A program made the translations under genes and the position numbers. A DNA stretch of 64,000 nt from a virus. Under the pieces are notes generated by a model. It saw nothing but the letters and a program-made list of their open reading frames with translations, was not told where the DNA came from and searched no databases. The stretch spans positions 1-64,000 of IMG/VR virus record IMGVR_UViG_3300048574_000462. One strand, 5' to 3'. Positions 1 through 64,000 of the stretch are shown here, piece after piece. The first letter of the stretch is position 1. The number at the start of each line of letters is the position of its first letter.

Positions 1-396
1 ATGAAGTACACGTACAGGTTTGTCACGGGAGAATCGGTCGGAATCGAGGTATCGACGGAACTGGAGGCGCTTATGAAAAATGAGGATCGGCTGGAATACA
101 ACAACGACCACGCCAATACGAGGCGGCATGTCCTTCTCGACACCGGAAAGGATGGCGGCGCGGATTGCCTAGCCATCGATGACGAGAACCTGCAAGCCCT
201 GTTTGCGGGCGCGTCGGATGAAGAATGCCTTCGCCGTGCATTGAAGCAACTAACTCCGAAACAGCAGGCATTGCTCTGCGCGCTTTTCTGGAATGGCATG
301 TCAATAAGCCAATACGCCCAACAAACAGGCGTTTCCCAGCCTGCGATTTCACAACAACTGGCCACCGCACTAAAAAAACTAAAAGAATTTTTCTGA
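1..396 (+). CDS. Sigma-70 region 4 / ECF-like HTH regulator
   Basis: C-terminal LTPKQQALL...MSISQYAQQTGVSQPAISQQLATALKKLK sigma r4-like HTH. Confidence 0.75.
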   Translation: MKYTYRFVTGESVGIEVSTELEALMKNEDRLEYNNDHANTRRHVLLDTGKDGGADCLAIDDENLQALFAGASDEECLRRALKQLTPKQQALLCALFWNGMSISQYAQQTGVSQPAISQQLATALKKLKEFF

Positions 397-476
397 CCGT
401 CCTTATATTCTGCCTTTTCCGTGGCCTATGGGTGGAGGGACAAAAAATCCGCCCTCCGGAAAGGACGGAACCCCAT

Positions 477-671
477 ATGAGGCACAGCATCCGAATCGAC
501 CTGAAACGCCGCGATCCCACCGGCCCGATCCTGGAGTGTCGGACGCGCCCACTGTCCATGTGGCTGTGGCGACTGCTTTTCGGGAAACGGCACAGCGTCG
601 TGGTGCTCATGCCGGGCGGCTCGGTGGATTCGGTGAACATCGTCGAGCAGCCGGAGGCGGCGCGGCCATGA
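477..671 (+). CDS. Small hypothetical phage protein
   Basis: ATG at 477 after purine-rich RBS-like sequence; stop overlaps next ATG (ATGA). Confidence 0.6.
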   Translation: MRHSIRIDLKRRDPTGPILECRTRPLSMWLWRLLFGKRHSVVVLMPGGSVDSVNIVEQPEAARP

Positions 672-2083
672 GCGAGATGCCAATCCGCGCCGCACCGTAT
701 AGGCACCAGGAAGAAGCCTTCACCTTTGTCCGGCAATTGTTCGTTTCTCCGCATGGTGGCGGTGCCGCGCTGCTCATGGAAATGGGTACCGGCAAAACGA
801 TCACCTCGGTGGCCATCGCTGGCGCGCTCTGGAACACCCGACACATCCGCCGCCTGCTGGTGGTTGCGCCGCTCTCCATCCTGGGCGTGTGGGAGGACGA
901 GTTCGCAAAATTCGCCGCCTTCGACTACGTGTTGGCTGTACTCGAAGGAACCACCGCCCGGAAGGTCGATACCATCCGGCACATGAACGGCTCCGCGCTC
1001 CAGGTGCTCGTGGTGAACTACGAATCCGCGTGGCGGCTGGAGGCCGAACTGCTCAAGTGGGTGCCTGACCTCATCATCGCGGACGAGGGCCACAAGATCA
1101 AGACCCACAACATCGCGGCGTCCAAGGCGCTGCACCGGCTGGGCGCGAAGGCGAAGTACCGCCTGCTGCTGACCGGCACGGTCATCACGAACAAGCCCGT
1201 GGACGTGTTCAGCCAGTACAAATTCACCGATCCCCGCGTGTACGGCCAGAGCTTCTACCTGTTCCGCAACCGGTTCTTCGACATGGTAGGCTACGGCAGC
1301 CACACCCCGGTCATGAAGAAAAGCATGGAGGTGGAGTTCACGGCGCGGCTGCACTCCATCGCGTTCCGGGCGACGAAGGCGGAATGCCTTGACCTCCCCG
1401 ACATCACGGACATCGTGCAGCGCGTGGAATTGGAGCCTGCCGCTATGCGAACCTACCGCCAGCTCGTCAAGGACAGCTATGCGGAATTGGCCGGCGACAC
1501 CGTGACCGTGACCAACGTACTGACCCGGCTTCTGCGGCTCTCGCAGCTCACGGGTGGCTTCCTGGGTGGCGACGAATCAGCGGCCACCGAGCAAGTTTCC
1601 TCGGCCAAGCTGGAGGCGCTCTCTGACATCATCGAAAGCGCGGAGCAGGACGGAAAGAAGCTCGTGGTCATCGCCCGGTTCATCCCGGAGATACGCGCCA
1701 TCGGGAAGCTGCTTTCGAAGAAAGGCATCCGGTACGCGCAGATTTCCGGCGAGATCAAGGATCGCGACGCCCAGGTGGCGGCCTTCCAGACAGACCCCGA
1801 CGTGACCGTGTTCGTCGGCCAGATCGCCACGGCGGGCCTGGGCATCACCCTGACGGCGGCGTCCACCATGGTATTCTACTCGCTCGACTACTCCATGAGC
1901 AACTACGAACAGACCCGCGCCCGCATCCATCGCGTCGGCCAGCGGCAGCCCTGTACCTACATCCACCTCGTCGCCAAGGGCACGGTGGACGAGAAGGTGC
2001 TCCAGGCGCTCAAGGACAAAGCCAACCTCGCAAAGGCGCTGGTGGACGATTACCGGGCCGGGCGCAACCCCTTCACCACATGA
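668..2083 (+). CDS. SNF2-family (DEAD/DEAH-like) helicase
   Basis: MEMGTGKT Walker A, DEGH, LTGT, QTRARIHRVGQ motif VI; start placed at 668 (GGAGG RBS, coupled to upstream stop). Confidence 0.9.
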   Translation: MSEMPIRAAPYRHQEEAFTFVRQLFVSPHGGGAALLMEMGTGKTITSVAIAGALWNTRHIRRLLVVAPLSILGVWEDEFAKFAAFDYVLAVLEGTTARKVDTIRHMNGSALQVLVVNYESAWRLEAELLKWVPDLIIADEGHKIKTHNIAASKALHRLGAKAKYRLLLTGTVITNKPVDVFSQYKFTDPRVYGQSFYLFRNRFFDMVGYGSHTPVMKKSMEVEFTARLHSIAFRATKAECLDLPDITDIVQRVELEPAAMRTYRQLVKDSYAELAGDTVTVTNVLTRLLRLSQLTGGFLGGDESAATEQVSSAKLEALSDIIESAEQDGKKLVVIARFIPEIRAIGKLLSKKGIRYAQISGEIKDRDAQVAAFQTDPDVTVFVGQIATAGLGITLTAASTMVFYSLDYSMSNYEQTRARIHRVGQRQPCTYIHLVAKGTVDEKVLQALKDKANLAKALVDDYRAGRNPFTT

Positions 2084-2096
2084 ACAGGAGGACCCC

Positions 2097-2513
2097 ATGG
2101 CACAAGAACGCCTTTTTGAATTGGCCGACGAGTTGAAAGCCCTGCGCGACCGCAAGGATGCGCTGGAAGCCGAGCTTAAGCAGGTCAATATGGACATCGA
2201 CAACGCGGATTGGCACCTTTCCACCCTGATGGCGGAAACCGAGACGCAGAACTTCACCCGCGCCGGCACCATGTTCTGCTTGACTACCAAGACCCGAGCT
2301 TCAGCCACGGCAGGCATGAAAGACGAGCTGTTCGGCGCGCTTCGCTCCGAGGGCTTCGGCGACCTAATCTACGAAACCGTCAACGCGAATTCGCTCTCCG
2401 CCTTCGTGAAGGAGCAGATTACCGAGAACGGGGATGCGCTCCCCACATGGCTTGACGGCCTCGTGAACGTATTTGAAAAAACCACCGTGGGCGTGCGCAA
2501 AGCTGCCCGGTAA
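2097..2513 (+). CDS. Conserved phage replication-module protein (coiled-coil N-terminus)
   Basis: AGGAGG RBS; position between helicase and SSB-like gene. Confidence 0.65.
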   Translation: MAQERLFELADELKALRDRKDALEAELKQVNMDIDNADWHLSTLMAETETQNFTRAGTMFCLTTKTRASATAGMKDELFGALRSEGFGDLIYETVNANSLSAFVKEQITENGDALPTWLDGLVNVFEKTTVGVRKAAR

Positions 2514-2533
2514 CAGAAAGAGAGGAACCATTC

Positions 2534-3289
2534 ATGAGCAAGAACGAGCTTTCCAGCCCCAACGCCTTCACCGCCCTCCAGGGCTTCAACCTCGCCGACG
2601 CCATGTCGGAGGAAATGGTCGGCATGGACGTGAGCTTCGACCGGATCAAGATTCCCGCCGCCGGCGGCACCGTGTTCGAGGTGCCCGGCAGCGATCCCGG
2701 CGAAACCGACGCCGTGAAAGAATTCTCCGGCGTGATCCTCTACCACCACCCGCTGTTCTCCTACTACAGGGAGCGCTTCTCGGGCGGCAACGCCGCACCC
2801 GACTGCGGCAGCTACGACGGCGTGACCGGCGTTGGTGATCCGGGCGGGAGCTGCGCGCATTGCCCGCTCAACCAGTTCGGCAGCGGCGAGAACGGCGGCA
2901 AAGCCTGCAAGAACAAGCGCCGCATCTACATCCTCCGCGAGGGCGAGCTGATCCCGCTGCTGCTGACGCTGCCCACCGGCTCCATGAAGGAGTTCGGCGT
3001 GTACATCAAGCGCTTGCTGGCGAAGGGCCGGAAGTCCAGCGCCGTCGTGACGCGGTTCTCCCTCAAAAAGGTGACGAACGCGGGTGGCATCGCCTACTCC
3101 CAGGCGCAATTCACGGTGGACCGCCCGCTGACCGACGAGGAATTGCCCTATATCGCTGCCATGGCCGAGCAGGTGAAGCAGTTCGCCACGCGCGTCGGCT
3201 ATGAGGACGAGCCGGCCGCCGCGATGGCGGTCGATCCCGAGACTGGCGAGGTCATCGACGCGGAGCCCGCGCCCCGTCCCCTGCACTAA
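2534..3289 (+). CDS. Putative ssDNA-binding/annealing protein
   Basis: CxSxDG...CxxC...GKAC Zn-like motif, acidic C-terminal tail (VDPETGEVID), directly upstream of the polymerase. Confidence 0.55.
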   Translation: MSKNELSSPNAFTALQGFNLADAMSEEMVGMDVSFDRIKIPAAGGTVFEVPGSDPGETDAVKEFSGVILYHHPLFSYYRERFSGGNAAPDCGSYDGVTGVGDPGGSCAHCPLNQFGSGENGGKACKNKRRIYILREGELIPLLLTLPTGSMKEFGVYIKRLLAKGRKSSAVVTRFSLKKVTNAGGIAYSQAQFTVDRPLTDEELPYIAAMAEQVKQFATRVGYEDEPAAAMAVDPETGEVIDAEPAPRPLH

Positions 3290-3300
3290 AGACCAATCAC

Positions 3301-3329
3301 GCCGGAGGGTGGCTCGGCTGCCCTCCGGC
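3301..3329 (+). terminator. GC-rich hairpin between SSB-like gene and polymerase
   Basis: GCCGGAGGG...CCCTCCGGC inverted repeat, no U tract. Confidence 0.4.
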
Positions 3330-3351
3330 AATCCGAAAGGAGTGTAACCGG

Positions 3352-5271
3352 ATGAGTTACCAAACGGAAACCGACCTCAAGCGGATTGAAGATTATCTTC
3401 AAGGCGCCGGCATCGTCGCCTTCGACTTCGAAACATCGCCGCTGCTGCAATACCGGGCGGACAGCCGCGCCTCCCTGGACGCACACCGCGCCTGCATCGT
3501 CGGCGTCAGCCTGTCGGTGGTGCCGGGCAGCGCCATCTACGTGCCGCTCCAGCACCTGGGCGGCGGCAATGCCGACCCGGAGCAGGTGATCCCCTTCCTG
3601 CGGGACGCGCTCTGGACGAATCCCAACGTCATCAAGGTGGCGCACAACCTGTCCTTCGAGAGCATGTTCCTGTACGCGCTCGGCATCGTCCTCCAGCCGC
3701 CGTGCTATGACACCATTGCCGCCGCGCAGATGACGCTCAAGAGCACGTTCGAGTTTCGCGGTCTTTCCGACAGCGGTCTGAAAACCCTGGTGCCGGAATT
3801 GTTGGGCGAGACGCTGCCCACCTTCGAGGATGTGACCGAGGGCCGGTTCTTCGACGAGCTGGATTCCCACGACCCTGAAACCGTGCACTACGCCTGCGCC
3901 GACGCGGACTACGCCCTCCGGCTGTACCACCGGTTCAACCAGTGGTTCGATGCCTTCCTGCCCAAGCACCGCTTCATCGTGGAACAGGCGGAATCCCCCA
4001 CGGCGGTCTACTGCGGCCTGATGAAGTACAATGGCCTGCTGATGGACGAAGAAGCCATGATCCGCAAGCAGGGTGAATGCGCGGCCCGGCTGATCGTCTT
4101 GCAGGGCAAAATCCGCAGCATGATCGGCGACGTGGACATCGGCGCGAACGCCGGAACTCAGGCGTTCAAGGACTACCTGTACAAGAACCTCGGCCTGCCG
4201 GTCCTCAAGACCACGGCGAAGAACGCCGAGGCCGCCGACGATCAGGTGATGGTGATGCTTGCGGAATGGTGCACGGAGCACCGGCCGGAGTTTGCGCCAC
4301 TGTTCGAGCTGGTGCAGGAGTACCGGCGCTGGTCGAAGCTGAAAACGACCTACATCGACGGATATCTGCGCTTCGTAAACCCGGCGACCGGGCGCATTCA
4401 TCCAGACCTCATGCCGTTGGCCACCGAGACGGGACGCTTCGCCGGACGGAACCCCAACATGCAAAACTGCCCACGCAAGACCAACGATCCGGTGGGCATC
4501 CGCTCCTTCATCATCGCCCCGGAGGGCCATGTGCTGGTGTCCTGCGACTTCTCGCAGATCGAGCTGCGCGTCGGCGCCTTCTACTGCCGGGACGAAAAGA
4601 TGCTGGAGACCTACCGCACCGGCGGAGACATCCACGCGCAGACCACTTCGGTCATCTTCGGCATCCCCTTCGCCCAGGCCGTGGACAAGGGAGCGCCCGA
4701 CTACAAAGAGCACCGCACCATCGCCAAGAACTGCAATTTCGGCGTGTTCTACGGCCTGTTCGCGCGCGGCCTCCAGCGGCAGCTCAAATTCAAGGCCGGC
4801 CTGGACAATCCCCTCGAAACCTGCGAGGAGATAATCCGCAACTTGAAAACCGGCTACCCCGCGCTGTCCCGCTGGCAGGAGCAGGCGAAGAAGGCGGCAA
4901 CCATCCGCCAATACTCCCAGACCTTCCTGGGGCGGCGACGCTATCTGCCCGGCATCCGCTCCCAGGATTGGGGGAAGAAAAGCTACGCCGAGCGCTGCGC
5001 CTTGAACACCCCGATCCAGGGCACGGCCGCCGACATCCTCAAGCTGGCGCTGGGCGCCATCATCGCCGGCCTGCCGGAGCGACCGTGGCTGAAACCGCTG
5101 CTGCAGATTCACGATGAGTTGGTATTCGAGTTGCCCGCCGACCGACTCCATGAAGCGGTATCGTTCATCCGCTCACGCATGGAGGCACAGCCCTTCCTGG
5201 AATTCGACGTGCCGATCGTGGCGGAGGCCGCCTGCGGGCCGGACTTCGGGCACATGGCGGAAATGGAGTGA
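3352..5271 (+). CDS. Family A DNA polymerase with 3'-5' exonuclease
   Basis: FDFETS (ExoI), YACADAD (ExoIII), TGRF, DFSQIELR (motif A), AKNCNFGVFYG (motif B), QIHDE (motif C). Confidence 0.95.
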   Translation: MSYQTETDLKRIEDYLQGAGIVAFDFETSPLLQYRADSRASLDAHRACIVGVSLSVVPGSAIYVPLQHLGGGNADPEQVIPFLRDALWTNPNVIKVAHNLSFESMFLYALGIVLQPPCYDTIAAAQMTLKSTFEFRGLSDSGLKTLVPELLGETLPTFEDVTEGRFFDELDSHDPETVHYACADADYALRLYHRFNQWFDAFLPKHRFIVEQAESPTAVYCGLMKYNGLLMDEEAMIRKQGECAARLIVLQGKIRSMIGDVDIGANAGTQAFKDYLYKNLGLPVLKTTAKNAEAADDQVMVMLAEWCTEHRPEFAPLFELVQEYRRWSKLKTTYIDGYLRFVNPATGRIHPDLMPLATETGRFAGRNPNMQNCPRKTNDPVGIRSFIIAPEGHVLVSCDFSQIELRVGAFYCRDEKMLETYRTGGDIHAQTTSVIFGIPFAQAVDKGAPDYKEHRTIAKNCNFGVFYGLFARGLQRQLKFKAGLDNPLETCEEIIRNLKTGYPALSRWQEQAKKAATIRQYSQTFLGRRRYLPGIRSQDWGKKSYAERCALNTPIQGTAADILKLALGAIIAGLPERPWLKPLLQIHDELVFELPADRLHEAVSFIRSRMEAQPFLEFDVPIVAEAACGPDFGHMAEME

Positions 5272-5708
5272 CCATGGATACCGAACTGATGAGAAACGCC
5301 TCCGGGTACGTCGATCCCACGGCCGGCGAGGCGCTGCAGGACATCCTGCGGGAGGATCGTGCCAAGCGCCTGGGCTACATGCCGCTGACGTACATCTGCT
5401 CCCCGTACAAGGGCGACGTTGAACATAATGTTCAAAATGCCCAGCGCTACTGCGCATTCGCCCTTTCCCAGGGTGCGCTGCCCATCGCGCCGCACCTGCT
5501 TTTCCCCCAATTCCTCGGTACGGGGGAAACCGAGGAAACCCGCGAGCTGGCGTTGCACATGGGCCTGATCCTGCTATCGAAATGTCGGGAGCTTTGGTTC
5601 TTCGGCGATACGGTCAGCGAGGGCATGAAACGCGAGATCAACAAGGCACGCTGGCGCGACATGATCGTGCGCCGCTTCACCGATGATTGCAAGGAGGTAC
5701 CGGTATGA
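5268..5708 (+). CDS. DUF4406-like / nucleoside deoxyribosyltransferase-fold phage protein
   Basis: YICSPYKGD...PIAPHLLFPQF...CRELWFFG...SEGM..EI; paralog at 55255. Confidence 0.7.
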   Translation: MTMDTELMRNASGYVDPTAGEALQDILREDRAKRLGYMPLTYICSPYKGDVEHNVQNAQRYCAFALSQGALPIAPHLLFPQFLGTGETEETRELALHMGLILLSKCRELWFFGDTVSEGMKREINKARWRDMIVRRFTDDCKEVPV

Positions 5709-8263
5709 GCTTCCCCCAAGAATTGACGGCGCTGCCGCAGTGGATATGCTGGCGGATGGAACCTGACCCGAAAGGCGACAAACCTCGCAAGGTGCCCTAT
5801 GATCCCAAGACCGGCCGCAAGGCGTCCTCCACCAACCCGCAGACCTGGGCGACGCTGTCCGAGGCCGAGGCCGCCCGTGGCAAATACCTGTTCACCGGCG
5901 TAGGCTTTGTGTTCACCGAAGTCTGCGGCATCGTCGGCGTTGACATCGACCACTGCCGGAGCGAAGATGGGGCGCTCAATGACACCGCCCGCGCCATTCT
6001 GGAGAAACATCCGTCCTACACGGAAATCTCGCCCTCAGGCACCGGGCTGCACATTTTCTACCGTGGCGCCATGCCGGGCAAGGGCAACAAGAACAGCGCC
6101 ACCGGCGTGGAGATGTACTCGACCGGCCGCTACTTTACCATGACCGGGCAGCATCTGGAAGGCACGCCCGAGGAAATTTCGTCGGACGCCGCCGCGCTCC
6201 TCTGGATTCATGAAGCCTTCGTTGCCAAGAAGCGCCGTGCCAGGGAACCCCGGCCCACACGGCAGACTGTCCGGCTGACCGACGAAGTGGTGTTGGAGAA
6301 GGCCCGCGCCGCCGCCAGCGGCGATGAATTCACCGACCTATGGGAGGGACGCTGGAAGGACAAGTACGGCAGCCAGTCGGAGGCCGACCTTGCGCTTTGC
6401 TGCGCGTTGGCCTTCTGGACCGGGAAGGATGCTGCGCAGATGGACAGGCTGTTCCGGCAGTCGGCGCTGCTCCGGGAAAAATGGGACAACGTCCACCATG
6501 CGGACGGCGCCACCTACGGTGCGGAAACCATCCGCCAGGCCATTGAGCGCACCGAGCAGACCTACTCGCCGGAGGGCGAGCCGGCCATCCGGGAGCAGAG
6601 CGGGCGCTACTACCGCGTGAAAGGCGAACAGGTCTACCCGATCACCAATTTTACGGTGCATCCCCTGGAGATGCTCATCGCGGACGATGAAACGCAGATG
6701 ACCTGCGACCTTGTGACGATCTACGGCGAAACCTTCCGACAGACGTTCCTGACCACCGACTTCGGTAACCTCCAGAAATTCAAGGGAGTGCTCAACAAGC
6801 GCACCATCGCGCTCTCCTACACCGGCTCCGAAGGCGACCTGGAAATTCTCAAGGGCTACCTCGCCGGGTTGGAGTGGTCGAAGAAGTACGGTGTCAAGGC
6901 GCTGGGCCTCTACGAACGCGATAAGCGCTGGATCTTCGTGGCGAGGGACGGCGCGTTCGCGGCGGGCGGCGAGATGGTGGAGGATATGATTCAGCTTGAA
7001 AAGCACGCCTCCATTGACAGCACGCTGCCGGCCAGTGCCGCCATATCACCGGAAAAGCTCGCGGAGCTTGGTCCGCTGCTGCTGGAATACAACGAACCCG
7101 CCAAGACGGTTTCCGTGCTGGCGTGGTGCGCCGGCTGCTTCCTGAAGGAGCACCTGCGGAAGGCAGGTATCAAATACCCGCACCTGTTCCTGATCGGCGA
7201 GGCGGGCAGCGGCAAATCCAATACGCTGGAGCGCGTGATTCTGCCCATCTTCGGGCGGAGCAAGGTGGTCGCCGCGCCGCAGATTACCGCGTTCACGCTG
7301 ATGAAGGATGCCGCCTCCAGCAACCTGTTCCCCCAAGCGCTGGACGAATTCAAGCCGTCCAAGATCGACAAGATGCGGTTGCAGGCGCTGTACAACCACT
7401 TCCGCGACAGCTACGACGGGCATGAGGGCGTGCGCGGCCGGGCGGATCAGTCGCAGGTCAGCTATGCGCTGCTGGCGCCGTTGGCCGTGGCCGGCGAGGA
7501 ATCCCCGGACGAGCCCGCCGTGCGCGAGCGCGGTATGGAGCTGCTTTTCAGCAAGCGCGACCTCAAGGATGTGGCGGCGCGGGCGGCGTTCCAGCGGATT
7601 GGCAACCTGCAAAGCGATCTGGTACGCCTCGGGCGCGGGCTGCTCGATACGGCGCTGACGCTGTCCACCGAGGCCGTGCGGCAATGGCACAACGAAGCGC
7701 TGGCGATCTTCAATCCCGCGCTTCCGTCCCGCGTCGTAAACAACCTCGCGTGCTGCATGGTCGGTGTCCGGCTGCTCGAAGTGCTTTGCTCCCGGTTGGG
7801 CTTGACATGGGGACGGGTGTTTCCCATCGGCATGGATGCCTGCGTCAAGCACATGGAGTACGCCGTCCGGGAGTACCTGCTCGACGGCGGCGACGCCAAT
7901 AAGAGCGTCATCGAGCAGACGCTGGAGGTTATGGACCGCATGGGCCTATCCGAGACGGAATGCAAGCTGCTGGAGAACGGCCAGATTGCCATCCACTTCA
8001 AGGCGATTTATGACCGCTATACCCAGTATCGCCGCGACCATGCCATCTACGGCGAAAGTCTGCCGTACTCGCAGTTCATAAAGCAACTGCGAAAATCGGA
8101 CCTGTTCGTTGAGAACAAGACGGTTCGCTTCGGCGATGACCCCAAGAAGGCGACCGTGCTCAACTACGCGCTCATAAAACAGCGCTGCGACGTTGACGGA
8201 TTTCTAGGACCACAGATTGAGCCGTTGGTAGGTTCCGGTGTAACTTGTAACCATGTGACTTAA
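5705..8263 (+). CDS. Primase-polymerase (NrS-1-like) fused to P-loop helicase
   Basis: GVDIDHC, EISPSGTGLH, RYFTMTG prim-pol motifs; SEADLALC helical bundle; GEAGSGKS Walker A; LDE Walker B. Confidence 0.85.
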   Translation: MSFPQELTALPQWICWRMEPDPKGDKPRKVPYDPKTGRKASSTNPQTWATLSEAEAARGKYLFTGVGFVFTEVCGIVGVDIDHCRSEDGALNDTARAILEKHPSYTEISPSGTGLHIFYRGAMPGKGNKNSATGVEMYSTGRYFTMTGQHLEGTPEEISSDAAALLWIHEAFVAKKRRAREPRPTRQTVRLTDEVVLEKARAAASGDEFTDLWEGRWKDKYGSQSEADLALCCALAFWTGKDAAQMDRLFRQSALLREKWDNVHHADGATYGAETIRQAIERTEQTYSPEGEPAIREQSGRYYRVKGEQVYPITNFTVHPLEMLIADDETQMTCDLVTIYGETFRQTFLTTDFGNLQKFKGVLNKRTIALSYTGSEGDLEILKGYLAGLEWSKKYGVKALGLYERDKRWIFVARDGAFAAGGEMVEDMIQLEKHASIDSTLPASAAISPEKLAELGPLLLEYNEPAKTVSVLAWCAGCFLKEHLRKAGIKYPHLFLIGEAGSGKSNTLERVILPIFGRSKVVAAPQITAFTLMKDAASSNLFPQALDEFKPSKIDKMRLQALYNHFRDSYDGHEGVRGRADQSQVSYALLAPLAVAGEESPDEPAVRERGMELLFSKRDLKDVAARAAFQRIGNLQSDLVRLGRGLLDTALTLSTEAVRQWHNEALAIFNPALPSRVVNNLACCMVGVRLLEVLCSRLGLTWGRVFPIGMDACVKHMEYAVREYLLDGGDANKSVIEQTLEVMDRMGLSETECKLLENGQIAIHFKAIYDRYTQYRRDHAIYGESLPYSQFIKQLRKSDLFVENKTVRFGDDPKKATVLNYALIKQRCDVDGFLGPQIEPLVGSGVTCNHVT

Positions 8264-8370
8264 AAATCTATATCTACGCGGAAAGCTCCGTCGCACGTAT
8301 GTGCGCACGCAGGCGCACGCACGTATACGTATAGGTATAGAATGACCCGGTTACGCGGTTACAGGTTACG
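8238..8370. repeat. Putative replication origin: convergent GTAAC/GGTTAC repeats around an alternating purine-pyrimidine tract
   Basis: TGTAAC x2 plus TGTGAC at 8239-8259; GGTTAC x3 at 8349-8369; CGCACGTATGTGCGCACGCA tract between. Confidence 0.5.
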
Positions 8371-8382
8371 AAAGGAGAGTCC

Positions 8383-8679
8383 ATGGCCGAGCGCGACATC
8401 GTGGCCGCGATCCTGCGGCTGCTCAAGAAAACGCCGGAATGCTTCGCTTGGAAGGAGCACGGCGGAATCTATGGGACAGCAGGCGTCCCGGACATCATCG
8501 CCTGCATTAACGGGAGGTTCGTGGCCTTCGAGGTCAAGACCGAAACCGGCAAATTGACAAAGCTCCAAGAGATCACGATACAAAAAATCAGGAATGCAAA
8601 GGGACAAGCCTTCAAGGTCACATCGGCGGCGGAGGTCGCCGCGATCCTGAAAATGATGGAGGTTTCGCCCCATGAATGA
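8383..8679 (+). CDS. VRR-NUC domain nuclease
   Basis: E..I, GVPDI, FEVK...G.LT.LQ PD-(D/E)xK pattern. Confidence 0.9.
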   Translation: MAERDIVAAILRLLKKTPECFAWKEHGGIYGTAGVPDIIACINGRFVAFEVKTETGKLTKLQEITIQKIRNAKGQAFKVTSAAEVAAILKMMEVSPHE

Positions 8680-9127
8680 TAAGCCCCTGACCGCCAAGGA
8701 ATACCTCTCCCAGGCGTACCGACTGGACCAGCGGATCAATTCCAAGCTGGAGCAGGTGGAGAAGCTCCGCGCCCTGGCGCGCCATTCCACCGCGTCCTAC
8801 GGCGGCGAGCGCGTATCCCGCTCCCGGAACGTCACCTCGATGGAAGATTCCATCATTCGCCTCATAGAAGCGGAGCACACGCTGAACCGGGAGATCGACC
8901 GGTTCGTGGATACCAAGCGGGAGGTCCAGCAGACCATCGACCTTGTGGCTGACGCGGATTGCCGTCTGCTGCTGGAGCTCCGGTACCTGTGCATGAAACG
9001 CTGGGAGGACATCGCGGGCGAGATGGTCGTAAGCCGCTCGCATGTGTTCCGGTTGCATCAGCAGGCGCTGGATATGGTGGATACCGTACTGCGGACAAGG
9101 AGGATGTTGGGCCATGCAGAAGCGTAA
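8672..9127 (+). CDS. ArpU/RinA-like (DUF1492) late transcription activator
   Basis: AKEYLSQA..LD.RINSKLEQ, LLELRY...WEDIA HTH; position before packaging module. Confidence 0.8.
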   Translation: MNDKPLTAKEYLSQAYRLDQRINSKLEQVEKLRALARHSTASYGGERVSRSRNVTSMEDSIIRLIEAEHTLNREIDRFVDTKREVQQTIDLVADADCRLLLELRYLCMKRWEDIAGEMVVSRSHVFRLHQQALDMVDTVLRTRRMLGHAEA

Positions 9128-9512
9128 TCCGTCGCCCAACCGTGTAAAGGCCCTGCCGTATAACACCATCCTCACGCTGGCGAACGAGATCTCGGTGAAA
9201 CACGGTCTGCCTCGTGTGTCGCCCGTGGATTTCCGGCGCAGCTACGATTCCGGGATACCCATGCCCATCTACCTGAAATGCGAGAACGGCCGCATGTGGG
9301 TGGACAAATACTATCTGGCCTACGAGCTGCCGGACGGCGCCATCCGGTACGCATACATTACCCGGCGTCATATCCGCGAGGAATGCCGGAGCTATCGCCT
9401 CGCCCCAGGCAAGCGGCTGTGTATGCTTACGTTCCCCGATGACATCGTCAAGGTATTTGTACGGGCGCTAGGCGAAATGAACGCCGCAGAAAAAAACTTC
9501 TGGATTTCTTGA
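9114..9512 (+). CDS. Hypothetical protein
   Basis: ORF overlapping upstream stop, fills gap; no recognised motif. Confidence 0.5.
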   Translation: MQKRNPSPNRVKALPYNTILTLANEISVKHGLPRVSPVDFRRSYDSGIPMPIYLKCENGRMWVDKYYLAYELPDGAIRYAYITRRHIREECRSYRLAPGKRLCMLTFPDDIVKVFVRALGEMNAAEKNFWIS

Positions 9513-9629
9513 GAAAATGCCGCGCTGACACAAAATGAGACTATCCCCCATGCGATAATGGTACCATGAGAAAATGAACCGAGGCCCTCCCGGAGCGATC
9601 CGGCGAGGGCTTCTCTTATGGAGGGACCC

Positions 9630-10007
9630 ATGCCGAGAAAGCCGCTCCGCCCATGCAGCCATCCCGGCTGCCCGGCGCTGACCGATGGACAGTATTGTCC
9701 CGAGCATCGGAAACTGGCGGCGGCCCGCTACAACCGGTACGAGCGCGACCCGGCCATCCAGAAGCTGTACGGCGGCGCGTGGCCGCGCATCCGCGCACAT
9801 TTCCTGGCGGCGCATCCCCTGTGCGCGGTATGCCAGCGGGAGGACCGGGTGACGGCAGCGGAGGAAGTCCATCACATCCTGCCCCTCTCCCAGGGCGGCA
9901 CCCACGCCGAGGATAACCTCATGGCGCTGTGCAAGGAGTGCCACTCCCGCATCACGGCCCGAGAGGGCGGGCGATGGGCGCCGGCCGGGCGCCATCGGCG
10001 GGGGTAG
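9630..10007 (+). CDS. Packaging-associated HNH endonuclease
   Basis: PCSHPGC..., HPLCAVC, VHHILPLSQGGTHAEDNLMALCKECH; directly upstream of terS. Confidence 0.92.
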   Translation: MPRKPLRPCSHPGCPALTDGQYCPEHRKLAAARYNRYERDPAIQKLYGGAWPRIRAHFLAAHPLCAVCQREDRVTAAEEVHHILPLSQGGTHAEDNLMALCKECHSRITAREGGRWAPAGRHRRG

Positions 10008-10095
10008 GGGGAGCAAAATCTTAAAATGACGTTCGGAACATAGCGGATGCGCCCCTTCGCGTGAATTTTCGCGCTTTCAAGTCGGGCATATGGCC
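10000..10095. other. Putative cos/packaging initiation region
   Basis: G-rich GGGGGTAGGGGG then AAAATC and CGCGTGAATTTTCGCG between HNH and terS, the usual cos position in HK97-like phages. Confidence 0.5.
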
Positions 10096-10117
10096 CGCGT
10101 TTTCAGGAGGTGATGGT

Positions 10118-10663
10118 ATGGCAAACGGACACGGTGGCGCGCGCGTGGGCGCCGGACAGAAGAAAAAGCCCCTCTCGGACAAGATCGCCGAAGGCAACCC
10201 CGGAAAGCGCAAACTGACGGTGCTGGATTTCACGGCGAACGCTGCCGACCTCGAAGGCCAGGCCATGCCGCAACCGCGCACCTACCTCGCCGCCAAGCAG
10301 AAGAACGGCAAGGACCTGCTGGCGATGGACATCTTCGAATCCACATGGAAGTGGTTGGACGAGCGGGGCTGCGCGAACCTCGTGCCGGCGCAGATTTTGG
10401 AGCAGTACGCAATGGCGATCTCGCGCTGGATTCAATGCGAGGAATGTATCACCGAGTTCGGCTTCCTGGCGAAACACCCGACCACCGGCAACGCCATCCC
10501 CTCGCCCTACGTGGCCATGAGCCAGAGCTTTTCCAAGCAGGCCAACAACCTGTGGTATCAAATCTATCAGGTGGTCCGGGAGAATTGCTCCATTGAGTTC
10601 AAGGGCGCGACGCCCCATGACGATATGATGGAGCGCCTGCTCTCGGCGCGCCGTGGAGGATAA
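10118..10663 (+). CDS. terS: Terminase small subunit (P27 family)
   Basis: GG.R.GAG.KKK, GNPGKR.L, G.L.KHPTTG..I.SPYV; AGGAGG RBS. Confidence 0.88.
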   Translation: MANGHGGARVGAGQKKKPLSDKIAEGNPGKRKLTVLDFTANAADLEGQAMPQPRTYLAAKQKNGKDLLAMDIFESTWKWLDERGCANLVPAQILEQYAMAISRWIQCEECITEFGFLAKHPTTGNAIPSPYVAMSQSFSKQANNLWYQIYQVVRENCSIEFKGATPHDDMMERLLSARRGG

Positions 10664-10666
10664 TTC

Positions 10667-11251
10667 ATGAACATTCAAACCCTGCCCTTGAAGGACATTC
10701 ATCCGTATGCACGCAATCCGCGCAAGAACGGCGAGGCCGTGAAGGGCGTCACGGCCAGCATCCGCGAGTTCGGTTTTCTGGTACCGCTGGTGATCGACCG
10801 GAACCATGAGATCGTGGCCGGCCACACCCGGTACAAAGCGGCGCAATCCCTGGGCATCAAGGAAGTCCCCTGCGTCATCGCCGACGAGCTGACCGAGGAT
10901 CAGATCAAAGCATTTCGACTGGCCGATAACAAAGTTGGCGAGATGGCGCAATGGGACATGGACCTGCTGCCGCTGGAATTGCAGGGGATCATGCTGCCCA
11001 TGACCGACTTCGGCTTCCAGGCGATCTCCGACGAGGACTTCTCCGACAATTTTACCCTGGACGCCGGTGAGAAGAAGCCCTTCCAGCAGATCAGCATCAC
11101 CGTCCACGACGAGCAAGCCAGCCTCATGCTGGCGGCAATCAAGTATGTGTACGACCAGCAGGCCGTGTCGGAAACCTTCGGCAACGAGAATCACAACGGA
11201 AACGGACTCTATGAGGTGGTGAGAGAGTGGGCCGCGCTAAAGAAATTGTGA
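10667..11251 (+). CDS. ParB/Srx-like N-terminal domain protein
   Basis: PYARNPR.N, SIREFGF..P.VID, AGHTR..AA, FRLADNK. Confidence 0.85.
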   Translation: MNIQTLPLKDIHPYARNPRKNGEAVKGVTASIREFGFLVPLVIDRNHEIVAGHTRYKAAQSLGIKEVPCVIADELTEDQIKAFRLADNKVGEMAQWDMDLLPLELQGIMLPMTDFGFQAISDEDFSDNFTLDAGEKKPFQQISITVHDEQASLMLAAIKYVYDQQAVSETFGNENHNGNGLYEVVREWAALKKL

Positions 11252-11973
11252 TGAAGGTGCTGCCTTCGGGTGTCGCAAACGCGTTCATCCGGACGCACCA
11301 CTATTCCGGCAAGGTCGTAAACAATTCCAAGCTCCACTTCGGCATTTTCCTCGACGGTCAACTCCATGGCGTCATGAGCTACGGCCCGTCGCTGGACAAG
11401 AGCAAGATCATCGGGCTGGTGGAGGGTACCGGATGGAATGATTTCCTGGAATTGAACCGCATGGCTCTCGATGCTGTGCTGCCCAGGAATTCCGAAAGCC
11501 GCGCCATTTCCATGAGCATCCGCCTCCTGAAAAAGCACGCGCCGCAGGTGAAATGGATCATCTCCTTCGCCGACGCCTGCTCCTGCGGTGACGGTGCGAT
11601 CTATCGGGCCAGCAATTTCGTGCTGACCGGCATCAAGGAAAACCTGAACCTCGCGGAGCTTCCCGATGGCACCCGCATCCACAAGATGACGCTGGCATCG
11701 AACCCGACCACGCCGCGCCGCGAGCTGAATGGGCTGACGTTCTTCGACGTGACGGGCGGCACCTACAATTTCAAGAAGTATCTGGACTACGTGGGCGCGA
11801 GGCCCATCCCCGGCTTCCAGCTTCGGTACATGTACTTCATTGACCCGGCCTGCCGGGAAAAACTGACCGTGCCCATCATCCCCTTCTCCAAGATCGACGA
11901 GCTGGGAGCGGGCATGTACAAAGGCGCGAAGATCACGCAGGCGGAGCGGCATTCCATCACCACGCCGGGATGA
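11227..11973 (+). CDS. mom: Mom-family adenine-modifying (methylcarbamoyl) GNAT-fold enzyme
   Basis: HHYSG, ELNRM, PRNSESRAIS, IISFAD...GDG.IYRASNF, typical of Mu Mom homologues; GTG start overlapping ParB gene. Confidence 0.8.
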   Translation: MGRAKEIVMKVLPSGVANAFIRTHHYSGKVVNNSKLHFGIFLDGQLHGVMSYGPSLDKSKIIGLVEGTGWNDFLELNRMALDAVLPRNSESRAISMSIRLLKKHAPQVKWIISFADACSCGDGAIYRASNFVLTGIKENLNLAELPDGTRIHKMTLASNPTTPRRELNGLTFFDVTGGTYNFKKYLDYVGARPIPGFQLRYMYFIDPACREKLTVPIIPFSKIDELGAGMYKGAKITQAERHSITTPG

Positions 11974-11989
11974 TCCCCGGCGTATTCAT

Positions 11990-12063
11990 GCGCGGATAGG
12001 CTAACAGCAGACCGCCCACCAACCGGTGGGAAGCGACGGGGCGGCACCGTTCTCCGCGCTCCA
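11990..12063 (+). ncRNA. tRNA-Gly-like RNA (non-canonical cloverleaf with encoded CCA)
   Basis: Acceptor GCGCGGA/TCCGCGC (7 bp), T discriminator, CCA; anticodon arm CCCAC-CAACCG-GTGGG; T arm GACGG-GGCGGCA-CCGTT; weak D arm. Confidence 0.75.
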
Positions 12064-12090
12064 TTTTCAGTTTCAAGAACAGGAGTAACC

Positions 12091-13386
12091 ATGAACATTC
12101 AGAAGATTCCCGCCGCGCGGCTCAATCCCGCCGCATACAACCCGCGCAAGGACCTGAAACCCGGCGACAAGGAGTACGAAAAGCTCAAGCGCTCCATCGC
12201 CGAGTTCGGGTATGTCGAGCCTGTCATCTGGAACGCCCAGACGGGCAATGTGGTCGGCGGCCATCAGCGGCTCAAGGTGCTGCTGGATCTCGGGCATACG
12301 GAAATCGACTGCGTGGTGGTCGATCTCGATCCCCAGCGCGAGAAGGCGCTGAACGTCGCCCTCAACAAAATCCAGGGCGATTGGGACGAGGGGAAATTGG
12401 CCTCCCTCATGGCCGACTTCGATGCCGAGGCGTTCGACGTATCGCTGACCGGCTTCGACGCTGACGAGGTAGACGCGCTGCTGAACAAATTCTACTCCAA
12501 GGAAGCCGTGGAGGATGATTTCGACGCCGACGAGGCAAAGAAGGACATCGAGGCATCGGGTGGCGCGGCATCGCAGGCCGGGGACCTCTGGCGGATGGGC
12601 GATCATCTGCTCCTGTGCGGCGATTCGACCGACCCGGAGAGCTACGAACGGCTCATGGGCGCCGAGCGCGCACAATGCGCGATCACCTCGCCGGCCATCG
12701 ATCCCAAGGCATACGCCAGGGACGGCATCGACCCTTGGCTGGATCGCATGGGCACGGTCGTTAAACTCTTGACCCGGTTCGCGGACATCATCTGCTGGCA
12801 GACCGCCGACCTCATAAAGACCGGGAGCCAATTCATTGAGCCGACCGGTTTCCACTCCGTTCGGCTGTTCGCGGACGCGAACTACCGGCCGCTGTGGATT
12901 CGCGTCTGGAAGATGGCCGGAGGCGCGCCGGGCGCCGGTCCGCTGCAGCTCGCGTCCACGAAGCCTGCGCCGCAATTCGATACCGTGTTGGCGTTCGCTG
13001 GACAAGAGATAGAAGCCTACAACGATCAGGAGTATTCCTGGGTATCGGCCTTTGCCACCCATGCCTTCCAATTCGTGCGCCGGCTCACCCGCGACGAGCG
13101 GCGCAAATGGGGCTATGCGGGCGTGTGGGAGATTGCCGCCGTGCGGCGCGATAAGGACAGCGAGCCGCAAATCCCGGTGGAGTTGCCGTGGCGATGCCTC
13201 AAAATGCACTCCGACGTGAACGGCGTGATCCTGGACCCCTTTGCGGGCCTGGGCACGACGATCATCGCCGCCGAGCAGAGTGGCCGCGTCTGCCGCGCCA
13301 TTGAAAATGATCCTCTCCGCTGCGAGTTGATCGTGCGGCGCTGGGAGCAGTTCACCGGCAAGGAAGCCGAGCGGGTTGAAAGATAA
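12091..13386 (+). CDS. ParB-domain plus N6/N4 DNA methyltransferase-like protein with degenerate catalytic motif
   Basis: YNPRKDL, GGHQRLKVL ParB; HLLLCGDST; TSPAI in place of (D/S)PPY; DPFAGLGTT SAM-binding motif. Confidence 0.8.
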   Translation: MNIQKIPAARLNPAAYNPRKDLKPGDKEYEKLKRSIAEFGYVEPVIWNAQTGNVVGGHQRLKVLLDLGHTEIDCVVVDLDPQREKALNVALNKIQGDWDEGKLASLMADFDAEAFDVSLTGFDADEVDALLNKFYSKEAVEDDFDADEAKKDIEASGGAASQAGDLWRMGDHLLLCGDSTDPESYERLMGAERAQCAITSPAIDPKAYARDGIDPWLDRMGTVVKLLTRFADIICWQTADLIKTGSQFIEPTGFHSVRLFADANYRPLWIRVWKMAGGAPGAGPLQLASTKPAPQFDTVLAFAGQEIEAYNDQEYSWVSAFATHAFQFVRRLTRDERRKWGYAGVWEIAAVRRDKDSEPQIPVELPWRCLKMHSDVNGVILDPFAGLGTTIIAAEQSGRVCRAIENDPLRCELIVRRWEQFTGKEAERVER

Positions 13387-13401
13387 TTTCAAAAAAGGGG
13401 T

Positions 13402-13460
13402 GAAAAGCCTTGTCTTTCGGGGGTGTCTCCAGTACAGTCCAGTCACATCAAACAAGGAGG
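13402..13460 (+). promoter_or_regulatory. Repeated sigma-A-like promoter, copy 1
   Basis: TTGTCT(13410)-17 bp-TACAGT(13433), followed by AAGGAGG. Confidence 0.7.
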
Positions 13461-13468
13461 CACCCGCC

Positions 13469-13783
13469 ATGAGCAAAGCGCATTTCGCCTGCAAGCCCAC
13501 CACCATGAAGGACATTCCGACCACCCGCAGGGACATGGACGAATACGAGATCATGGATACCATCCAACTGCCGGAGGCGGAGTGGAACGACTTTACGCGG
13601 CACCTCATGATCGACCGGAAATGGCTCGCGGATTTCAGCCGGATGGCGACCCAGGCGCGGTGGTACACGGGCGGCTCGCGGCCCTGCATTCTGGTAAAGC
13701 CGGAAAACGGGACGCAGCGGCCGCTGCTGATCGACACCCAGGGCTATGACTACCCGCGCTACATCGCGTATGCGCCGCAATAA
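13469..13783 (+). CDS. Small moron-like hypothetical protein
   Basis: Own promoter, RBS and terminator; C-terminal LLIDTQGYDYPRY. Confidence 0.7.
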   Translation: MSKAHFACKPTTMKDIPTTRRDMDEYEIMDTIQLPEAEWNDFTRHLMIDRKWLADFSRMATQARWYTGGSRPCILVKPENGTQRPLLIDTQGYDYPRYIAYAPQ

Positions 13784-13789
13784 CCAACG

Positions 13790-13818
13790 GAAAGGGCAGC
13801 CTGCGGGCCGCCTTTTTC
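13790..13818 (+). terminator. Intrinsic terminator
   Basis: AAAGGGCAGCC..GGCCGCCTTTTT hairpin plus T run. Confidence 0.55.
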
Positions 13819-13842
13819 GTCGTTTGCAGGCTGCTTCTTTAG

Positions 13843-13902
13843 AAAAAGCCTTGTCTTTTCGGGGTGTCTCGCGTACAGTCCAGACACTTCAAGCAAGGGA
13901 GG
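13843..13902 (+). promoter_or_regulatory. Repeated sigma-A-like promoter, copy 2
   Basis: TTGTCT(13851)-17 bp-TACAGT(13874); ~55 bp near-identical to copy 1. Confidence 0.7.
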
Positions 13903-13911
13903 CCATGGGAT

Positions 13912-14205
13912 ATGCAAGCAAAGTTTGAACTCGGGCAGTTGGTGGCGACGCGCGGCGTGGCGAACCTGATGAGTGAAAACCCGGCTTTCTCGGATTTCGC
14001 GCGCCGGTCGCTCGGGCGGTTCATCTCCGGCGATTGGGGCGAGATGTGCGAGAGCGACAAGCAGCAGAATGAGGACGCACTTAAAGACAACGACAATCGC
14101 ATTTTCGCCGCCTATGAAAACATGGAGCACGCCGCCTGGAAGCTCTGGATCATCACCGAATGGGACCACAGCGCCACGACGCTGCTGTTCCCCAGCGAAT
14201 ACTAA
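13912..14205 (+). CDS. Conserved mobile-element hypothetical protein
   Basis: LG.LVAT.GV, GDWG...D...N..AL, WIITEWD.S.TT.LFPSEY. Confidence 0.75.
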   Translation: MQAKFELGQLVATRGVANLMSENPAFSDFARRSLGRFISGDWGEMCESDKQQNEDALKDNDNRIFAAYENMEHAAWKLWIITEWDHSATTLLFPSEY

Positions 14206-14218
14206 GGGGGAGGCGCAA

Positions 14219-14446
14219 ATGATGAAAGGTTTTCCTTCCCGCTCAGTGGTTGAGAGCCTCCGCCACCAGTATCCCGAAGGCACGCGGGTGGCGCTGGTCA
14301 GCATGGACGATCCGTACACGAAGCTCCGGCCCGGCGACGAGGGCACGGTCTTCGCGGTGGATGACATCGGGACCGTCCACATCCAATGGGACAATGGATC
14401 GACGCTGGGCGCGGTCTACGGCGAGGATACAATCCGCAAGCTGTAG
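14219..14446 (+). CDS. DUF4314 domain protein
   Basis: YP.GTRV.LV.MDDPY..L.PG..GTV..VDDIGT.H..WDNGS.L....GED. Confidence 0.85.
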   Translation: MMKGFPSRSVVESLRHQYPEGTRVALVSMDDPYTKLRPGDEGTVFAVDDIGTVHIQWDNGSTLGAVYGEDTIRKL

Positions 14447-14577
14447 CCTCTTGAGAACGGGCCGGGAACGGCCTGTTTTCGTCGGCGCGCGGTTGAAAAT
14501 ATCTTTTAGGAAATGACGGAATTCCAAGCGGCGCGAGCTGCTTTTTTCTTGCCCATTTTCGAGAAAGGAGGCTGCCT

Positions 14578-15096
14578 GTGAGCAATCCCTACCGCATCTC
14601 CCGCCAGGGGCATGGCGTCGCCAGCTTCGCGGGCGGCGGCGAGTTGCTGTTCGACCTTGCCGACCTGCCGCTGATCCTCAAGCATACATGGCACCTGGGG
14701 AAGCGCGGCTACCCAGCCACGCATACCCGGCGCGGAACGGTCGTGCTCCATCGCCTCTTGTTCCCGGAAGCGGACGGCATGGAGATCGATCACATCAACG
14801 GGGATAAGCTGGACAACCGCCGCGTGAATCTGCGCGCCTGCACGCACCAGCAGAACGGGTTCAATCAGAAGCGGCGTCACACCAACACCAGCGGATTCAT
14901 CGGCGTCAGCTTCGCACCACGGCTCGGTTGCTATGAGGCGTACATTCACCATAACAGGACGAAGCACCACCTGGGGTTGTACGCCGACCCGGCCACCGCC
15001 GCGCGGGTACGCGATTGCGTGGCGCGGCTGCTGTTCGGCGAGTATGCCCGCCTGAATTTCCCCAGGAAGGCGGGCCGCAGGCATGGCTCGGGCTAA
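14578..15096 (+). CDS. HNH homing-type endonuclease with AP2-like C-terminus
   Basis: LHRL, IDHINGDKLDNRRVNLR, NTSGF.GV, HLG.Y.....AA..RD. Confidence 0.88.
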   Translation: MSNPYRISRQGHGVASFAGGGELLFDLADLPLILKHTWHLGKRGYPATHTRRGTVVLHRLLFPEADGMEIDHINGDKLDNRRVNLRACTHQQNGFNQKRRHTNTSGFIGVSFAPRLGCYEAYIHHNRTKHHLGLYADPATAARVRDCVARLLFGEYARLNFPRKAGRRHGSG

Positions 15097-16681
15097 GCGG
15101 TTCCGGCCCACGGAATTCATGCTTCCCACCTCATGCTATGACAAGGCCCGCGCGGATCACGCCGTTTCCTTCATCCAGAGCCTCAAGCACACCAAGGGCG
15201 TGTGGGCGGGCCAGCCGTTTTTGCTGTTCGACTGGCAGGAGCAGATCATCCGCGACCTGTTTGGCGTTGTCAAGGGAAACGGATACCGGCAGTTCAATAC
15301 CGCCTTCGTGGAAATCTGCAAGAAGGCAGGCAAGTCTGAATTGGCCGCTGCCGTGGCGCTGTACATGCTCTGCGCCGACGAGGAAGAAGGCGCGGAGATC
15401 TACGGGTGTGCCAACGACCGGGCGCAGGCCAGCATCGTGTTTGACGTGGCGAAGGACATGGTGCTCCAAAGCCCGGCGCTGCTCAAGCGCATCAAAATCG
15501 TGGAGAGCCAGAAGCGGTTGGTTTACACGCCCACCCGCTCGATCTATCAGGCGCTGTCTTCGGAGGTCGCCTCCAAGTACGGCTACAACGTCCACGCCTG
15601 TATTTTCGATGAGTTGCTGGGCCAGCCGAACCGGAAGCTGTTCGACGTGATGACGAAGGGTTCCGGAGCGGCGCGAAAGCAGCCGCTGAATTTCGTCATC
15701 ACCACGGCCGGCTCGGATAAGAACAGCATCTGCTATGAGGTGCACGCAAAGGCCGTGGACATTCTGGAGGGCCGGAAATACGACGCCACCTTCTATCCTG
15801 TCGTGTACGGCGCGCCGACTGAGGCCGACTGGACAGACCCGAAGGTGTGGAAAAGCGTCAACCCTTCGCTGGGAAAGACGGTCGATCCCGAATTCTATCG
15901 TGCCGCCTGTGAGAGCGCCAAGCAGAACCCCGCCGAGGAAATGCTGTTCCGACAGTTCTTCCTCTGCCAGTGGACCAGCACCACCGTCCGCTGGATGCCC
16001 ATGGACACATGGGACGCCTGCGCGTTCCCGGTGGACCCGGAGCGTTTGCGCGGGCGCGTCTGCTACGGTGGCCTCGACCTGTCCTCTACCACCGACATCA
16101 CGGCGTTCGTGCTGGTGTTCCCTCCCGAGGATGCGGACGGCAAGTATGAAATCCTGCCGTTCTTCTGGCTGCCGGAGGACAACATCGATCTCCGCGTCCG
16201 GCGCGATCATGTCCCCTACGACATATGGGCCAAGCAGGGGCATGTGTACACCACGGAGGGGAACGTCGTGCACTACGGCTTCATTGAGGAATTCATCGAG
16301 GAATTGGGCACGAAGTACAACATCCAAGAAATTGCCTTTGACCGCTGGGGCGCTGTGCAAATGACGCAGAACCTCGAAGGGCTGGGCTTTACCGTTGTGC
16401 CGTTCGGCCAGGGCTTCAAGGACATGTCGCCGCCCACCAAGGAATTGATGAAGTTGACGCTGGAGAAGAAGCTCGCCCATGGCGGCCACCCAGTGCTCCG
16501 CTGGATGGTGGACAACGTGGCGATCCGAACCGACCCAGCCGGCAACATCAAGGCCGACAAAGAGAAATCCACGGAGAAGATCGACGGCGCCGTGGCGACC
16601 ATCATGGCGCTGGACCGGGCGATCCGGCACGGCGGCAATGGTGGCTCCGTGTATGACGAGAGGGGGTTATTATTCGTATGA
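15083..16681 (+). CDS. terL: Terminase large subunit
   Basis: WQEQ, KKAGKS Walker A, IFDE Walker B, ITTAG, GGLDLS, KIDG nuclease motifs. Confidence 0.95.
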   Translation: MARAKRFRPTEFMLPTSCYDKARADHAVSFIQSLKHTKGVWAGQPFLLFDWQEQIIRDLFGVVKGNGYRQFNTAFVEICKKAGKSELAAAVALYMLCADEEEGAEIYGCANDRAQASIVFDVAKDMVLQSPALLKRIKIVESQKRLVYTPTRSIYQALSSEVASKYGYNVHACIFDELLGQPNRKLFDVMTKGSGAARKQPLNFVITTAGSDKNSICYEVHAKAVDILEGRKYDATFYPVVYGAPTEADWTDPKVWKSVNPSLGKTVDPEFYRAACESAKQNPAEEMLFRQFFLCQWTSTTVRWMPMDTWDACAFPVDPERLRGRVCYGGLDLSSTTDITAFVLVFPPEDADGKYEILPFFWLPEDNIDLRVRRDHVPYDIWAKQGHVYTTEGNVVHYGFIEEFIEELGTKYNIQEIAFDRWGAVQMTQNLEGLGFTVVPFGQGFKDMSPPTKELMKLTLEKKLAHGGHPVLRWMVDNVAIRTDPAGNIKADKEKSTEKIDGAVATIMALDRAIRHGGNGGSVYDERGLLFV

Positions 16682-17940
16682 GCGCCTTGGGAAAGCTGTT
16701 CCGGGCGCGGGACAAGCCTGGCGGGCGATCCTCGCCGCGCAATGCGCTGAATGGCAATGCCTATTCTTTTTTCTTCGGCGGGACCACTTCGGGGAAGGCG
16801 GTCAACGAGCGTTCTGCCATGCAAATGACCGCCGTCTATGCCTGCGTGCGTATCCTGTCCGAGGCGGTCGCCTCGCTCCCGTTGCATTTGTATCATTACA
16901 ATGACACGGGCGGAAAGGAAAAGGCGCTCGCGCATCCGCTGTATGCGTTGCTGCACGACGAGTCGAACCCGGAAATGTCGGCGTTTTCCTTCCGGGAAAC
17001 CCTCATGTCGCATCTGCTCCTGTGGGGGAACGGCTACGCGCAGGTGATCCGAAACGGGCGTGGAGAGGTCATGGCGCTGTATCCGCTCATGCCCGACCGC
17101 ATGACCGTGGACCGGGATTCCCAAGGTCACATCTTTTATGAGTACACCCGCTCGGATGGAGACGTGCGAACGATGGGCAGCAAATCCACCGTGACGCTCG
17201 CGCCTTCGGATGTGCTCCACATCCCCGGCCTGGGCTTTGACGGACTGGTGGGATACTCGCCCATCGCTATGGCGAAAAACGCCATCGGCATGGGGCTGGC
17301 CTGCGACGAGTACGGGGCGTCCTTCTACCAGAACGGCGCGCAGCCGGGCGGCGTATTGGAGCATCCGGGTGTCGTGAAAGACCCCAAGCGCGTCCGCGAA
17401 TCCTGGAACGCCATCTACCAGGGCAGCGCCAACGCCCACCGCATCGCGGTATTAGAGGAGGGAATGGCTTACAAGCCCATCTCCATCTCCCCGGAGCAGG
17501 CGCAGTTCCTCCAGACGCGCAAATTTCAGATCGACGAGATCGCGCGAATCTTCCGGGTGCCGCCGCACATGGTGGGCGACCTGGACAAGAGCAGCTTCTC
17601 CAACATCGAGCAGCAGTCGCTGGAGTTTGTAAAGTACACCCTCTCCCCCTGGATCACCCGTTGGGAGCAGGCCGTCTACCGGGCGCTTTTCTCGGAAGCC
17701 GAGAAGAAGCGTTTTTTTGTGCGCTTCAACGTGGAGGGCTTGCTGCGCGGCGATTACAAGAGCCGCATGGACGGATACGCGGTCGCTCGGCAGAACGGCT
17801 GGATGAGCGCAAACGACATCCGGGAGCTTGAGAATTTCGACCGCATCCCGCCCGAGGATGGCGGCGACCTGTATCTGATCAACGGGAACATGCTCACGCT
17901 CGCGCAAGCGGGCGCGTTCGCAAAGGAGAAATCCAAATGA
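16678..17940 (+). CDS. HK97-family portal protein
   Basis: AVYACV.ILSE.VASLPL, GNGYA, G.SPI, QFLQTRKFQ..EIAR.FRVPP. Confidence 0.95.
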   Translation: MSALGKLFRARDKPGGRSSPRNALNGNAYSFFFGGTTSGKAVNERSAMQMTAVYACVRILSEAVASLPLHLYHYNDTGGKEKALAHPLYALLHDESNPEMSAFSFRETLMSHLLLWGNGYAQVIRNGRGEVMALYPLMPDRMTVDRDSQGHIFYEYTRSDGDVRTMGSKSTVTLAPSDVLHIPGLGFDGLVGYSPIAMAKNAIGMGLACDEYGASFYQNGAQPGGVLEHPGVVKDPKRVRESWNAIYQGSANAHRIAVLEEGMAYKPISISPEQAQFLQTRKFQIDEIARIFRVPPHMVGDLDKSSFSNIEQQSLEFVKYTLSPWITRWEQAVYRALFSEAEKKRFFVRFNVEGLLRGDYKSRMDGYAVARQNGWMSANDIRELENFDRIPPEDGGDLYLINGNMLTLAQAGAFAKEKSK

Positions 17941-18635
17941 AGAAATTCTGGAATTGGGCGCGGGATCAGGATGATGCCCGGACCCTGTATCTGGACGGCA
18001 TCATCGCAGAAGATAGCTGGTTCGCGGACGATGTGACACCCGCCGCCTTCAAGGCCGATCTTCTGGCCGGCGCCGGCCCGATCACCATCTGGATCAACAG
18101 CCCTGGCGGCGATTGCGTCGCGGCGGCGCAGATCTACAACATGCTCATGGAGTACCCCAGCGACGTGACGGTCAAGATCGACGGCATCGCCGCTTCGGCC
18201 GCCTCCGTCATCGCCATGGCCGGGACGCGCGTGCTCATGTCGCCCGTGTCCACCATGATGATCCACAACCCTCTGACGGTGGCCATTGGCGACAGCGAGG
18301 AAATGCGCAAGGCGATCCAGATGCTCGATGAGTACAAGGAGTCGATCGTCAACGCCTATGAGATCAAGACCGGCCTCTCCCGCGCGAAGCTGTCGCACCT
18401 CATGGACGCCGAAACGTGGATGAACGCGAACAAGGCGTTGGAGCTGGGCTTCTGCGACGAGATCATGTTCAAAGCTTCCGCACCGCCCGGCGAACCACCC
18501 GAAAACAGCTTTTCCTTCTCCCGCCGCGCTGTGACCAACAGCCTTCTGGACAAGGTGAAGGCCCGGATTCCCCAACCCGAACAGCCCCGTGTGAAAGCGT
18601 CAGACCTTGAAAAAAGGCTGGCGCTTTTGAAATGA
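17937..18635 (+). CDS. ClpP-type head maturation protease
   Basis: INSPGGD, AASAASVIAMAG, MMIHNP, ETWM.A..A.ELGF.D. Confidence 0.93.
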   Translation: MKKFWNWARDQDDARTLYLDGIIAEDSWFADDVTPAAFKADLLAGAGPITIWINSPGGDCVAAAQIYNMLMEYPSDVTVKIDGIAASAASVIAMAGTRVLMSPVSTMMIHNPLTVAIGDSEEMRKAIQMLDEYKESIVNAYEIKTGLSRAKLSHLMDAETWMNANKALELGFCDEIMFKASAPPGEPPENSFSFSRRAVTNSLLDKVKARIPQPEQPRVKASDLEKRLALLK

Positions 18636-18649
18636 TAGGAGGAATTTTC

Positions 18650-19852
18650 ATGAACCAGATTCTTGCCCTGCGCGAAAAGCGCGCCAAGGCGTGGGACGCC
18701 GCGAAGGCTTTCCTGGATTCCAAGCGCGGCGGCGACGGGATGCTCTCCGCCGAGGATGCCGCCACCTATGACAAGATGGAAGCGGACGTGGTCGCTCTCG
18801 GTCACGAGGTCGAGCGCCTGGAGCGCCAAGCCACCCTGGACCTGGAGCTTTCCCAGCCCACCCGCAACCCCCTGACCGACAAGCCCGGCGCCACCGCCGA
18901 CAAGGGTAAGTCCGGCCGCGCGACCGACGAATACAAGGCCGCCTTCTGGCAGGTCATGCGCAACAAGTCCGTTTCCCACGAGGTGTACAACGCGCTCAAG
19001 ATCGGCCAGGACGATCACGGCGGCTTCCTCGCGCCGGACGAATTCCAGCGCACCCTGATCGAAGCGCTCCAGGAACAGAACATCTTCCGGCAACTCGCCA
19101 AGGTGATCACCACGTCCTCCGGCGACCGGAAGATCCCCGTGGTCGCCTCGAAGGGCACGGCCTCCTGGATCGATGAGGAAGCGGCCTATCCCGAGAGCGA
19201 CGATACCTTCGGGCAGGTGTCCATCGGCGCGTATAAGCTGGCGACCATGATTAAGGTTTCGGAGGAACTGCTCAACGACAGCGTGTTCGACATCTCCGCT
19301 TATATCGCCAAGGAGTTCGCGCGCCGGATCGGCTCCGCCGAGGAAGAAGCGTTCTTCACTGGCAATGGCAGCGGGAAGCCCTTGGGCATCCTGGCCGCCA
19401 CGGGCGGCGCGGAAACCGGCGTCACCGCCGCCAGCGCCACGGCGATTGCCATGGACGAGGTGATGGATCTGTTCTACTCCTTGCGTGCTCCCTACCGGCG
19501 CGGTGCCGTGTTCCTCATGAATGACAGCACGGTAAAGGCTCTCCGGAAGCTCAAAAACGGAAACGGAGACTACATCTGGCAGCCTTCCGTCACGGCCGGC
19601 ACGCCGGACACCATCCTGAACCGCCCGGTGTACACCTCTGCGTTCATGCCCGCCATCGCGGCCGGAGCCAAGTCGATCCTGTTCGGCGACCTGGGCTTCT
19701 ATTGGGTGGCCGACCGCGAGGGACGCGCGTTCAAGCGCCTCAATGAATTGTACGCCGCCACCGGGCAGGTAGGCTTCCTTTCCTCCGAGCGCGTGGACGG
19801 GAAGCTCATTTTGCCCGAGGCCGTGAAAGTGCTCGCGCAAAAGAGCACCTAA
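18650..19852 (+). CDS. HK97-fold major capsid protein
   Basis: Coiled-coil delta domain, GG.L.P.EF, KVSEELLNDS, LRKLK..NG.YIW, FGD, ERVDGK. Confidence 0.95.
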   Translation: MNQILALREKRAKAWDAAKAFLDSKRGGDGMLSAEDAATYDKMEADVVALGHEVERLERQATLDLELSQPTRNPLTDKPGATADKGKSGRATDEYKAAFWQVMRNKSVSHEVYNALKIGQDDHGGFLAPDEFQRTLIEALQEQNIFRQLAKVITTSSGDRKIPVVASKGTASWIDEEAAYPESDDTFGQVSIGAYKLATMIKVSEELLNDSVFDISAYIAKEFARRIGSAEEEAFFTGNGSGKPLGILAATGGAETGVTAASATAIAMDEVMDLFYSLRAPYRRGAVFLMNDSTVKALRKLKNGNGDYIWQPSVTAGTPDTILNRPVYTSAFMPAIAAGAKSILFGDLGFYWVADREGRAFKRLNELYAATGQVGFLSSERVDGKLILPEAVKVLAQKST

Positions 19853-19869
19853 TGTGCCCGTCCGACATG

Positions 19870-19894
19870 GGGCTGCCGCGAAACCGGCAGCCCC
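19870..19894 (+). terminator. Hairpin after major capsid gene
   Basis: GGGCTGCCG-CGAAAC-CGGCAGCCC. Confidence 0.45.
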
Positions 19895-19930
19895 TTCACC
19901 GACTGATCGCAAAATATGGGAGGTATCCAC

Positions 19931-20176
19931 ATGAGCGACTATCAATCAAGGAACTACACTGCCCACGGCGGGCGGGAGACTGTCATCGGTGGAAAACTGA
20001 CGTTCCTGCCCGGCGCAGAGGTCGAAGGGCTGAGCGAAGCGCTTTCTATGCCCAAGCTCGAAACCCAGCCGGCCAGCCATGCGTCAACCGTCGCCGCGCT
20101 GCGCGAGGATTTCAATGCGCTGCTTGGCCGCCTCAAGGCGGCCGGCCTCATGGAAGATGAGGCGGAGGCCGAATGA
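19931..20176 (+). CDS. Head fiber/decoration protein
   Basis: NY..HGG..TVIGG.L, S.VA.LREDFNALL..LK.AGLM. Confidence 0.75.
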   Translation: MSDYQSRNYTAHGGRETVIGGKLTFLPGAEVEGLSEALSMPKLETQPASHASTVAALREDFNALLGRLKAAGLMEDEAEAE

Positions 20177-20457
20177 TCGTCTCCGTCCCTGAACTGAAAG
20201 CCCATCTCCGGGTGCAGCACGACGAGGAAGACGCGCTGCTCGCCTCGCTGATCGCCCAGGCCCAGGCCGCCGCCGAGGACTACTGCCGCGTCCCCTTTCA
20301 GGATGACGCGCCGCAAGCGGTCCGTCTGGCGGTCATCCTCATGGCCTCGCATTTCTACGAGTGCCGGGACAGCGCGGAGAAGGGCGCATACGCCACCATG
20401 ATGGCGGCGTTCCGTGTGCTGCTGTACCCGCACCGTGCCATTGAACAAATGTTTTAA
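20173..20457 (+). CDS. Head-tail connector (gp6-like)
   Basis: ELKAHLRV..DEED.LL..LI..A, AV.L...HFYE.R. Confidence 0.88.
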   Translation: MIVSVPELKAHLRVQHDEEDALLASLIAQAQAAAEDYCRVPFQDDAPQAVRLAVILMASHFYECRDSAEKGAYATMMAAFRVLLYPHRAIEQMF

Positions 20458-20469
20458 GGAGGACGGCCC

Positions 20470-20820
20470 ATGCAACGCAGCATCCCGCATCCGGGCCAGC
20501 TCCGGCACATGATCGAAATCGGGCGCACGGTGAACGCCATCAACGAGAACGGCTACCCCGAGGAAATGGACGAGATTGTCTGCCGGGTATGGGCCGCCGT
20601 CGAGGACGATTCCTCCCGGCGCGCGGTGATCGAGTTTATCGGTCAGGCGGAAACCGCCGAGCGCGGGCTATGCTTCGCCATCCGCTGGCGCGGGGACATC
20701 CTGCCCGGCATGTGGGTGCTGTGGCGGGACGAAAAGCAGACCATTACGAAGCTGGGTGAGTACGACTTCAAGCGCCGGTACCTCAGGCTGACTACGGCGT
20801 CCGTCAAGGGGGTGGCTTGA
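20470..20820 (+). CDS. Head closure / head-tail adaptor protein
   Basis: G.LRH.I.I, VWA.V, F.IRWR.DI...M.V. Confidence 0.8.
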   Translation: MQRSIPHPGQLRHMIEIGRTVNAINENGYPEEMDEIVCRVWAAVEDDSSRRAVIEFIGQAETAERGLCFAIRWRGDILPGMWVLWRDEKQTITKLGEYDFKRRYLRLTTASVKGVA

Positions 20821-21182
20821 TGAAGCGGGTACAGGACGCGCTGAAACCCACTGGCATTCCCGCCTTCCCCGGTATGTGGAAGCCCACCGCCGCGCAGCCG
20901 ACCGCGCCGGCGCAATATCTGGTGTACACCACGATGACCATCGAGGACGAGCATTGGGACGATGCCCTCCGCCGCTATCGCGTCTACGTCTACCTGAACC
21001 TCTGGAGCGACCTTGACCCGACCGACGCCATCCGGGCGGTCCGCGCTGCCCTGCGTACAGCGGCCTTCGCCATGGTGGAGGAAGACGAACGCGCCTCGCC
21101 CGACGAGGAAGCGCGCCAGTATCTCGTCGCCTGGACGTGGGTCTTTTGGTCAGAGCCTGACTCCCAGGAGGAATCCTTATGA
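20820..21182 (+). CDS. Putative tail terminator/completion protein
   Basis: Size, position and YLVY....E..H.DD......YLNLWS pattern. Confidence 0.6.
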   Translation: MKRVQDALKPTGIPAFPGMWKPTAAQPTAPAQYLVYTTMTIEDEHWDDALRRYRVYVYLNLWSDLDPTDAIRAVRAALRTAAFAMVEEDERASPDEEARQYLVAWTWVFWSEPDSQEESL

Positions 21183-21601
21183 GCCTGGAATTCAAAGGCG
21201 GCGCGGAACTGCGCGGGGACATCACGCAAATGGCCGACCTACTCCGAACAGACGAAGGCGGCAGCGCGACTACCAGCCGAATTCTCGAAACCGCCGCCCA
21301 GCCGCTTCTGGACCAGATGATCCAAAACGCCAGTACCGATCCCCGCCCGCGATCCGGCAAGCTGCGAGGCGCGCTCCGGATCAAGAAAGCGTCGAGACGG
21401 CGCGGCGCGCGGGTAACGGTCGGCGTTCATGCCGCAGAGGGCGGCGCCCCGTATGCCCAGCCCGTGGAATTCGGGCATGGCGGCCCACATCCGGCGCCAC
21501 CGCACCCTTTCGTCCGCCCGGCGTTCGACGCGCGCGGCGAGGAAGCCTATGAACTTCTCAAAGATCAACTTCGAGCCGCCCTCGACAAACGGGGGCTGTA
21601 A
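21179..21601 (+). CDS. HK97 gp10-family tail component
   Basis: RSGKLR..L, YA..VEFGH....A.PHPFVRPAFD. Confidence 0.88.
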   Translation: MSLEFKGGAELRGDITQMADLLRTDEGGSATTSRILETAAQPLLDQMIQNASTDPRPRSGKLRGALRIKKASRRRGARVTVGVHAAEGGAPYAQPVEFGHGGPHPAPPHPFVRPAFDARGEEAYELLKDQLRAALDKRGL

Positions 21602-21705
21602 GGGAGTGAAGCGACTAGCGGGGAGGGATTTGAAAAATCACCACCGCGTACCCTGCCTGCGCCTATGGTGCAGGCGGGGCGAAAATGATAATGGAGGGAA
21701 ACGAT

Positions 21706-22317
21706 ATGCCTACGCCTACCGCAGCGCCCGCCGTGTCCAGTACGGTCGGCCTCAAGAACATGGTGCTCGCGCCGCTGACGGCCGACACCGAGGAAAGCAC
21801 CACCTACGACGCCCTGCAAAGGGTGGCCGGCGCCATCGAGGCGTCCATCACACCCGAGAACACCGACCCGGACATTCAATATTACGATGACGCCGAGGGA
21901 GATGTATTGTACCCCGACCCGGAATTATCCTTCAAGACCAAGCTGGCCGACCTGCCGCTGACGATCCAGGAGATGGTTTTCTCCCACAAGATCGATGACA
22001 ACGGCGTGCTGATCCGCACCGCCGCCGACAAGCCCGGCTACTTCGCGGTCGGCTTCATGTCCGAGAAGGCCAGCGGGAAGTACAGGTACGTCTGGCTCTA
22101 CAAGGTGCGCGCCAAGCCGGTCACGGAGAACTACCAGACCAAAGAGGGCAAGACCATCACCCGTCAAACGGGCGAGATCGAGTGGACGGCCATCAAGCGC
22201 ATCAGCGACGGCCGCTATCAGGCCGTGGCCGATGAAGGTGAGAATGGTTTCGACGCCGCGAAGGCCGCCACCTTCCTCGAAAGCGTCTATGTACCGAATT
22301 TTACCGTTGGCCCGTAA
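21706..22317 (+). CDS. Major tail protein (phi13 family-like)
   Basis: VGLKN...A.L, YYDD, YFAVGF.SEK..GKYRYVWLYK. Confidence 0.9.
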   Translation: MPTPTAAPAVSSTVGLKNMVLAPLTADTEESTTYDALQRVAGAIEASITPENTDPDIQYYDDAEGDVLYPDPELSFKTKLADLPLTIQEMVFSHKIDDNGVLIRTAADKPGYFAVGFMSEKASGKYRYVWLYKVRAKPVTENYQTKEGKTITRQTGEIEWTAIKRISDGRYQAVADEGENGFDAAKAATFLESVYVPNFTVGP

Positions 22318-22384
22318 CCGCAACCGGCCCGCCAGGAGCGATCCTCGGCGGGCCTTCTCATGAATTCATAAGGAGGGCATTGCC

Positions 22385-22798
22385 GTGATCACCTGCACCC
22401 TGCGGGACAAGAAATACAGTATTGACTTTGTGTCCGGCCGCGCGCTGCGCGAGATGGAGCCGGCCTCTCAGATGTACGCCAAGGTGGTACATCTGTCCGA
22501 GATGGCCGCGAAAGGCCAGACCATCCCCGAGGACGCGAAGTTTACCGTGGCGGATGCCATGGACACCATGATCCGCTGGTTTTGCATCCTGTTTCAAAAC
22601 CAGTTCTCACCGGATGAGATTCTGGACAACTATCCGGTGGACAGGCTTATGCACGACATCGCGCTGTCGCTCATGGCGGTCCAGGCCCAGGCCACGGATG
22701 TGTTGTCTGATTTCCCTACGAAGGGGGCAACGGACCTTCCGCCAGCGGAGGAAACGACGGTGGAAGCGACGGAGGCGACGCCGACGCCGGCCCCCTGA
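22385..22798 (+). CDS. Tail assembly chaperone (gpG-like)
   Basis: Position between major tail and tape measure genes; contains slippery T-TTC-CCT at 22711-22717. Confidence 0.8.
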   Translation: MITCTLRDKKYSIDFVSGRALREMEPASQMYAKVVHLSEMAAKGQTIPEDAKFTVADAMDTMIRWFCILFQNQFSPDEILDNYPVDRLMHDIALSLMAVQAQATDVLSDFPTKGATDLPPAEETTVEATEATPTPAP

Positions 22799-22983
22799 CG
22801 TTGCCCGAATACGTCTATTCCACCTACAACGCGCTGATGGAATCCGGCTGGCGTTTTCATGAAATCGACCAGATGGACATGATCGGATTCTTGAAAATCC
22901 GAGCCTGGAGCGCCCGGCGCGAGCAAAAAAAGAAAGAGCCGAAGCGGGCCTTCATCGACGAGGTGTGGCCCGGCCTGAAATAG
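22711..22983 (+). CDS. Tail assembly chaperone -1 frameshift extension (gpT-like)
   Basis: -1 frame opens exactly at the heptamer (TGA at 22708-22710) and stays open to 22983; GW..HEID.MD motif. Confidence 0.75.
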   Translation, partial: FPYEGGNGPSASGGNDGGSDGGDADAGPLTLPEYVYSTYNALMESGWRFHEIDQMDMIGFLKIRAWSARREQKKKEPKRAFIDEVWPGLK

Positions 22984-23032
22984 CGCCTTCATCCGAGGGC
23001 GCTTTCATTTTGCCGGAAAGGAGGCGAATCTC

Positions 23033-26000
23033 TTGAGCGAAGTGCTGCGCGACCTTGTGGTGTCGCTCTCTTTGGACAGCGACAATTTCTCCCGGAATCT
23101 GACCTCAATCAACAAGCAGATTCTAGAGGCCGAGAGCCGGTTCAAGAAGGCTGCCTCCGGCGTGAGCAATTTCGAGAAATCCGCCTCCGGCGCGCGGGCC
23201 GAGCTGGATACGCTGACGCAGAAGCTCTCGCTCCAGCAAAAGGCGGTCACGCAGTACGAGCGGGCGTTGGAAGCCGCGAACAAAAAGCTGGAAACCGCCC
23301 ACGCCAAGCAGGGCAAGCTCTTCACGTCGCTCAAGGAAGCCTCCGACCGGAATACCGACCTCAAGGCGAAGGTCGCCGCCGCGTCCAAACAGTATGAGGT
23401 TTTCCAACGCGAGCTGGGAGATTCCGATTCCGCCACCATCGCCGCCAAGGCCAACCTGGACGCGCTGTCACAGGAATACGCCGATTCCTCCGCCGAGGTC
23501 AAAAAGCTGGAGGGTCAGCTCGCCGCCAACACCAAGAGCCTCCAGAACAACGCCGACGCCGTAACCAAGGCGCGGACGGGCCTCAATCAGGCGCAGGCGG
23601 CGCTCAAGCAGACCGAGGCGCAGATCAAGTCCACCACCGACCGCCTCGCGCGGATGCAGTCCGCGTGGACGAAGGCCGGCGACACGCTGACCGTCTTCGG
23701 GACCAAGTGCGCGGCGGTCAGCGCCGCCCTCTCCAAGACCGGTAAGGCCATGACCACCATGATCACCACGCCTGTGCTGGCGCTGGGAGCGGCGGCCATC
23801 AAGGCGTCCGTGGATTATGAGAGCGCGTTCGCGTCCGTCCGCAAGACTGTGGATGCCACCGAAGCCGAATATGAGCGGCTGTCCGATTCCGTAAAGCAGA
23901 TGAGCACGGAAGTCGCCACTTCCTCCGGCACCATCGCGGAGGTCATGGCGAACGCCGGGCAGCTCGGCATCCAGAACGACTATCTGGTGTCCTTCACCAG
24001 GACCATGATCGACCTCGGGAATTCGACGGACCTCGCGGCCGGGGAGGCCGCCACCGCCATCGCGCAGTTTGCCAACGTGACGAACATGGCGCAGACGGAG
24101 TTCTCGAATTTCGGCTCGTCGCTGGTCGATCTCGGGAACAATTTCGCCACCACCGAGAGCGCCATCATGAACATGTCCACGCGTCTGGCGGCGGCCGGCT
24201 CGCAGGTGGGTCTTTCGCAGTCGCAGATTTTGGGCTTCGCCACGGCGCTATCGTCCGTAGGTCTGGAAGCCGAAGCAGGCGGCACCGCGTTCAGCAAAGC
24301 AATGATCCAGATGCAGGTGGCCGTGGAGACCGGCAACGACAGCCTCAAGGATTTTGCGCGGGTTTCCGGGATGACGGTGCAGGGCTTCAAGGACCTGTGG
24401 AAATCCGACCCGGCCGGCGCCATCCAGGCGTTCATCGTGGGGCTTTCGCAGATGAACGAACAGGGCGTTTCCTCCATCGTCACGCTGGAGGAAATGGGCT
24501 TCTCCGAGGTGCGTTTGAGGGACACCCTCATGCGCGCCACCAACGCCACGAAGCTGTTTTCCTCCGCGCAGCAGAGGGCCAACCGCGCGTGGAAGGAAAA
24601 CACTGCCCTCTCCAATGAGGCTGCGAAGCGCTACGCTACCACGGAATCCCGGCTGAAAAACCTCAAGAATACCGCCGTGCTGTTCGCGCAGCGCGTGGGT
24701 GATGACCTGAACCCTACCATTCAGAAGCTGATCGACGGCGCAAACGGATTGCTTGAGAAATTCATGTCCCTTGACGAAGGCCAGCGGATGATGATTATCA
24801 AGCTGGCCGCGCTCGCGGCGGCAGCAGGCCCGGCCATCCTCGCGTTCTCCAAGATCATCAAGGCTGTGGGTCAGGTTTCCACCGCCTTCGGAAAATTCTC
24901 CACCGCCGTTGGTGTGGCGGGCGGCGGCTGGAAGGGCTTTCTGTCGGTGATGGGCAAGTCGCCCATGGTCTGGCTGGCTGTGGCCGCCGCCGTGGTGGTC
25001 GCCACAAAAGCGCTGTACGATTACGCCACCGGCGCGAAGGAAGCCCGCGATGCGCTGGAAGGTATGAACAAGACCGCCGACGCCTGGGCGAATCATGCCA
25101 CCAGCACCATTTACGACAATGAGGGCCTTTCCGCGCTTGGGCTGTCCAAAGAGGACTTTACCGGCCCGACCCGAAGCGCGAAAGCATGGAAGGAGGGCCT
25201 CGTCAAGGTCTGGTCGGATGGCAAGAAGGAAACCGCCGCCATCGTCACCGAATGGACGGATTCCTTCAAAGCGCTGAACGCCGGCATGGCGGAGAGCCTC
25301 GAAAAGCTGAAATCCGACGCGACTGCCACCGGGCATACCGATGTGGCCTCCAGCATCCAGAAGGACATCGACGCGCTGGCCGCCATGGACAGCGAAGTCG
25401 AAAAGCTGCTCAAGAAACGAAAGAACGGCACCCTCTCCAAAAAGGATAAGCTGCGGCTGGACGAACTGATCGACGCCCGCGAAGCCATTCAGGTGAAGTA
25501 CAACCTCGTGCCGGATGTGGGCGGCGGGTATGACGCCATCCTCCAGCAGATCGAGATTGAAAAGGCCAAGGCCCAGGCGCGCGGCCAGAAAACCGTGGAC
25601 GCCTCTGTGTACGAAACCGGCCTGAAAGCCTCCGCCGAGGGGTATTCCGCCGTGACCGGCGCGATCAACGAGCGGTACGACGCCGAATACAAGGTCATTC
25701 AGCTCATAGAGGATGAAGGCGCGCGCGCCAAAGCCCAAGCGACGCTGGACGAGCAGTACAACGCCGAGCGTAAGGCCGCCGCCCAGGAATACGCCGACGC
25801 GCTCAAAAAGATCGTCATGCCGGTGTGGGACGAGGAAGGCATCCAGAAGGCCGGCGCCGATATGGACAAGCTCATGGCGCTGTTCCGGGAGTATTCCACC
25901 ATCGGCGGGGACGGGTATCAGGACCCGGCGCTGCTGACCGAGATGGAAAAGCTCACCGAGGGCATGAATCAGGACGATATTCTCTCCTACATCGGCATGT

Positions 26001-27937
26001 TGCAGCAGGTGCAATCCCTTCTGGATGGCGGCATGTCGGAGGGCGAAGTCCAGGCGATGTTCCCGGAGTTGGATTTCTCCAAGAATCTCGACGAACTGGC
26101 GGCGCTGGCGGACTTCGCGTCCCAGCGCTCCGGCGAGTTGGAGGGCCTCTCGAAAATCCTCAACGACATCATCCCCGAGGAAATGCAGACGCTGAGCATT
26201 GACCTCGACCTGGAGCCTGCGAAGGCGCGCTGGGCCGAATTCGCGACCAATCCCGGCGCGATCACCACCGACGCCGTGATCGGGAACTACACCCAAGGGG
26301 AAACCGCTGTGGTTCCCCAGCCCCTCGTGGACGCGCTCGTTTCTTCCTATAAAGAAATCGAGGATGGCGCGTCGAAGGTACAACTTTCCCCCAGCGACGT
26401 GGTGGCAGAAGTCACCTCGTACTTGCAGGCGGAGGGATACGACATCTCCGCGCTCAAACCGGAACAGGTGAAGGCCCTCGTGGACGCCTATTCCGAGGCT
26501 ACCGGCTGCGACAAATCTGCGCTCATGCAGGGTTTCACCGCGACCATCGCCGCTTACGACGATACGGGCGCTGTCAAGCCCACCCTGAGCCTCAAGGTTT
26601 CCATCACCGGGTACGACCTCGCCGCGTACAACGAGTTCGTGACCAACAACCCCGTGGAGGTCGCAGGCCGCGTCCGGCTCGGCGAGATGTACCAAAATCC
26701 CACGGATGTGCTCAACGAACCCAAGGCGAGCTTCTACATGGACGGCAAGCAGGTTCCGGTGGAGGTCGTGCCCAAGGAAAAGCTCACCGCCGATACCCTA
26801 TTTGTCTACGGCGCGGACGGCACGATGCACGTCTTGATCACGCCGGAGGTACAAGGGACGGAAGAATCCGTGCAGGCGGCAGCCGACCTTCTGAAATCCA
26901 CGGAGCACCAAGGCTCGCTCGGCGCGAAATGGTTCGGTGACGATACGCTTGCCGATGTCCAGCGCTTGAGTGAGTACCTGACCGGCATCAACAACGAGAT
27001 GAACTCGTTTTTGAACATTGGCGGGTGGATGAACGGCTGGGACCGGAGCGCGGCGGCGGGCACGATCTCGAATTACCTGGACGCCACGGAAATCGGGAAC
27101 ATTCAGGCCGTGGTGAACGAGGCCATTACCGCGCTGAACAACGGCGAGACGCTGTCGGCGGACGTGATCGCCAACCTCCAGGAGATCTCCAATCTGGTCA
27201 GCCTCATGGATTCCATCGGCGTCGGCGAGAACATCCTGGCGGGCATCGCCGAGGGCATGACCACGGCCGGCACCGACACCTCGGCGGAGACGGTGGCTGC
27301 CAACCTCGAAGCGGCGCTGAATTCCGCGCTGGGCATCCAATCGCCCTCCACCCGTATGAAGCCGGTGGGCGAAAACGTCGCGGCCGGCGTCGGCGAGGGC
27401 ATGAAGGGCTACGACATGACCGGAGCGGCTTCCGCCGTTGCCGCCAGCGCGACCTCCGCGCTGACCTCCGCCCTGGCCCGGCCGCAATTCGTGACCATCG
27501 GCCGGAACGCCATGCTGGGCCTGGGCCTCGGTATCCTCTCCGGGCGGGCGTTCGTGGTCGCTGCGATCCGAACCGTGGCCCGCGCCGCCGTGCTCGCCGC
27601 GAAGGCGGAGCTGAAAATCAGCTCACCCTCCGGTGTGTTCCGAGACGAGGTGGGCCGGATGGCGATCAAGGGCCTCGGCCAGGGTGCGCTGCTGGAGAGC
27701 AAAACGCAGGCCAAGGTGATCCAGAATGCCGCCCGGTACCTGACCGGCGCGGCGCAGGCCGGCGTGGGCGGCAGCTTCTCCTATGACAATCGCAGGACCT
27801 ATAACCAGAACGCCACCTCTACCATCCGTGTGGAGAAGCTCTACATCCGCGACGAGCAGGACATCCGCTCGCTGGCCATTGAGATCGCCTCGCTGACCAG
27901 ACGCCAGCAGCGCGGGAAGGGATTGAGGATGGCGTAA
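23033..27937 (+). CDS. Tape measure protein
   Basis: 1634 aa, Ala-rich helical; TP901-type core (ESAFASVRKTVD, AEAGGTAFS); two I.SPS motifs. Confidence 0.95.
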   Translation: MSEVLRDLVVSLSLDSDNFSRNLTSINKQILEAESRFKKAASGVSNFEKSASGARAELDTLTQKLSLQQKAVTQYERALEAANKKLETAHAKQGKLFTSLKEASDRNTDLKAKVAAASKQYEVFQRELGDSDSATIAAKANLDALSQEYADSSAEVKKLEGQLAANTKSLQNNADAVTKARTGLNQAQAALKQTEAQIKSTTDRLARMQSAWTKAGDTLTVFGTKCAAVSAALSKTGKAMTTMITTPVLALGAAAIKASVDYESAFASVRKTVDATEAEYERLSDSVKQMSTEVATSSGTIAEVMANAGQLGIQNDYLVSFTRTMIDLGNSTDLAAGEAATAIAQFANVTNMAQTEFSNFGSSLVDLGNNFATTESAIMNMSTRLAAAGSQVGLSQSQILGFATALSSVGLEAEAGGTAFSKAMIQMQVAVETGNDSLKDFARVSGMTVQGFKDLWKSDPAGAIQAFIVGLSQMNEQGVSSIVTLEEMGFSEVRLRDTLMRATNATKLFSSAQQRANRAWKENTALSNEAAKRYATTESRLKNLKNTAVLFAQRVGDDLNPTIQKLIDGANGLLEKFMSLDEGQRMMIIKLAALAAAAGPAILAFSKIIKAVGQVSTAFGKFSTAVGVAGGGWKGFLSVMGKSPMVWLAVAAAVVVATKALYDYATGAKEARDALEGMNKTADAWANHATSTIYDNEGLSALGLSKEDFTGPTRSAKAWKEGLVKVWSDGKKETAAIVTEWTDSFKALNAGMAESLEKLKSDATATGHTDVASSIQKDIDALAAMDSEVEKLLKKRKNGTLSKKDKLRLDELIDAREAIQVKYNLVPDVGGGYDAILQQIEIEKAKAQARGQKTVDASVYETGLKASAEGYSAVTGAINERYDAEYKVIQLIEDEGARAKAQATLDEQYNAERKAAAQEYADALKKIVMPVWDEEGIQKAGADMDKLMALFREYSTIGGDGYQDPALLTEMEKLTEGMNQDDILSYIGMLQQVQSLLDGGMSEGEVQAMFPELDFSKNLDELAALADFASQRSGELEGLSKILNDIIPEEMQTLSIDLDLEPAKARWAEFATNPGAITTDAVIGNYTQGETAVVPQPLVDALVSSYKEIEDGASKVQLSPSDVVAEVTSYLQAEGYDISALKPEQVKALVDAYSEATGCDKSALMQGFTATIAAYDDTGAVKPTLSLKVSITGYDLAAYNEFVTNNPVEVAGRVRLGEMYQNPTDVLNEPKASFYMDGKQVPVEVVPKEKLTADTLFVYGADGTMHVLITPEVQGTEESVQAAADLLKSTEHQGSLGAKWFGDDTLADVQRLSEYLTGINNEMNSFLNIGGWMNGWDRSAAAGTISNYLDATEIGNIQAVVNEAITALNNGETLSADVIANLQEISNLVSLMDSIGVGENILAGIAEGMTTAGTDTSAETVAANLEAALNSALGIQSPSTRMKPVGENVAAGVGEGMKGYDMTGAASAVAASATSALTSALARPQFVTIGRNAMLGLGLGILSGRAFVVAAIRTVARAAVLAAKAELKISSPSGVFRDEVGRMAIKGLGQGALLESKTQAKVIQNAARYLTGAAQAGVGGSFSYDNRRTYNQNATSTIRVEKLYIRDEQDIRSLAIEIASLTRRQQRGKGLRMA

Positions 27938-27988
27938 GCGTCGCCCGAAAGGCAGGCGCTATTCTTTTGCGCGGGAGGTGATACACGG

Positions 27989-28690
27989 ATGAACGACTGG
28001 TTTGAATGGAACGGCGAACGCTGCACGGCACATGGCATCCATATCACCGAGCAGCCCAGCGTGATCCGCGCCTCGGAGCGGGCGACGTTCACCAACGTAC
28101 CCGGCCGGAGCGGCTCGCTGACCACGCTGGAGGCCGACGATGTATACGACGATTTTATCCTGCCCGTGGAATGTGCCGTTGCCGACCTGAGCCGAATCTC
28201 TGAAATTGGCGGCTGGCTCAAGGGCGCGGGTACGCTGGCGCTGGCCTCCCGTCCGGGAGGCTTTTACTATGCCCGCGTCTCCAACCAGATCGAGTTCGTG
28301 AAGGTGCTGCGCAACCATCCCAACCGCACCTTCACGGTGAATTTCCGCTGCCAGCCCTTTTGGTACGTACAGGGTGTTTTGCCCATTACGCTGACAACCT
28401 CAGGCAGCGCCATTACAAACCTCGGCAACGTCTTTTCGGAGCCGGTGATCATCGTCTATGGCTCCGGCGACATCACGATCATGGTGGGGCTGTGCATCGT
28501 GGAGCTTGAGGGCATCTCCGGAAGCATCACGCTGGATACGCCGCTCATGGAGGCGTACTCCGGTACCACGTCCATGAACGACAACATGAGCGGCGATTTC
28601 CCAACGCTCGCACCGGGCATGAACGCCGTGAGCTGGTCGGGTACTGTGACCAAAATCGAGGTCCGTCCGAACTGGCGCTATCTCGGCTGA
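27989..28690 (+). CDS. Distal tail protein (Dit)
   Basis: F.WNG, VPGRSGSL, F.CQPF.Y, G.FP.L.PG.N, WRYL. Confidence 0.88.
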   Translation: MNDWFEWNGERCTAHGIHITEQPSVIRASERATFTNVPGRSGSLTTLEADDVYDDFILPVECAVADLSRISEIGGWLKGAGTLALASRPGGFYYARVSNQIEFVKVLRNHPNRTFTVNFRCQPFWYVQGVLPITLTTSGSAITNLGNVFSEPVIIVYGSGDITIMVGLCIVELEGISGSITLDTPLMEAYSGTTSMNDNMSGDFPTLAPGMNAVSWSGTVTKIEVRPNWRYLG

Positions 28691-28697
28691 AAGGAGA

Positions 28698-31697
28698 ATG
28701 CCGCGCATGATTTGTGCTTACCTCCCGGACTGCACCGACTTCTCCGGGAACGGCCTTGGCCCGGTCAATCCCTCGTCCTGTGCCGTAACGGAAACGCTAA
28801 ACGGGGAATGGGAGCTGGAGCTTACGCATCCGCTGGACGAGCAGGGCAAGTGGCACCGGTTGGTGGAGGGCAATATCCTCCGTGCGCCTGTGCCAGCCGC
28901 CATGACGCCACAGGTCAAGCTGTACGGCACGGGCAAGATGATCTACAAGGTTTCCACCAGCCGTGATCCGCTGCGGCTTCGATCCGGGACCGGGACAAAA
29001 TACAAAATCCTCGGCAGGTACAAAAAAGGTACCGAAGTCATCGTCCTGAGCACCGCCAATTCCTCGTGGTACGAGGTGTCCTGCCCGGATGGCAAACGTG
29101 GATACATGGCCTCGTCATATCTGACCTACGTGCGCACCGAGGCCACGCCGGGGCAGGCGGCAAAGGCGGTCATCGAATCCCGACAGCTACGGGACCAGCC
29201 GTTCCGCATCTACCGCGTGGTGCCGGAACTGACGAAGATCACGGTCTACGCCCGGCATGTGTTCTACGATTTGCTCGACAACATGATAAAGAGCTACAAG
29301 CCCGCCGTATCCACGGCGGGCTCCGTCGTGGCTCAAAACATATATTCAAAATGCCTGACCGAGCACGACTTCACCTTCTATTCCGATCTCACCTCCACCG
29401 CCGACGAGGTGGAATTTGAGAACGTCAACCCCGTGGACGCGATCCTGGGTGAAGGCGGCCTCGCGGAGAAGTACGGTGCGGAATTGGCGCGGGACTGGTA
29501 CGACGTTTTTCTGGTCCAACGGGTCGGCACTGATACTGATGTGCAAATCCGCGAAGGCAAGAACCTGCTGGGAATCTCCTACGACGTGGACATCACCGAT
29601 GTGGTCACGCGGATCATGCCCACCGGTGAAACCAAGGACGGCGAGGTCCTCTACCTGGACGAGCTGTTCAGGGACAGCCCGCACATCGGCGACTATCCGC
29701 ATCCGAAGTGGATTCATCTGGCGGTATCGGAGGCCAAGGTTTCCAAGGACCTGACCACGGCCCAAGCCAAGACAAAAATGCGGGCGGCCGTTCAGGCCGA
29801 GTACGACAAGGGATGCGACCTGCCGGCCGTGACGCTCAAGGTTGACTTCATCAACTGCGCGGAAACGGAGGAATATCGTCAGTACAAGGCGCTCCAGAAC
29901 ATCTTCCTGGGCGACGCCGTCCGGGTCATCGCACGGCGCATCGGCGTCGCGGTATCCATGCGGCTGACGCAGTACACCTACGACTGCCTGACGCGCAAGT
30001 ATACCGCCATGACCCTGGGCACCGTGGCGGATACGGTTGAGGGGAACATCATTTCCTCCCGCCAGTTGGCGTCCGGAAGCATTCCCGGCGCAAAGCTGAC
30101 GCTGAACAGCGTCGGCGCCGGCCAGCTTCAAAACGGCTCGGTGGGCAGCCTGCACATCGGGCTGGCGGCAATTCAGTCGGCGCACATCCAGGACGCCGCC
30201 ATCATCAACGCGCTCATTGAGGACGCGGCAATCACCAGGGCGAAGATCGCCCAGGCGACCATCGGCGAGCTGAACGCCGATGCTATCACGGCGGTTTCCG
30301 CCCGGATTCAGGAGCTTGTGGCCGGCGGCGTCACGACGGACGAGTTGTACGCCGCGCTGGCGACCATCGCCCTCGCACAGATCACCACCGCCAATATCGA
30401 GAACGCACACATCTCCTGGGCTGAGATCGGCACCCTGGCTGCCGAGATGGCGAATATCGCCGTGGCGCAGATCACCACCGTGAACATCAATCAAGCATCC
30501 ATCGATTGGGCGAACATCGTCAGCCTGAATACGGCCGTGGCGAACATCGCTCTGGCGCAGATCACCTCCGCAAATCTGGAGAGCGCACACATCGAATGGG
30601 CAAACATCGCGGACCTGAACGCCGCCGTCGCCCACATCGCCGTGGCGCAGCTCACCACCGCGCACCTGCACGAGGCGGAGATTGATTGGGCAGGCATCAC
30701 GGAGCTGAACGCCGCCATCGCGGACATCACCAGCGCCAGCATTGAAACCGCCGACATCAGTTGGGCGAACATCAAGGACCTGACCACCGGGACGGCGATC
30801 ATCGAGCGTGGTATCAACGGAAAGCTGTATGTCGCCGATCTCGCCGTCACCGAGGGCAATATCGCCTCCCTCACCGTTGGCGAGCTGATCGTGAAGGGTG
30901 CGGACGGCAGCTTTTACGCCGTTTCGGTCGATGAGGCCGGCGTTGTCACGACCACCAAAAAGGAAGTGACGGGCAGCGACATCGCCGACGCCAGCCTGCC
31001 GGGCGGGAAGCTGCTGGAGGATGCCATCACCGCGCGCGAGTTGAACGTGCAGAGCATTTTCGCGGACGAAGCGCTCATTCGCGCCATCAAAGCCGCTAAC
31101 CTTGACGTGGATGATCTGTTTACGCATACGGCCTTCATCGCCAGGCTCCAGGCGGTGGACATCACCGGCAACGAAGTATTGCGCCTGTACGTGGAGGGTG
31201 AGGTGTCCGCCGCGAAGGATGAGGCGCTGGATGCCGTGGGTGAAGCGGTGGCGCAGATCACCCTGACCGCCGACGCCATCCGCAGCGAGGTCCAGCGGGA
31301 TTACGCCACGACCGACGAAATGACGCAGGTGAACGAAACGTTGTCTACGCTGGCCGAGCAGACGGAGAACAATTTCACCTGGGCGGTCAGCAAGGTGACG
31401 GAAATCGAACAGGACATGGCGGAGGGGCAGGAAGCCACCGACGAGCAGATTGCGCTCATCAAAACCTATATGACCTTTGGGGATGACGGCCTGATCATCG
31501 GCAAGAGCGGCAACCCCATCACCATCCGGGTGGTCAATGACCGGGTGGCCTTCTATATGAACAACACCCAGGTCGCCTACCTGTCCAATAACAAGCTCTA
31601 TGTGACCCAGGCGGAAATCCTCACGCGGCTGCAGATCGGCAAATTCGCGTATGAACCGCAGGCAAACGGCAATCTGTCCGTCATCTACACCGGATAA
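28698..31697 (+). CDS. Tail tip/spike (Tal-like) protein with SH3b insert and 30-aa repeats
   Basis: E.LNGEWELEL..P, QPFRIY, GKNL.G, LGD.V; SH3b-like LRLRSG.GT.YKI...WYEV...GKRGYM.S.YL. Confidence 0.85.
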   Translation: MPRMICAYLPDCTDFSGNGLGPVNPSSCAVTETLNGEWELELTHPLDEQGKWHRLVEGNILRAPVPAAMTPQVKLYGTGKMIYKVSTSRDPLRLRSGTGTKYKILGRYKKGTEVIVLSTANSSWYEVSCPDGKRGYMASSYLTYVRTEATPGQAAKAVIESRQLRDQPFRIYRVVPELTKITVYARHVFYDLLDNMIKSYKPAVSTAGSVVAQNIYSKCLTEHDFTFYSDLTSTADEVEFENVNPVDAILGEGGLAEKYGAELARDWYDVFLVQRVGTDTDVQIREGKNLLGISYDVDITDVVTRIMPTGETKDGEVLYLDELFRDSPHIGDYPHPKWIHLAVSEAKVSKDLTTAQAKTKMRAAVQAEYDKGCDLPAVTLKVDFINCAETEEYRQYKALQNIFLGDAVRVIARRIGVAVSMRLTQYTYDCLTRKYTAMTLGTVADTVEGNIISSRQLASGSIPGAKLTLNSVGAGQLQNGSVGSLHIGLAAIQSAHIQDAAIINALIEDAAITRAKIAQATIGELNADAITAVSARIQELVAGGVTTDELYAALATIALAQITTANIENAHISWAEIGTLAAEMANIAVAQITTVNINQASIDWANIVSLNTAVANIALAQITSANLESAHIEWANIADLNAAVAHIAVAQLTTAHLHEAEIDWAGITELNAAIADITSASIETADISWANIKDLTTGTAIIERGINGKLYVADLAVTEGNIASLTVGELIVKGADGSFYAVSVDEAGVVTTTKKEVTGSDIADASLPGGKLLEDAITARELNVQSIFADEALIRAIKAANLDVDDLFTHTAFIARLQAVDITGNEVLRLYVEGEVSAAKDEALDAVGEAVAQITLTADAIRSEVQRDYATTDEMTQVNETLSTLAEQTENNFTWAVSKVTEIEQDMAEGQEATDEQIALIKTYMTFGDDGLIIGKSGNPITIRVVNDRVAFYMNNTQVAYLSNNKLYVTQAEILTRLQIGKFAYEPQANGNLSVIYTG
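30364..30785 (+). repeat. ~90-bp (30-aa) coding tandem repeat, about 4.5 units
   Basis: IA(L/V)AQITTANI..A.I.WA.I..L.A..A. repeated. Confidence 0.8.
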
Positions 31698-31703
31698 GGG
31701 GGC

Positions 31704-33737
31704 GTGACCATGGCAACGACCTTGAGCTTTTCCGCGTCCATGCGCACGCGGAAGACGAACTCGGCGAGCAACTACAAAAGCTCCGCCGCGTCCCAGGAGT
31801 TCTATACAAACGACTATAATTTTGTGGGCATCGTCCACTTCTCGGGCCTCTCGCTTTTGAACAAGGTGATCACCGGGATCTCGCTGCGCGTGACCTCTGC
31901 TGAGGCCGGGTTTGGCGCGGGCACCACCAAGACGGTGTACGTGCGGAAATCCAAGTATCAGGCGGCGTCACAGTCGGGCGTGACGGGCGGCGGCTACTAC
32001 GGCGACGCGCTGGGCACATTCGACGGCAGTTTCTACGGCAACACCACCAGCTATAACCTGACCGGCTCGCTGTTTGACAACCTCGCTGCCTACTTCCAGG
32101 CGGGGAACAACACCATCTGCTTGTTCAATCCCTCCCCGCAGTCGAGCAGTCAGGGCTACGCCCGAAACTACCTGCAATGGACGGCGGCGACGCTCACCGT
32201 CACCTATGAGGAAGGGATCAGCCAGCCCAGCACGTCGGCAACGACGGTCGATATGGGTACCGCCGTGACGATCAACACCAACCGTCAGAGCGGTTCCGCC
32301 ACCCATACGATTCTGTACGCTTTCGGCGGCGCCTCCGGCACCATCGCCACGGATATTGGTGATTCGGTGGCATGGACGCCGCCCATAACGCTGGCCGCGC
32401 AGATTCCCTCCGCCGTCTCGGGCCTGTGCACGATCACCTGTCAGACCTACTATTCCGGCGTGCTCACCGGCACCAAGACCTGCACGATCACGCTGAACGT
32501 TCCCGGCTCGGTCGTACCGGTCATATCCGGCTTGAACTATTCCGAGGCTGTGGCGGGCATCGCGGCGCAGTTCGCCGGCTACGTGCAGAACAAGAGCAAG
32601 CTCGCGGTTTCCATCACCGCCGCTGGGGCGCAAGGCAGTTCCATCACGGCGTACCGCGCCACGCTGGGCGGCAGCACCTATACGACTGCCTCGTTTACCA
32701 CCAACCTTCTGTCCGTCGCAGGGGACAATACGCTTTCGGTGACGGTGACGGATTCCCGTGGACGAACAGCCACCACTACCCGGACGATTACGGTGCTGAC
32801 GTACTCCCCACCGTCGTTGTCGCTGTTCAAGGCTGAGCGCTGCAACACGGCCGGAACAGCGCCACAGACAGACGGCACCAGGGTGCGGATTTCCGCGACC
32901 GCCAGCGCATCCTCAGTCAACGCCAAGAACACCATGAGCTGCATTGTGTACTATAAGCTGTCCGCCGCCTCCACATGGGCGCAGGCCACGACGATCACCC
33001 CCAGCAATTACGCGATTGCCTCGGTGAACCTGCTCTTATCGCAGACCTTTGACGCCTTGTCCAGCTTCGACCTGATGATCCGCATCACGGATTTCTTCCA
33101 CGCCGTGGAGCAGGCCGTGAGCATCGGCACCAAGCAGGTCATGATGGATTTCTACCGGAACGGCACCGGTATTGCTTTCGGCAAGGTAGCCGAGACTGCG
33201 GGCGCCGTGGAATTCGGCTGGCCATTGATTCTGGAAGCGCCGCTGGGCGTTCCCCAGGGCGGCACGGGCGCGGCAGGCGGACCGGCAGCGTGCGACAATC
33301 TCGGCGCGGTGAAAAAAGCGGGCGACACCATGACGGGCAACCTCTCCATTCAAAGCTCGCTGTACCCGTCCGTCTACCTGCTGCCCACCTACAACGGCAC
33401 GACCAACCGCACCGTGTTCGAAGGCAGTTATGTTGGCGCAAGCTCATTTGCCGCATGGGAGGACAGCACGGGAAACAATCGGCGGATGCTTGAGGTACGG
33501 ACGGCCGCCTACGCGCCCAGCATGGACAACGCCGTCCTCCTGCGCACGGCGGTTGGCGGCACGTTCTATGCTTTTCGTCTGTTCCATGCAGGTATGGCAA
33601 CGCCCGTCCCGGTGGGAAACGGCGGCACCGGCGCATCCGCCCCGAAGGCGGCGCTCAACAACCTGGGCATTTTCTATGCCGCTACGTTGCCGGCGAGCGG
33701 CACGGACGGCCAGATATGCCTCGTTCCGGTAGGATAA
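31704..33737 (+). CDS. Minor tail / receptor-binding protein (DUF859-like)
   Basis: Thr/Ser/Gly-rich beta protein; YVQNKSK, VTDSRGRT, G.G.AFGK.AE, V..GGTGA repeats. Confidence 0.8.
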   Translation: MTMATTLSFSASMRTRKTNSASNYKSSAASQEFYTNDYNFVGIVHFSGLSLLNKVITGISLRVTSAEAGFGAGTTKTVYVRKSKYQAASQSGVTGGGYYGDALGTFDGSFYGNTTSYNLTGSLFDNLAAYFQAGNNTICLFNPSPQSSSQGYARNYLQWTAATLTVTYEEGISQPSTSATTVDMGTAVTINTNRQSGSATHTILYAFGGASGTIATDIGDSVAWTPPITLAAQIPSAVSGLCTITCQTYYSGVLTGTKTCTITLNVPGSVVPVISGLNYSEAVAGIAAQFAGYVQNKSKLAVSITAAGAQGSSITAYRATLGGSTYTTASFTTNLLSVAGDNTLSVTVTDSRGRTATTTRTITVLTYSPPSLSLFKAERCNTAGTAPQTDGTRVRISATASASSVNAKNTMSCIVYYKLSAASTWAQATTITPSNYAIASVNLLLSQTFDALSSFDLMIRITDFFHAVEQAVSIGTKQVMMDFYRNGTGIAFGKVAETAGAVEFGWPLILEAPLGVPQGGTGAAGGPAACDNLGAVKKAGDTMTGNLSIQSSLYPSVYLLPTYNGTTNRTVFEGSYVGASSFAAWEDSTGNNRRMLEVRTAAYAPSMDNAVLLRTAVGGTFYAFRLFHAGMATPVPVGNGGTGASAPKAALNNLGIFYAATLPASGTDGQICLVPVG

Positions 33738-33749
33738 GGGGAAGGCTAC

Positions 33750-34409
33750 ATGAGCACTTTTACCGCCACCGCCAGCAGTGCCTCTACCATTGGTTACGCG
33801 CAGTATGGCAGCACAACCTGGAATACCGGCACCTCAAACGGCGCGAGCCAGGGTGCGTATCAGGCTACTACATCGTCAGGTTCCCGCGTTGGCGTTATGG
33901 TGTTCTCCGGTGCAGGCGCGGCATTGAACGGCAAGATCATCACTCAAATCACTCTCAGAATCACATGCTCCGCCGCTGGCTCATCCGCCAGCAATAAGGT
34001 GCTGTCCTTCCGTAAGGCCAACTATCAAACCCTGCAAACGGGCATTTCGGGTTCCGCTCAGGTGGGTACGGTGCTGGGCACGCTGACAGGCACCTTCTAC
34101 GACAATACCGTCACCCATACGCTGAACGCCACCACCAACGCCGCTCTGTTTGAGGCGATCCGGGCTTACCTCATCGCCGGCAACAGCGCATTGGTGCTCT
34201 ACAATGGCGAGACATCCACCGCCTCGGGCTACTCCACCAACTACGCCCGCGTGACCACATGCATCATCACAGTGACGTATGTGGACGCGACGGTCTGGTA
34301 CTTTAGCGGTACCGCCTGGACGCAATGCGCCGTGTGGTATTGCCTCAACGGGACATGGGTCCAATGCGTGCCCTGGTACAACTCAGGGGGCACATGGATT
34401 CGCGTCTGA
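33750..34409 (+). CDS. Minor tail protein paralogous to the N-terminus of the upstream fibre
   Basis: Shared L..K.IT.I.LR.T...AG and LGT..G.FY.NT...L motifs; C-terminal WY..GTW repeats. Confidence 0.7.
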   Translation: MSTFTATASSASTIGYAQYGSTTWNTGTSNGASQGAYQATTSSGSRVGVMVFSGAGAALNGKIITQITLRITCSAAGSSASNKVLSFRKANYQTLQTGISGSAQVGTVLGTLTGTFYDNTVTHTLNATTNAALFEAIRAYLIAGNSALVLYNGETSTASGYSTNYARVTTCIITVTYVDATVWYFSGTAWTQCAVWYCLNGTWVQCVPWYNSGGTWIRV

Positions 34410-34480
34410 TGTTCCAATTTCAAGCCGTCCGATGCCGGACGGCTTTTCATATACACAGAAATTCATGGGAGGGATTCATC

Positions 34481-34945
34481 ATGAAAGAAACCTTGGGAAC
34501 CGGCCTGACCGCCATTGGCGCGGGTATCGTGACCACGCTGTTGGGCGGCTGGGACCGGGCGCTGGAGATTCTGCTGATCGTCATCGTCCTGGACTACTTG
34601 ACCGGCGTGGCGTCGGCGTTCAAAAGCAAGACAGTCAGCTCCAGCGAGGGTTTTATGGGACTGGTCAAGAAGGCGAGCATTTTCCTCATCGTCATTCTGG
34701 CAGCGCAGATCGACCGGATCACCGGCAACACAGCGGCTATCTTTCGAACCTGCACGGCCTTCTTCTTCATCGCCAACGACGCCTTATCCATTCTGGAGAA
34801 TGTCGGCGAAATGGGCGTGAAGCTGCCCGCGTTCCTCAAGAACGCGCTGATCAAGCTGCGTGACGAGAACGACTTGCCGCCCGAACTTGGTGGCGGCAGT
34901 GATACCGAAAACAAGAACAAGACCGACCAGGGCGACGGCAAGTAA
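34481..34945 (+). CDS. Phage holin (family 4 / TcdE-like)
   Basis: GGWD..L..L.....LDY.TG, S..GF.GL.KK, N..LSILEN...GV.LP. Confidence 0.92.
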   Translation: MKETLGTGLTAIGAGIVTTLLGGWDRALEILLIVIVLDYLTGVASAFKSKTVSSSEGFMGLVKKASIFLIVILAAQIDRITGNTAAIFRTCTAFFFIANDALSILENVGEMGVKLPAFLKNALIKLRDENDLPPELGGGSDTENKNKTDQGDGK

Positions 34946-34976
34946 GCCGCCGCCCATTTTATAAGGAGGGAAACCC

Positions 34977-35831
34977 ATGGCTACGGAAACCAATCGCGCC
35001 TTGATCCCGCTCACAGGTGAGCACTTCGCCGCATGGTGCCTCAAGATGGTCGGCCAGCCCTATTGGTACGGGACCTGCGTGTACAAATGCACGGAGAGCC
35101 TCCGTTCCCGCAAGGCCGGGCAATATCCGTCCCACTACGGTTCGTCCCGCACCAGCCGATACCGGCAGGACATCGCCGCGAAGAAGGTGTGCGCCGACTG
35201 CATCGGCGGAGCAAAAGGGTATGCCTGGACCAATGGTGGTGTGGGCGTGCTGGAGAGCATCGGCACCGACAAGACGTTTACCAGCAAGACCGGCGCCAAC
35301 GGCTGTCCGGACCGCAGCGCCAACGGCATGTTCACCTACGCCAAGTCAAAGGGTATGGAGTGGGGAAAGATCGGGACGCTGCCGGAGATCGTCGGCCTCG
35401 CGCTCTGGAAGGATGGGCATGTGGGCTACTACGTCGGCAACGGCTACGCGGTCGAGTGGAAGGGCTACGCCTACGGCTGCGTCAAGACCAAGGTTGCGGG
35501 CCGGGGCTGGCAGAACTGGTACAAGCTCCCCTTCATCAAGTACGGGGAAGTGACGGTGCCAGAGAAGCCGGAAACGCCGGGCAATGGCGATGCGCCCAAG
35601 TACGACTTTGGGACGCGCCTGCTGCGTTACCGCAAGGGCCATACGATGCTCAAGGGCGACGATGTGCTGTCGGTCCAGGCGCGTCTGATCGAACTCGGCT
35701 TCGACCCCGGCAAGGCGGACGGTGCATATGGCCCGAAATCCACCGCTGCCGTGACCGCGTTCCAAGCCGCTCGTAAGATTGAGGCGGACGGCATTGTCGG
35801 CCCGATCACCCGCGCGGAGCTTGGGAGATAG
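34977..35831 (+). CDS. Endolysin: NlpC/P60-like Cys-His peptidase plus peptidoglycan-binding domain
   Basis: PYWYG, ADCIG, GHVGYYVG; C-terminal G.DV..VQ..L..LGF.PG..DG.YG..T..AV..FQ. Confidence 0.85.
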   Translation: MATETNRALIPLTGEHFAAWCLKMVGQPYWYGTCVYKCTESLRSRKAGQYPSHYGSSRTSRYRQDIAAKKVCADCIGGAKGYAWTNGGVGVLESIGTDKTFTSKTGANGCPDRSANGMFTYAKSKGMEWGKIGTLPEIVGLALWKDGHVGYYVGNGYAVEWKGYAYGCVKTKVAGRGWQNWYKLPFIKYGEVTVPEKPETPGNGDAPKYDFGTRLLRYRKGHTMLKGDDVLSVQARLIELGFDPGKADGAYGPKSTAAVTAFQAARKIEADGIVGPITRAELGR

Positions 35832-35845
35832 AACGCACCTTCATG

Positions 35846-35884
35846 AAAAAGCTCGGCGTTTAAAGTAAAATCGCCGAGCTTTTT
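35846..35884. terminator. Bidirectional intrinsic terminator after lysis module
   Basis: AAAAAGCTCGGCG...CGCCGAGCTTTTT. Confidence 0.8.
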
Positions 35885-35981
35885 CTGCATCAGACAGAAA
35901 GCGAAAAGCCTTGTCTTTTAGGGCGATAAAGCGGAAACTGGCTCTGGATAATGCGAAATTTCTAAGGGGAGGAACCATTTC

Positions 35982-36407
35982 ATGAAACAGGCTCTTGTTT
36001 ACGCAAGGTGTGCCGGCCCTTCCGACAATGCAATCCACCTCCAGCAGAGCGCGTGCCAAACCTTCGCGGAACAAAACGGATTCTCCGTTTCGGACGTCAT
36101 CGTCGAAAGCGGCGTGGCAGGCCGCGTCAACGGCCAGCGAGACGGCCTTAATCTGTTGCTCAGAATGGCAAGCGCGCACCGATTTGATGCTTTGGTCCTG
36201 AGTTCCATCAACCGCATTTCTCGCAACCTCCATGAAGCCTTCGCCTTTCTGGATGCGGTCGCCGAGTGTGGCGTCGAGATATGGAGCGTACAAGAAGGCA
36301 ATTATACCGAGTGGCGCACCGGCTATGTGGCGCAGATACAGAAAATCTTCGCGGATTTCCTGCGGGAAGGCGCGGAAGATGCGAAGATGCAAGCGATAGG
36401 AGAGTAA
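35982..36407 (+). CDS. Small resolvase-fold protein (catalytic domain only, divergent)
   Basis: LVYARCA (no YARVS serine), QQ..C..FA, E.GV.G....R.GL, SINRISRN. Confidence 0.7.
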   Translation: MKQALVYARCAGPSDNAIHLQQSACQTFAEQNGFSVSDVIVESGVAGRVNGQRDGLNLLLRMASAHRFDALVLSSINRISRNLHEAFAFLDAVAECGVEIWSVQEGNYTEWRTGYVAQIQKIFADFLREGAEDAKMQAIGE

Positions 36408-36576
36408 CTTGCTCAGGGCACGACCACCGGGCACCAATGGCCGCAGGCATTCAATACGCCTGCGGCGCTTTTTCATAAGCAGCATGATTACACGAATTCA
36501 TTGAAACAAAACTTCACGAAGTCAATGCGCAAAGCACCAACAACATTCCGGCCTTGTGCCGTATTTGGAGGCGCGT

Positions 36577-36972
36577 ATGACTTCCCAAGAAAAAGCCCGT
36601 CTGTTTGAAATGCGACAGGCGGGTATGAGCTTTGCTCAGATTTCCGCCGACCTCGGCTTATCGAAAAATACCCTCAAATCCTTCTTCCGGCGTGCGGACA
36701 CGACCAAAGAAGCTGCGACCACCGCCTGTGCCCGCTGTGGCGATCCCATAGCGATCAAAGGAAAGCGGCGGTTTTGCTCAGACGGCTGCCGTTACGCCTG
36801 GAGCTATTCCCACCGTATCCTAAGCGTTCACAATGCGGTCGAGAAGAAATGTGCGTGCTGCGGTGAACGCTTTTTCAGCTACGCGTCCAGCTACCGCAAA
36901 TACTGCTCCCGGGCCTGCTATCTCGCAGACCGCTATGGCAAGGAGGGTTGTCATGACGGACATGCAGTATAG
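36577..36972 (+). CDS. HTH plus Zn-ribbon protein of recombinase module
   Basis: G.SFAQI...LGLS.NT.KSF.RR; CxxC, RFCS..CR, KYCSR.CY. Confidence 0.8.
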   Translation: MTSQEKARLFEMRQAGMSFAQISADLGLSKNTLKSFFRRADTTKEAATTACARCGDPIAIKGKRRFCSDGCRYAWSYSHRILSVHNAVEKKCACCGERFFSYASSYRKYCSRACYLADRYGKEGCHDGHAV

Positions 36973-37162
36973 GCAGAATCAGCGATACCTGGCGGCCATC
37001 TCCGTGGCCAGCGATATGCTTCGTTGCGGCCTCATTGACGAAGCGGATTTCTCGGCACTTGAGACAAAGTTCGCCGCGAAATTTCAGCCTCTCTTTCGCT
37101 ATGAAAAGCCTTGTCTTTCCGCGACCCTTCCTATAAGACAGACAGACGATGGGAGGGGTTGA
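36953..37162 (+). CDS. Small SHOCT-like accessory protein
   Basis: Y.....A..ML..GLI...DF......F..KF.P; precedes large serine recombinase. Confidence 0.7.
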   Translation: MTDMQYRQNQRYLAAISVASDMLRCGLIDEADFSALETKFAAKFQPLFRYEKPCLSATLPIRQTDDGRG

Positions 37163-37164
37163 CA

Positions 37165-38463
37165 ATGGCCCGAATCATACGGAAAATGAACCCGGTACTG
37201 CCGCTGCCGCCACGGATGCTGAATGTCGCGGCCTATGCGCGGGTATCGCTGGACAAGGATTCCATGCTGCACTCGCTGTCCGCGCAGGTAAGCTATTACA
37301 GCGACCGCATTCAGAAGAACCCCGGCTGGCGGTACGCGGGCGTGTATGCGGACAAAGCGCTCACCGGTACCAAGGCCGAGCGCCCGGAATTCCAGCGGCT
37401 GCTGGCCGACTGCCGGGCCGGGAAGATCGACATGGTGATTACCAAGAGCATCAGCCGGTTTGCCCGCAATACGGTGACGCTGCTGGAAACGGTTCGTGAA
37501 TTGAAAGCGCTGGGCGTGGACGTCTACTTTGAAGAACAGAATATCCACTCCATGAGCGGGGATGGCGAGCTGATGCTTACCATCCTCGCTTCCTATGCGC
37601 AGGAAGAAAGCCGCTCGGTATCTGAAAACTGCACATGGCGCATTCGCAAGAAATTCGAGGCGGGCATTCCAACGACCGTGCAGATTCTCGGATACAAAGT
37701 CCATCGGGGTACTTTCACGATCATCCCGGAGGAAGCGGACATCGTCCGAATGATCTTCGTGGACTATCTTGGCGGCATGGGACGTAACGCAATTTACCGG
37801 AAAATCGTTGCGCTGGACATTCCCACAAAGACCGGGCGGAATTGGTGCGAAGCCACCATTGACGAAATCCTCCGAAACGAGAAGTATGTCGGCGACCTGC
37901 TGTTGCAGAAATACTTCCGCGAAGATCATCTGGCCAAGAAAGACCGAAGGAATCGTGGCGAGCTTCCGCAATATTATGTCCGCGATCATCACGAGGCGAT
38001 CATCGCCCGCGCAGACTTCGCCCGCGTTCAGGAAATGCTCAAGGAGCGCGGCGAGTATTTCCACCCTTATGAGTATCAGCCCACGGATTACCAGTTCAAG
38101 GGGAAGCTCGTCTGCGGGAATTGCGGCAAGGCTTACAACCGCAAAACGACGCTGGGCAGGGTTTCATGGCAATGCTCCACATTCTTGCGGCTGGGCAAAG
38201 CATATTGCCACGCCAAGCAGATTCCCGAGGATACGCTGATGGAGATCACGGCTTCGGTACTCGGCCTGCGCGTGTTCGACGCGGCTGCATTCAAAAGCCG
38301 GATTCGGGAAATCCGCGTTCCGGCGTTCAACCATCTCACCTATGTGTTCGATGACGGCACCGAAGAAACGCGCGTGTGGCAGGACAAATCCCGGCGTGAT
38401 AGCTGGGACGATTCTATGCGCCAGCAGGCGGCGGAGCACGCGAGAAGGAGATATGAAAAATGA
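37165..38463 (+). CDS. Large serine recombinase
   Basis: AAYARVS, ITKSISRFARN, AQEESRS.SEN, L.NEKY.GD, CGNCG Zn ribbon. Confidence 0.95.
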   Translation: MARIIRKMNPVLPLPPRMLNVAAYARVSLDKDSMLHSLSAQVSYYSDRIQKNPGWRYAGVYADKALTGTKAERPEFQRLLADCRAGKIDMVITKSISRFARNTVTLLETVRELKALGVDVYFEEQNIHSMSGDGELMLTILASYAQEESRSVSENCTWRIRKKFEAGIPTTVQILGYKVHRGTFTIIPEEADIVRMIFVDYLGGMGRNAIYRKIVALDIPTKTGRNWCEATIDEILRNEKYVGDLLLQKYFREDHLAKKDRRNRGELPQYYVRDHHEAIIARADFARVQEMLKERGEYFHPYEYQPTDYQFKGKLVCGNCGKAYNRKTTLGRVSWQCSTFLRLGKAYCHAKQIPEDTLMEITASVLGLRVFDAAAFKSRIREIRVPAFNHLTYVFDDGTEETRVWQDKSRRDSWDDSMRQQAAEHARRRYEK

Positions 38464-38693
38464 GCGAGGCAAGAGCATACGCGCCCAGGGTGACGATGAC
38501 GCCCGCCACACTGAACCGCTTTACGGCTATGCCGATCAACGGAACGAAGAAGCGCCGCGTGGCGGCCTATGCCCGTGTATCCACCGACAATGAAGAACAA
38601 AAGACCAGCTACGAGGCGCAGGTGGACTACTATACGCAGTACATCCACTCCAAATCCGAGTGGGAATTCGTCAAGGTTTATACCGACGAATAG
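38460..38693 (+). pseudogene. Second large serine recombinase, 5' fragment truncated at YTDE*
   Basis: RVAAYARVSTD.EEQ.TSYEAQVDYY...WEFVKVYTDE then TAG; composition and strand switch immediately after. Confidence 0.88.
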
Positions 38694-38712
38694 ACGTCTT
38701 ATCCGGAACAAA

Positions 38713-39450
38713 TTACACAACATTAAATGGCGGCATAGCTTGCACAATTTTACCATCAAGGAGCTTACCGTTAGCTTTTTTGCTTCGCTTAATCCCATCA
38801 GGTCCCCACGTCCCCCATTGTTTAAAAAAGAATGGTATGTTTCTATCATTGGCCTGGGCTTGTATTGACATAACCCATTCCGGGCTCATAGGACGTGCTT
38901 GAACGCCACTTTCACCTCCAACAATGATCCAGTTGATATCCGATAAATCAAGTCTGCCTAAGTCCTCTAGAAGAGGTTCGCAAGATAAAAAACGAACAGA
39001 CGATTTTACATTTCTAAGAATGTCAATTCTTGACTTAGCCTCTACATCCTCTACTGTAACGCCTAACCAGACATTGGATGGCACAGTATTATTTCCAAAA
39101 TACTCAGCCATTCTTCCGGCGCGTTTTGTAAGTATCTGATAACGATGGTGTGTGGCTTTCTGAATTGTATCCATTACTCTATCGATAAACGAAAAAGGGA
39201 CAGATTCATGGAACAAGTCTGCCATTGAACAAACAAAAATCGTATGCGGAGCTTTCCAACTAATCGGCTCATCAAGAGCATCTTCGTGGACCGTCGGCAA
39301 AAAGCCATTTGAATATTTCTCGACCCCCATTGCCTTAAGCCGATTGGCCATTATCTCAGCGTAACAATGCACGCATCCCGCCGATATCTTTGTGCAACCA
39401 GTGACGGGGTTCCATGTTCTTTCTGTCCATTCAATCTTCGTTACGCTCAT
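38713..39450 (-). CDS. DUF5131 / phage Gp37-Gp68 family three-Cys protein
   Basis: IEWT..TWNPVTGCTKIS.GC.HCYA, F..SM.DLFH, QILTKR, FLSCEPLL, WIIVGGESG, FFFKQWG. Confidence 0.92.
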   Translation of the reverse strand: MSVTKIEWTERTWNPVTGCTKISAGCVHCYAEIMANRLKAMGVEKYSNGFLPTVHEDALDEPISWKAPHTIFVCSMADLFHESVPFSFIDRVMDTIQKATHHRYQILTKRAGRMAEYFGNNTVPSNVWLGVTVEDVEAKSRIDILRNVKSSVRFLSCEPLLEDLGRLDLSDINWIIVGGESGVQARPMSPEWVMSIQAQANDRNIPFFFKQWGTWGPDGIKRSKKANGKLLDGKIVQAMPPFNVV

Positions 39451-40037
39451 TTTATATCTCCAAACGTAATTCGCATTTTATCAGAAAAAGTACCTTTCTT
39501 CGGCTGCTTATCTGTTGTTGGATCTTTCGCCACAACTTTCCCTTCACCATATAGTTTCATAAGAACATCCTTATAATTCTTCTTAATGTATGGCCTATCA
39601 ACACTATGCTCTTCGTACAGGCGCATAAAATCGATCGTTTTACCCGCGTACTCCGATAAAAGCATGCCGCTCAATTTTTCTAACGGCGTAGATAATAAAT
39701 CAAATATAGAGCCTTGCCTGAAATGAGCATATCGTGGATTGTATTCAAATGTTGAGACGCATTCGTTATTTTCGGAACATTCCTTATGCATAATTCCTTT
39801 CATAATATCGTATCCTAGGAAGTTTTTGCTCAAGAATATTAAATGATGACTTGTTCGAGTTCCACTATCATTACGAAATCTAAACGGCAAAACAAAACGG
39901 CTCCCATTCTGACGCAACGAGTCGCATAACGCCTGCACAACAATCATTTCCCGTTCGTCTGGTGTTTTGCCGAAGCACTCTTGTTGAAGCGTGCCTAGAC
40001 GCTCTTCACCAAACAAAGAAACCATATGAGTCCTTAT
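39447..40037 (-). pseudogene. tcmP: tcmP 3' fragment (downstream of IS)
   Basis: In-frame continuation ..IRTHMVSLFG.. once the IS and one TSD copy are removed; YVLPF-like FVLPFRF, HLIF.SKN..G..IMK. Confidence 0.8.
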
Positions 40038-41484
40038 GAGCTTGTCCCAAGCGGCGTGGAATTTGAGGAAGGAGGAACGAAGAAAAAAGGCGACAACACC
40101 GTCAGAATCTGTTATTCTATAGCTGACAACACAAGAAAACAGATAGGGAGGAATTGTCACCATGAGTATAGTATACCGCAAGAATTCCGGGAGCGTCAAG
40201 GGAGCAATTGGGTTAATTGATTACGAACTGATCGAAGCAAAGGCAAGCGAGGGATTGCTGAGAGTATCGGTCGAGATAGGACTGGAAGTAGTTCGACAGA
40301 TGATGGAGACAGACGTAACCGAACTGGTTGGCAGCAAAGGGAAACACAATCCCGGGCGAACGGCGTATCGGCACGGCTGGGATGAGAGCAAGGTCGTATT
40401 GGGGAGCGAAAAAGTATCTGTAAGACGCCCGCGAGTACGCGGGACGGACGGAACAGAAATGCCGATCAAGAGTTTGGGACTATTTCAAACAGACGATCCA
40501 ATGAATGACGCGATACTGTCGAGGTTGCTCAGTGGGGTGAGCACGCGAAAACTGTGCAGAACGACGGATGAACTCGTGGATGATCCTGCTTGCGTCAGCA
40601 AAAGCGAAGTGAGCCGGCGATTCAGAAGCGGCATGGAAAAGGCAATGGCTGAGTTCTTCGGGAGGCGGATCGAGGGCAGCATGCCAATCATGATGTTGGA
40701 CGGTATGGGGCTTGGAGATATGACAATCGTAGCTGCGATGGGGATCGACGAGGAAGGGCACAAGCATATGCTGGGCTTGACGGAAGGCGGAACGGAAAAC
40801 AGCGAGGTGGTGAGTGCGTTGTTGAACGACATGATTTTGCGGGGTTTGGACGCGCAGGAACCGCGGCTATATGTTCTTGACGGCGGGAAAGCGCTGAGCA
40901 AAGCCGTCAAAGATACGTTTGGGAAAAAGGCCGTGGTACAGCGCTGTCAGGTGCACAAGAAACGGAACGTGCTGGCGCATCTACCGAAATCGGAGCAAGA
41001 GAACGTAAGCAAGCGACTGACGATGGCATATCGGGAATTTGATTACGAGAAAGCTAATTCGAGCCTTGAACTTCTGGCGAAAGAGATGGATCTGCGTTAT
41101 CCAAAGGCATCGGATAGCCTGCGTGAAGGACTGGAGGAAACGCTGACCGTGCATCGGTTGCGCGTCCCCGGCTTACTGCGAGAGACGTTATCGAGTACAA
41201 ACGCGATGGAATCGGCGAATTCCGTTTGCGCCGGTGTTCTCCGCCGCGTAACCAATTTCAAGCATGGCGGGACGACGCTTCGGCATGCCGCAGCCGGGTT
41301 CATGGAGGCCGAGCGCAGCTTTCACAGAGTGAGGGGCTATAAGCAGATTCCTTCACTGAAAATGAATCTGGCTCGATTGACAGAAACTGGGGATTGGTCT
41401 ATACTGGGCGTAGCTTGATGGGAGACGGGTTGCTTTGGTGTCGCCATGCCTCTTATCAAATTCCACGGAGTCTGGGACAGGCTC
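40038..41484 (+). mobile_element. IS256-family insertion sequence
   Basis: Imperfect terminal IRs (GAGCTTGTCCCA..CGTGGAATTTGA vs GAGCCTGTCCCA..CGTGGAATTTGA) and 9-bp TSD AGTCCTTAT at 40029-40037 and 41485-41493. Confidence 0.93.
40162..41418 (+). CDS. IS256-family (mutator-type) transposase
   Basis: YRHG, RPRVR, GVSTR, MLDG, G.K..LG, LDG.K.L, QRCQVHK.RN, STN.MES.N. Confidence 0.93.
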   Translation: MSIVYRKNSGSVKGAIGLIDYELIEAKASEGLLRVSVEIGLEVVRQMMETDVTELVGSKGKHNPGRTAYRHGWDESKVVLGSEKVSVRRPRVRGTDGTEMPIKSLGLFQTDDPMNDAILSRLLSGVSTRKLCRTTDELVDDPACVSKSEVSRRFRSGMEKAMAEFFGRRIEGSMPIMMLDGMGLGDMTIVAAMGIDEEGHKHMLGLTEGGTENSEVVSALLNDMILRGLDAQEPRLYVLDGGKALSKAVKDTFGKKAVVQRCQVHKKRNVLAHLPKSEQENVSKRLTMAYREFDYEKANSSLELLAKEMDLRYPKASDSLREGLEETLTVHRLRVPGLLRETLSSTNAMESANSVCAGVLRRVTNFKHGGTTLRHAAAGFMEAERSFHRVRGYKQIPSLKMNLARLTETGDWSILGVA

Positions 41485-42048
41485 AGTCCTTATAGCATCA
41501 TTATTGACACCCATGTTCACGCGATTATAGTTAAAGAAAAACACACAATCACATCCCCAATCTTTGATAATCGAGGACACTAAGTTGAGCGAAAGCCCTT
41601 TATACCCCCACGGATCGACAAAGAAAAATGCTGGGACGAGCTTTATTCGACTAAACATTTCAGCAATTTCGTCTCCAACCTCTTCATTATAGAACGCTGG
41701 AAGGTACTTGAGCCTTTCTATGCCGGGGAGTTGACTTATTGAAGTTTTGAGGCTCTCAATATTTGCTAGATCCTTATCATTAAACCACGTAATTATTCTT
41801 CCTGAAAGTTCAGGGCTGCTGAGGATGGTTTCTAAAACCAACAAGGGAGTGGATTTGCTCTGATCATCATATCTGCCTGGCCCTGCAAACAAATCAATAT
41901 ACGCCATTCTTTGGACGTGCTGAGGATACTTCTTCTGTGTGGCAAGTATTACTTTTGCCCATGCATCAAAGTACTTCGCAACAATTCTAGCCTTTATCAT
42001 TGATTGTTCGCGCTGTTCCTGAAAAAAGTTGTTAGCCACACGTGTCAC
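41485..42048 (-). pseudogene. tcmP: Three-Cys-motif partner protein TcmP, 5' fragment
   Basis: S..K..I..KY..AW, YIDLFAGPG, FFFVDPWGYKG; cotranscribed upstream of DUF5131. Confidence 0.85.
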
Positions 42049-42255
42049 TCCCTTTCAAATTCCATCGACGTTTCTGGTCAGTTCCCCTTGTGCGCATTTT
42101 CTTGATACGTCATGTTGAACACCATATCGGACAGCCACTTCTTAAAGGAAGGATTGTCCTGAAACTGCTTGAACAGCTCCATGTTGTCCGACATAATGGA
42201 AAAGATCACCTGTTGCAAGGCGCACTCACTCTCCATTTGACATTCCGGTATTCAA

Positions 42256-45060
42256 TCAGAAAATACCATCTGTTTCTAAAATATGGTCTAGCTCGTCGTT
42301 ATTCTGCGCTTTCAGCACCTTGTCACGAACAGCCCCATGCGACAGATCAAGACGCTTGAAACGCGTTTTTCCTGCGGCATCCTTTCCTGTGCGAATCAAC
42401 TGCACGCGTCCAATGCAAGGCTCGTTTTCGGCATACTTAGCAAAGCCCTTCGCCTTGCCGAGATTATCCTTGAATTCCGGGTTGTGTGGTTCGAGGATGT
42501 CCACGACGTAGTTCAGTTCTGGATCGCCTCGAATAATCAGGAAATCGGGATATGTGGCCTTCACTTCGCCGTTGATCTCATACGGAATGCACAGCGACCA
42601 CGATACGCGAGGCGGATTCCGCAGCCAGCACACGAAGTCAGGCCGCTTTTCCTCTTCGGCGATCAGGTCATCTTCCCAACCGTTCAGTTTGATAATGGCA
42701 ACTCCATTTTCGTCTGCGAACAGATGATTATCGTATTCTTTACCGTCTTTTTCATTCTTCACGCTGATTGTCTCCGGCAGGGTGAAGCTATGCTTACTGA
42801 TCACATCACCGTCCGCGATGATGTCGCTGTACTGCTTCCGGCACTTTTCGGATTTACCAACGATATACTTGCGATACTTATCATTGAGACCATGGAATTT
42901 CTTCTCCGCGTAGCGGTTCATTGTGGCGATGCAGTCATCGTCTGCAGCGAAAAGGATGCAGTCGATTTTATAGGCGGAGGGATCGTCCTCGTTGAAATAT
43001 TGCTGCCCATAGCAATTCGGGAAGCCATAACCGCTCATCCGGGCATCTGCAGCGCGAAGCTGACGATCCAGATCGCTCTCGGAGGCAGCCAAGAAGCCCT
43101 GCGCCATACCGTTGTCCAGAGATTCGCCGAACACGTCAAAAACGCGAACAGATAGCTTGAAGGACAGCACCTGACTGGCTAATTCTTTATACTTTCCCGT
43201 ATAACGCAGCTCCTCTGCGTAATGGCGGATCATATCCACAACATCGGCCTTAACCTCATCAGTCGCAGCCGGGAAGATGGCTTCGCGCGTCAGCAGACTG
43301 GCAAGGTTCAGTAGGGACTTCATATAGTTATTGATCTTTACTGAGCGCACCATATATGTCAGCAGGGATTGATCGTTGATGAACTTCGTAATCGCTTCCC
43401 GGTCGATGCCTGCACCCGCCATGCGCGTCTGAACACCGGCAGGAGATGTTTCTGTGCGCGCGGAGGTGGGCTTGACGGGAACTGTCAGAGTCGGCTCGGT
43501 CTGCGGATGCACAGGATTAGGCACATACGGTTCCTCTGTATGGTGAACCGGCGCATCTCCTGACAGCCTGTTTTGTCCTAGCTGTGTGGCGGGCTGAATA
43601 GGCGTCACAGCACAAGTTGTCAAGTTGGAGAAACTAATCTGACCAGGAACCTGTTGCGCTTCCCTGTGGTGCTGCGTATGCACTGTCCACGACACATACA
43701 CCTGCTGTTCCAGCGATTCCCCATCGATTACAGTCGGAATATCGCCACCTTCAGTGCTTTGCAGCTCATCAATGACGGACTTTACCGTATTCTGGTTGAA
43801 ATACGGTAGGTACAACCGCACATCGTTCAGCGAATCATCAACGAGGATATGGCATTGCAGCGGAGTGCGCACCATGCGCCCAAGAAGCTGCGCAATATAG
43901 GTGGCATCCTCTGCATGACGGAAGGACATCATCGTTTCGGCACGAGGGCAATCCCAGCCCGTGGAGAGGTTCTCCTTGAACAGCACCACACGGATGCGCT
44001 TGTCCTCGGAAATCTCAGAAGGCTCGATGCGCTCCACCTGCAAACCGTTGATGGTCAGCGCAGGCGTAGAGCCAAAGGTGTGCACCACTTCATGTTCGCG
44101 GAAGCGTGTGCCGAGGCGCTCCTCGACCTTTGCAATGACATCATCGAGTTTCGTGTCGGACACAGCTTTGCCGCTGCCTGCAAGCACCTGAATCAGGAAG
44201 ATAGGGTTCACCTGCGCATAGTGTTGTTCATAGGAATACTGATACCAATGCTCGCACTTCTTGCGCCATTCGTCCGTGGCCGCCTGCAAGAGCGCCATTT
44301 CGTTGTTCCGCTGCGGATCGTCCGGGTAGGTGATGACGATGCGATCCTTCAGCAAGCCGGAAGTGCGCACATCATTTGCCGAGACGATGCACTTCTGTAG
44401 GGTGGAGGTGGTGTCGCCGACCAGCTTGTTGAAGCGCTCCGCCGTAGCACTGATGCCAATAACCACGGGCATGGGTGGCAGCTTCACTTCCGGGCTTCCC
44501 TTTAGAAAGCGCTGCATGATGGAGGTGGCCTTCCCGGCCTCGCGTCCTTGTGCGCCACGATGCGCTTCATCGATGAGGAAATAGAGCCGGTCGCTCTTTT
44601 CCCGTACGGTGTTTGCTAGCGTTTCCCAGATAGTGTACTGCCGGGTGTCGGAGTGCTTTCCCAGATTCCCAGCCTTGCCGAGCTTCTGCGTGTTGAGGAA
44701 GTAAATATGCCCGTCATCCAGCATCTCCATGTCGAAGGACTCGTCCTCAATGGTGACACACTGCCCAAAGCGAATCTTATCCGCCTTCAGGTCGAATTTC
44801 TGCTTTGACTGTGCATTAAGCTCAGGAGAATCTGACAACCAGACGAAAATTGCCTCTGGCTGCTCGGTAAACTGCTCGGTTCCGAAGTATATGTCCTCTA
44901 CGAGCGCAGCCATGATAATGGTTTTGCCGGAGCCGGTCGGCGCCTGCAGAGAAACCACCTGCGGAATGTGAGTGCGATGATAGCTGCCCAGTGCTTCTGC
45001 AAGTTTTATGCGCAGGTCGGTAACTGCCTTTTTCTGAAATGGAAATAATTCAACCCTCAT
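42256..45060 (-). CDS. res: Type III-like restriction helicase/endonuclease subunit
   Basis: APTGSGKT, DEAH, SAT, L.TGWDCP, Q..GR..R, C-terminal YPDF...ILEPH. Confidence 0.85.
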   Translation of the reverse strand: MRVELFPFQKKAVTDLRIKLAEALGSYHRTHIPQVVSLQAPTGSGKTIIMAALVEDIYFGTEQFTEQPEAIFVWLSDSPELNAQSKQKFDLKADKIRFGQCVTIEDESFDMEMLDDGHIYFLNTQKLGKAGNLGKHSDTRQYTIWETLANTVREKSDRLYFLIDEAHRGAQGREAGKATSIMQRFLKGSPEVKLPPMPVVIGISATAERFNKLVGDTTSTLQKCIVSANDVRTSGLLKDRIVITYPDDPQRNNEMALLQAATDEWRKKCEHWYQYSYEQHYAQVNPIFLIQVLAGSGKAVSDTKLDDVIAKVEERLGTRFREHEVVHTFGSTPALTINGLQVERIEPSEISEDKRIRVVLFKENLSTGWDCPRAETMMSFRHAEDATYIAQLLGRMVRTPLQCHILVDDSLNDVRLYLPYFNQNTVKSVIDELQSTEGGDIPTVIDGESLEQQVYVSWTVHTQHHREAQQVPGQISFSNLTTCAVTPIQPATQLGQNRLSGDAPVHHTEEPYVPNPVHPQTEPTLTVPVKPTSARTETSPAGVQTRMAGAGIDREAITKFINDQSLLTYMVRSVKINNYMKSLLNLASLLTREAIFPAATDEVKADVVDMIRHYAEELRYTGKYKELASQVLSFKLSVRVFDVFGESLDNGMAQGFLAASESDLDRQLRAADARMSGYGFPNCYGQQYFNEDDPSAYKIDCILFAADDDCIATMNRYAEKKFHGLNDKYRKYIVGKSEKCRKQYSDIIADGDVISKHSFTLPETISVKNEKDGKEYDNHLFADENGVAIIKLNGWEDDLIAEEEKRPDFVCWLRNPPRVSWSLCIPYEINGEVKATYPDFLIIRGDPELNYVVDILEPHNPEFKDNLGKAKGFAKYAENEPCIGRVQLIRTGKDAAGKTRFKRLDLSHGAVRDKVLKAQNNDELDHILETDGIF

Positions 45061-45062
45061 TG

Positions 45063-47150
45063 TCAGTTCCTCCCTGTATTGATTCTAAAATTATCAAAGT
45101 AATCGCGATAAAGCTGGAAGGTGTGCGGCGCATTCAGGTTTTTCGCCATGGCGCAGTATCCGGCTTCATAATCGGTGACAATGTACACCGTTTGGATTTC
45201 GGGGAGAGCATTGACCTGTTCCGCAAAATCGCTGAAGGCGGATTCCACCGTCAGTACGGCAAAGCGGTTTTCAGGCAACACCAGCATGGTGGGCGTTTCT
45301 CTATCTTCCAGCGTGGGGCATGCCCCGTGCGCACCGGCTTTCATCCACAGCGTCGGCAGCATCTCCTTGAACTGACGACCCAGTGCAATACTGGTCTTGT
45401 TCAAGAAGCTCAGCTTGAAGAAGGCAGCGTTCGCCTTGAAGCCGTCCGCCATGGGAATCTCGCTGCCGATGTATTCGCCCTTGAGCGGCTGACCGTTCAC
45501 ATCATGGCCTACGATGGAACAGACTGTGCGAGGCCATGTGACGTAACGAGCAATGCCGAGTCTTTCCCATTCGGGATCGCCGGGGTGATAGCCCTGTGCC
45601 GTCAGCGACTTGGCTTCATTGTCGGACACCTCGTTGTTTGTCACCATGATGCATCGACGATGCCCGCCGTCCTCGGCATTGAGAAGGTTGACGGCATGAA
45701 GGGTTGTGCCAGAACCGGCAAAAAAGTCGATGATTAATGCACACGGTTTTTCTTTTACAAAAAAACGAATTGCATCTTCCACTGCATACAAAGACTTCGG
45801 AAAGGCAAACCGTCTACCCGGTATCAATGAGCCAATTATGTTGGTTCCATATGCGCCAGCTTCATGAGCCGTCATGTTCCACTGGGTTTTAGGCGCTGTT
45901 GTTTTTGAATCGTCTACATAAACAACTTCCAGAGAACCATTGGCATCTCGCCCAATTACTTTAATAGTTCCGTCTTCAATCTGTTTCAGTTGATTGTTCG
46001 TAAGGTAGGATATAGAAGCCCCCTTACCTTTCGTAGGTTTTCCAAATTTAACAGCTCCGATTTCATAAAGCTTGCGAAAGGTTGACGGAACCATTCCCCA
46101 ACTATACTCTTCACCATCTCGTACAGGAGGCCAAATTTCATAAGTGCCTTCTGGAGCAACCGGAATATTTTCTCCTTCGTAAACCGCATTTCCAACAGAA
46201 TGAAAAGAGTCATCGCTGCAGTTAAAATAAACAGGATACCATGAACCAGGATTAACTGGCCGCAACCCTTTTCGCCCCGTTCGAGGAAAGCCACGCCATC
46301 TTACATTTGTGTCTTGAGACACATCTTGGGTTAGCATATCACTTCCTGTTCGGGACAAAGTATAATTGCCTATCATTACGAAATATATAAACTCGTTTAC
46401 TCGGCTAAATTCATTAGTCCGAGCTGTTCCCTTTGGGTTAATAATGCTTGATATCATTTGTATTTTTGCATCTGGGAATAATTCCTCCAGCAAGCATCCA
46501 AGATGCAGATACTCTTTTTCATCAATGGTCACGATCAGCACAGAATCCTTCGGGTTCAGTAGCTTCTTGGCGATCTTAAGCCGTTTTTGCATCATTGACA
46601 GCCATTTGCTGTGGCGATAGGTGTCGTTGCCATCTACATAGTCATTGTTGTACTTCCAGTCTCTTGCACCGGTATTGTACGGCGGATCGATATAGATGCA
46701 GTCCACCTTTCCGGCATAGAGGTATTCTAGGAACTGTAGGGCATGGTAGTTGTCCGCTTCGATCAGCACATGCCACAGGTCGCTGTCGGGCGCGTTGCAC
46801 ACGGTGTCGATGGGCTTGAGGTGCGGATAGATCGGCTCACCGAATTCAGCCACGGATACCAGATCCGCCACAGGAAACGATACAGACTCCCCGCCCGCTT
46901 TCGGTAAACAGATCGCCTGACCATCGGCTAGCCTTAGCACAACATAATTGTCGCTCATCTTGCCGGTTTTAAGCGCAACCAAGCTTCCCTTGTTCACGGG
47001 AACATCATACAACGGGGCGCATTCGGGGAGATGCTCTTCAAAAACCAGGCCGAATTTTTTCTGCTTGTTCATACGGTCTACTTCCCGCTGAATGCGCTCT
47101 CGCAGTTCAGGGTTATCAATTTGGTTGATCAGATCATTGATTGCAGCCAT
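45063..47150 (-). CDS. mod: Type III-like N6-adenine DNA methyltransferase (beta class)
   Basis: IYIDPPYNTG, HSKWLS.M..RL, FPKS, DFFAGSGTT. Confidence 0.92.
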   Translation of the reverse strand: MAAINDLINQIDNPELRERIQREVDRMNKQKKFGLVFEEHLPECAPLYDVPVNKGSLVALKTGKMSDNYVVLRLADGQAICLPKAGGESVSFPVADLVSVAEFGEPIYPHLKPIDTVCNAPDSDLWHVLIEADNYHALQFLEYLYAGKVDCIYIDPPYNTGARDWKYNNDYVDGNDTYRHSKWLSMMQKRLKIAKKLLNPKDSVLIVTIDEKEYLHLGCLLEELFPDAKIQMISSIINPKGTARTNEFSRVNEFIYFVMIGNYTLSRTGSDMLTQDVSQDTNVRWRGFPRTGRKGLRPVNPGSWYPVYFNCSDDSFHSVGNAVYEGENIPVAPEGTYEIWPPVRDGEEYSWGMVPSTFRKLYEIGAVKFGKPTKGKGASISYLTNNQLKQIEDGTIKVIGRDANGSLEVVYVDDSKTTAPKTQWNMTAHEAGAYGTNIIGSLIPGRRFAFPKSLYAVEDAIRFFVKEKPCALIIDFFAGSGTTLHAVNLLNAEDGGHRRCIMVTNNEVSDNEAKSLTAQGYHPGDPEWERLGIARYVTWPRTVCSIVGHDVNGQPLKGEYIGSEIPMADGFKANAAFFKLSFLNKTSIALGRQFKEMLPTLWMKAGAHGACPTLEDRETPTMLVLPENRFAVLTVESAFSDFAEQVNALPEIQTVYIVTDYEAGYCAMAKNLNAPHTFQLYRDYFDNFRINTGRN

Positions 47151-47188
47151 ATGTTGAATCCTCCGTCATCTGTCGTACTTTACGCAAC

Positions 47189-47401
47189 TTATTCTGTTTT
47201 GTCATCAACCAAATCCAGGATATCCCCGATGTTGCATTGCAAGGATTTGCAGATTTTTATCAGCACATCCATGCTCACCGTTTCGCCCTTTGACATTTTG
47301 GTGATAGATGCCCAGCTGACGCCCGATGTCTCTTGCAAGTCCTTCTTTTTCATATCTTTATCAATTAAAATCTTCCAAAGCTTTTTGTAGCTTACTCCCA
47401 T
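47189..47401 (-). CDS. Cro/C1-type XRE regulator
   Basis: VSYKKLWK.LIDK.M.K.DL...G.S...I.KM.K.E.VS...L.KIC..L.C.IGDI. Confidence 0.9.
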   Translation of the reverse strand: MGVSYKKLWKILIDKDMKKKDLQETSGVSWASITKMSKGETVSMDVLIKICKSLQCNIGDILDLVDDKTE

Positions 47402-47463
47402 ATCCACGACACTCCTAACATCACTTATGGCTGTCCTGCGGTTTCGTACTACCACATATTTTC

Positions 47464-47562
47464 ATTATAGCATTCTGTTCGGCAGAGTTCAAGAGAAAAT
47501 TGCTGCATATACAAGATTAGTTCGAGTTATTGGTTGAAATCTCTTCAGGCCTATGGTATACT
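47464..47562. promoter_or_regulatory. Divergent sigma-A promoters
   Basis: Minus strand TTGAAC-17-TATAAT (47492-47464) with TGn; plus strand TTGAAA-17-TATACT (47534-47562) with TGn. Confidence 0.75.
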
Positions 47563-47621
47563 GTATGCGCTTTCGTGATGGTATCTGTAACAAGTGGTCT
47601 TGCATTTAGGGGGGCAGAAGA

Positions 47622-49532
47622 GTGGGCAAGAGTCGATCATTCAAGGAATACGTCAGTGATCGCTTCGAGGACGAATTCTCACAAGCGATTATGGATTATA
47701 TCGAAGACGAAAAAAATGCCAGCACCCTTGATCTACGTCTCCATAAGGTTCGGAACATCGGAAACATTGAGGTTGTCGATACAACCATCCTGTATACCAA
47801 CATTAGCGATCTGCCAGACGGCAAGATAGCTTTTGACGTTGCTATCGAAGCCGAGCTATATGTGCGTGAAGCCGATTATCACTATGACACAGACGAGAGC
47901 TGCATCGAGTGGTTTATGCTTCGATGCTCCGGCGATCTGGATAAGAATCTGAACGACCTTTACATAGCCTCTGTAAAGCCGTATAGTGGCAAAAATAGAA
48001 TGCCAAAGCCGCTGGACGATTCGCTTGTGCCGTTTATCCATTCGGATGATTTGGAGACGGTTGCGAACGGTTTTTTGGAGCGGCACTACTCGCAGGCGCT
48101 AAAGCAGCCGATGCCGGTTGACCCTGCCGAATTAGCAAAAGCTATGGGGCTTACCATCGATATTCGAAGCATCACCGAAGATTTTTCCGTGTTCGGGCAG
48201 CTTTGCTTTCGGGATTGTACTACAGAACTATATGATGATAGAGCAGAAAAGATGGAAACAGTCGATGTACAAGCGAAAACCATCATAGTTGACCCGAAAG
48301 CCTACTTTCTTCGAAATCTAGGCCAGGTCAATAATACCATCGTTCATGAATGCGTCCACTGGGATCAGCATCGAAAAGCATTTGAATTAGAACGGCTGTA
48401 TAACGAGAGTGCAACACAAATATGCTGTAAAGTTGTGGGCGGTGTTAGTGGTATCAACAAAAGTTCTATTGATTGGATGGAGTGGCATGCAAATGCGCTT
48501 GCGCCTCGCATACAGATGCCGCTTGCGCCTTTCAAGATGAAGGTATACGAACTCTTGCGCGAATACCGTGCAAAATCTGGCTCTGACGATATTTTGGATT
48601 TCATTGAGCCGCTCATCAACGCATTGGCCGTGTTCTATGGCGTTTCCAGAACCGCCGCAAAGATTCGTATGGTCGACGCTGGGTTTCATGAGGCTGTTGG
48701 TGCATTTAACTATATAGATGGACGTTATATCCGGACGCATGCCTTTAAGAAAGACTCCATTAAGCGTAACCAGACGTTTTCTGTCTCGGCAGAGGATGCG
48801 GCTATTCTATACTTCACATGCTCAGATTTCTGCGATACGGTGAAGGATGGAAACTATGTGTATGTTGACTCGCATTTTGTTATCAATAGCCCCAAGTATG
48901 TCACCATAGACGGCGAGGGCGCTTTGTGCCTTACGAAATACGCCCGTAGGCACATGGAATTATGTTGCCTCGTGTTTGACATGGAAGTCAAGTCAGGGCA
49001 AAAAGAGCGATATCATACTGAGTGTTTCCTTAATAAAGACAAAGACTCTCCCGTTACATTTGAAATCAAGTACAGCAATGGGAATCAGTATGTAAGCTCT
49101 GAAAAGCAGAAAGAAATTCTTACCACTGCTGTTCATGAAGAAGCAAAAATACTGGAGGAAGGCTTGCCGGGCAACTGCGCATTAGCCCTACAGAAAATGA
49201 TGAAATATCGTAACGTAAGCAATGCAGAGCTTGAGAGAAGAATCGGGCTAGACGATCAAACAATTAGCCGCATTGTAAACGGAGTACGTGAGCCAACCAC
49301 AGAGTCACTTGTCATGATATGTCTTGGTCTGCATCTTCCTTTTGGTGTTAGTGAACATATTATGAGAAGCTCGCCCTGCCCGCTTGTTTTACAGAAGGAT
49401 TCCCATATCTGGTATAGATTTGCATTGATGCATAAGTACCCGGAACGTTTTCTGAAAGTCAACGACTTTCTGGCGGAGCATGGCGCTTCGCTGATCACCA
49501 GCGATGCCCAACGCGCTAAAATAATCGAGTAA
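47622..49532 (+). CDS. ImmA/IrrE-family metallopeptidase with C-terminal XRE HTH
   Basis: TIVHECVHW (HExxH), MEWHANALA..I.MP, C-terminal ELERRIGLDDQTISRI.NG...P...LV.IC.GL.LP. Confidence 0.85.
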   Translation: MGKSRSFKEYVSDRFEDEFSQAIMDYIEDEKNASTLDLRLHKVRNIGNIEVVDTTILYTNISDLPDGKIAFDVAIEAELYVREADYHYDTDESCIEWFMLRCSGDLDKNLNDLYIASVKPYSGKNRMPKPLDDSLVPFIHSDDLETVANGFLERHYSQALKQPMPVDPAELAKAMGLTIDIRSITEDFSVFGQLCFRDCTTELYDDRAEKMETVDVQAKTIIVDPKAYFLRNLGQVNNTIVHECVHWDQHRKAFELERLYNESATQICCKVVGGVSGINKSSIDWMEWHANALAPRIQMPLAPFKMKVYELLREYRAKSGSDDILDFIEPLINALAVFYGVSRTAAKIRMVDAGFHEAVGAFNYIDGRYIRTHAFKKDSIKRNQTFSVSAEDAAILYFTCSDFCDTVKDGNYVYVDSHFVINSPKYVTIDGEGALCLTKYARRHMELCCLVFDMEVKSGQKERYHTECFLNKDKDSPVTFEIKYSNGNQYVSSEKQKEILTTAVHEEAKILEEGLPGNCALALQKMMKYRNVSNAELERRIGLDDQTISRIVNGVREPTTESLVMICLGLHLPFGVSEHIMRSSPCPLVLQKDSHIWYRFALMHKYPERFLKVNDFLAEHGASLITSDAQRAKIIE

Positions 49533-49542
49533 AATTTTCGAG

Positions 49543-49572
49543 AAGGTGGACGAGGCACGTCCACCTTTTTTG
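49543..49572 (+). terminator. Perfect hairpin plus T run; also operator-like palindrome
   Basis: AAGGTGGACG-AGGCA-CGTCCACCTT-TTTTT. Confidence 0.7.
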
Positions 49573-49596
49573 CCATAAATTCGCATTTCCATTCTG

Positions 49597-49643
49597 AAAG
49601 CCCGGTAGAGACTTCACTCGTGGAGTTTTTACCGGGCTTTTTT
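49597..49643 (+). terminator. Long hairpin plus T run
   Basis: AAAGCCCGGTAGAGACTTCAC-TC-GTGGAGTTTTTACCGGGCTTT-TTT. Confidence 0.65.
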
Positions 49644-50053
49644 GCGTTTTTGGTCTCGTGCTATGTGGACGAGGCGTGTCCAACACAGCCCTCATATATC
49701 AAGATAAACTCTTCGTGGATAGCAGAGATGACGCTTTCTACGATATCTCAACGCAGAGATGACCATCAGGCGGCGGGATACAAAGAAAGCGGACATTACC
49801 ACGTACAGCTTGATCCTGCCGGGTCGCTCCCGGTCTGAAGTTCTCGATCAAGCTGGAAGACCCGCACCACGCTTGGGAAGGCGCAGGTGCAGCCGATGAG
49901 GGATCCTCCTTCATTTTGCGGCTGACCTAGTTTAGGTGCGCTCAAAATGCCTTGGATGGCTCCCTCAGATGCAGCAAAGCGTTGAGGGAGCTTCATTTTT
50001 GCCTCCTTCACGCTTTCAGAACAACACGACCTGAAAACGAAAAGGAGCCAAAC

Positions 50054-50746
50054 ATGAGCCAATCCAGCAATCCTCGCAAGTCCTATCCCCATGTCCCGAA
50101 GCAGTCCTACGACCGTCAGCCGATGCACTACATCTGCATCGGTGCTGATGACATCTACACCATGATCACCCGCGCGGAGTTTTTCTCCCTTATGCGCAGC
50201 GTGGACGAGCCCATCAAGCAAACCTACATCGACGCCGATGGCGGATGCTCCTTTTTCTTCCCACTTTCTGCACATATGGCGGAGTTCGCTGTCCGACTCA
50301 AACGTGAAAAAGATGCTGAAGATCAGCGCCGCGTTCGCACCCGCCAGTGCATATACAAGAACACTGCGAAATGTGATGGCTGGCGCACCCGAGACGAATA
50401 CGGCTGCCTGGGCTGTGAGACCTGCTCTCGTGATCACATTCATCGCACCGTATCGCTCAATCAACCCGTTGGCGAGGATGGCACCGAAATGGGCGATTTG
50501 CTTGCCGATGATACGAGCATTGAGCGTGATATGGAAGAAACCGCCACTCGCGACCTCATCGCCGCTACACTGGCCTCTCTACCTGAGGATGACCGAACCT
50601 TTATCCTCCGCCGCTTTCAGGACGGCATGACGCTCCGGAAACTGGCCGACGAGTGTGACATCTCCGACTTCAGGTACGCGGGTAAAAAGGCCAATCGCAT
50701 CATCGAACGCTTGAAAGCTGAAGCCCGACGGCTTGCTCCACAATAA
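50054..50746 (+). CDS. Sigma-70 region 4-containing regulator
   Basis: AAGGAG RBS; Cys cluster, SLNQPVGEDG.EMGDLLAD, L..L...DR..I..RF..G.TLR.LA. Confidence 0.75.
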   Translation: MSQSSNPRKSYPHVPKQSYDRQPMHYICIGADDIYTMITRAEFFSLMRSVDEPIKQTYIDADGGCSFFFPLSAHMAEFAVRLKREKDAEDQRRVRTRQCIYKNTAKCDGWRTRDEYGCLGCETCSRDHIHRTVSLNQPVGEDGTEMGDLLADDTSIERDMEETATRDLIAATLASLPEDDRTFILRRFQDGMTLRKLADECDISDFRYAGKKANRIIERLKAEARRLAPQ

Positions 50747-50832
50747 TTATTTCCGCCGCCTGTCCACATCTCCCCTCCATCTGTCAGCAAGAAAGTGTGA
50801 GGGCAACAAGCCCTCGGATGGAGGTGAGATGG

Positions 50833-51045
50833 ATGGCGGAATACCGTGAACGCGAAACGGCCAGTCGCGATGAAGTTGCCGGTCTCCTGATGGCGATCAG
50901 CATTGTCGCAAAGAGACTGGCGCTCAAGCTGGCAAATTTGGAACAACGGAACGAAGGAGGACATGACAATGAGCAAAATGGCAGAACTGGATGCTGCGGT
51001 TGCCGAGCTACACAGGTGTGGCGAAGCCCTTATCGGTGTGTCTGA
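50833..51045 (+). CDS. Small hypothetical protein
   Basis: GGAGGTG RBS; L.AISIV.KRLA.KL. Confidence 0.5.
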   Translation: MAEYRERETASRDEVAGLLMAISIVAKRLALKLANLEQRNEGGHDNEQNGRTGCCGCRATQVWRSPYRCV

Positions 51046-51277
51046 GGCGCTGAAGGGGTTGTTCAACGGAAGCGATGCGTGTCAGGCGGACGCCCAACCG
51101 CAGCCAGCTGCCAAGGCGCTTGTCCTCGAAAACGTGCGTTCTGTGCTGGCGCAAAAGTCTGTGGAAGGCCACACCGCCCAGGTACAGGCTCTGATCCGCA
51201 AGTACGGCGCGGATAGGCTGAGTCAGGTCGATCCGGCACGCTATGTCGACCTGCTCCACGAAGCGGAGGTGCTCTGA
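50969..51277 (+). CDS. Conserved phage protein preceding DUF2800
   Basis: MSKM.EL, LE.VR.VLA.KS..G.T..V..L..KYGA..LS.VDP..Y. Confidence 0.8.
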   Translation: MSKMAELDAAVAELHRCGEALIGVSEALKGLFNGSDACQADAQPQPAAKALVLENVRSVLAQKSVEGHTAQVQALIRKYGADRLSQVDPARYVDLLHEAEVL

Positions 51278-52416
51278 TGCCTCCTTCAAAACACGCGATC
51301 CTGTCGGCGTCCGCCTCGCACCGCTGGCTGAACTGCAGCCCATCCGCGCGGCTGGAGCAGGAGTTCACTGATCGGGAAACGGCTGCCGCCGCCGAGGGCA
51401 CCGCCGCCCACGCGCTGTGTGAGCACAAACTCCGGAAGGCACTTAAGCAGCAGTCCCGAAAGCCCATCTCCCAGTACGACTGTGATGAGATGGATAATTA
51501 CACTGACGGGTATGTGCAGTTCGTACTGGAAATCATCGCTGAAGCCCGGCAAGTTTGCGCTGACCCAATCATCAACATCGAACAGCGGCTGGACTTCTCC
51601 TGTTACGTTCCGGATGGTTTCGGAACCGGCGACTGCGTCATCATCTCCGACAAGACGCTGCACATCATCGATTTCAAGTACGGGCAGGGCGTGCTGGTCG
51701 AAGCGGATCACAATCCTCAGATGATGCTCTACGCGCTGGGTGCTCTCCATGTCTACGACAGCCTGTACGACATCAATGAAGTGGCCATGACGATCTACCA
51801 GCCCCGGCGCGAGAATATCAGCACATGGACGATCCCTGTGGCTGAGCTCAAGGTGTGGGCGGAGGACGAGCTTAAGCCCAAGGCAGCCTTGGCTTACGAG
51901 GGAAAAGGCGACTATCATCCCGGCCCTTGGTGTACCTTCTGCCGGGCGGCAGTCAAGTGCCGCGCACGAGCCGAGGAAAAGCTGCGGCTGGCGCAGTATG
52001 AATTCGCTCTCCCGCCGCTGCTTTTGGATACGGAGATCGAAGAGATTCTGGACAAGCTCTCCGATCTCACCAGTTGGGCTAATGAGATCATGGAATACGC
52101 GCAGGACACCGCCCTCAACCACGGCAAGCAGTGGAAGAATTGGAAAGTGGTCGAAGGTCGCTCCAACCGCAAATACACCGATGAGCAGGCCGTGATCACC
52201 GCGTCCAACGTTGCCGGATACCTCGACATCTTCCGGAAGACGCTGCTCCCGCTGACTGAAATGGAAAAGCTCATGGGCAAGCAGAACTTCCAAACCATTC
52301 TGGGCGGGCTGGTCCATAAACCCGCAGGCAAACCCACTCTGGTACCCATGTCGGACAAGCGCCCGCCCATCGCCAGCGCCAACACAGATTTCAACGAAAT
52401 ACAGGAGGATATGTAA
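51277..52416 (+). CDS. DUF2800 Cas4-like PD-(D/E)xK exonuclease
   Basis: HA.LSAS..HRWL.C, EGT.AH, FGT.D, IIDFKYG, NPQ..LYALG, WC.FC....C. Confidence 0.9.
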   Translation: MPPSKHAILSASASHRWLNCSPSARLEQEFTDRETAAAAEGTAAHALCEHKLRKALKQQSRKPISQYDCDEMDNYTDGYVQFVLEIIAEARQVCADPIINIEQRLDFSCYVPDGFGTGDCVIISDKTLHIIDFKYGQGVLVEADHNPQMMLYALGALHVYDSLYDINEVAMTIYQPRRENISTWTIPVAELKVWAEDELKPKAALAYEGKGDYHPGPWCTFCRAAVKCRARAEEKLRLAQYEFALPPLLLDTEIEEILDKLSDLTSWANEIMEYAQDTALNHGKQWKNWKVVEGRSNRKYTDEQAVITASNVAGYLDIFRKTLLPLTEMEKLMGKQNFQTILGGLVHKPAGKPTLVPMSDKRPPIASANTDFNEIQEDM

Positions 52417-52418
52417 TC

Positions 52419-52964
52419 ATGGCTAAGCAGAGCAATACCAAGGTGATCACCGGTCTCGTCCGTCTTTCTTACGCCAACGTGTGGGAGCCCAAATCCATCA
52501 ATGGCGGGGACCCCAAGTACAGCTGTTCCATCATCATCCCCAAGACCGACGCGGAAACGGTCAATGCGATCAACGACGCCATCGACTGCGCCATCAAGGA
52601 AGGCGTTGGCAAGTTTGGTGGGAAGATCCCCCCTAAGGGCGCTCTCAAACTGCCGCTTCGCGATGGCGACACCGAGCGCGATGATGATAGCTACAAAGGG
52701 TGTTTCTTCATCAACGCCAACAGCAAGACAGCACCGCAGATCGTGGACAAGCATGTGCGCCCCATCATCGACCGCAGCGAAGTCTACTCCGGCGTGTACG
52801 CTCACGTCTCGCTCAGCTTCTATGCGTTCAATACCAATGGGAATCGCGGCGTTGCCTGCGGGCTGGGAAATATTCAAAAGGCGCGCGACGGCGAGCCGCT
52901 CGGCGGGCGTACCAGCGCTTCTTCCGAGTTTGACACGCTGGACGAAAACGATTTCCTGGCCTAA
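52419..52964 (+). CDS. DUF2815 ssDNA-binding protein (T7 gp2.5-like)
   Basis: RLSY...WEP, LPLRDGD, VYSG.Y, GL.NIQK..DGEPLGG, acidic tail. Confidence 0.9.
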   Translation: MAKQSNTKVITGLVRLSYANVWEPKSINGGDPKYSCSIIIPKTDAETVNAINDAIDCAIKEGVGKFGGKIPPKGALKLPLRDGDTERDDDSYKGCFFINANSKTAPQIVDKHVRPIIDRSEVYSGVYAHVSLSFYAFNTNGNRGVACGLGNIQKARDGEPLGGRTSASSEFDTLDENDFLA

Positions 52965-53018
52965 ACGACTGACCGGAGCGGGCGGCGGAGCGATCTGCCG
53001 CCCTGTTTCCTTTGAGGT

Positions 53019-54965
53019 GTGAATATGAAAGACCTAGTTATGGATCTGGAAACGTTCAGCAGCGCGGATATTGGTAAGACAGGCGTCTATCGTTATGCCG
53101 AAGATCCGTTCTTTGAAGTATTGCTGTTAGGGTATAGCGTTGATGCCGGCCCGGTTCAGGTGGTTGATCTGGCCAATGGGGAGCAACTGCCGCTCGAGAT
53201 TCGCAGTGCATTAACCGATCCCTCCGTAACCAAGTGGGCGTTTAATGCCAATTTTGAACGTGTGTGCCTGTCTCGCTATCTTGGCTTGCCTTCGGGGGAA
53301 TACCTCAACCCGGAAGAGTGGCGTTGCTCAATGGTGTGGTCAGCTTATCTGGGCTTGCCGCTTTCACTGGCGGGCGTGGGCGCGGTGCTGAAGCTGGAAA
53401 AACAAAAGCTGGAAACGGGTAAAGACCTCATCAAGTATTTTTGCCAGCCCTGCGCGCCGACAAAAACGAATGGTGGACGCACGCGCAATCGTGCAGCCGA
53501 CGCATTGGATAAGTGGGCGCTGTTCAAGTCCTACAACCTCCGCGATGTGGAAACCGAAATGGCGATCCAGGAGAAGTTGGCCCGTTTCCCCGTACCGGAT
53601 TTCGTCTGGGACGAATACCATCTGGACCAGGAAATCAACGACCGGGGCATCAGGCTGGACATGCAGATGGTCAATAACGCCATTCGTATGGATGAGCTAT
53701 CCCACGAGGAACTCACCCTAAAAATGCAGGAACTGACGGCGCTGGACAACCCCAATTCCGTCGCGCAGATGAAGGTCTGGCTGGCAGATAACGGATTGGA
53801 AATGGAATCTCTCAGCAAAAAGGAACTGGCGGCAGCGCTCAAGAATGCACCTGATGGTCTTGTGGATGTGCTGCTCCTACGACAGCAACTGGCGAAGGCG
53901 TCCGTGAGAAAATATCAGGCGATGCGCAATAGCGTCTGTGACGATGGCCGGGCGCACGGCATGTTCATGTTTTATGGTGCGAATCGAACAGGTCGATTCT
54001 CCGGCAGGCTGATCCAATTGCAGAATTTGCCCCAGAATCACATGAGCGATCTGGAGCAGGCGCGGGCGCTTGTGAGAAGTGGCGATTACGGCTCCCTGCA
54101 TTTGCTCTTTGATTCCGTTCCGGATGTGCTTTCCGAGCTCATTCGCACGGCGTTCGTGCCCTATGAAGGTGGTAAGCTTATCGTCTCCGACTTCTCCGCC
54201 ATCGAAGCCCGCGTCATTGCCTGGCTGGCCGGAGAACAATGGCGGCTGGATGTTTTCAAAAATGGCGGCGACATCTATTGCGCCAGCGCATCTCAGATGT
54301 TCAGGGTGCCCGTGGAGAAACACGGGCTCAACGGTCATCTCCGTCAAAAGGGGAAGATCGCGGAACTGGCACTTGGATATTCCGGTTCGGTCGGTGCCCT
54401 AAAAGCCATGGGTGCGCTGGACATGGGACTCAAAGAGGAGGAACTCAAGCCGCTTGTCGACGCTTGGCGGGCTGCCAATCCTAACATCGTGAAGCTCTGG
54501 TGGGACGTTGACGCAGCTGTCAAGGAGACAGTATCCGAAAGAGTCTCCACAGAAACACACGGTATCCGTTTCGTGTATGAAAGCGGATTCCTGTTCATCT
54601 GCCTACCATCGGGCAGACGGCTTGCTTACGTGAAGCCCCGGATCGGCGAGAACAGATTTGGGGGCGAATCGGTCACGTATGAAGGCATCGGTGGCACGAA
54701 AAAGTGGGAAAGGCTTGAGAGCTTCGGCGGAAAGTTTGTCGAGAACATTGTGCAAGGCCTCAGCCGCGACATCCTATGTTACGCCATGAAGACGCTCCGG
54801 TGCTGCAACATTGTGGCTCATGTGCATGACGAAATCATCATCGAAGCCGATCCAAGGATGTCGCTACAAGCTGTTTGTGAACAGATGGGACGCACGCCTA
54901 CTTGGGCGAAAGGCTTGATTCTTCGCGCGGACGGATTCGAAACCCTATTTTACAAAAAAGACTAG
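53019..54965 (+). CDS. Family A DNA polymerase
   Basis: DLETFS, AFNANFER, YN..DV, RTGRFSG, DFSAIEAR, KIAELALGY, HVHDE. Confidence 0.93.
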   Translation: MNMKDLVMDLETFSSADIGKTGVYRYAEDPFFEVLLLGYSVDAGPVQVVDLANGEQLPLEIRSALTDPSVTKWAFNANFERVCLSRYLGLPSGEYLNPEEWRCSMVWSAYLGLPLSLAGVGAVLKLEKQKLETGKDLIKYFCQPCAPTKTNGGRTRNRAADALDKWALFKSYNLRDVETEMAIQEKLARFPVPDFVWDEYHLDQEINDRGIRLDMQMVNNAIRMDELSHEELTLKMQELTALDNPNSVAQMKVWLADNGLEMESLSKKELAAALKNAPDGLVDVLLLRQQLAKASVRKYQAMRNSVCDDGRAHGMFMFYGANRTGRFSGRLIQLQNLPQNHMSDLEQARALVRSGDYGSLHLLFDSVPDVLSELIRTAFVPYEGGKLIVSDFSAIEARVIAWLAGEQWRLDVFKNGGDIYCASASQMFRVPVEKHGLNGHLRQKGKIAELALGYSGSVGALKAMGALDMGLKEEELKPLVDAWRAANPNIVKLWWDVDAAVKETVSERVSTETHGIRFVYESGFLFICLPSGRRLAYVKPRIGENRFGGESVTYEGIGGTKKWERLESFGGKFVENIVQGLSRDILCYAMKTLRCCNIVAHVHDEIIIEADPRMSLQAVCEQMGRTPTWAKGLILRADGFETLFYKKD

Positions 54966-55046
54966 CCCGGCTGTCCACAAATCAACGTCTCCTGTCAGCA
55001 GGTAGGTAGAGGGCGACGCCCTACTAATTGCGGCAGGAGGCTTTTT

Positions 55047-55274
55047 ATGTTTTACGTCAAGGCACAACTCAGCGAGGAGGCTCAGGTGACAACGGAGATC
55101 ACAGACGAAAACGTGTTCACCCATTGCCTGGAATGCGGCGTTGAATTGCCGGTCGATCTCGCGGAACTCGCATCCGATGAACACTTCGATCTGTATAGCA
55201 CCGGCATTTGCTGTTCGAGATGCAGTTACAAACACTGGAAGGGTGCGACGCGACATGGCAATCAGCAAGTATAA
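55047..55274 (+). CDS. Small Zn-ribbon protein
   Basis: AGGAGG RBS; CxxC...CxxC. Confidence 0.7.
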   Translation: MFYVKAQLSEEAQVTTEITDENVFTHCLECGVELPVDLAELASDEHFDLYSTGICCSRCSYKHWKGATRHGNQQV

Positions 55275-55677
55275 CGCCGAGGGCTACCCCGACCCGACGG
55301 TCTTTGCAGCCTTCACCAACATCGAAGCTGAGCTGCGAAAAGCCCGGTTCCGGCCGATCGTCTATGTGTGCTCCCCCTACTCTGGAGACACCGATGCCAA
55401 CATCCTGAACGCCCGGCGCTACTGCCGCTTCGCGGTTGACAGCGGCTGCATCCCCATCGCGCCGCACCTGCTGTTCCCCCAGTTCATGCAAGATGATGAC
55501 GAGGCCGAGCGCGATCTGGCGCTGTTCATGGACATCGTGCTACTGACCAAATGCGCAGAGCTCTGGGTGTTCGGCGACGCGATTACGAGGGGCATGGGGA
55601 TCGAGATCGCGCGCGCTATGCGCAAGGGCCAGCGGATCCGCTACTTTTCCAAAGAATGTGAGGAGGTCCACCAATGA
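55255..55677 (+). CDS. DUF4406-like phage protein
   Basis: N.EGY.DPT, YVCSPYSGD, PIAPHLLFPQF, C.ELWVFG; paralog of 5268..5708. Confidence 0.75.
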   Translation: MAISKYNAEGYPDPTVFAAFTNIEAELRKARFRPIVYVCSPYSGDTDANILNARRYCRFAVDSGCIPIAPHLLFPQFMQDDDEAERDLALFMDIVLLTKCAELWVFGDAITRGMGIEIARAMRKGQRIRYFSKECEEVHQ

Positions 55678-56321
55678 ATGATCTGATCCGGATCAACTAT
55701 GAAAGCGAAAACCCGACCGTCAGCGGGCGCGAGATGCACACAGCGCTCGAGATCACAACCCCCTATCACATCTGGTTCCCGCGTATGTGTGAGTACGGTT
55801 TTAAGCCGGGAAAGGACTACGGATTGGTCGAACAAATTTGTCCGACCAATAATCCGAAGAATCCGACGACGATTCGAGCTGACCACAAGCTCACGATCCC
55901 CATGGCCAAGGAGCTCTGCATGCTCCAACGTAGCGAGATGGGCAAAGAGTTCCGGCAGTACTTCATCTCCATCGAGGAAGCGTGGAACACCCCGGACAAG
56001 ATCATGGAGCGCGCGCTCCAGATTGCCCATCGGCGTGCTCTGGAAGCCGAGCGCCAGATTTTCGCACTGGCCGAGGAGAATGAAACCCTTGAGATCGCGC
56101 TAAACACGTCGCTCAAGTTCTTCCCTGTTGCGAAGTACAACCGGACCTTCAAGATGGGTTGGAACTCTGAGCAGTGCAAGGCCATCGGCAAGCGTCTGAC
56201 GGCCTTCTGCCGCACCCGCGCGATCGAAGTGCGGTCGTGCGAAACCAACGACGAGCGCTTCGGCACGGTGAACAGCTACCCGATCACCGCCTGGGAGGCG
56301 TTCCTAGAGGAGGCAATGTAG
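55674..56321 (+). CDS. AntA/AntB antirepressor family protein
   Basis: VSGRE.H..LE..T.Y..WF.RM.EYGF..G.DY, MAKELCMLQR...GK..RQYFI..E. Confidence 0.88.
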   Translation: MNDLIRINYESENPTVSGREMHTALEITTPYHIWFPRMCEYGFKPGKDYGLVEQICPTNNPKNPTTIRADHKLTIPMAKELCMLQRSEMGKEFRQYFISIEEAWNTPDKIMERALQIAHRRALEAERQIFALAEENETLEIALNTSLKFFPVAKYNRTFKMGWNSEQCKAIGKRLTAFCRTRAIEVRSCETNDERFGTVNSYPITAWEAFLEEAM

Positions 56322-58676
56322 ATGAGCATCAAAATTGCTGTCTGCAACCGGAAGACCGACCGCAAGTTCAAGAACCAGGAGCAGACCTGGGATTACCTCG
56401 TAAGCCGCAACCGCACGCCCATCCGCACTTCTGAAACGATCCAAGAGTACCCGAAGCTGCCCAAGGAGCAGCGCGACGATCTGAAGGACGTTGGCGGGTT
56501 CGTAGGCGGGTGGTTGAAGGATGGTGTCCGCAAAAACGGCAACGTGATCTGCCGATCGGTCGGCGCGCTAGACGCGGACAGCATCCAGGGCGATTTCGTT
56601 TCCTTGGTACGGCGGGCGCTGGAAGGAATAACGTACTTCATCTATTCCACCCACAGCCATACCGAGGAAGCGCCGCGCTGCCGCCTAATCATACTGTTCG
56701 CGCGCGAGGTCAGCGAAGACGAGTACCCCGCGCTCACTCGAATGATCGCCAAGCAGATCGGTATGGAGCACTTCGACGATTCTACCTACCAAGCGAACCG
56801 CATGATGTACTGGTCTTCCTGTCCCTCCAACGGCGTGTTCATTTTCGACGAGGGCATCGGCGCGCCTCTCGATCCCGACAAGTACCTCGCAATGTACCAC
56901 GACTGGAGGGACGTCACCCAGTGGCCGACGTCCAGCCGCGAGTCAGAGGTGATGCTGCGTAGTGCCGCCCAGCAAAAGGATCCGCTGGCAAAGGAGGATC
57001 TCGTCGGAACGTTCTGCCGAGCGTATGATCCCATCGAGACCGCAATCGATGAGCACCTGGCGGATGTGTACGCACCGTCGGCTTGTGAAGGACGGTACGA
57101 CTACACCTCAGCAGAAAGCAGCGCGGGCGTCGTAATCTACGATGAGAAGTTCGCCTACTCCTTCCACGCTTCCGACCCAGCCTGCGGCAAGCTGCTAAAC
57201 GCGTTTGATCTAATTCGCGTCCACCGCTTCGGTGATCTGGAAGAGAAGGCCAGCTACAAGGCGATGTGCGAGTTCGCGCTGACGCTGGACAAGGTGAAGC
57301 TCCAGCTTGCAGAGGAGCGCCAGGCGGCGGCGATGGCGGAGTTCGGTGCGAAGGACTGGAAGACGCTCCTCAAGTATATGCCACGAAGCAGACTGCTGGA
57401 AAACAGTGTCTGGAATCTGATGCTGATCCTAAACAATGACCCCGATCTTGCCGGCTTCGGCTACAACGAGCTCGCCAACCGGGTACAGATCACGGGTACC
57501 GTGCCGTGGGACAGGCCCACTGACAACAAGTACTGGCGCGACGCGGACACTGCACAGATGAAAGCCCTCATTGACGTCCGCTATTTACCCTTCTCCAGCC
57601 GGAACCACGACGTGTGCTTCACCAAGGCCGCCGACGACAGGCGCTTTCACCCGATCCGCGACTACCTCGACGCCCTACCGCCCTGGGACGGCATAGCGCG
57701 CATCGAGACGCTGTTCGTGCGCTGCCTGCAGGCCGATGACACCCCCTACGTCCGCGCCGTCAGTAGGAAGACGCTCGCCGCGGCGGTCGCCCGCATCTAC
57801 CGCCCGGGCACCAAGTTCGACAGCGTCCTGGTGTTCGACGGGGCCCAAGGCATCGGTAAGAGCACTTTGTTCAAAGACCTCGTGGGCGAGGAGTTTTACT
57901 CGGAAACGCTGTCCCTCACCGATATGGACGACAAGTCCGGCGCGGAGAAGTTGCAGGGGTTCTGGGTCGTGGAGATCGGTGAGCTGGCCGGGATGAAGAA
58001 AGCTGACATCGAAAAGGTGAAGGCGTTCCTCTCCACATCGGACGACAAGTACCGCCCCAGCTATGGCAAGGTCGTGGAAAGCCATCCCCGCCAGTGCATC
58101 ATCATCGCGACGGTGAACGGCGAGCGCGGCTACCTGCGCGACATCACGGGCAACCGCCGGTTCTGGATCGTGAAGGCGCGTCAGGAGGAGCAGCAGAAGA
58201 AATGGCACTTCGCGCCCGGGGAGCGCGATCAGATCTGGGCGGAGGCGAAAGCGCTCTACGAGAGCGGCGAGAAGCTGTATCTGGAGGGCGATATGATCCC
58301 CGCCGCGGAAGAGGCGCAGCGTGAGGCGATGGAGGTCGACGAGCGCCAGGGCATGGTGGAGGAGTACCTTGAGACCCTGCTGCCGGAGGGCTGGGACGAC
58401 ATGGACGTCTATAGCCGCCGGAACTTCATCACAGAGCGGGACAGCCCGATATCCGCCAAGGGGACAATCCGCCGCGACGCCGTCAGCAACGCCGAAATCT
58501 GGTGCGAGTGCTTTGGACGACAGCTTGCGGAGCTCAAGCCCGCCGACAGCTACGCGATTGCCGCCCTGATGACGCAAGTCAACGGCTGGGAGCGTTCCAA
58601 AGAGCGAAAGCGCTTGCCCTTCTACGGAAAGCAGCGCATCTACAGACGGACTCGTTCCAACCAAAAACCCTTGTAA
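56322..58676 (+). CDS. Virulence-associated E (VapE/VirE) family primase-helicase
   Basis: KD.GGFVGG, STHSH....R.R, FHP.RDYL, G.QGIGKST Walker A, EIGEL, LRD.TGNRRFW. Confidence 0.9.
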   Translation: MSIKIAVCNRKTDRKFKNQEQTWDYLVSRNRTPIRTSETIQEYPKLPKEQRDDLKDVGGFVGGWLKDGVRKNGNVICRSVGALDADSIQGDFVSLVRRALEGITYFIYSTHSHTEEAPRCRLIILFAREVSEDEYPALTRMIAKQIGMEHFDDSTYQANRMMYWSSCPSNGVFIFDEGIGAPLDPDKYLAMYHDWRDVTQWPTSSRESEVMLRSAAQQKDPLAKEDLVGTFCRAYDPIETAIDEHLADVYAPSACEGRYDYTSAESSAGVVIYDEKFAYSFHASDPACGKLLNAFDLIRVHRFGDLEEKASYKAMCEFALTLDKVKLQLAEERQAAAMAEFGAKDWKTLLKYMPRSRLLENSVWNLMLILNNDPDLAGFGYNELANRVQITGTVPWDRPTDNKYWRDADTAQMKALIDVRYLPFSSRNHDVCFTKAADDRRFHPIRDYLDALPPWDGIARIETLFVRCLQADDTPYVRAVSRKTLAAAVARIYRPGTKFDSVLVFDGAQGIGKSTLFKDLVGEEFYSETLSLTDMDDKSGAEKLQGFWVVEIGELAGMKKADIEKVKAFLSTSDDKYRPSYGKVVESHPRQCIIIATVNGERGYLRDITGNRRFWIVKARQEEQQKKWHFAPGERDQIWAEAKALYESGEKLYLEGDMIPAAEEAQREAMEVDERQGMVEEYLETLLPEGWDDMDVYSRRNFITERDSPISAKGTIRRDAVSNAEIWCECFGRQLAELKPADSYAIAALMTQVNGWERSKERKRLPFYGKQRIYRRTRSNQKPL

Positions 58677-58693
58677 CACAAGGAGAGGCACAA

Positions 58694-58815
58694 GTGGAAC
58701 AATTCTACTCCTTATATTCAAAATGGTTTAGGGGAAACAAGAAAACACAATTACGAGCACAAACGCGCGCGTAAGGAATATAAGGGCGGAATTGTTCCAC
58801 CGTTCCACTTGTTCA
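58694..58815. repeat. Putative origin: long interrupted inverted repeat after primase gene
   Basis: GTGGAACAATTC..CCTTATATTC (58694-58719) vs GAATATAAGG..GAATTGTTCCAC (58776-58800), extra GTTCCAC copy, ACGCGCGCGT core. Confidence 0.55.
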
Positions 58816-58832
58816 CGAGTCGGGAGGTAAAA

Positions 58833-59348
58833 ATGGAGAGATCAATTTCCGAAGCCTATATCAGAAGGTGTCACAAGCGGCTCATTGAGCTAGGCGCGCC
58901 TTTAGAGGATTGGTTCTGCGAAAATGTCTATGACGAGGAAGATGCGTCATTCACCTGCGAACTGTGCGACTGCGATAAGGTTCGGTATGTGCATGTCATG
59001 CGCAATCTTAATTACCTGGGCACCATCTCCGTCGGCTGCATCTGCGCGGGCGTCATGGAAGGCGACATTCTGGCGGCCCAGGAGCGTGAGCGTGAAGCGC
59101 GAAACCGCGCCCAGCGCAGAAAGAACTTTGTCAGCAAGGGCTGGACAGCTTTGGCAAACGGGGTGCAGGTTCGGTCCTATCACGGGACGGTCTGCAAGAT
59201 CATGGTGAGCAAATATAACAAGCAGCAGTATGGTGTGCTGTATCAGGGCCGGTGGTGCTGGAACTATCACCAAAATCCGATAAACAGCTTCGCCCAAGCG
59301 GCTACCGCAGCCTTCTACGCTTACGAAAAGGAGCACGCCAATGCGTGA
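58833..59348 (+). CDS. Cys-rich hypothetical protein
   Basis: GGAGG RBS; CELC....RYVH.M......VGC.CA..M. Confidence 0.7.
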   Translation: MERSISEAYIRRCHKRLIELGAPLEDWFCENVYDEEDASFTCELCDCDKVRYVHVMRNLNYLGTISVGCICAGVMEGDILAAQEREREARNRAQRRKNFVSKGWTALANGVQVRSYHGTVCKIMVSKYNKQQYGVLYQGRWCWNYHQNPINSFAQAATAAFYAYEKEHANA

Positions 59349-59622
59349 GAAACTCATCGAGCAAAACCTGGTACTGGCCGTCCGCCGGATGGGCGGCATC
59401 GCGCCCAAGTTTGTCTCCCCCGGATGGGCAGGCGCGCCCGACCGCCTCGTCCTTCTTCCGGGTGGACACCTGGCGTTCGTGGAAGTGAAAGCACCTGGGA
59501 AGAGCCTTCGCCAGCTGCAGGTAAGGCGGAAAGGCCAGCTGGAGGCGCTAGGGTTTCGGGTCTACGTGATCGACCGACCGGAGCAGATCGGAGGTGTCCT
59601 GGATGAAATTTGTTCCCCATGA
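59341..59622 (+). CDS. VRR-NUC domain nuclease
   Basis: REK.IE, G.PDRLVL, FVEVKAPG...R.LQ. Confidence 0.9.
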   Translation: MREKLIEQNLVLAVRRMGGIAPKFVSPGWAGAPDRLVLLPGGHLAFVEVKAPGKSLRQLQVRRKGQLEALGFRVYVIDRPEQIGGVLDEICSP

Positions 59623-60958
59623 GTACCAGGCCTACACGACCGACTTCATCCTGACGCACCCTATCTCGGCGATCCTCTTGTCCATGGGCCTTGGCAAGAG
59701 CGTAATCACGCTGACGGCGATTCATGAACTGTGCCTGAACAGCTTTGAGGTGCGCAAGACGCTGATCATTGCGCCCCTAAGGGTGGCCACGTCCACCTGG
59801 CCCGCTGAGATTCAGAAGTGGGACCACCTGCAGGGACTGACCTTCTCGGTCGCGGTGGGCACAGAAGCCGAACGCAAAGCGGCGCTCCGGCAGCGGGCCA
59901 GCGTGTACATCATCAACCGGGAGAACGTCCAGTGGCTGATCGAGAGCAGTGGCCTACCGTTCGACTACGACATGGTCGTGATCGACGAGCTTTCTTCCTT
60001 CAAGTCCTATCAAGCCAAGCGATTCCGGAGCCTCATGAAAGCGCGCCCCCATGTCAGGCGGATCGTAGGCCTGACGGGCACGCCCTCCAGTAACGGCCTC
60101 ATGGACCTGTGGGCGGAGTTCCGGCTGCTGGACATGGGCAAACGTCTGGGCCGATTCATCACCCACTACCGGGACGAGTTCTTCACCCCCGACAAGCGCA
60201 ACCAGCAGACGGTGTTCAGCTACAAGCCCAGGCCCGGTGCGGAGGATGAGATCTACCGTCGGATCGCCGACATCACCATCAGCATGAGAAGCACCGACTA
60301 CCTGAAGATGCCGGAGTGCGTGATGAACGAGGTGCCGGTGACGCTCTCCGGTCCGGAGCATGAGGTATACACGCAGATGAAAAATGACCTCGTGGTTTCG
60401 CTGAACGGCGAGGAGATCGACGCCGTGAACGCGGCCGCTCTCTCCGGCAAGCTCTGCCAGATGGCGAACGGCGCGGTGTACGGCGACGAAAAACGTGTCG
60501 TCCACATCCACGACCGGAAGCTGGACGCGCTGGAGGACCTGATCGAGGGTGCGAACGGCAAGCCCGTACTGGTGGCCTACTGGTTCAAACACGATCTGGC
60601 CCGGATCCAGGAACGGTTCCATGTGCGGGAGATCCGAACGAGCAAGGACATTGCAGACTGGAATGCCGGCACAATGCCAGTCGGCCTGATACACCCCGCA
60701 TCTGCCGGACACGGTTTGAATTTGCAGGCGGGCGGCTCCGCGCTGGTGTGGTTCGGGCTGACCTGGAGCCTGGAGCTGTACCAGCAGACCAACGCCCGGC
60801 TCTGGCGGCAAGGCCAGCAGGCTGAAACCGTGGTCATCCACCACATCATCACGAGGGGCACCATCGACGAGCAGATCATGGCTGCCCTGAAACAAAAGGA
60901 CAAGACCCAGGCCGCGCTGATTGATGCGGTGAAGGTGAATCTGGAGGGGAACGAATGA
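59603..60958 (+). CDS. SNF2-family helicase
   Basis: PH.YQ, MGLGKS, DELSSFK, LTGTP, AGHGLNLQ, Q.NARLWRQGQ. Confidence 0.92.
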   Translation: MKFVPHEYQAYTTDFILTHPISAILLSMGLGKSVITLTAIHELCLNSFEVRKTLIIAPLRVATSTWPAEIQKWDHLQGLTFSVAVGTEAERKAALRQRASVYIINRENVQWLIESSGLPFDYDMVVIDELSSFKSYQAKRFRSLMKARPHVRRIVGLTGTPSSNGLMDLWAEFRLLDMGKRLGRFITHYRDEFFTPDKRNQQTVFSYKPRPGAEDEIYRRIADITISMRSTDYLKMPECVMNEVPVTLSGPEHEVYTQMKNDLVVSLNGEEIDAVNAAALSGKLCQMANGAVYGDEKRVVHIHDRKLDALEDLIEGANGKPVLVAYWFKHDLARIQERFHVREIRTSKDIADWNAGTMPVGLIHPASAGHGLNLQAGGSALVWFGLTWSLELYQQTNARLWRQGQQAETVVIHHIITRGTIDEQIMAALKQKDKTQAALIDAVKVNLEGNE

Positions 60959-61179
60959 GTGAGGACGGATATCGGAATCTCGCGGATGCGATCATCATAC
61001 AAGCCGTGCATGACTATCGGCGCTCGATTCAACAGCTCATCCGAAAGCCCTATAGCGCAAAGGCCCATCAAGACAAACAGGATGTCGAGGCTTTCTTCCT
61101 AGGCGACTGGTTTCAGGTGCTGAGTGACATAGACGGACAGGAACTCCTACAAAGATTGGAAGCGGGTGTAAGGAAATGA
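60955..61179 (+). CDS. Small conserved phage protein
   Basis: Y..LA.AII.QAV.DYR, E.FF...WF..L..IDG. Confidence 0.75.
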   Translation: MSEDGYRNLADAIIIQAVHDYRRSIQQLIRKPYSAKAHQDKQDVEAFFLGDWFQVLSDIDGQELLQRLEAGVRK

Positions 61180-61622
61180 CCACGAAAGAATACTTCAGCC
61201 AGACGCTGACGCTGAACAAGCGCATCAACAGCAAGCTAGACCATCTGGCTGTTATTCGGGGACTTGTGTCCAAGGCAACTTCTACGATAAGCGATATGCC
61301 ACCCTGTGAATCCCGGGACGTTCACCAGATGGAAGAGGCCATCTGCAGAATGGTTGATCTGCAGAAAGAAGTTGACGCCGACATTAACCGGCTTGTCAAC
61401 CTTAAGCTGGAGCAGATGGGCATCATCAGCGAGATTGAGAAACCACTGCACCAGTTGATTCTGGAACAGCGCTACCTATGCTGCCACTCCTGGGCCCGCA
61501 TCAGCGAAGAGCTTGAGTACGACCAGCGATACCTACTCCGCCTGAACAACGAGGCGCTGGCGGCGGCAGAAGAGCTGATGAAAAAAAGAAATTTCGGAAA
61601 TGCTCCAAATGGCACTAAATAA
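61176..61622 (+). CDS. ArpU/RinA-like (DUF1492) activator
   Basis: T.KEY.SQ...L..RINSKL, LE.RYL...W..I; paralog of 8672..9127. Confidence 0.8.
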   Translation: MTTKEYFSQTLTLNKRINSKLDHLAVIRGLVSKATSTISDMPPCESRDVHQMEEAICRMVDLQKEVDADINRLVNLKLEQMGIISEIEKPLHQLILEQRYLCCHSWARISEELEYDQRYLLRLNNEALAAAEELMKKRNFGNAPNGTK

Positions 61623-61713
61623 CACTTACGCCACCTTGAATCGCGGAGTATATTATACTTGTCAGAACCATCGGAGCGGGAGAAATCCCGCTCCTTTCGT
61701 ATCTATGATTTGC

Positions 61714-61745
61714 TTGACTTCCATCGCTTTTCGAGCGTATATGTC
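61714..61745 (+). promoter_or_regulatory. Possible sigma-A promoter for cargo genes
   Basis: TTGACT followed by TATATG, upstream of AAGGAGG RBS. Confidence 0.4.
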
Positions 61746-61772
61746 ACTACCCAAAGCGAAGGAGGCATTTTC

Positions 61773-62636
61773 ATGAGAGTTGAAACTGGATTTACCACGC
61801 AGCGCAAGCTGCTCGCCCAGGCCATCGGCGAATGGCTGCACTTGGAACCGCACTACGACGGTGTCCCGCGCTGCACCTACAGCATCGGCCCCGTCAGGGT
61901 GGACAAGGACGCGGCAATCGTCACTGAAGATTTGGAAGCCTGGACCACGCTTAAGCCCTTCTTCCAGAACCACGGCTGGGCGGCGGAGGAACCAGCGCCC
62001 GAGCAACCCGCGCCTGATGCCGATTCAGAAGCTGCCGACGAATCCGCCGACATCGACGCCATGGAGATCAGCGAACCCGCGCCTGGCCTGACGGTGGGGA
62101 GTCTTTTGAACTTGATCCACATGCTGTACAGCAAGCAGTACCTGTTCAACCGCATGACGGAATCCGGAAGCCTTTTCATTTCCAAGAACCTGATCGACAG
62201 CCTGAAGGAGCACATGCCGGAAGACATGGCCGCCTTTCAACAGCGGCTGGCGGATTTCAAAGTCCGCGGCGAGCTGGACGGCTTCAGTTATGCAGACGGC
62301 AACGTCACGCTGCGCTACCCTTTCCACGCGGAACAGCCGATGCGCTGGACGACCTACGGCCTACTGACCGATAAGATCATCAAGACCGCGCTGGCGGCAA
62401 CTCGTATCACCGCACAGGTACAGGAACCTGAGAACGAGAAGTACTTCGCGCGGTCATGGCTCCTGCGACTGGGCATGGGCGGAGCTGATTTCAAAGAAGA
62501 ACGCCGCATCCTGCTGGGCGGGTTGAAAGGCCACGCAGCGTTTCCGAACGATGCCGCCGCGACGAAGCACAAAGAGAAGTACGCCGTCCTGCGCCGGGAA
62601 GCGCATGCGGCTGACGGGAAGGAGGATGTCGAATGA
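61773..62636 (+). CDS. Conserved phage cargo protein (so-called virulence-related protein)
   Basis: RK.L..AI, Y.G.P...Y..G, ENEKY..R.WLLRLG..G..FK..R..LL..L.G..AF. Confidence 0.75.
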   Translation: MRVETGFTTQRKLLAQAIGEWLHLEPHYDGVPRCTYSIGPVRVDKDAAIVTEDLEAWTTLKPFFQNHGWAAEEPAPEQPAPDADSEAADESADIDAMEISEPAPGLTVGSLLNLIHMLYSKQYLFNRMTESGSLFISKNLIDSLKEHMPEDMAAFQQRLADFKVRGELDGFSYADGNVTLRYPFHAEQPMRWTTYGLLTDKIIKTALAATRITAQVQEPENEKYFARSWLLRLGMGGADFKEERRILLGGLKGHAAFPNDAAATKHKEKYAVLRREAHAADGKEDVE

Positions 62637-63151
62637 AGGGCCTGAATGAACAGCTGCTCGATTTCAAAGCCCGGCAACTAGCCGGGGAGCGCCTGTCCTG
62701 TCCCCGCTGCGGAAGCGGCGTGATGAACACCCATGTGACGCGCAATGCGCTCAGCCGCCACGCGGACGTCTACGTCTGCGACGATTGCGGCACCGCAGAG
62801 GCGATGCTGGATCTGATGCAAAACCCGCTGCCACTACAGCAATGGGCGCTCTTTCATGACGGACGGCCGGTCTCCAATTTCAAAGCGCTGCCCGGCGCGC
62901 TGGTGTGGGAGCGCCTTCAAAAACAGCAGGTTCCCTACCTGATGGATCTGTATGAGCGGTGGCTCGGGGTACAAGGCAAAGAAGATTTCGAAGCGTATCG
63001 CGCCGAGGCGTACCAGCACTGCCCAGGTCTGACGCACCTGTGGCTCCAGCCCTTCCAGGCTGTCTACCGGGTCTGTGAAGGCCAACTTCTGGTGCGGTTC
63101 AGAAAGACGGATGCCGGTGTCGAGACCGCCCGCGACGTGATCCCACTCTGA
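62633..63151 (+). CDS. Zn-ribbon hypothetical protein
   Basis: CPRCG...NALSR.AD.YVCD.CG..EA. Confidence 0.7.
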   Translation: MKGLNEQLLDFKARQLAGERLSCPRCGSGVMNTHVTRNALSRHADVYVCDDCGTAEAMLDLMQNPLPLQQWALFHDGRPVSNFKALPGALVWERLQKQQVPYLMDLYERWLGVQGKEDFEAYRAEAYQHCPGLTHLWLQPFQAVYRVCEGQLLVRFRKTDAGVETARDVIPL

Positions 63152-63282
63152 CGATTCGCAACGTGGCCGCACAGGCGCCCTTGACGCGGGTCGGGTGCGC
63201 GCAACCGGGTTCGTCCCTCAAGCACCACAATCAGCGCCCACGTGGCGCGACAGGCGCAAGATTTCAAAGCCCCATAAACGAC

Positions 63283-63309
63283 AAAACCGCTCTCAAGTGA
63301 GCGGTTTTT
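63283..63309. terminator. Bidirectional terminator between convergent genes
   Basis: AAAACCGCTC-TCAAGT-GAGCGGTTTTT. Confidence 0.75.
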
Positions 63310-63338
63310 CGTCATGGTCGGAGCCAACGCGGCTGGGT

Positions 63339-63785
63339 TCATCTTGGTGTACGCGCCAGGCTGCGCAGCAGCGCGGGCTCCAGGACCTTCTCGATTTCGG
63401 AGCGGAATCCCAGCGCTTGGTACGCCCGCCGGATGCCCTCGTAGTAATCCCGGGTCGGCGGCGCGATGCGCTTCTGGTTCATCAGGTAGATCATCCCCTT
63501 GATTTCAGAGCCGTCTGTCATGTGCACCGTGCGCTCCGCCTTGATGTAGTAGCTAGGGTAGCCTTCATAGCGGTCGAGCCGCTGTTCGTCCGCTTCGTTG
63601 ATCTCCCAGACCGCCACTGGCACACGGGTGGGCGCGGCCTTGATTTGAGAGCGCTCAACCGTTGCGTGAAGGTAGAACTCCAGCCGCGCGCCGGGCAGGT
63701 ACCCCATGCCGATAAGCCGGGCGCCCGGGCAGCGGTACGCCATCTGTTCCTGGACCATGTTGGAGCCGTAAGCGATGTACCTCAT
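63339..63785 (-). CDS. Gamma-glutamylcyclotransferase (AIG2-like) family protein
   Basis: YIAYGSNM...QM..RCP.A, LDRYEGYP..Y. Confidence 0.88.
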   Translation of the reverse strand: MRYIAYGSNMVQEQMAYRCPGARLIGMGYLPGARLEFYLHATVERSQIKAAPTRVPVAVWEINEADEQRLDRYEGYPSYYIKAERTVHMTDGSEIKGMIYLMNQKRIAPPTRDYYEGIRRAYQALGFRSEIEKVLEPALLRSLARTPR

Positions 63786-63822
63786 TCGTGTTCCTCCTCA
63801 ACTCGATTTGAAACCGGTATGC

Positions 63823-63999
63823 TCAGCGGCTCCGTACGATGGTCAGCTGGTACTCGCGGCCGTTCGGCAGGCTGATGACCAGCCCCTTGTCGTTCGTCAT
63901 CACGCCGCCCTCAGCAAAGGTCTGCACCCGAAGGTTCTCCCAGCACACGTCCTCCGCTGTGCGGTAGTCGCCGTCCTGGGCGATCATCTCCCGCAGGCC
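63823..63999 (-). CDS. Partial hypothetical protein (5' end outside window)
   Basis: Own translation: ..VQTFAEGGVMTNDKGLVISLPNGREYQLTIVRSR*. Confidence 0.6.
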   Translation of the reverse strand, partial: GLREMIAQDGDYRTAEDVCWENLRVQTFAEGGVMTNDKGLVISLPNGREYQLTIVRSR

Positions 64000-64000
64000 G

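Follow-up and report, generated by a model that had tools for sequence, protein, structure and literature searches.

For decades Mom was the textbook example of a DNA modification that lacked an explanation; not until 2026 was glycyl-tRNA published as its donor. The Mom protein of phage Mu moves glycine from Gly-tRNAGly to the N6 of adenine (Silva et al., Nat Commun 2026, PMC13219725), and the preliminary description of the locus studied here had named this donor correctly. Mu Mom accepts all three tRNAGly isoacceptors but rejects Gly-tRNAAla, which implies that the enzyme recognises both the tRNA and its amino acid (PMC13219725). Among Mom proteins, glycyl transfer to the N6 of adenine in double-stranded DNA has been demonstrated for that of Mu and for two metagenomic homologues only (PMC13219725).

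Glycyl-tRNAs that serve other purposes than translation are known from staphylococci, where non-proteogenic tRNAGly species feed the Fem transferases, bind EF-Tu poorly and carry TGC or TGT in place of TTC (PMC7826273). Furthermore, a 76-bp tRNA-Gly-like 'pseudo-tRNA' was described in a mom homologue of the Dehalococcoides ssrA islands (McMurdie et al., BMC Genomics 2011, PMC3146451). It lies within the first 150 bp of mom, and no function was proposed for it (PMC3146451). A tRNA-Gly-like locus in a mom homologue, with no function assigned, is hence already known since 2011; what we propose here in addition is a likely role for the RNA of the present locus, namely that of a glycyl carrier for Mom.

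The present locus lies in a prophage and was analysed in a window of 64,000 nucleotides (positions 1 to 64,000 of IMG/VR record IMGVR_UViG_3300048574_000462). It probably contains a two-part DNA-modification module, consisting of a Mom gene and an RNA that derives from tRNA-Gly(UCC) and is encoded 16 nt downstream. The features of the locus, in window coordinates, are as follows.

10667..11251, plus strand: ParB N-terminal-domain gene (Pfam ParB_N, E 3.6e-12)
11227..11973, plus strand: Mom-family gene, 248 aa, GTG start, predicted GNAT-fold DNA adenine modifier
11962..11983, plus strand: GC-rich hairpin ACGCCGGG/CCCGGCGT, with the mom stop codon in its loop
11990..12063, plus strand: tRNA-Gly-like RNA gene, candidate glycyl carrier, 74 nt, found with covariance model R1
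11990..11996, plus strand: 5' strand of the acceptor stem, GCGCGGA, of which G1 C2 G3 is the fixed part
11999..12013, plus strand: D arm, stem GGCT/GACC with one C-A mismatch, loop AACAGCA
12015..12030, plus strand: anticodon-like arm, stem CCCAC/GTGGG, 6-nt loop CAACCG (12020-12025)
12035..12051, plus strand: T arm, stem GACGG/CCGTT with one G-U pair, loop GGCGGCA
12052, plus strand: additional C that separates the T stem from the 3' acceptor strand
12053..12063, plus strand: 3' acceptor strand TCCGCGC, U73 (12060) and encoded CCA (12061-12063)
12091..13386, plus strand: fusion gene of ParB_N and an N6/N4 DNA methylase (Pfam N6_N4_Mtase, E 7e-13)

The Mom protein of the prophage belongs to the same Pfam family as Mu Mom and shares its ELNRM and PRNSESRA motifs; its chemistry, glycyl transfer to the N6 of adenine, is presumed to be the same. 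The genetic setting differs. In Mu, mom is under Com control and has no neighbouring tRNA-like gene, and any tRNA-Gly isoacceptor of the host will serve; the prophage, in contrast, lacks com, has an RNA gene after mom, and has ParB-domain genes on both sides of this module. In the Dehalococcoides islands, likened here by description only, a conserved tRNA-Gly-like locus is likewise joined to mom and a ParB-domain gene is adjacent, but the RNA lies inside mom instead of 16 nt past its stop codon.

The staphylococcal parallel drawn in the preliminary description also stood up. The NP1-NP3 RNAs of S. aureus and S. epidermidis, which are the donors for FmhB, FemA and FemB, derive from tRNA-Gly(UCC) and have kept the identity of a substrate of glycyl-tRNA synthetase (GlyRS), as has the RNA described here in G1-C72, C2-G71, G3-C70 and U73. 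Both lack features on which EF-Tu and the ribosome depend. Both have lost G18/G19, and the same U55-to-G change has arisen in the mom-linked family, seen as TGC or TGT instead of TTC in staphylococci, as GGC in the window and as TGC in its relatives. Both would supply glycine to a non-translational transferase. In contrast, NP1-NP3 are chromosomal, have an anticodon loop of normal length and serve cell-wall synthesis, whereas the mom-linked RNAs are phage-encoded, are tied to the gene of their enzyme, have a loop of 6-8 nt and an extra C, and would have DNA as their target. The mom-linked RNA is an analogue that stands outside the staphylococcal chromosomal tRNAGly lineage. With ordinary phage tRNAs it has in common that it is a tRNA-derived phage gene and that it is probably cut by RNase P; unlike these, it has no usable anticodon loop, its T and D loops are odd, and it is linked to a single enzyme rather than placed in a tRNA cluster.

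The ORF at 11227-11973 matched Pfam PF25680 over profile positions 2-202 of 202 (E 9.4e-51; 172.8 bits, with a cut-off of 27.1) and the structure of Mu Mom (8bv8_A; E 1.4e-25). The motifs ELNRM and PRNSESRA, which contain the catalytic Arg and Ser, were kept and are invariant in protein alignment A2; their positions follow the chain numbering of 8bv8, so that Mu residue numbers are not exact. Hence, by sequence the ORF is a Mom-family protein, as had been proposed, and it is one of thousands of homologues. Its start is overlapped by the 3' end of the ParB_N gene. The order ParB-Mom also occurs in Psychrobacter phage Y8A, and likewise in the Dehalococcoides islands (PMC3146451).

The mom stop codon (TGA, 11971-11973) is followed by a spacer of 16 nt and then by the RNA. 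The hairpin at 11962..11983 ends 6 nt upstream of G1 of the RNA and has a fold energy of -16.7 kcal/mol. Equivalent hairpins with compensating stem changes were found in most Clostridia-type loci; a T run comes after many of them, though not after all. Since the T run is not conserved we do not call the hairpin a terminator, nor was it called by a consensus terminator scan; any role of it is putative, and it could stop transcription before the RNA, which would count against the carrier reading. The scan for promoters and terminators around the RNA returned neither a promoter-like site nor a terminator. Downstream, the AGGAG ribosome-binding site of the methylase fusion gene lies 27 nt 3' of the RNA, which places the RNA within an operon-like row of genes. 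The ParB_N match of this fusion gene (E 5e-5) is below the cut-off of the family. A minus-strand ORF across the RNA (11787-12098) had no Pfam match and was treated as spurious.

The RNA itself folds into a cloverleaf of four arms, of which the acceptor stem has 7 bp (GCGCGGA/TCCGCGC), and T8-A9 are present. Its D loop lacks GG, with A18 G19 at the positions where a tRNA has G18 G19. The 6-nt loop of the anticodon-like arm has retained CC, with A before NCC and no U33, and the geometry of CC in such a loop differs from that of C35/C36 in a normal anticodon. The T loop reads G54 G55 C56 ... G58. All sequence details of the preliminary description, from the coordinates, stems and loops to the extra C and the encoded CCA, were confirmed. 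The minimum-free-energy fold of the element (-31.6 kcal/mol) is this cloverleaf, but its z-score against shuffled sequences was only -1.36, and in such GC-rich DNA the fold by itself is not significant. It is the comparison with other loci that identifies the element as more than chance.

Standard tRNA finders were expected to miss the element, and they did. ARAGORN reported no tRNA gene at 11990-12063 or elsewhere in the window, and Rfam model RF00005 gave no match for the RNA at E values up to 10. The RNA fails several features of a canonical tRNA, namely a 7-nt loop with U33, G18 G19, and T54-Psi55-C56. Among its relatives, L025, L096 and L108 passed RF00005. ARAGORN called some of the relatives tRNA-Gly(tcc), reported others as tRNA-??? 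with anticodons of 2 or 4 nt, and made no call for the remainder. In contrast, covariance model R1, which was built from the element, recognised it with 96.2 bits (E 3e-18), as its sole match in the 96.6-kb provirus.

Covariation was studied in an RNA alignment (A3) that was fitted to the covariance model and comprised 76 distinct sequences, non-redundant by identity only and including many close kin. In these 76 sequences, 94% of the cells were paired, against 42-52% when the partners were slid. Compensatory double changes were found in 15 of the 21 base pairs (165 cells), a result reached by none of 500 shuffles. All four helices were backed by covariation, and all five pairs of the anticodon stem covaried. 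The acceptor stem, for which the preliminary description had called for covariation around an invariant GCG/CGC-U-CCA, behaved largely in this way: positions 4-7 covaried, with 3-5 pair types each, while GCG...CGC-U was fixed or nearly so. G1-C72 and C2-G71 occurred in 76 of the 76 sequences and G3-C70 in 67, and the 5' GCG was present in all 37 further sequences. The tail TCCA was encoded in 57 of 75 sequences; the discriminator was T in all but one (A in L005).

The anticodon-like loop had 6 nt in 41 sequences; a length of 7 nt was seen in 15 and one of 8 nt in 19. Most loops had A33, and CC was kept in 72 of 75. A loop of 6, 7 or 8 nt would exclude codon reading. Positions 18 and 55 varied together, with G:U in 30 sequences and A:G in 32 (62 of 63 in agreement, one discordant), and about eight joint switches on the tree. 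Throughout the family C56 of the T loop was kept, position 55 was G wherever position 18 was A, and positions 54:58 were T:A or G:G. The RNA in the window keeps the 19:56 pair and has A:G at 18:55. The extra C occurred in about 60 of 75 distinct sequences and was kept in a distant clade as CCGAC-C; it is absent from host tRNA-Gly. Furthermore, the nucleotide at -1 was U in 68 of the 75 sequences.

Linkage between the RNA and mom was investigated in both directions, with the specific model R1 and a scan for a DNA motif. Of 118 related loci, 101 had the RNA next to mom, and in 100 of these both were on the same strand; the most frequent gap was about 20-25 nt. In a distant Mom clade from Bacillota, Pseudomonadota and Planctomycetota, it lay beside mom in 42 of 50 loci, and here the RNA overlaps the reading frame of mom. 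Conversely, all 29 IMG/VR contigs with the 5' motif of the RNA had mom just upstream, and in five whole genomes all six strong matches of R1 abutted mom. The search for a similar structure beside other mom homologues, whose failure the preliminary description had named as a refutation, was therefore strongly positive. The same RNA accompanies the Mom genes of other phages, well above a hundred in number; its carriers are phages and prophages in Clostridia, Proteobacteria and Planctomycetes. The gene that follows the RNA varies by locus (a methylase, terS or others), some copies of the RNA sit upstream of mom, at a distance of 1.2 kb, or occupy the opposite strand, and many loci contain two Mom paralogues. 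The cultured Psychrobacter phage vB_PmaS_Y8A has two copies of the RNA between Mom and terS. About 10-15% of the close mom loci have no RNA within 2-3 kb. No such RNA is adjacent to the mom genes of Mu, JD024 and pAEv1818, and Mu Mom functions with the tRNA of its host; the family in its entirety therefore does not need the RNA.

Bacterial GlyRS recognises G1-C72, C2-G71, U73 and C35/C36 as determinants (PMC7826273). The RNA in the window has G1-C72, C2-G71, G3-C70, U73 and a CC in its loop, and this identity set, pointed out in the preliminary description, is fixed or nearly so across the family, whereas the other acceptor-stem pairs covary. When a broader model (R2) was run, its next-best matches were the host tRNA-Gly(UCC) genes in 150 of 151 genomes; judged by this model, host tRNA-Gly(UCC) is the nearest cellular RNA. 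R2 was too general to serve as a reverse-linkage test in the 151 genomes and was used as evidence on ancestry only. Four host genomes lack glyQ, which indicates a GlyRS of the alpha2 type, as in S. aureus. Together, the comparative evidence identifies a real, structured RNA that is derived from tRNA-Gly, has lost its decoding features and is tightly linked to mom in both directions.

We propose, with a probability of roughly 0.7, that this RNA is a dedicated, GlyRS-charged, non-translating glycyl carrier for Mom. That it is made, processed and charged, that Mom uses it, and that EF-Tu and the ribosome do not, are steps that we infer from sequence comparison. The RNA would be transcribed with or just after mom and cut by RNase P at G1, which fits the U at position -1, and its CCA would already be encoded. 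The single-chain (alpha2-type) GlyRS of the host would then charge it with glycine, in line with the retention of G1-C72, C2-G71, G3-C70, U73 and the CC of the loop. Mom would transfer the glycyl group from the RNA to the N6 of adenine in the double-stranded DNA of the phage, where it would rearrange to N6-carbamoylmethyl-adenine and block restriction enzymes, as in phage Mu. Owing to its 6-nt loop without U33, the RNA is proposed to be unable to read codons, and the changes in its T loop and T stem, together with the extra C, probably bar it from EF-Tu and the ribosome. Weak binding to EF-Tu-GTP as well as to ribosomes is probable for the mom-linked RNAs in general from their loop length, the extra C and the T-stem mismatches of relatives. 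Such a carrier would supply glycine to Mom without competing with translation, and would travel between hosts with the gene. For the wider claim that this Mom clade is a portable system of protein and RNA, with a co-evolved, obligatory or strongly preferred glycyl carrier that any host GlyRS may charge and that is invisible to EF-Tu and the ribosome, we consider the odds to be even.

Several other readings of the RNA were weighed against that of a glycyl carrier. It might be a signal for processing or stability that is never charged, for instance an RNase P site that splits mom from the message of the ParB-methylase, or an element that protects an RNA end. Punctuation of transcripts by tRNA-like elements is known from organelles, and the position of the RNA within the gene row suits this function, since a hairpin precedes it and a ribosome-binding site follows at 27 nt; so does the U at -1 in 68 of 75 sequences. 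Yet for such a signal an acceptor arm and a T arm suffice, which leaves the fixed identity pairs, U73, the CC of the loop and the CCA encoded in 57 of 75 sequences without explanation. Moreover, the RNA follows mom whatever the next gene is, and a processing signal does not account for copies that lie on the opposite strand or upstream of mom by 1.2 kb. We therefore regard a processing signal as unlikely. Equally unlikely, in our view, is a decoy or regulator that, whether charged or not, has a binding partner other than the active site of Mom as its substrate; it might absorb a toxin or nuclease targeting tRNA-Gly, or hold a potentially toxic Mom inactive until late infection. Phage tRNAs can counter host defences that cut tRNA, GNAT toxins target Gly-tRNA, and the RNA has indeed lost its decoding features while keeping the marks of tRNA-Gly. 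GNAT toxins that act on charged tRNA are also mentioned in PMC13219725. However, a general role against defences does not need a two-way linkage to mom (29 of 29 contigs; six of six strong matches in five genomes), anticodon nucleases read normal loops whereas the loop length varies here, and the idea of Mom inhibition has no supporting data.

Still less probable is that some amino acid besides glycine is loaded on the RNA, to serve a Mom paralogue of different chemistry. One RNA subgroup has indeed G3-U70, the identity pair of alanine, and many loci have two Mom paralogues; against this, the RNA in the window has the glycine set of G3-C70, U73 and CC, the closest cellular relatives are tRNA-Gly(UCC), and the sole Mom tested uses glycine. 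The least probable reading is that of an ordinary translational phage tRNA-Gly, or of a functionless pseudo-tRNA left behind at an integration site. Phages often integrate into tRNA genes, and some relatives are near-canonical and were called tRNA-Gly(tcc). A role in translation is at odds with the 6-nt loop in the window, the 6-8 nt loops across the family and the silence of ARAGORN and Rfam, while compensatory changes in 15 of 21 pairs and a co-varying tertiary pair are unexpected in a relic. In addition, the element is placed in the packaging module, away from the ends of the prophage, and the provirus has no second match of this kind.

If the glycyl-carrier reading is correct for many Mom genes, the RNA would be the first virus-encoded aminoacyl-carrier RNA dedicated to DNA modification, and enzyme and RNA would form a compact cassette that can be moved between hosts. 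It would also account for a class of prophage loci that are listed as 'pseudo-tRNA' or are not annotated. Under the wider claim of a portable system, DNA hypermodification would be insulated from, and independent of, the tRNA pool of host translation, and changes in identity nucleotides, such as those of the G3-U70 subgroup, could offer phages a route to diversified DNA adducts.

Some further candidate features of the RNA were considered and rejected. The acceptor stem followed by TTTT after the CCA was considered as a terminator, but the bases after the CCA are not conserved (AAAA, TTTT, ATTC and others). An encoded CCA that compensates for non-standard elbows appeared as a trend in close relatives and was broken by L099, L034, L036 and others. 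An alternative register of the T arm in L007 (GGAG/CTCC) was not conserved in L008. The 3' boundary of the element is sharp: in an ungapped comparison, for which only the downstream drop was used because spacer length varies upstream, identity was 83-90% within the element but fell to about 33% over the 30 nt that follow the CCA.

The gene preceding the 74-nt tRNA-Gly-like RNA encodes a protein of the Mom family. Its product matched Pfam PF25680 along the whole profile (172.8 bits, where the cut-off is 27.1; E 9.4e-51), aligned to the sequence of the phage Mu Mom crystal structure (8bv8_A; E 1.4e-25) and retained the ELNRM and PRNSESRA motifs in that alignment. The window derives from a 96.6-kb IMG/VR provirus, in whose packaging region the genes stand in the following order:

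9618-10007, HNH gene
10061-10663, small terminase gene
10667-11251, ParB_N gene, upstream of mom
11227-11973 (+), Mom ORF, 248 aa
11990-12063 (+), tRNA-Gly-like RNA
12091-13386, gene for ParB_N fused to an N6/N4 DNA methylase, downstream of the RNA

A GC hairpin that is kept across loci contains the mom stop codon and precedes G1 of the RNA by 5-9 nt; substitutions in the hairpin stem are compensated between loci. The T run after this hairpin was not consistently present among the loci, and a consensus scan made no terminator call at the hairpin of the window. The hairpin may protect the mom message after a cut, or may lower read-through.

Every structural item in the preliminary description of the RNA was present in the sequence. 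The acceptor stem has 7 bp (GCGCGGA/TCCGCGC), and U73 and an encoded CCA come after it; T8-A9 are there, and the D loop lacks GG. The loop CAACCG (6 nt) caps the anticodon-like stem CCCAC/GTGGG, the loop GGCGGCA caps the T stem GACGG/CCGTT, and one additional C stands ahead of the 3' acceptor strand. The minimum-free-energy fold of 11990-12063 was a cloverleaf, with a z-score of only -1.36 in GC-rich DNA, so that folding energy by itself proves nothing. As had been anticipated, ARAGORN called no tRNA in the whole window; Rfam likewise gave no match at 11990-12063, even at E up to 10.

Covariance was studied in 118 loci encoding relatives of the window Mom (38 genome loci and the best 80 IMG/VR loci). 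The locus sets hold the 80 best loci per fetch and so cover the nearer Mom clades, and they were thinned by sequence identity only, so kinship remains in the counts. A specific covariance model (R1), built from 28 distinct RNA copies and giving rough E-values after a short calibration, matched the 96.6-kb provirus exactly once, at the RNA. In an alignment of 76 distinct sequences, which was fitted to the model and therefore favours the structure, standard pairs filled 94% of cells, a share that dropped to 42-52% once the 3' partners were slid; 15 of the 21 pairs showed double-sided changes (165 cells), and 0 of 500 shuffles attained the observed pairing and covariation values. A smaller MAFFT alignment, made independently of the model from the first 28 sequences, agreed with this (96% paired versus 45-55%; five pairs double-changed). 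Identity between loci was 83-90% within the RNA and about 33% over the 30 nt past CCA.

Of the 118 loci, R1 found the RNA in 101, and in 100 of these it lay on the strand of mom; among the other 17, five end just after mom. The RNA usually started about 20-25 nt past the end of the Mom match, and about 1.2 kb upstream in 13 loci. It was also present in 42 of 50 further loci from a more distant clade, with Moms 54-77% identical to a proteobacterial relative, where it always abutted or overlapped the mom 3' end and all copies but one lay on mom's strand. The similar structures that the preliminary description had sought beside other mom homologues thus occur in both sets. In the reverse direction, five whole genomes (25 Mb) yielded seven R1 matches, six adjoining mom; the seventh, far weaker, was a host tRNA-Gly(CCC). 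The 5' half of the RNA, used as an exact motif against 2.9 million viral contigs, occurred in 29 of them, and each had a same-strand mom 21-964 nt upstream of it. Hosts of mom-RNA loci belong to Bacillota, Pseudomonadota and Planctomycetota. It is near certain that the RNA is real, that it stems from tRNA-Gly and that it is linked to mom.

No mom-adjacent RNA was found in Mu, Pseudomonas phage JD024 or Aeromonas phage pAEv1818, so the RNA belongs to the ParB-linked Mom clade and not to all Moms. In the cultured Psychrobacter phage vB_PmaS_Y8A the order is ParB, Mom, two tandem RNA copies, terS. Both copies are without a D arm and unannotated in the record, and the Mom gene is annotated as hypothetical (L-numbers denote fetched mom loci):

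L123:3662-3729, tandem RNA copy of Y8A
L123:3734-3802, tandem RNA copy of Y8A
OQ059336.1, about 7786-7926, the tandem RNAs in the 166-nt Mom-terS gap

Arrangements varied among relatives. Tandem arrangements were seen in L009, L013-L016, L019-L031, many IMG/VR loci and a whole genome (G001:C1:5523625-5525189); many of these relatives have two tandem Mom paralogues and then a single RNA. Two tandem RNAs occur in L025, L026, L031 and L219, and the second copy of L025 and L031 has a loop without CC (TGATCG and CGATTG). At L033:3711-3784 (-) and L199:2736-2807 (-), a convergent RNA abuts the mom 3' end on the opposite strand; co-transcription with mom therefore cannot be universal. The RNA was undetected within 2-3 kb of the tandem Mom genes of L029, L077, L078, L082 and L084, and R1 had no match in the whole genome of Anaerotaenia torta DSM 100431 (L029; G003:C2:532851-536200); the RNA-less tandem-Mom sub-clade has about 78% identity to the window Mom. 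L050 holds a decayed RNA copy (3619-3685), 208 nt after a mom gene, with the 5' half intact and the T arm and 3' acceptor strand gone.

The RNA family spans near-standard tRNAs through to the deformed form of the window. ARAGORN called tRNA-Gly(tcc) for L093, L096, L098, L106 and L108, returned 'tRNA-???' with 2- or 4-nt anticodons for other members and missed the remainder, while the Rfam tRNA model accepted L025 (two copies), L096 and L108, and the window type failed. The next-best matches of a broader covariance model (R2) in 151 bacterial genomes were host tRNA-Gly(UCC) genes (60-72 bits), and 6/6 of those inspected were tRNA-Gly(tcc) according to ARAGORN. Judged by these calls and matches, the RNA is a descendant of tRNA-Gly(UCC). 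Aligned with the host tRNA-Gly(UCC) it has an identical layout and differs at four points: the three loops (anticodon, D and T) and the extra C.

The acceptor-stem covariation for which the preliminary description had proposed a test was borne out in the 76 sequences: pairs 4-7 covaried, with three to five forms apiece, and G1-C72 and C2-G71 were invariant (76/76). G3-C70 was present in 67 of the 76 and G-U in eight. The anticodon-like loop contained CC in 72/75 sequences, and the discriminator was T in all but one of 75. Among 37 further distinct sequences from the distant clade, all started with GCG and 32 ended with CGC-U. The GlyRS determinants are G1-C72, C2-G71, U73, C35 and C36 (PMC7826273). 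The positions kept in the family are these published determinants, with the loop CC as the presumed counterpart of C35 and C36, and the identity elements named earlier for the window RNA are indeed there and nearly fixed across the family. glyQ was absent from four host genomes of mom-RNA prophages, which therefore have the single-chain, S. aureus-like type of GlyRS.

The decoding loop was lost. The anticodon-like loop measured 6 nt in 41 sequences; in 15 it had 7 nt, and in 19 it had 8. A mostly occupied the U33 position; we know of no decoding tRNA that tolerates such variation in loop length or such loss of U33. Other positions were remodelled, not lost. D-loop position 18 and T-loop position 55 combined as G:U in 30 sequences and as A:G in 32, with a single discordant sequence, and they switched jointly about eight times on a tree from the remaining columns, a rough count since this tree rests on about 70 nt. 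G19 and C56 were kept in all sequences, which argues that the L-shaped elbow persists via a different contact. The extra C between T stem and acceptor stem was found in about 60 of 75 sequences. The distant clade keeps this C too and has, in addition, a conserved G-A mismatch in the T stem. U immediately preceded G1 in 68/75 sequences, which fits the preference of bacterial RNase P. In staphylococcal non-proteogenic tRNAGly, TGC/TGT replaces TTC (PMC7826273), and the mom-linked RNA shares this U55-to-G change.

Mu Mom moves glycine from Gly-tRNAGly onto N6 of adenine in double-stranded DNA, and the rearrangement to the carbamoylmethyl adduct comes after this transfer (Silva et al., Nat Commun 2026, PMC13219725; preprint 10.1101/2023.03.24.534169). 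That Gly-tRNA is the Mom donor, as stated in the preliminary description, is thereby confirmed for Mu Mom. All three E. coli tRNAGly isoacceptors serve and Gly-tRNAAla is not used (PMC13219725), so Mom reads the tRNA, probably at its acceptor end. A tRNA-like gene beside mom is unmentioned by Silva et al. We propose, with a probability of about 0.7, that the RNA is transcribed with mom, that RNase P trims it and host GlyRS charges it, and that Mom uses the charged form. Its disrupted decoding loop and altered T arm would exclude it from translation. We infer both the charging and the use by Mom. Conserved 76-bp tRNA-Gly-like 'pseudo-tRNAs' lie inside a mom homologue in Dehalococcoides genomic islands, adjoining a ParB gene, and no function was proposed (McMurdie et al. 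2011, PMC3146451). Our literature searches found no paper linking such RNAs to the donor requirement of Mom. Functionally, the nearest precedent is the set of staphylococcal non-proteogenic tRNAGly that feeds Fem transferases; compared with that set, the mom-linked RNA is phage-borne, enzyme-linked and more radically remodelled, and it would be directed at DNA.

A pure processing signal is improbable, since it would not fix precisely the glycine-identity nucleotides, encode CCA or follow mom whatever the gene neighbours. The RNA might possibly act as a decoy or regulator, at long odds, which explains the two-way linkage to mom less simply. G3-U70 in one subgroup would suit a carrier of another amino acid, but the window copy, with G3-C70, U73 and CC, is very unlikely to be one. 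A translation tRNA or a relic is all but excluded by the variable loop length and the covariation.

The G3-U70 subgroup of mom-linked tRNA-Gly(UCC)-like RNAs comprises L089-L098, L183, L190, L193, L221, L224 and L231; L096:2744-2818, for example, has GCGGCGG / TCGCTGC, then U73-CCA. Since G3-U70 is the identity pair of alanyl-tRNA synthetase, RNAs of this subgroup might accept alanine, either alone or alongside glycine. Phages of this subgroup carry extra tRNA genes 1-2 kb upstream of mom, called tRNA-Arg(ccg) and tRNA-Ile(aat) by ARAGORN:

L090:678-749, extra tRNA gene
L093:198-269, extra tRNA gene
L098:973-1045, extra tRNA gene
L096:1083-1159, extra tRNA gene

The Arg-like extra tRNA has the acceptor stem GCAGACG and A73.

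Follow-up and report, generated by a model that had tools for sequence, protein, structure and literature searches.

A temperate siphophage probably integrated site-specifically into the serine recombinase gene of a neighbouring prophage

The window analysed here is the first 64 kb (64,000 nt) of the 96,661-bp IMG/VR virus record IMGVR_UViG_3300048574_000462, and in this record two temperate siphophages that are related to each other stand in tandem. Genes for terminase, portal and tape measure are present in both, the major head protein was scored for prophage 2 only, and parts of the structural genes of the two are 72-78% identical at the nucleotide level. A domain search showed that prophage 1 carries a recombinase module made up of sr1, an HTH protein, sr2 and a truncated sr3 (Table 1). 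The first of these genes is conserved in the relatives L001, L002 and L005, and sr2 is 43-45% identical to intact sr3 homologues.

What follows, which we call element 2 or prophage 2, looks like a complete prophage; it extends from 38687 to beyond the end of the record and exceeds 58 kb. The IS256-family insertion that splits its TcmP-like gene is absent from L003, where the gene is intact (381 aa), and a contig from run X4 reads through the site. The lysis genes are followed by the integrase gene int2, about 1 kb before the record's end, and the record terminates in a fragment of an IS256-like transposase. When the record (L173) is compared with L175, identity rises from about 90% within int2 to 99.8% right after the int2 stop codon (record positions 95645-96661), which suggests that a cargo segment including the IS256-like fragment may have been shared recently.

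Table 1 Features of the two prophages, of the junction between them, and of related loci in other genomes
Feature	Position	Strand	Description
Prophage 1 body	1..35831	+	helicase, DNA polymerase, primase, terminase, portal, tape measure, holin, endolysin; left end cut by the record
sr1	35982..36407	+	small, resolvase catalytic domain only (Pfam Resolvase 5.7e-18); first recombinase of the module
sr2	37165..38463	+	intact large serine recombinase: Resolvase, Recombinase, Zn_ribbon_recom
sr3N	38460..38693	+	77-codon 5' fragment of the third large serine recombinase gene of prophage 1; ...KVYTDE then TAG
B arm of putative hybrid site attL	38661..38684	+	encodes WEFVKVYT; equals run X1 contig through 38686; aligned with intact alleles
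GA, putative crossover dinucleotide	38685..38686	+	first two bases of the Asp codon; X1 and X2 contigs match to 38686
P' arm of putative element 2 attP	38687..38709	+	CGAATAGACG + TCTTATCCGGAAC; source of the TAG stop and of the SGTN mimic
DUF5131 gene	38713..39450	-	first cargo gene of element 2; Pfam 2.8e-105
TcmP-like partner of DUF5131 (GMT-wHTH)	39447..42048	-	split by IS256-family insertion at ~40038-41484
IS256-family transposase	40162-41418	+	inside the TcmP-like gene
Type III-like restriction (ResIII helicase) and DNA methylase genes	42256..47150	-	defence cargo
HTH regulator (636 aa) and sigma-like protein	47622..50746	+	start of element 2 early region
Prophage 2 replication module	51277..64000	+	
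terL	69118 of record		prophage 2, past the window
Portal gene	72371 of record		prophage 2, past the window
Major head protein gene	74305 of record		prophage 2, past the window
Lysis genes	91.3-93.6 kb of record		prophage 2, past the window
int2	94015-95637 of record		540-aa large serine integrase: Resolvase, Recombinase, Zn_ribbon_recom, DUF4368 (TnpX/TndX type)
Conserved-end loci	L074/L119, L099, L118, L121, L123, L130, L135, L136, L151, L164		
Example conserved-end fusions	L135:4873-4900; L118:13601-13630; L074:7699-7730		

The break in sr3 is as a first-pass annotation, made from the letters of the window, had described it. The gene was said to end at YTDE followed by a stop, and its 77-aa ORF does end in KVYTDE and TAG, covering positions 1-40 only of the 145-position Pfam Resolvase model in a Pfam search. 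Such recombinases were expected to continue GISGT(N), which agrees with the reading ...VYTDEGIS(A/G)TNTKK... found in most relatives, and the out-of-frame SGTN that had been noted past the break was found as TCC GGA ACA AAT at 38702-38713, 11 nt (38691-38701) after GAA. The reported switch of composition and coding strand is equally real: GC content falls from 0.56-0.58 to 0.42-0.45 across about 200 bp, the genes from 38713-39450 onward lie on the minus strand, and 19 nt separate the stop codon of sr3N from that of the minus-strand DUF5131 gene.

To place this break among related genes we compared the 77-aa fragment with its 80 closest relatives in IMG/VR. The majority of these best 80 encode proteins of 517-533 aa, and three, in the IMG/VR records L002, L003 and L004, are cut at the same codon as in the window. 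The sr3N fragments of L003 and L004 are about 80% identical in amino acids to that of the window, with many silent differences, while right after the junction both records are the same as the window (94-99% nucleotide identity over at least 25 kb, without IS256) and their P' arm is identical to it. In L002 the left side is phage-1-like (81-85% nucleotide identity), and the right side consists of other cargo and, after it, a replication module with 84% identity to that of the window; the outer motif of the arm is shared, and in both junction types, that of the window and that of L002, TCTTATCCGGAAC starts exactly 10 nt past the GA of the Asp codon. The slot by the att arm in L002 (6430-12202) thus has defence cargo of another kind, with genes for a protein with a SIR2 domain, one with a Piwi domain (short Argonaute-like) and the R subunit of a type I restriction enzyme.

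Public sequencing runs added a contig from X3, in which a diverged sr3N is joined to the same DUF5131 end. In a contig from X4, which aligns at window position 38684, the DUF5131 end is represented by a relative with 90% identity, and its 27-nt left flank differs (...CATGAACTGCATGA); this flank may be either an attP arm or a further target. Except in X4, the readable left flanks (window, L002, L003/L004, X3) all break at the same sr3-type codon. An exact-word scan for the sr3N allele of the window itself returned no match.

These recurrences bear on the explanation that the 5' end of sr3 was joined to unrelated DNA by accident, whether through random deletion, through a rearrangement mediated by an IS or through chimeric assembly. 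An IS256 copy lies 1.3 kb from the junction, another IS fragment closes the record, and the record lacks the 3' half of the gene, all of which would fit such an accident. The same junction is present, however, in at least four independent assemblies, and since it recurs with diverged left flanks we regard this explanation as refuted and give it next to no credence; moreover, a second type of element is joined at the same dinucleotide, and in L003 the junction is unchanged without IS256.

The proposed comparison with intact copies of the gene proved informative. An intact 525-aa sr3 is present in L001, L005 and L086-L088, with 83-90% amino acid identity over the first 77 residues (88-90% in L086-L088, which are three MAG contigs). 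In L088 the intact gene is followed after 117 bp by RpiR, ROK kinase, GH95 and ABC permease genes, and because these host sugar genes follow it, sr3 is here both whole and the last phage gene of an integrated prophage. A 4,922-nt contig from run X1 (depth 96) has no mismatch to the window over 37558-38686, continues past 38686 with 3.8 kb unlike the window, and leaves window positions 38765-41000 with zero cover in that run, which is without element 2; the match of a contig from run X2 also ends at 38686, so that identity ends at the GA dinucleotide. X1 probably carries an intact sr3, and its contig is consistent with an unoccupied attB in related genomes.

Intact sr3 often precedes variable cargo-like genes. 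In two MAGs (L086/L087, 11.6-20 kb; L086:14769-16739, minus), the region downstream of it has genes that look defence-like, encoding GmrSD, proteins of the HATPase_c_3 and radical SAM-like types and DUF6551, as well as a further large serine recombinase gene that runs in the opposite direction.

The junction by itself is silent on which partner moved, and prophage 1 might have split its own integrase gene, with its attP lying inside sr3 as in the archaeal viruses of SSV type, by integrating beside the DUF5131 gene. The variable genes that often come after intact sr3 would fit such an origin, which places the 3' half of sr3 at the far left end of prophage 1, and this end is missing from the record. 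A self-partitioned integrase of the SSV type is, however, whole in the free form alone and always split in the provirus, whereas in L088 the integrated sr3 is intact and ends a prophage remnant bordered by host sugar-utilisation genes. Because sr3 is whole in that integrated prophage, we consider self-splitting by prophage 1 effectively ruled out, with a very low remaining probability, and three further observations given below (complete proviruses, a mirror arm and the geometry of the sites) also count against it.

If prophage 2 was instead the incoming partner, the 3' half of sr3 should lie at its other end. The first-pass annotation had placed this remainder, beginning GISGT and next to another recombinase cluster, beyond the 64 kb of the window; it is absent from the 96.7-kb record, but a remainder of the expected kind adjoins a relative of int2 elsewhere. 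Searches of the whole record by tblastn with the intact sr3 of L001 and L005 found no 3' half, and a source-like metagenome contig adds 690 nt only, still within the IS256-like gene and without a right junction. The window's own right junction is therefore missing because both the record and the source contig end in that gene. In G001-G003, tblastn for the 3' half matched sr2 paralogues only, and its absence from the provirus records G001 and G002, both rated 100% complete, speaks against the self-splitting of sr3. An inverted-repeat search of the record for the P arm was empty, and IMG/VR pattern scans for P arm, GA and B' returned only L198, plus chance matches.

An int2 homologue with 67% identity is found in L176/L198, and in L198 it is followed by a MORN-repeat cargo gene, GTACCAGATAAGA, 10 nt, GA and TGAGGGCAT..., where an open frame of 491 codons starts with DEGISGT and has no catalytic serine region upstream. 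The P arm lies 2.5 kb from the integrase of that locus and was seen only in this 67% relative. Its reverse complement matches the P' arm of the window at 16 of 23 positions in register, the two arms coming from two related elements; the chance of such a match is about 1e-5 (binomial estimate), and both arms have equal 10-nt spacers to the GA. The spacing from GA to the outer motif is thus 10 nt in the window, L002 and L198. Since this mirror arm lies on the int2 side, it is a further argument against prophage 1 having cut its own gene. From the two arms, an attP of about 48 bp is predicted, composed of a GTTCCGGATAAGA-like outer motif, N10, GA, N10 and TCTTATCCGGAAC. The attL sites (window, L002), the attR of L198 and intact attB have only GA(Y)GA(R) in common, with no long direct repeat. 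Separately, the minus strand of L232 (~5303-5360) has an isolated short stretch encoding DEGISAT with unrelated sequence on both sides, which may be the scar of a recombinase attB.

For large serine integrases, the motif bound by the zinc ribbon domain takes up bp 16-24 in an attP half-site, whereas in attB it takes up bp 11-19 (PMC3783163; Rutherford et al. 2013). The corresponding motif of the window, TATCCGGAAC, occupies 10 nt at arm positions 14-23. When it was slid along the downstream arm in a set of 107 intact sr3-like alleles, all of them distinct, the best agreement was obtained at a 5-bp inward shift, with a mean of 6.7 of 10 positions, while every other shift gave at most 3.7 of 10. 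Against the target arm of L198, the only target that was observed together with a related integrase, the same 5-bp inward shift gave 9 of 10. The 5-bp rule holds on the B' side (at +5 only), and the B side is without a clear motif. From this shift it follows that element 2 carries attP and sr3 carries attB. The out-of-frame SGTN is the zinc-ribbon motif of attP, the same offset between attP and attB explains why it stands 11 nt out in the hybrid site and 6 nt out in the gene, and the SGTN mimicry is more than chance. The predicted symmetric site is built like an attP, with its outer motif at 14-23, and the sr3 site like an attB, which again argues against self-splitting.

The domain set of int2 (Resolvase, Recombinase, Zn ribbon and DUF4368) is shared with TndX of Tn5397 and TnpX of Tn4451, a likeness drawn by domains. 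Integrases with DUF4368 are mostly multi-targeting (10.1101/2021.11.05.467528); TndX, like the sr3 site, uses a central GA dinucleotide, in some hosts requires scarcely more than this, and favours DNA encoding the conserved Fic domain, proposed as a widely available target (PMC4430133). Unlike element 2, TndX and TnpX belong to transposons and not to phages, and the target is a host Fic-domain gene. A tblastn search of a phage collection with int2 found only relatives of up to 44% identity, and no free phage with an intact attP of this type. In 401 genomes sampled from one order, six had seven int2 homologues between them (45-47% identity), with no recombinase fragment within 1.5 kb of any of the seven.

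The element could instead have entered by loose, transposition-like insertion, sr3 being one preferred site among many for a multi-targeting recombinase of the TnpX/TndX type. DUF4368 is the mark of that clade, the modest needs of TndX fit, and so does the different left flank in the X4 contig. The breaks at one sr3-type codon in the window, L002, L003/L004 and X3, together with the right junction of L198, point the other way, as does a match to attB which is specific and lies in the expected register; we judge this possibility unlikely, though less so than the two others.

Taken together, we consider it highly probable that prophage 2 integrated into sr3 of prophage 1 by attP x attB recombination, a reading that includes int2 as the catalyst and the further inferred parts set out below. 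The proposal of the first-pass annotation, a hybrid att site left by an element that targets recombinase genes, is thus upheld by the recurrent break, the empty sites, the L198 junction and the att geometry. The module sr1-sr2-sr3 closes prophage 1, with sr3 normally as its last gene, and in this model the crossover would occur at the GA of the Asp codon, within the conserved catalytic-domain motif Y-T-D-E-G-I-S. The outer motif of the predicted attP recurs in the coding sequence of sr3 5 bp nearer the centre, an offset by which serine integrases distinguish attB from attP. The recombination was presumably catalysed by int2, and the 3' part of the gene (sr3C) and the attR of prophage 1 itself should lie just past the end of the record. 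The 77-aa product is probably inactive, so prophage 1 would be without sr3 until prophage 2 excises. Loss of sr3 may block excision of prophage 1, resulting in ordered excision or in parasitism of one prophage by the other, and the strongly conserved integrase motif would offer a portable, host-neutral landing site.

Other elements were found at recombinase genes as well. Relatives of int2 with 56% identity (L177, L178, L181 and L184) lie 70-190 bp upstream of recombinase remainders which start at residue ~291 (SHEAII), at GA again (in L178 at 9696-10400 and in L184 at 9775-9909). SHEAII looks like a second target motif of the int2 integrase clade. In G004, which has an element of the SHEAII class, no N-terminal fragment was found.

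A profile scan of all loci collected here revealed about ten from Clostridia, mostly Lachnospiraceae, in which in-frame fusions join many unrelated 3' recombinase remainders to one conserved element end (...ATTGTATCAAAGAC, 12 nt, GA). The fusions occur at three motifs (VYxD|xG, GKID|L and SHPxIE), and the 12 inner bases of the conserved end mimic the target motif every time. In one locus, L151, an intact sr3-like gene is followed at a distance of about 165 bp by an unrecombined, dyad-symmetric attP-like site (ATTGTATCAAAG...GA...CTTCGATACAAT; 11753-11810), and a second, recombined copy of the site lies at 17932. In four genomes with such fusions there are 29-65 resolvase-domain matches each (Pfam Resolvase), several of which lack the first 26-39 model positions. 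Arrays of a ~22-nt tandem repeat (AAAAATCRYGGRGTATRG) stand just within the element, ~30-200 bp upstream of the conserved end, in L123, L130, L135, L136 and L151, and may be binding sites for an accessory protein.

Because related elements insert likewise elsewhere, we propose that integrase genes are landing pads for other mobile elements. In its general form, with serine-recombinase genes as a common landing pad in Clostridia for at least two integrase lineages, nested chains of elements and an inner element in control of the recombinase of the outer one, the proposal is one that we favour only slightly over its negation. The lineages would be the int2/DUF4368-type phages and the sr3-type triplet elements of Lachnospiraceae; crossovers would take place at GA inside the motifs xVYxD|xG, GKID|L and SH(P/E)xI(I/E), and the inner attP arms would copy the target coding sequence. 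Such insertions would impose a hierarchy of excision, and possibly shuffle the 5' ends of recombinases.

Our literature search, whose coverage was incomplete, brought to light no account of a serine recombinase gene as an integration target, and the novelty of the finding is provisional for this reason. The closest parallels are SPbeta in spsM and skin in sigK ('active lysogeny'), where a large serine integrase likewise puts a prophage inside a coding sequence (PMC5499854, PMC5025042). There, as here, the gene is left as two dead halves that are rebuilt by precise excision only, and the att sites are short, with no long direct repeats; the difference is that the interrupted gene is here the serine recombinase of another prophage, so no link to host development is expected. 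Helper-embedded satellites (HE-PICI) resemble the present case in that conserved genes of resident prophages are the recurrent targets of an integrase clade, giving nested elements, and in that the interrupted phage gene is unusable until the inner element leaves (PMC10111431). They are, however, satellites of ~11 kb that lack a full set of virion genes of their own, with tyrosine integrases and late-gene targets (capsid, portal, tail), whereas here a serine integrase, an integrase-gene target and a full-size inner phage with terminase, portal, head, tape measure and lysis genes are involved. Streptococcal IMEs also integrate site-specifically in genes of other mobile elements, namely ICEs, and the serine recombinase triplets of ICEs resemble the sr1-sr3 module (PMC7168690, PMC4701971); among the papers that the search listed, and in contrast to what is seen here, no recombinase gene was seen named as a target.

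If integrase genes are indeed regular att sites, the att pairs described here, which are short, have a GA core and are aimed at a coding motif under strong conservation, become candidates for orthogonal sites in integrase tools, and sr3 provides a natural case in which the 5-bp attP/attB rule can be tested. A phage could then lysogenise any host with a suitable prophage, with no host gene needed or damaged. The incoming phage would disarm part of the resident's recombination module and set the order of excision, so that prophages would compete with or depend on each other in a new way. In the Clostridia of the gut and of digesters, tandem or polylysogenic arrays may then be nested instead of lying side by side, which would change how the borders of prophages are called.
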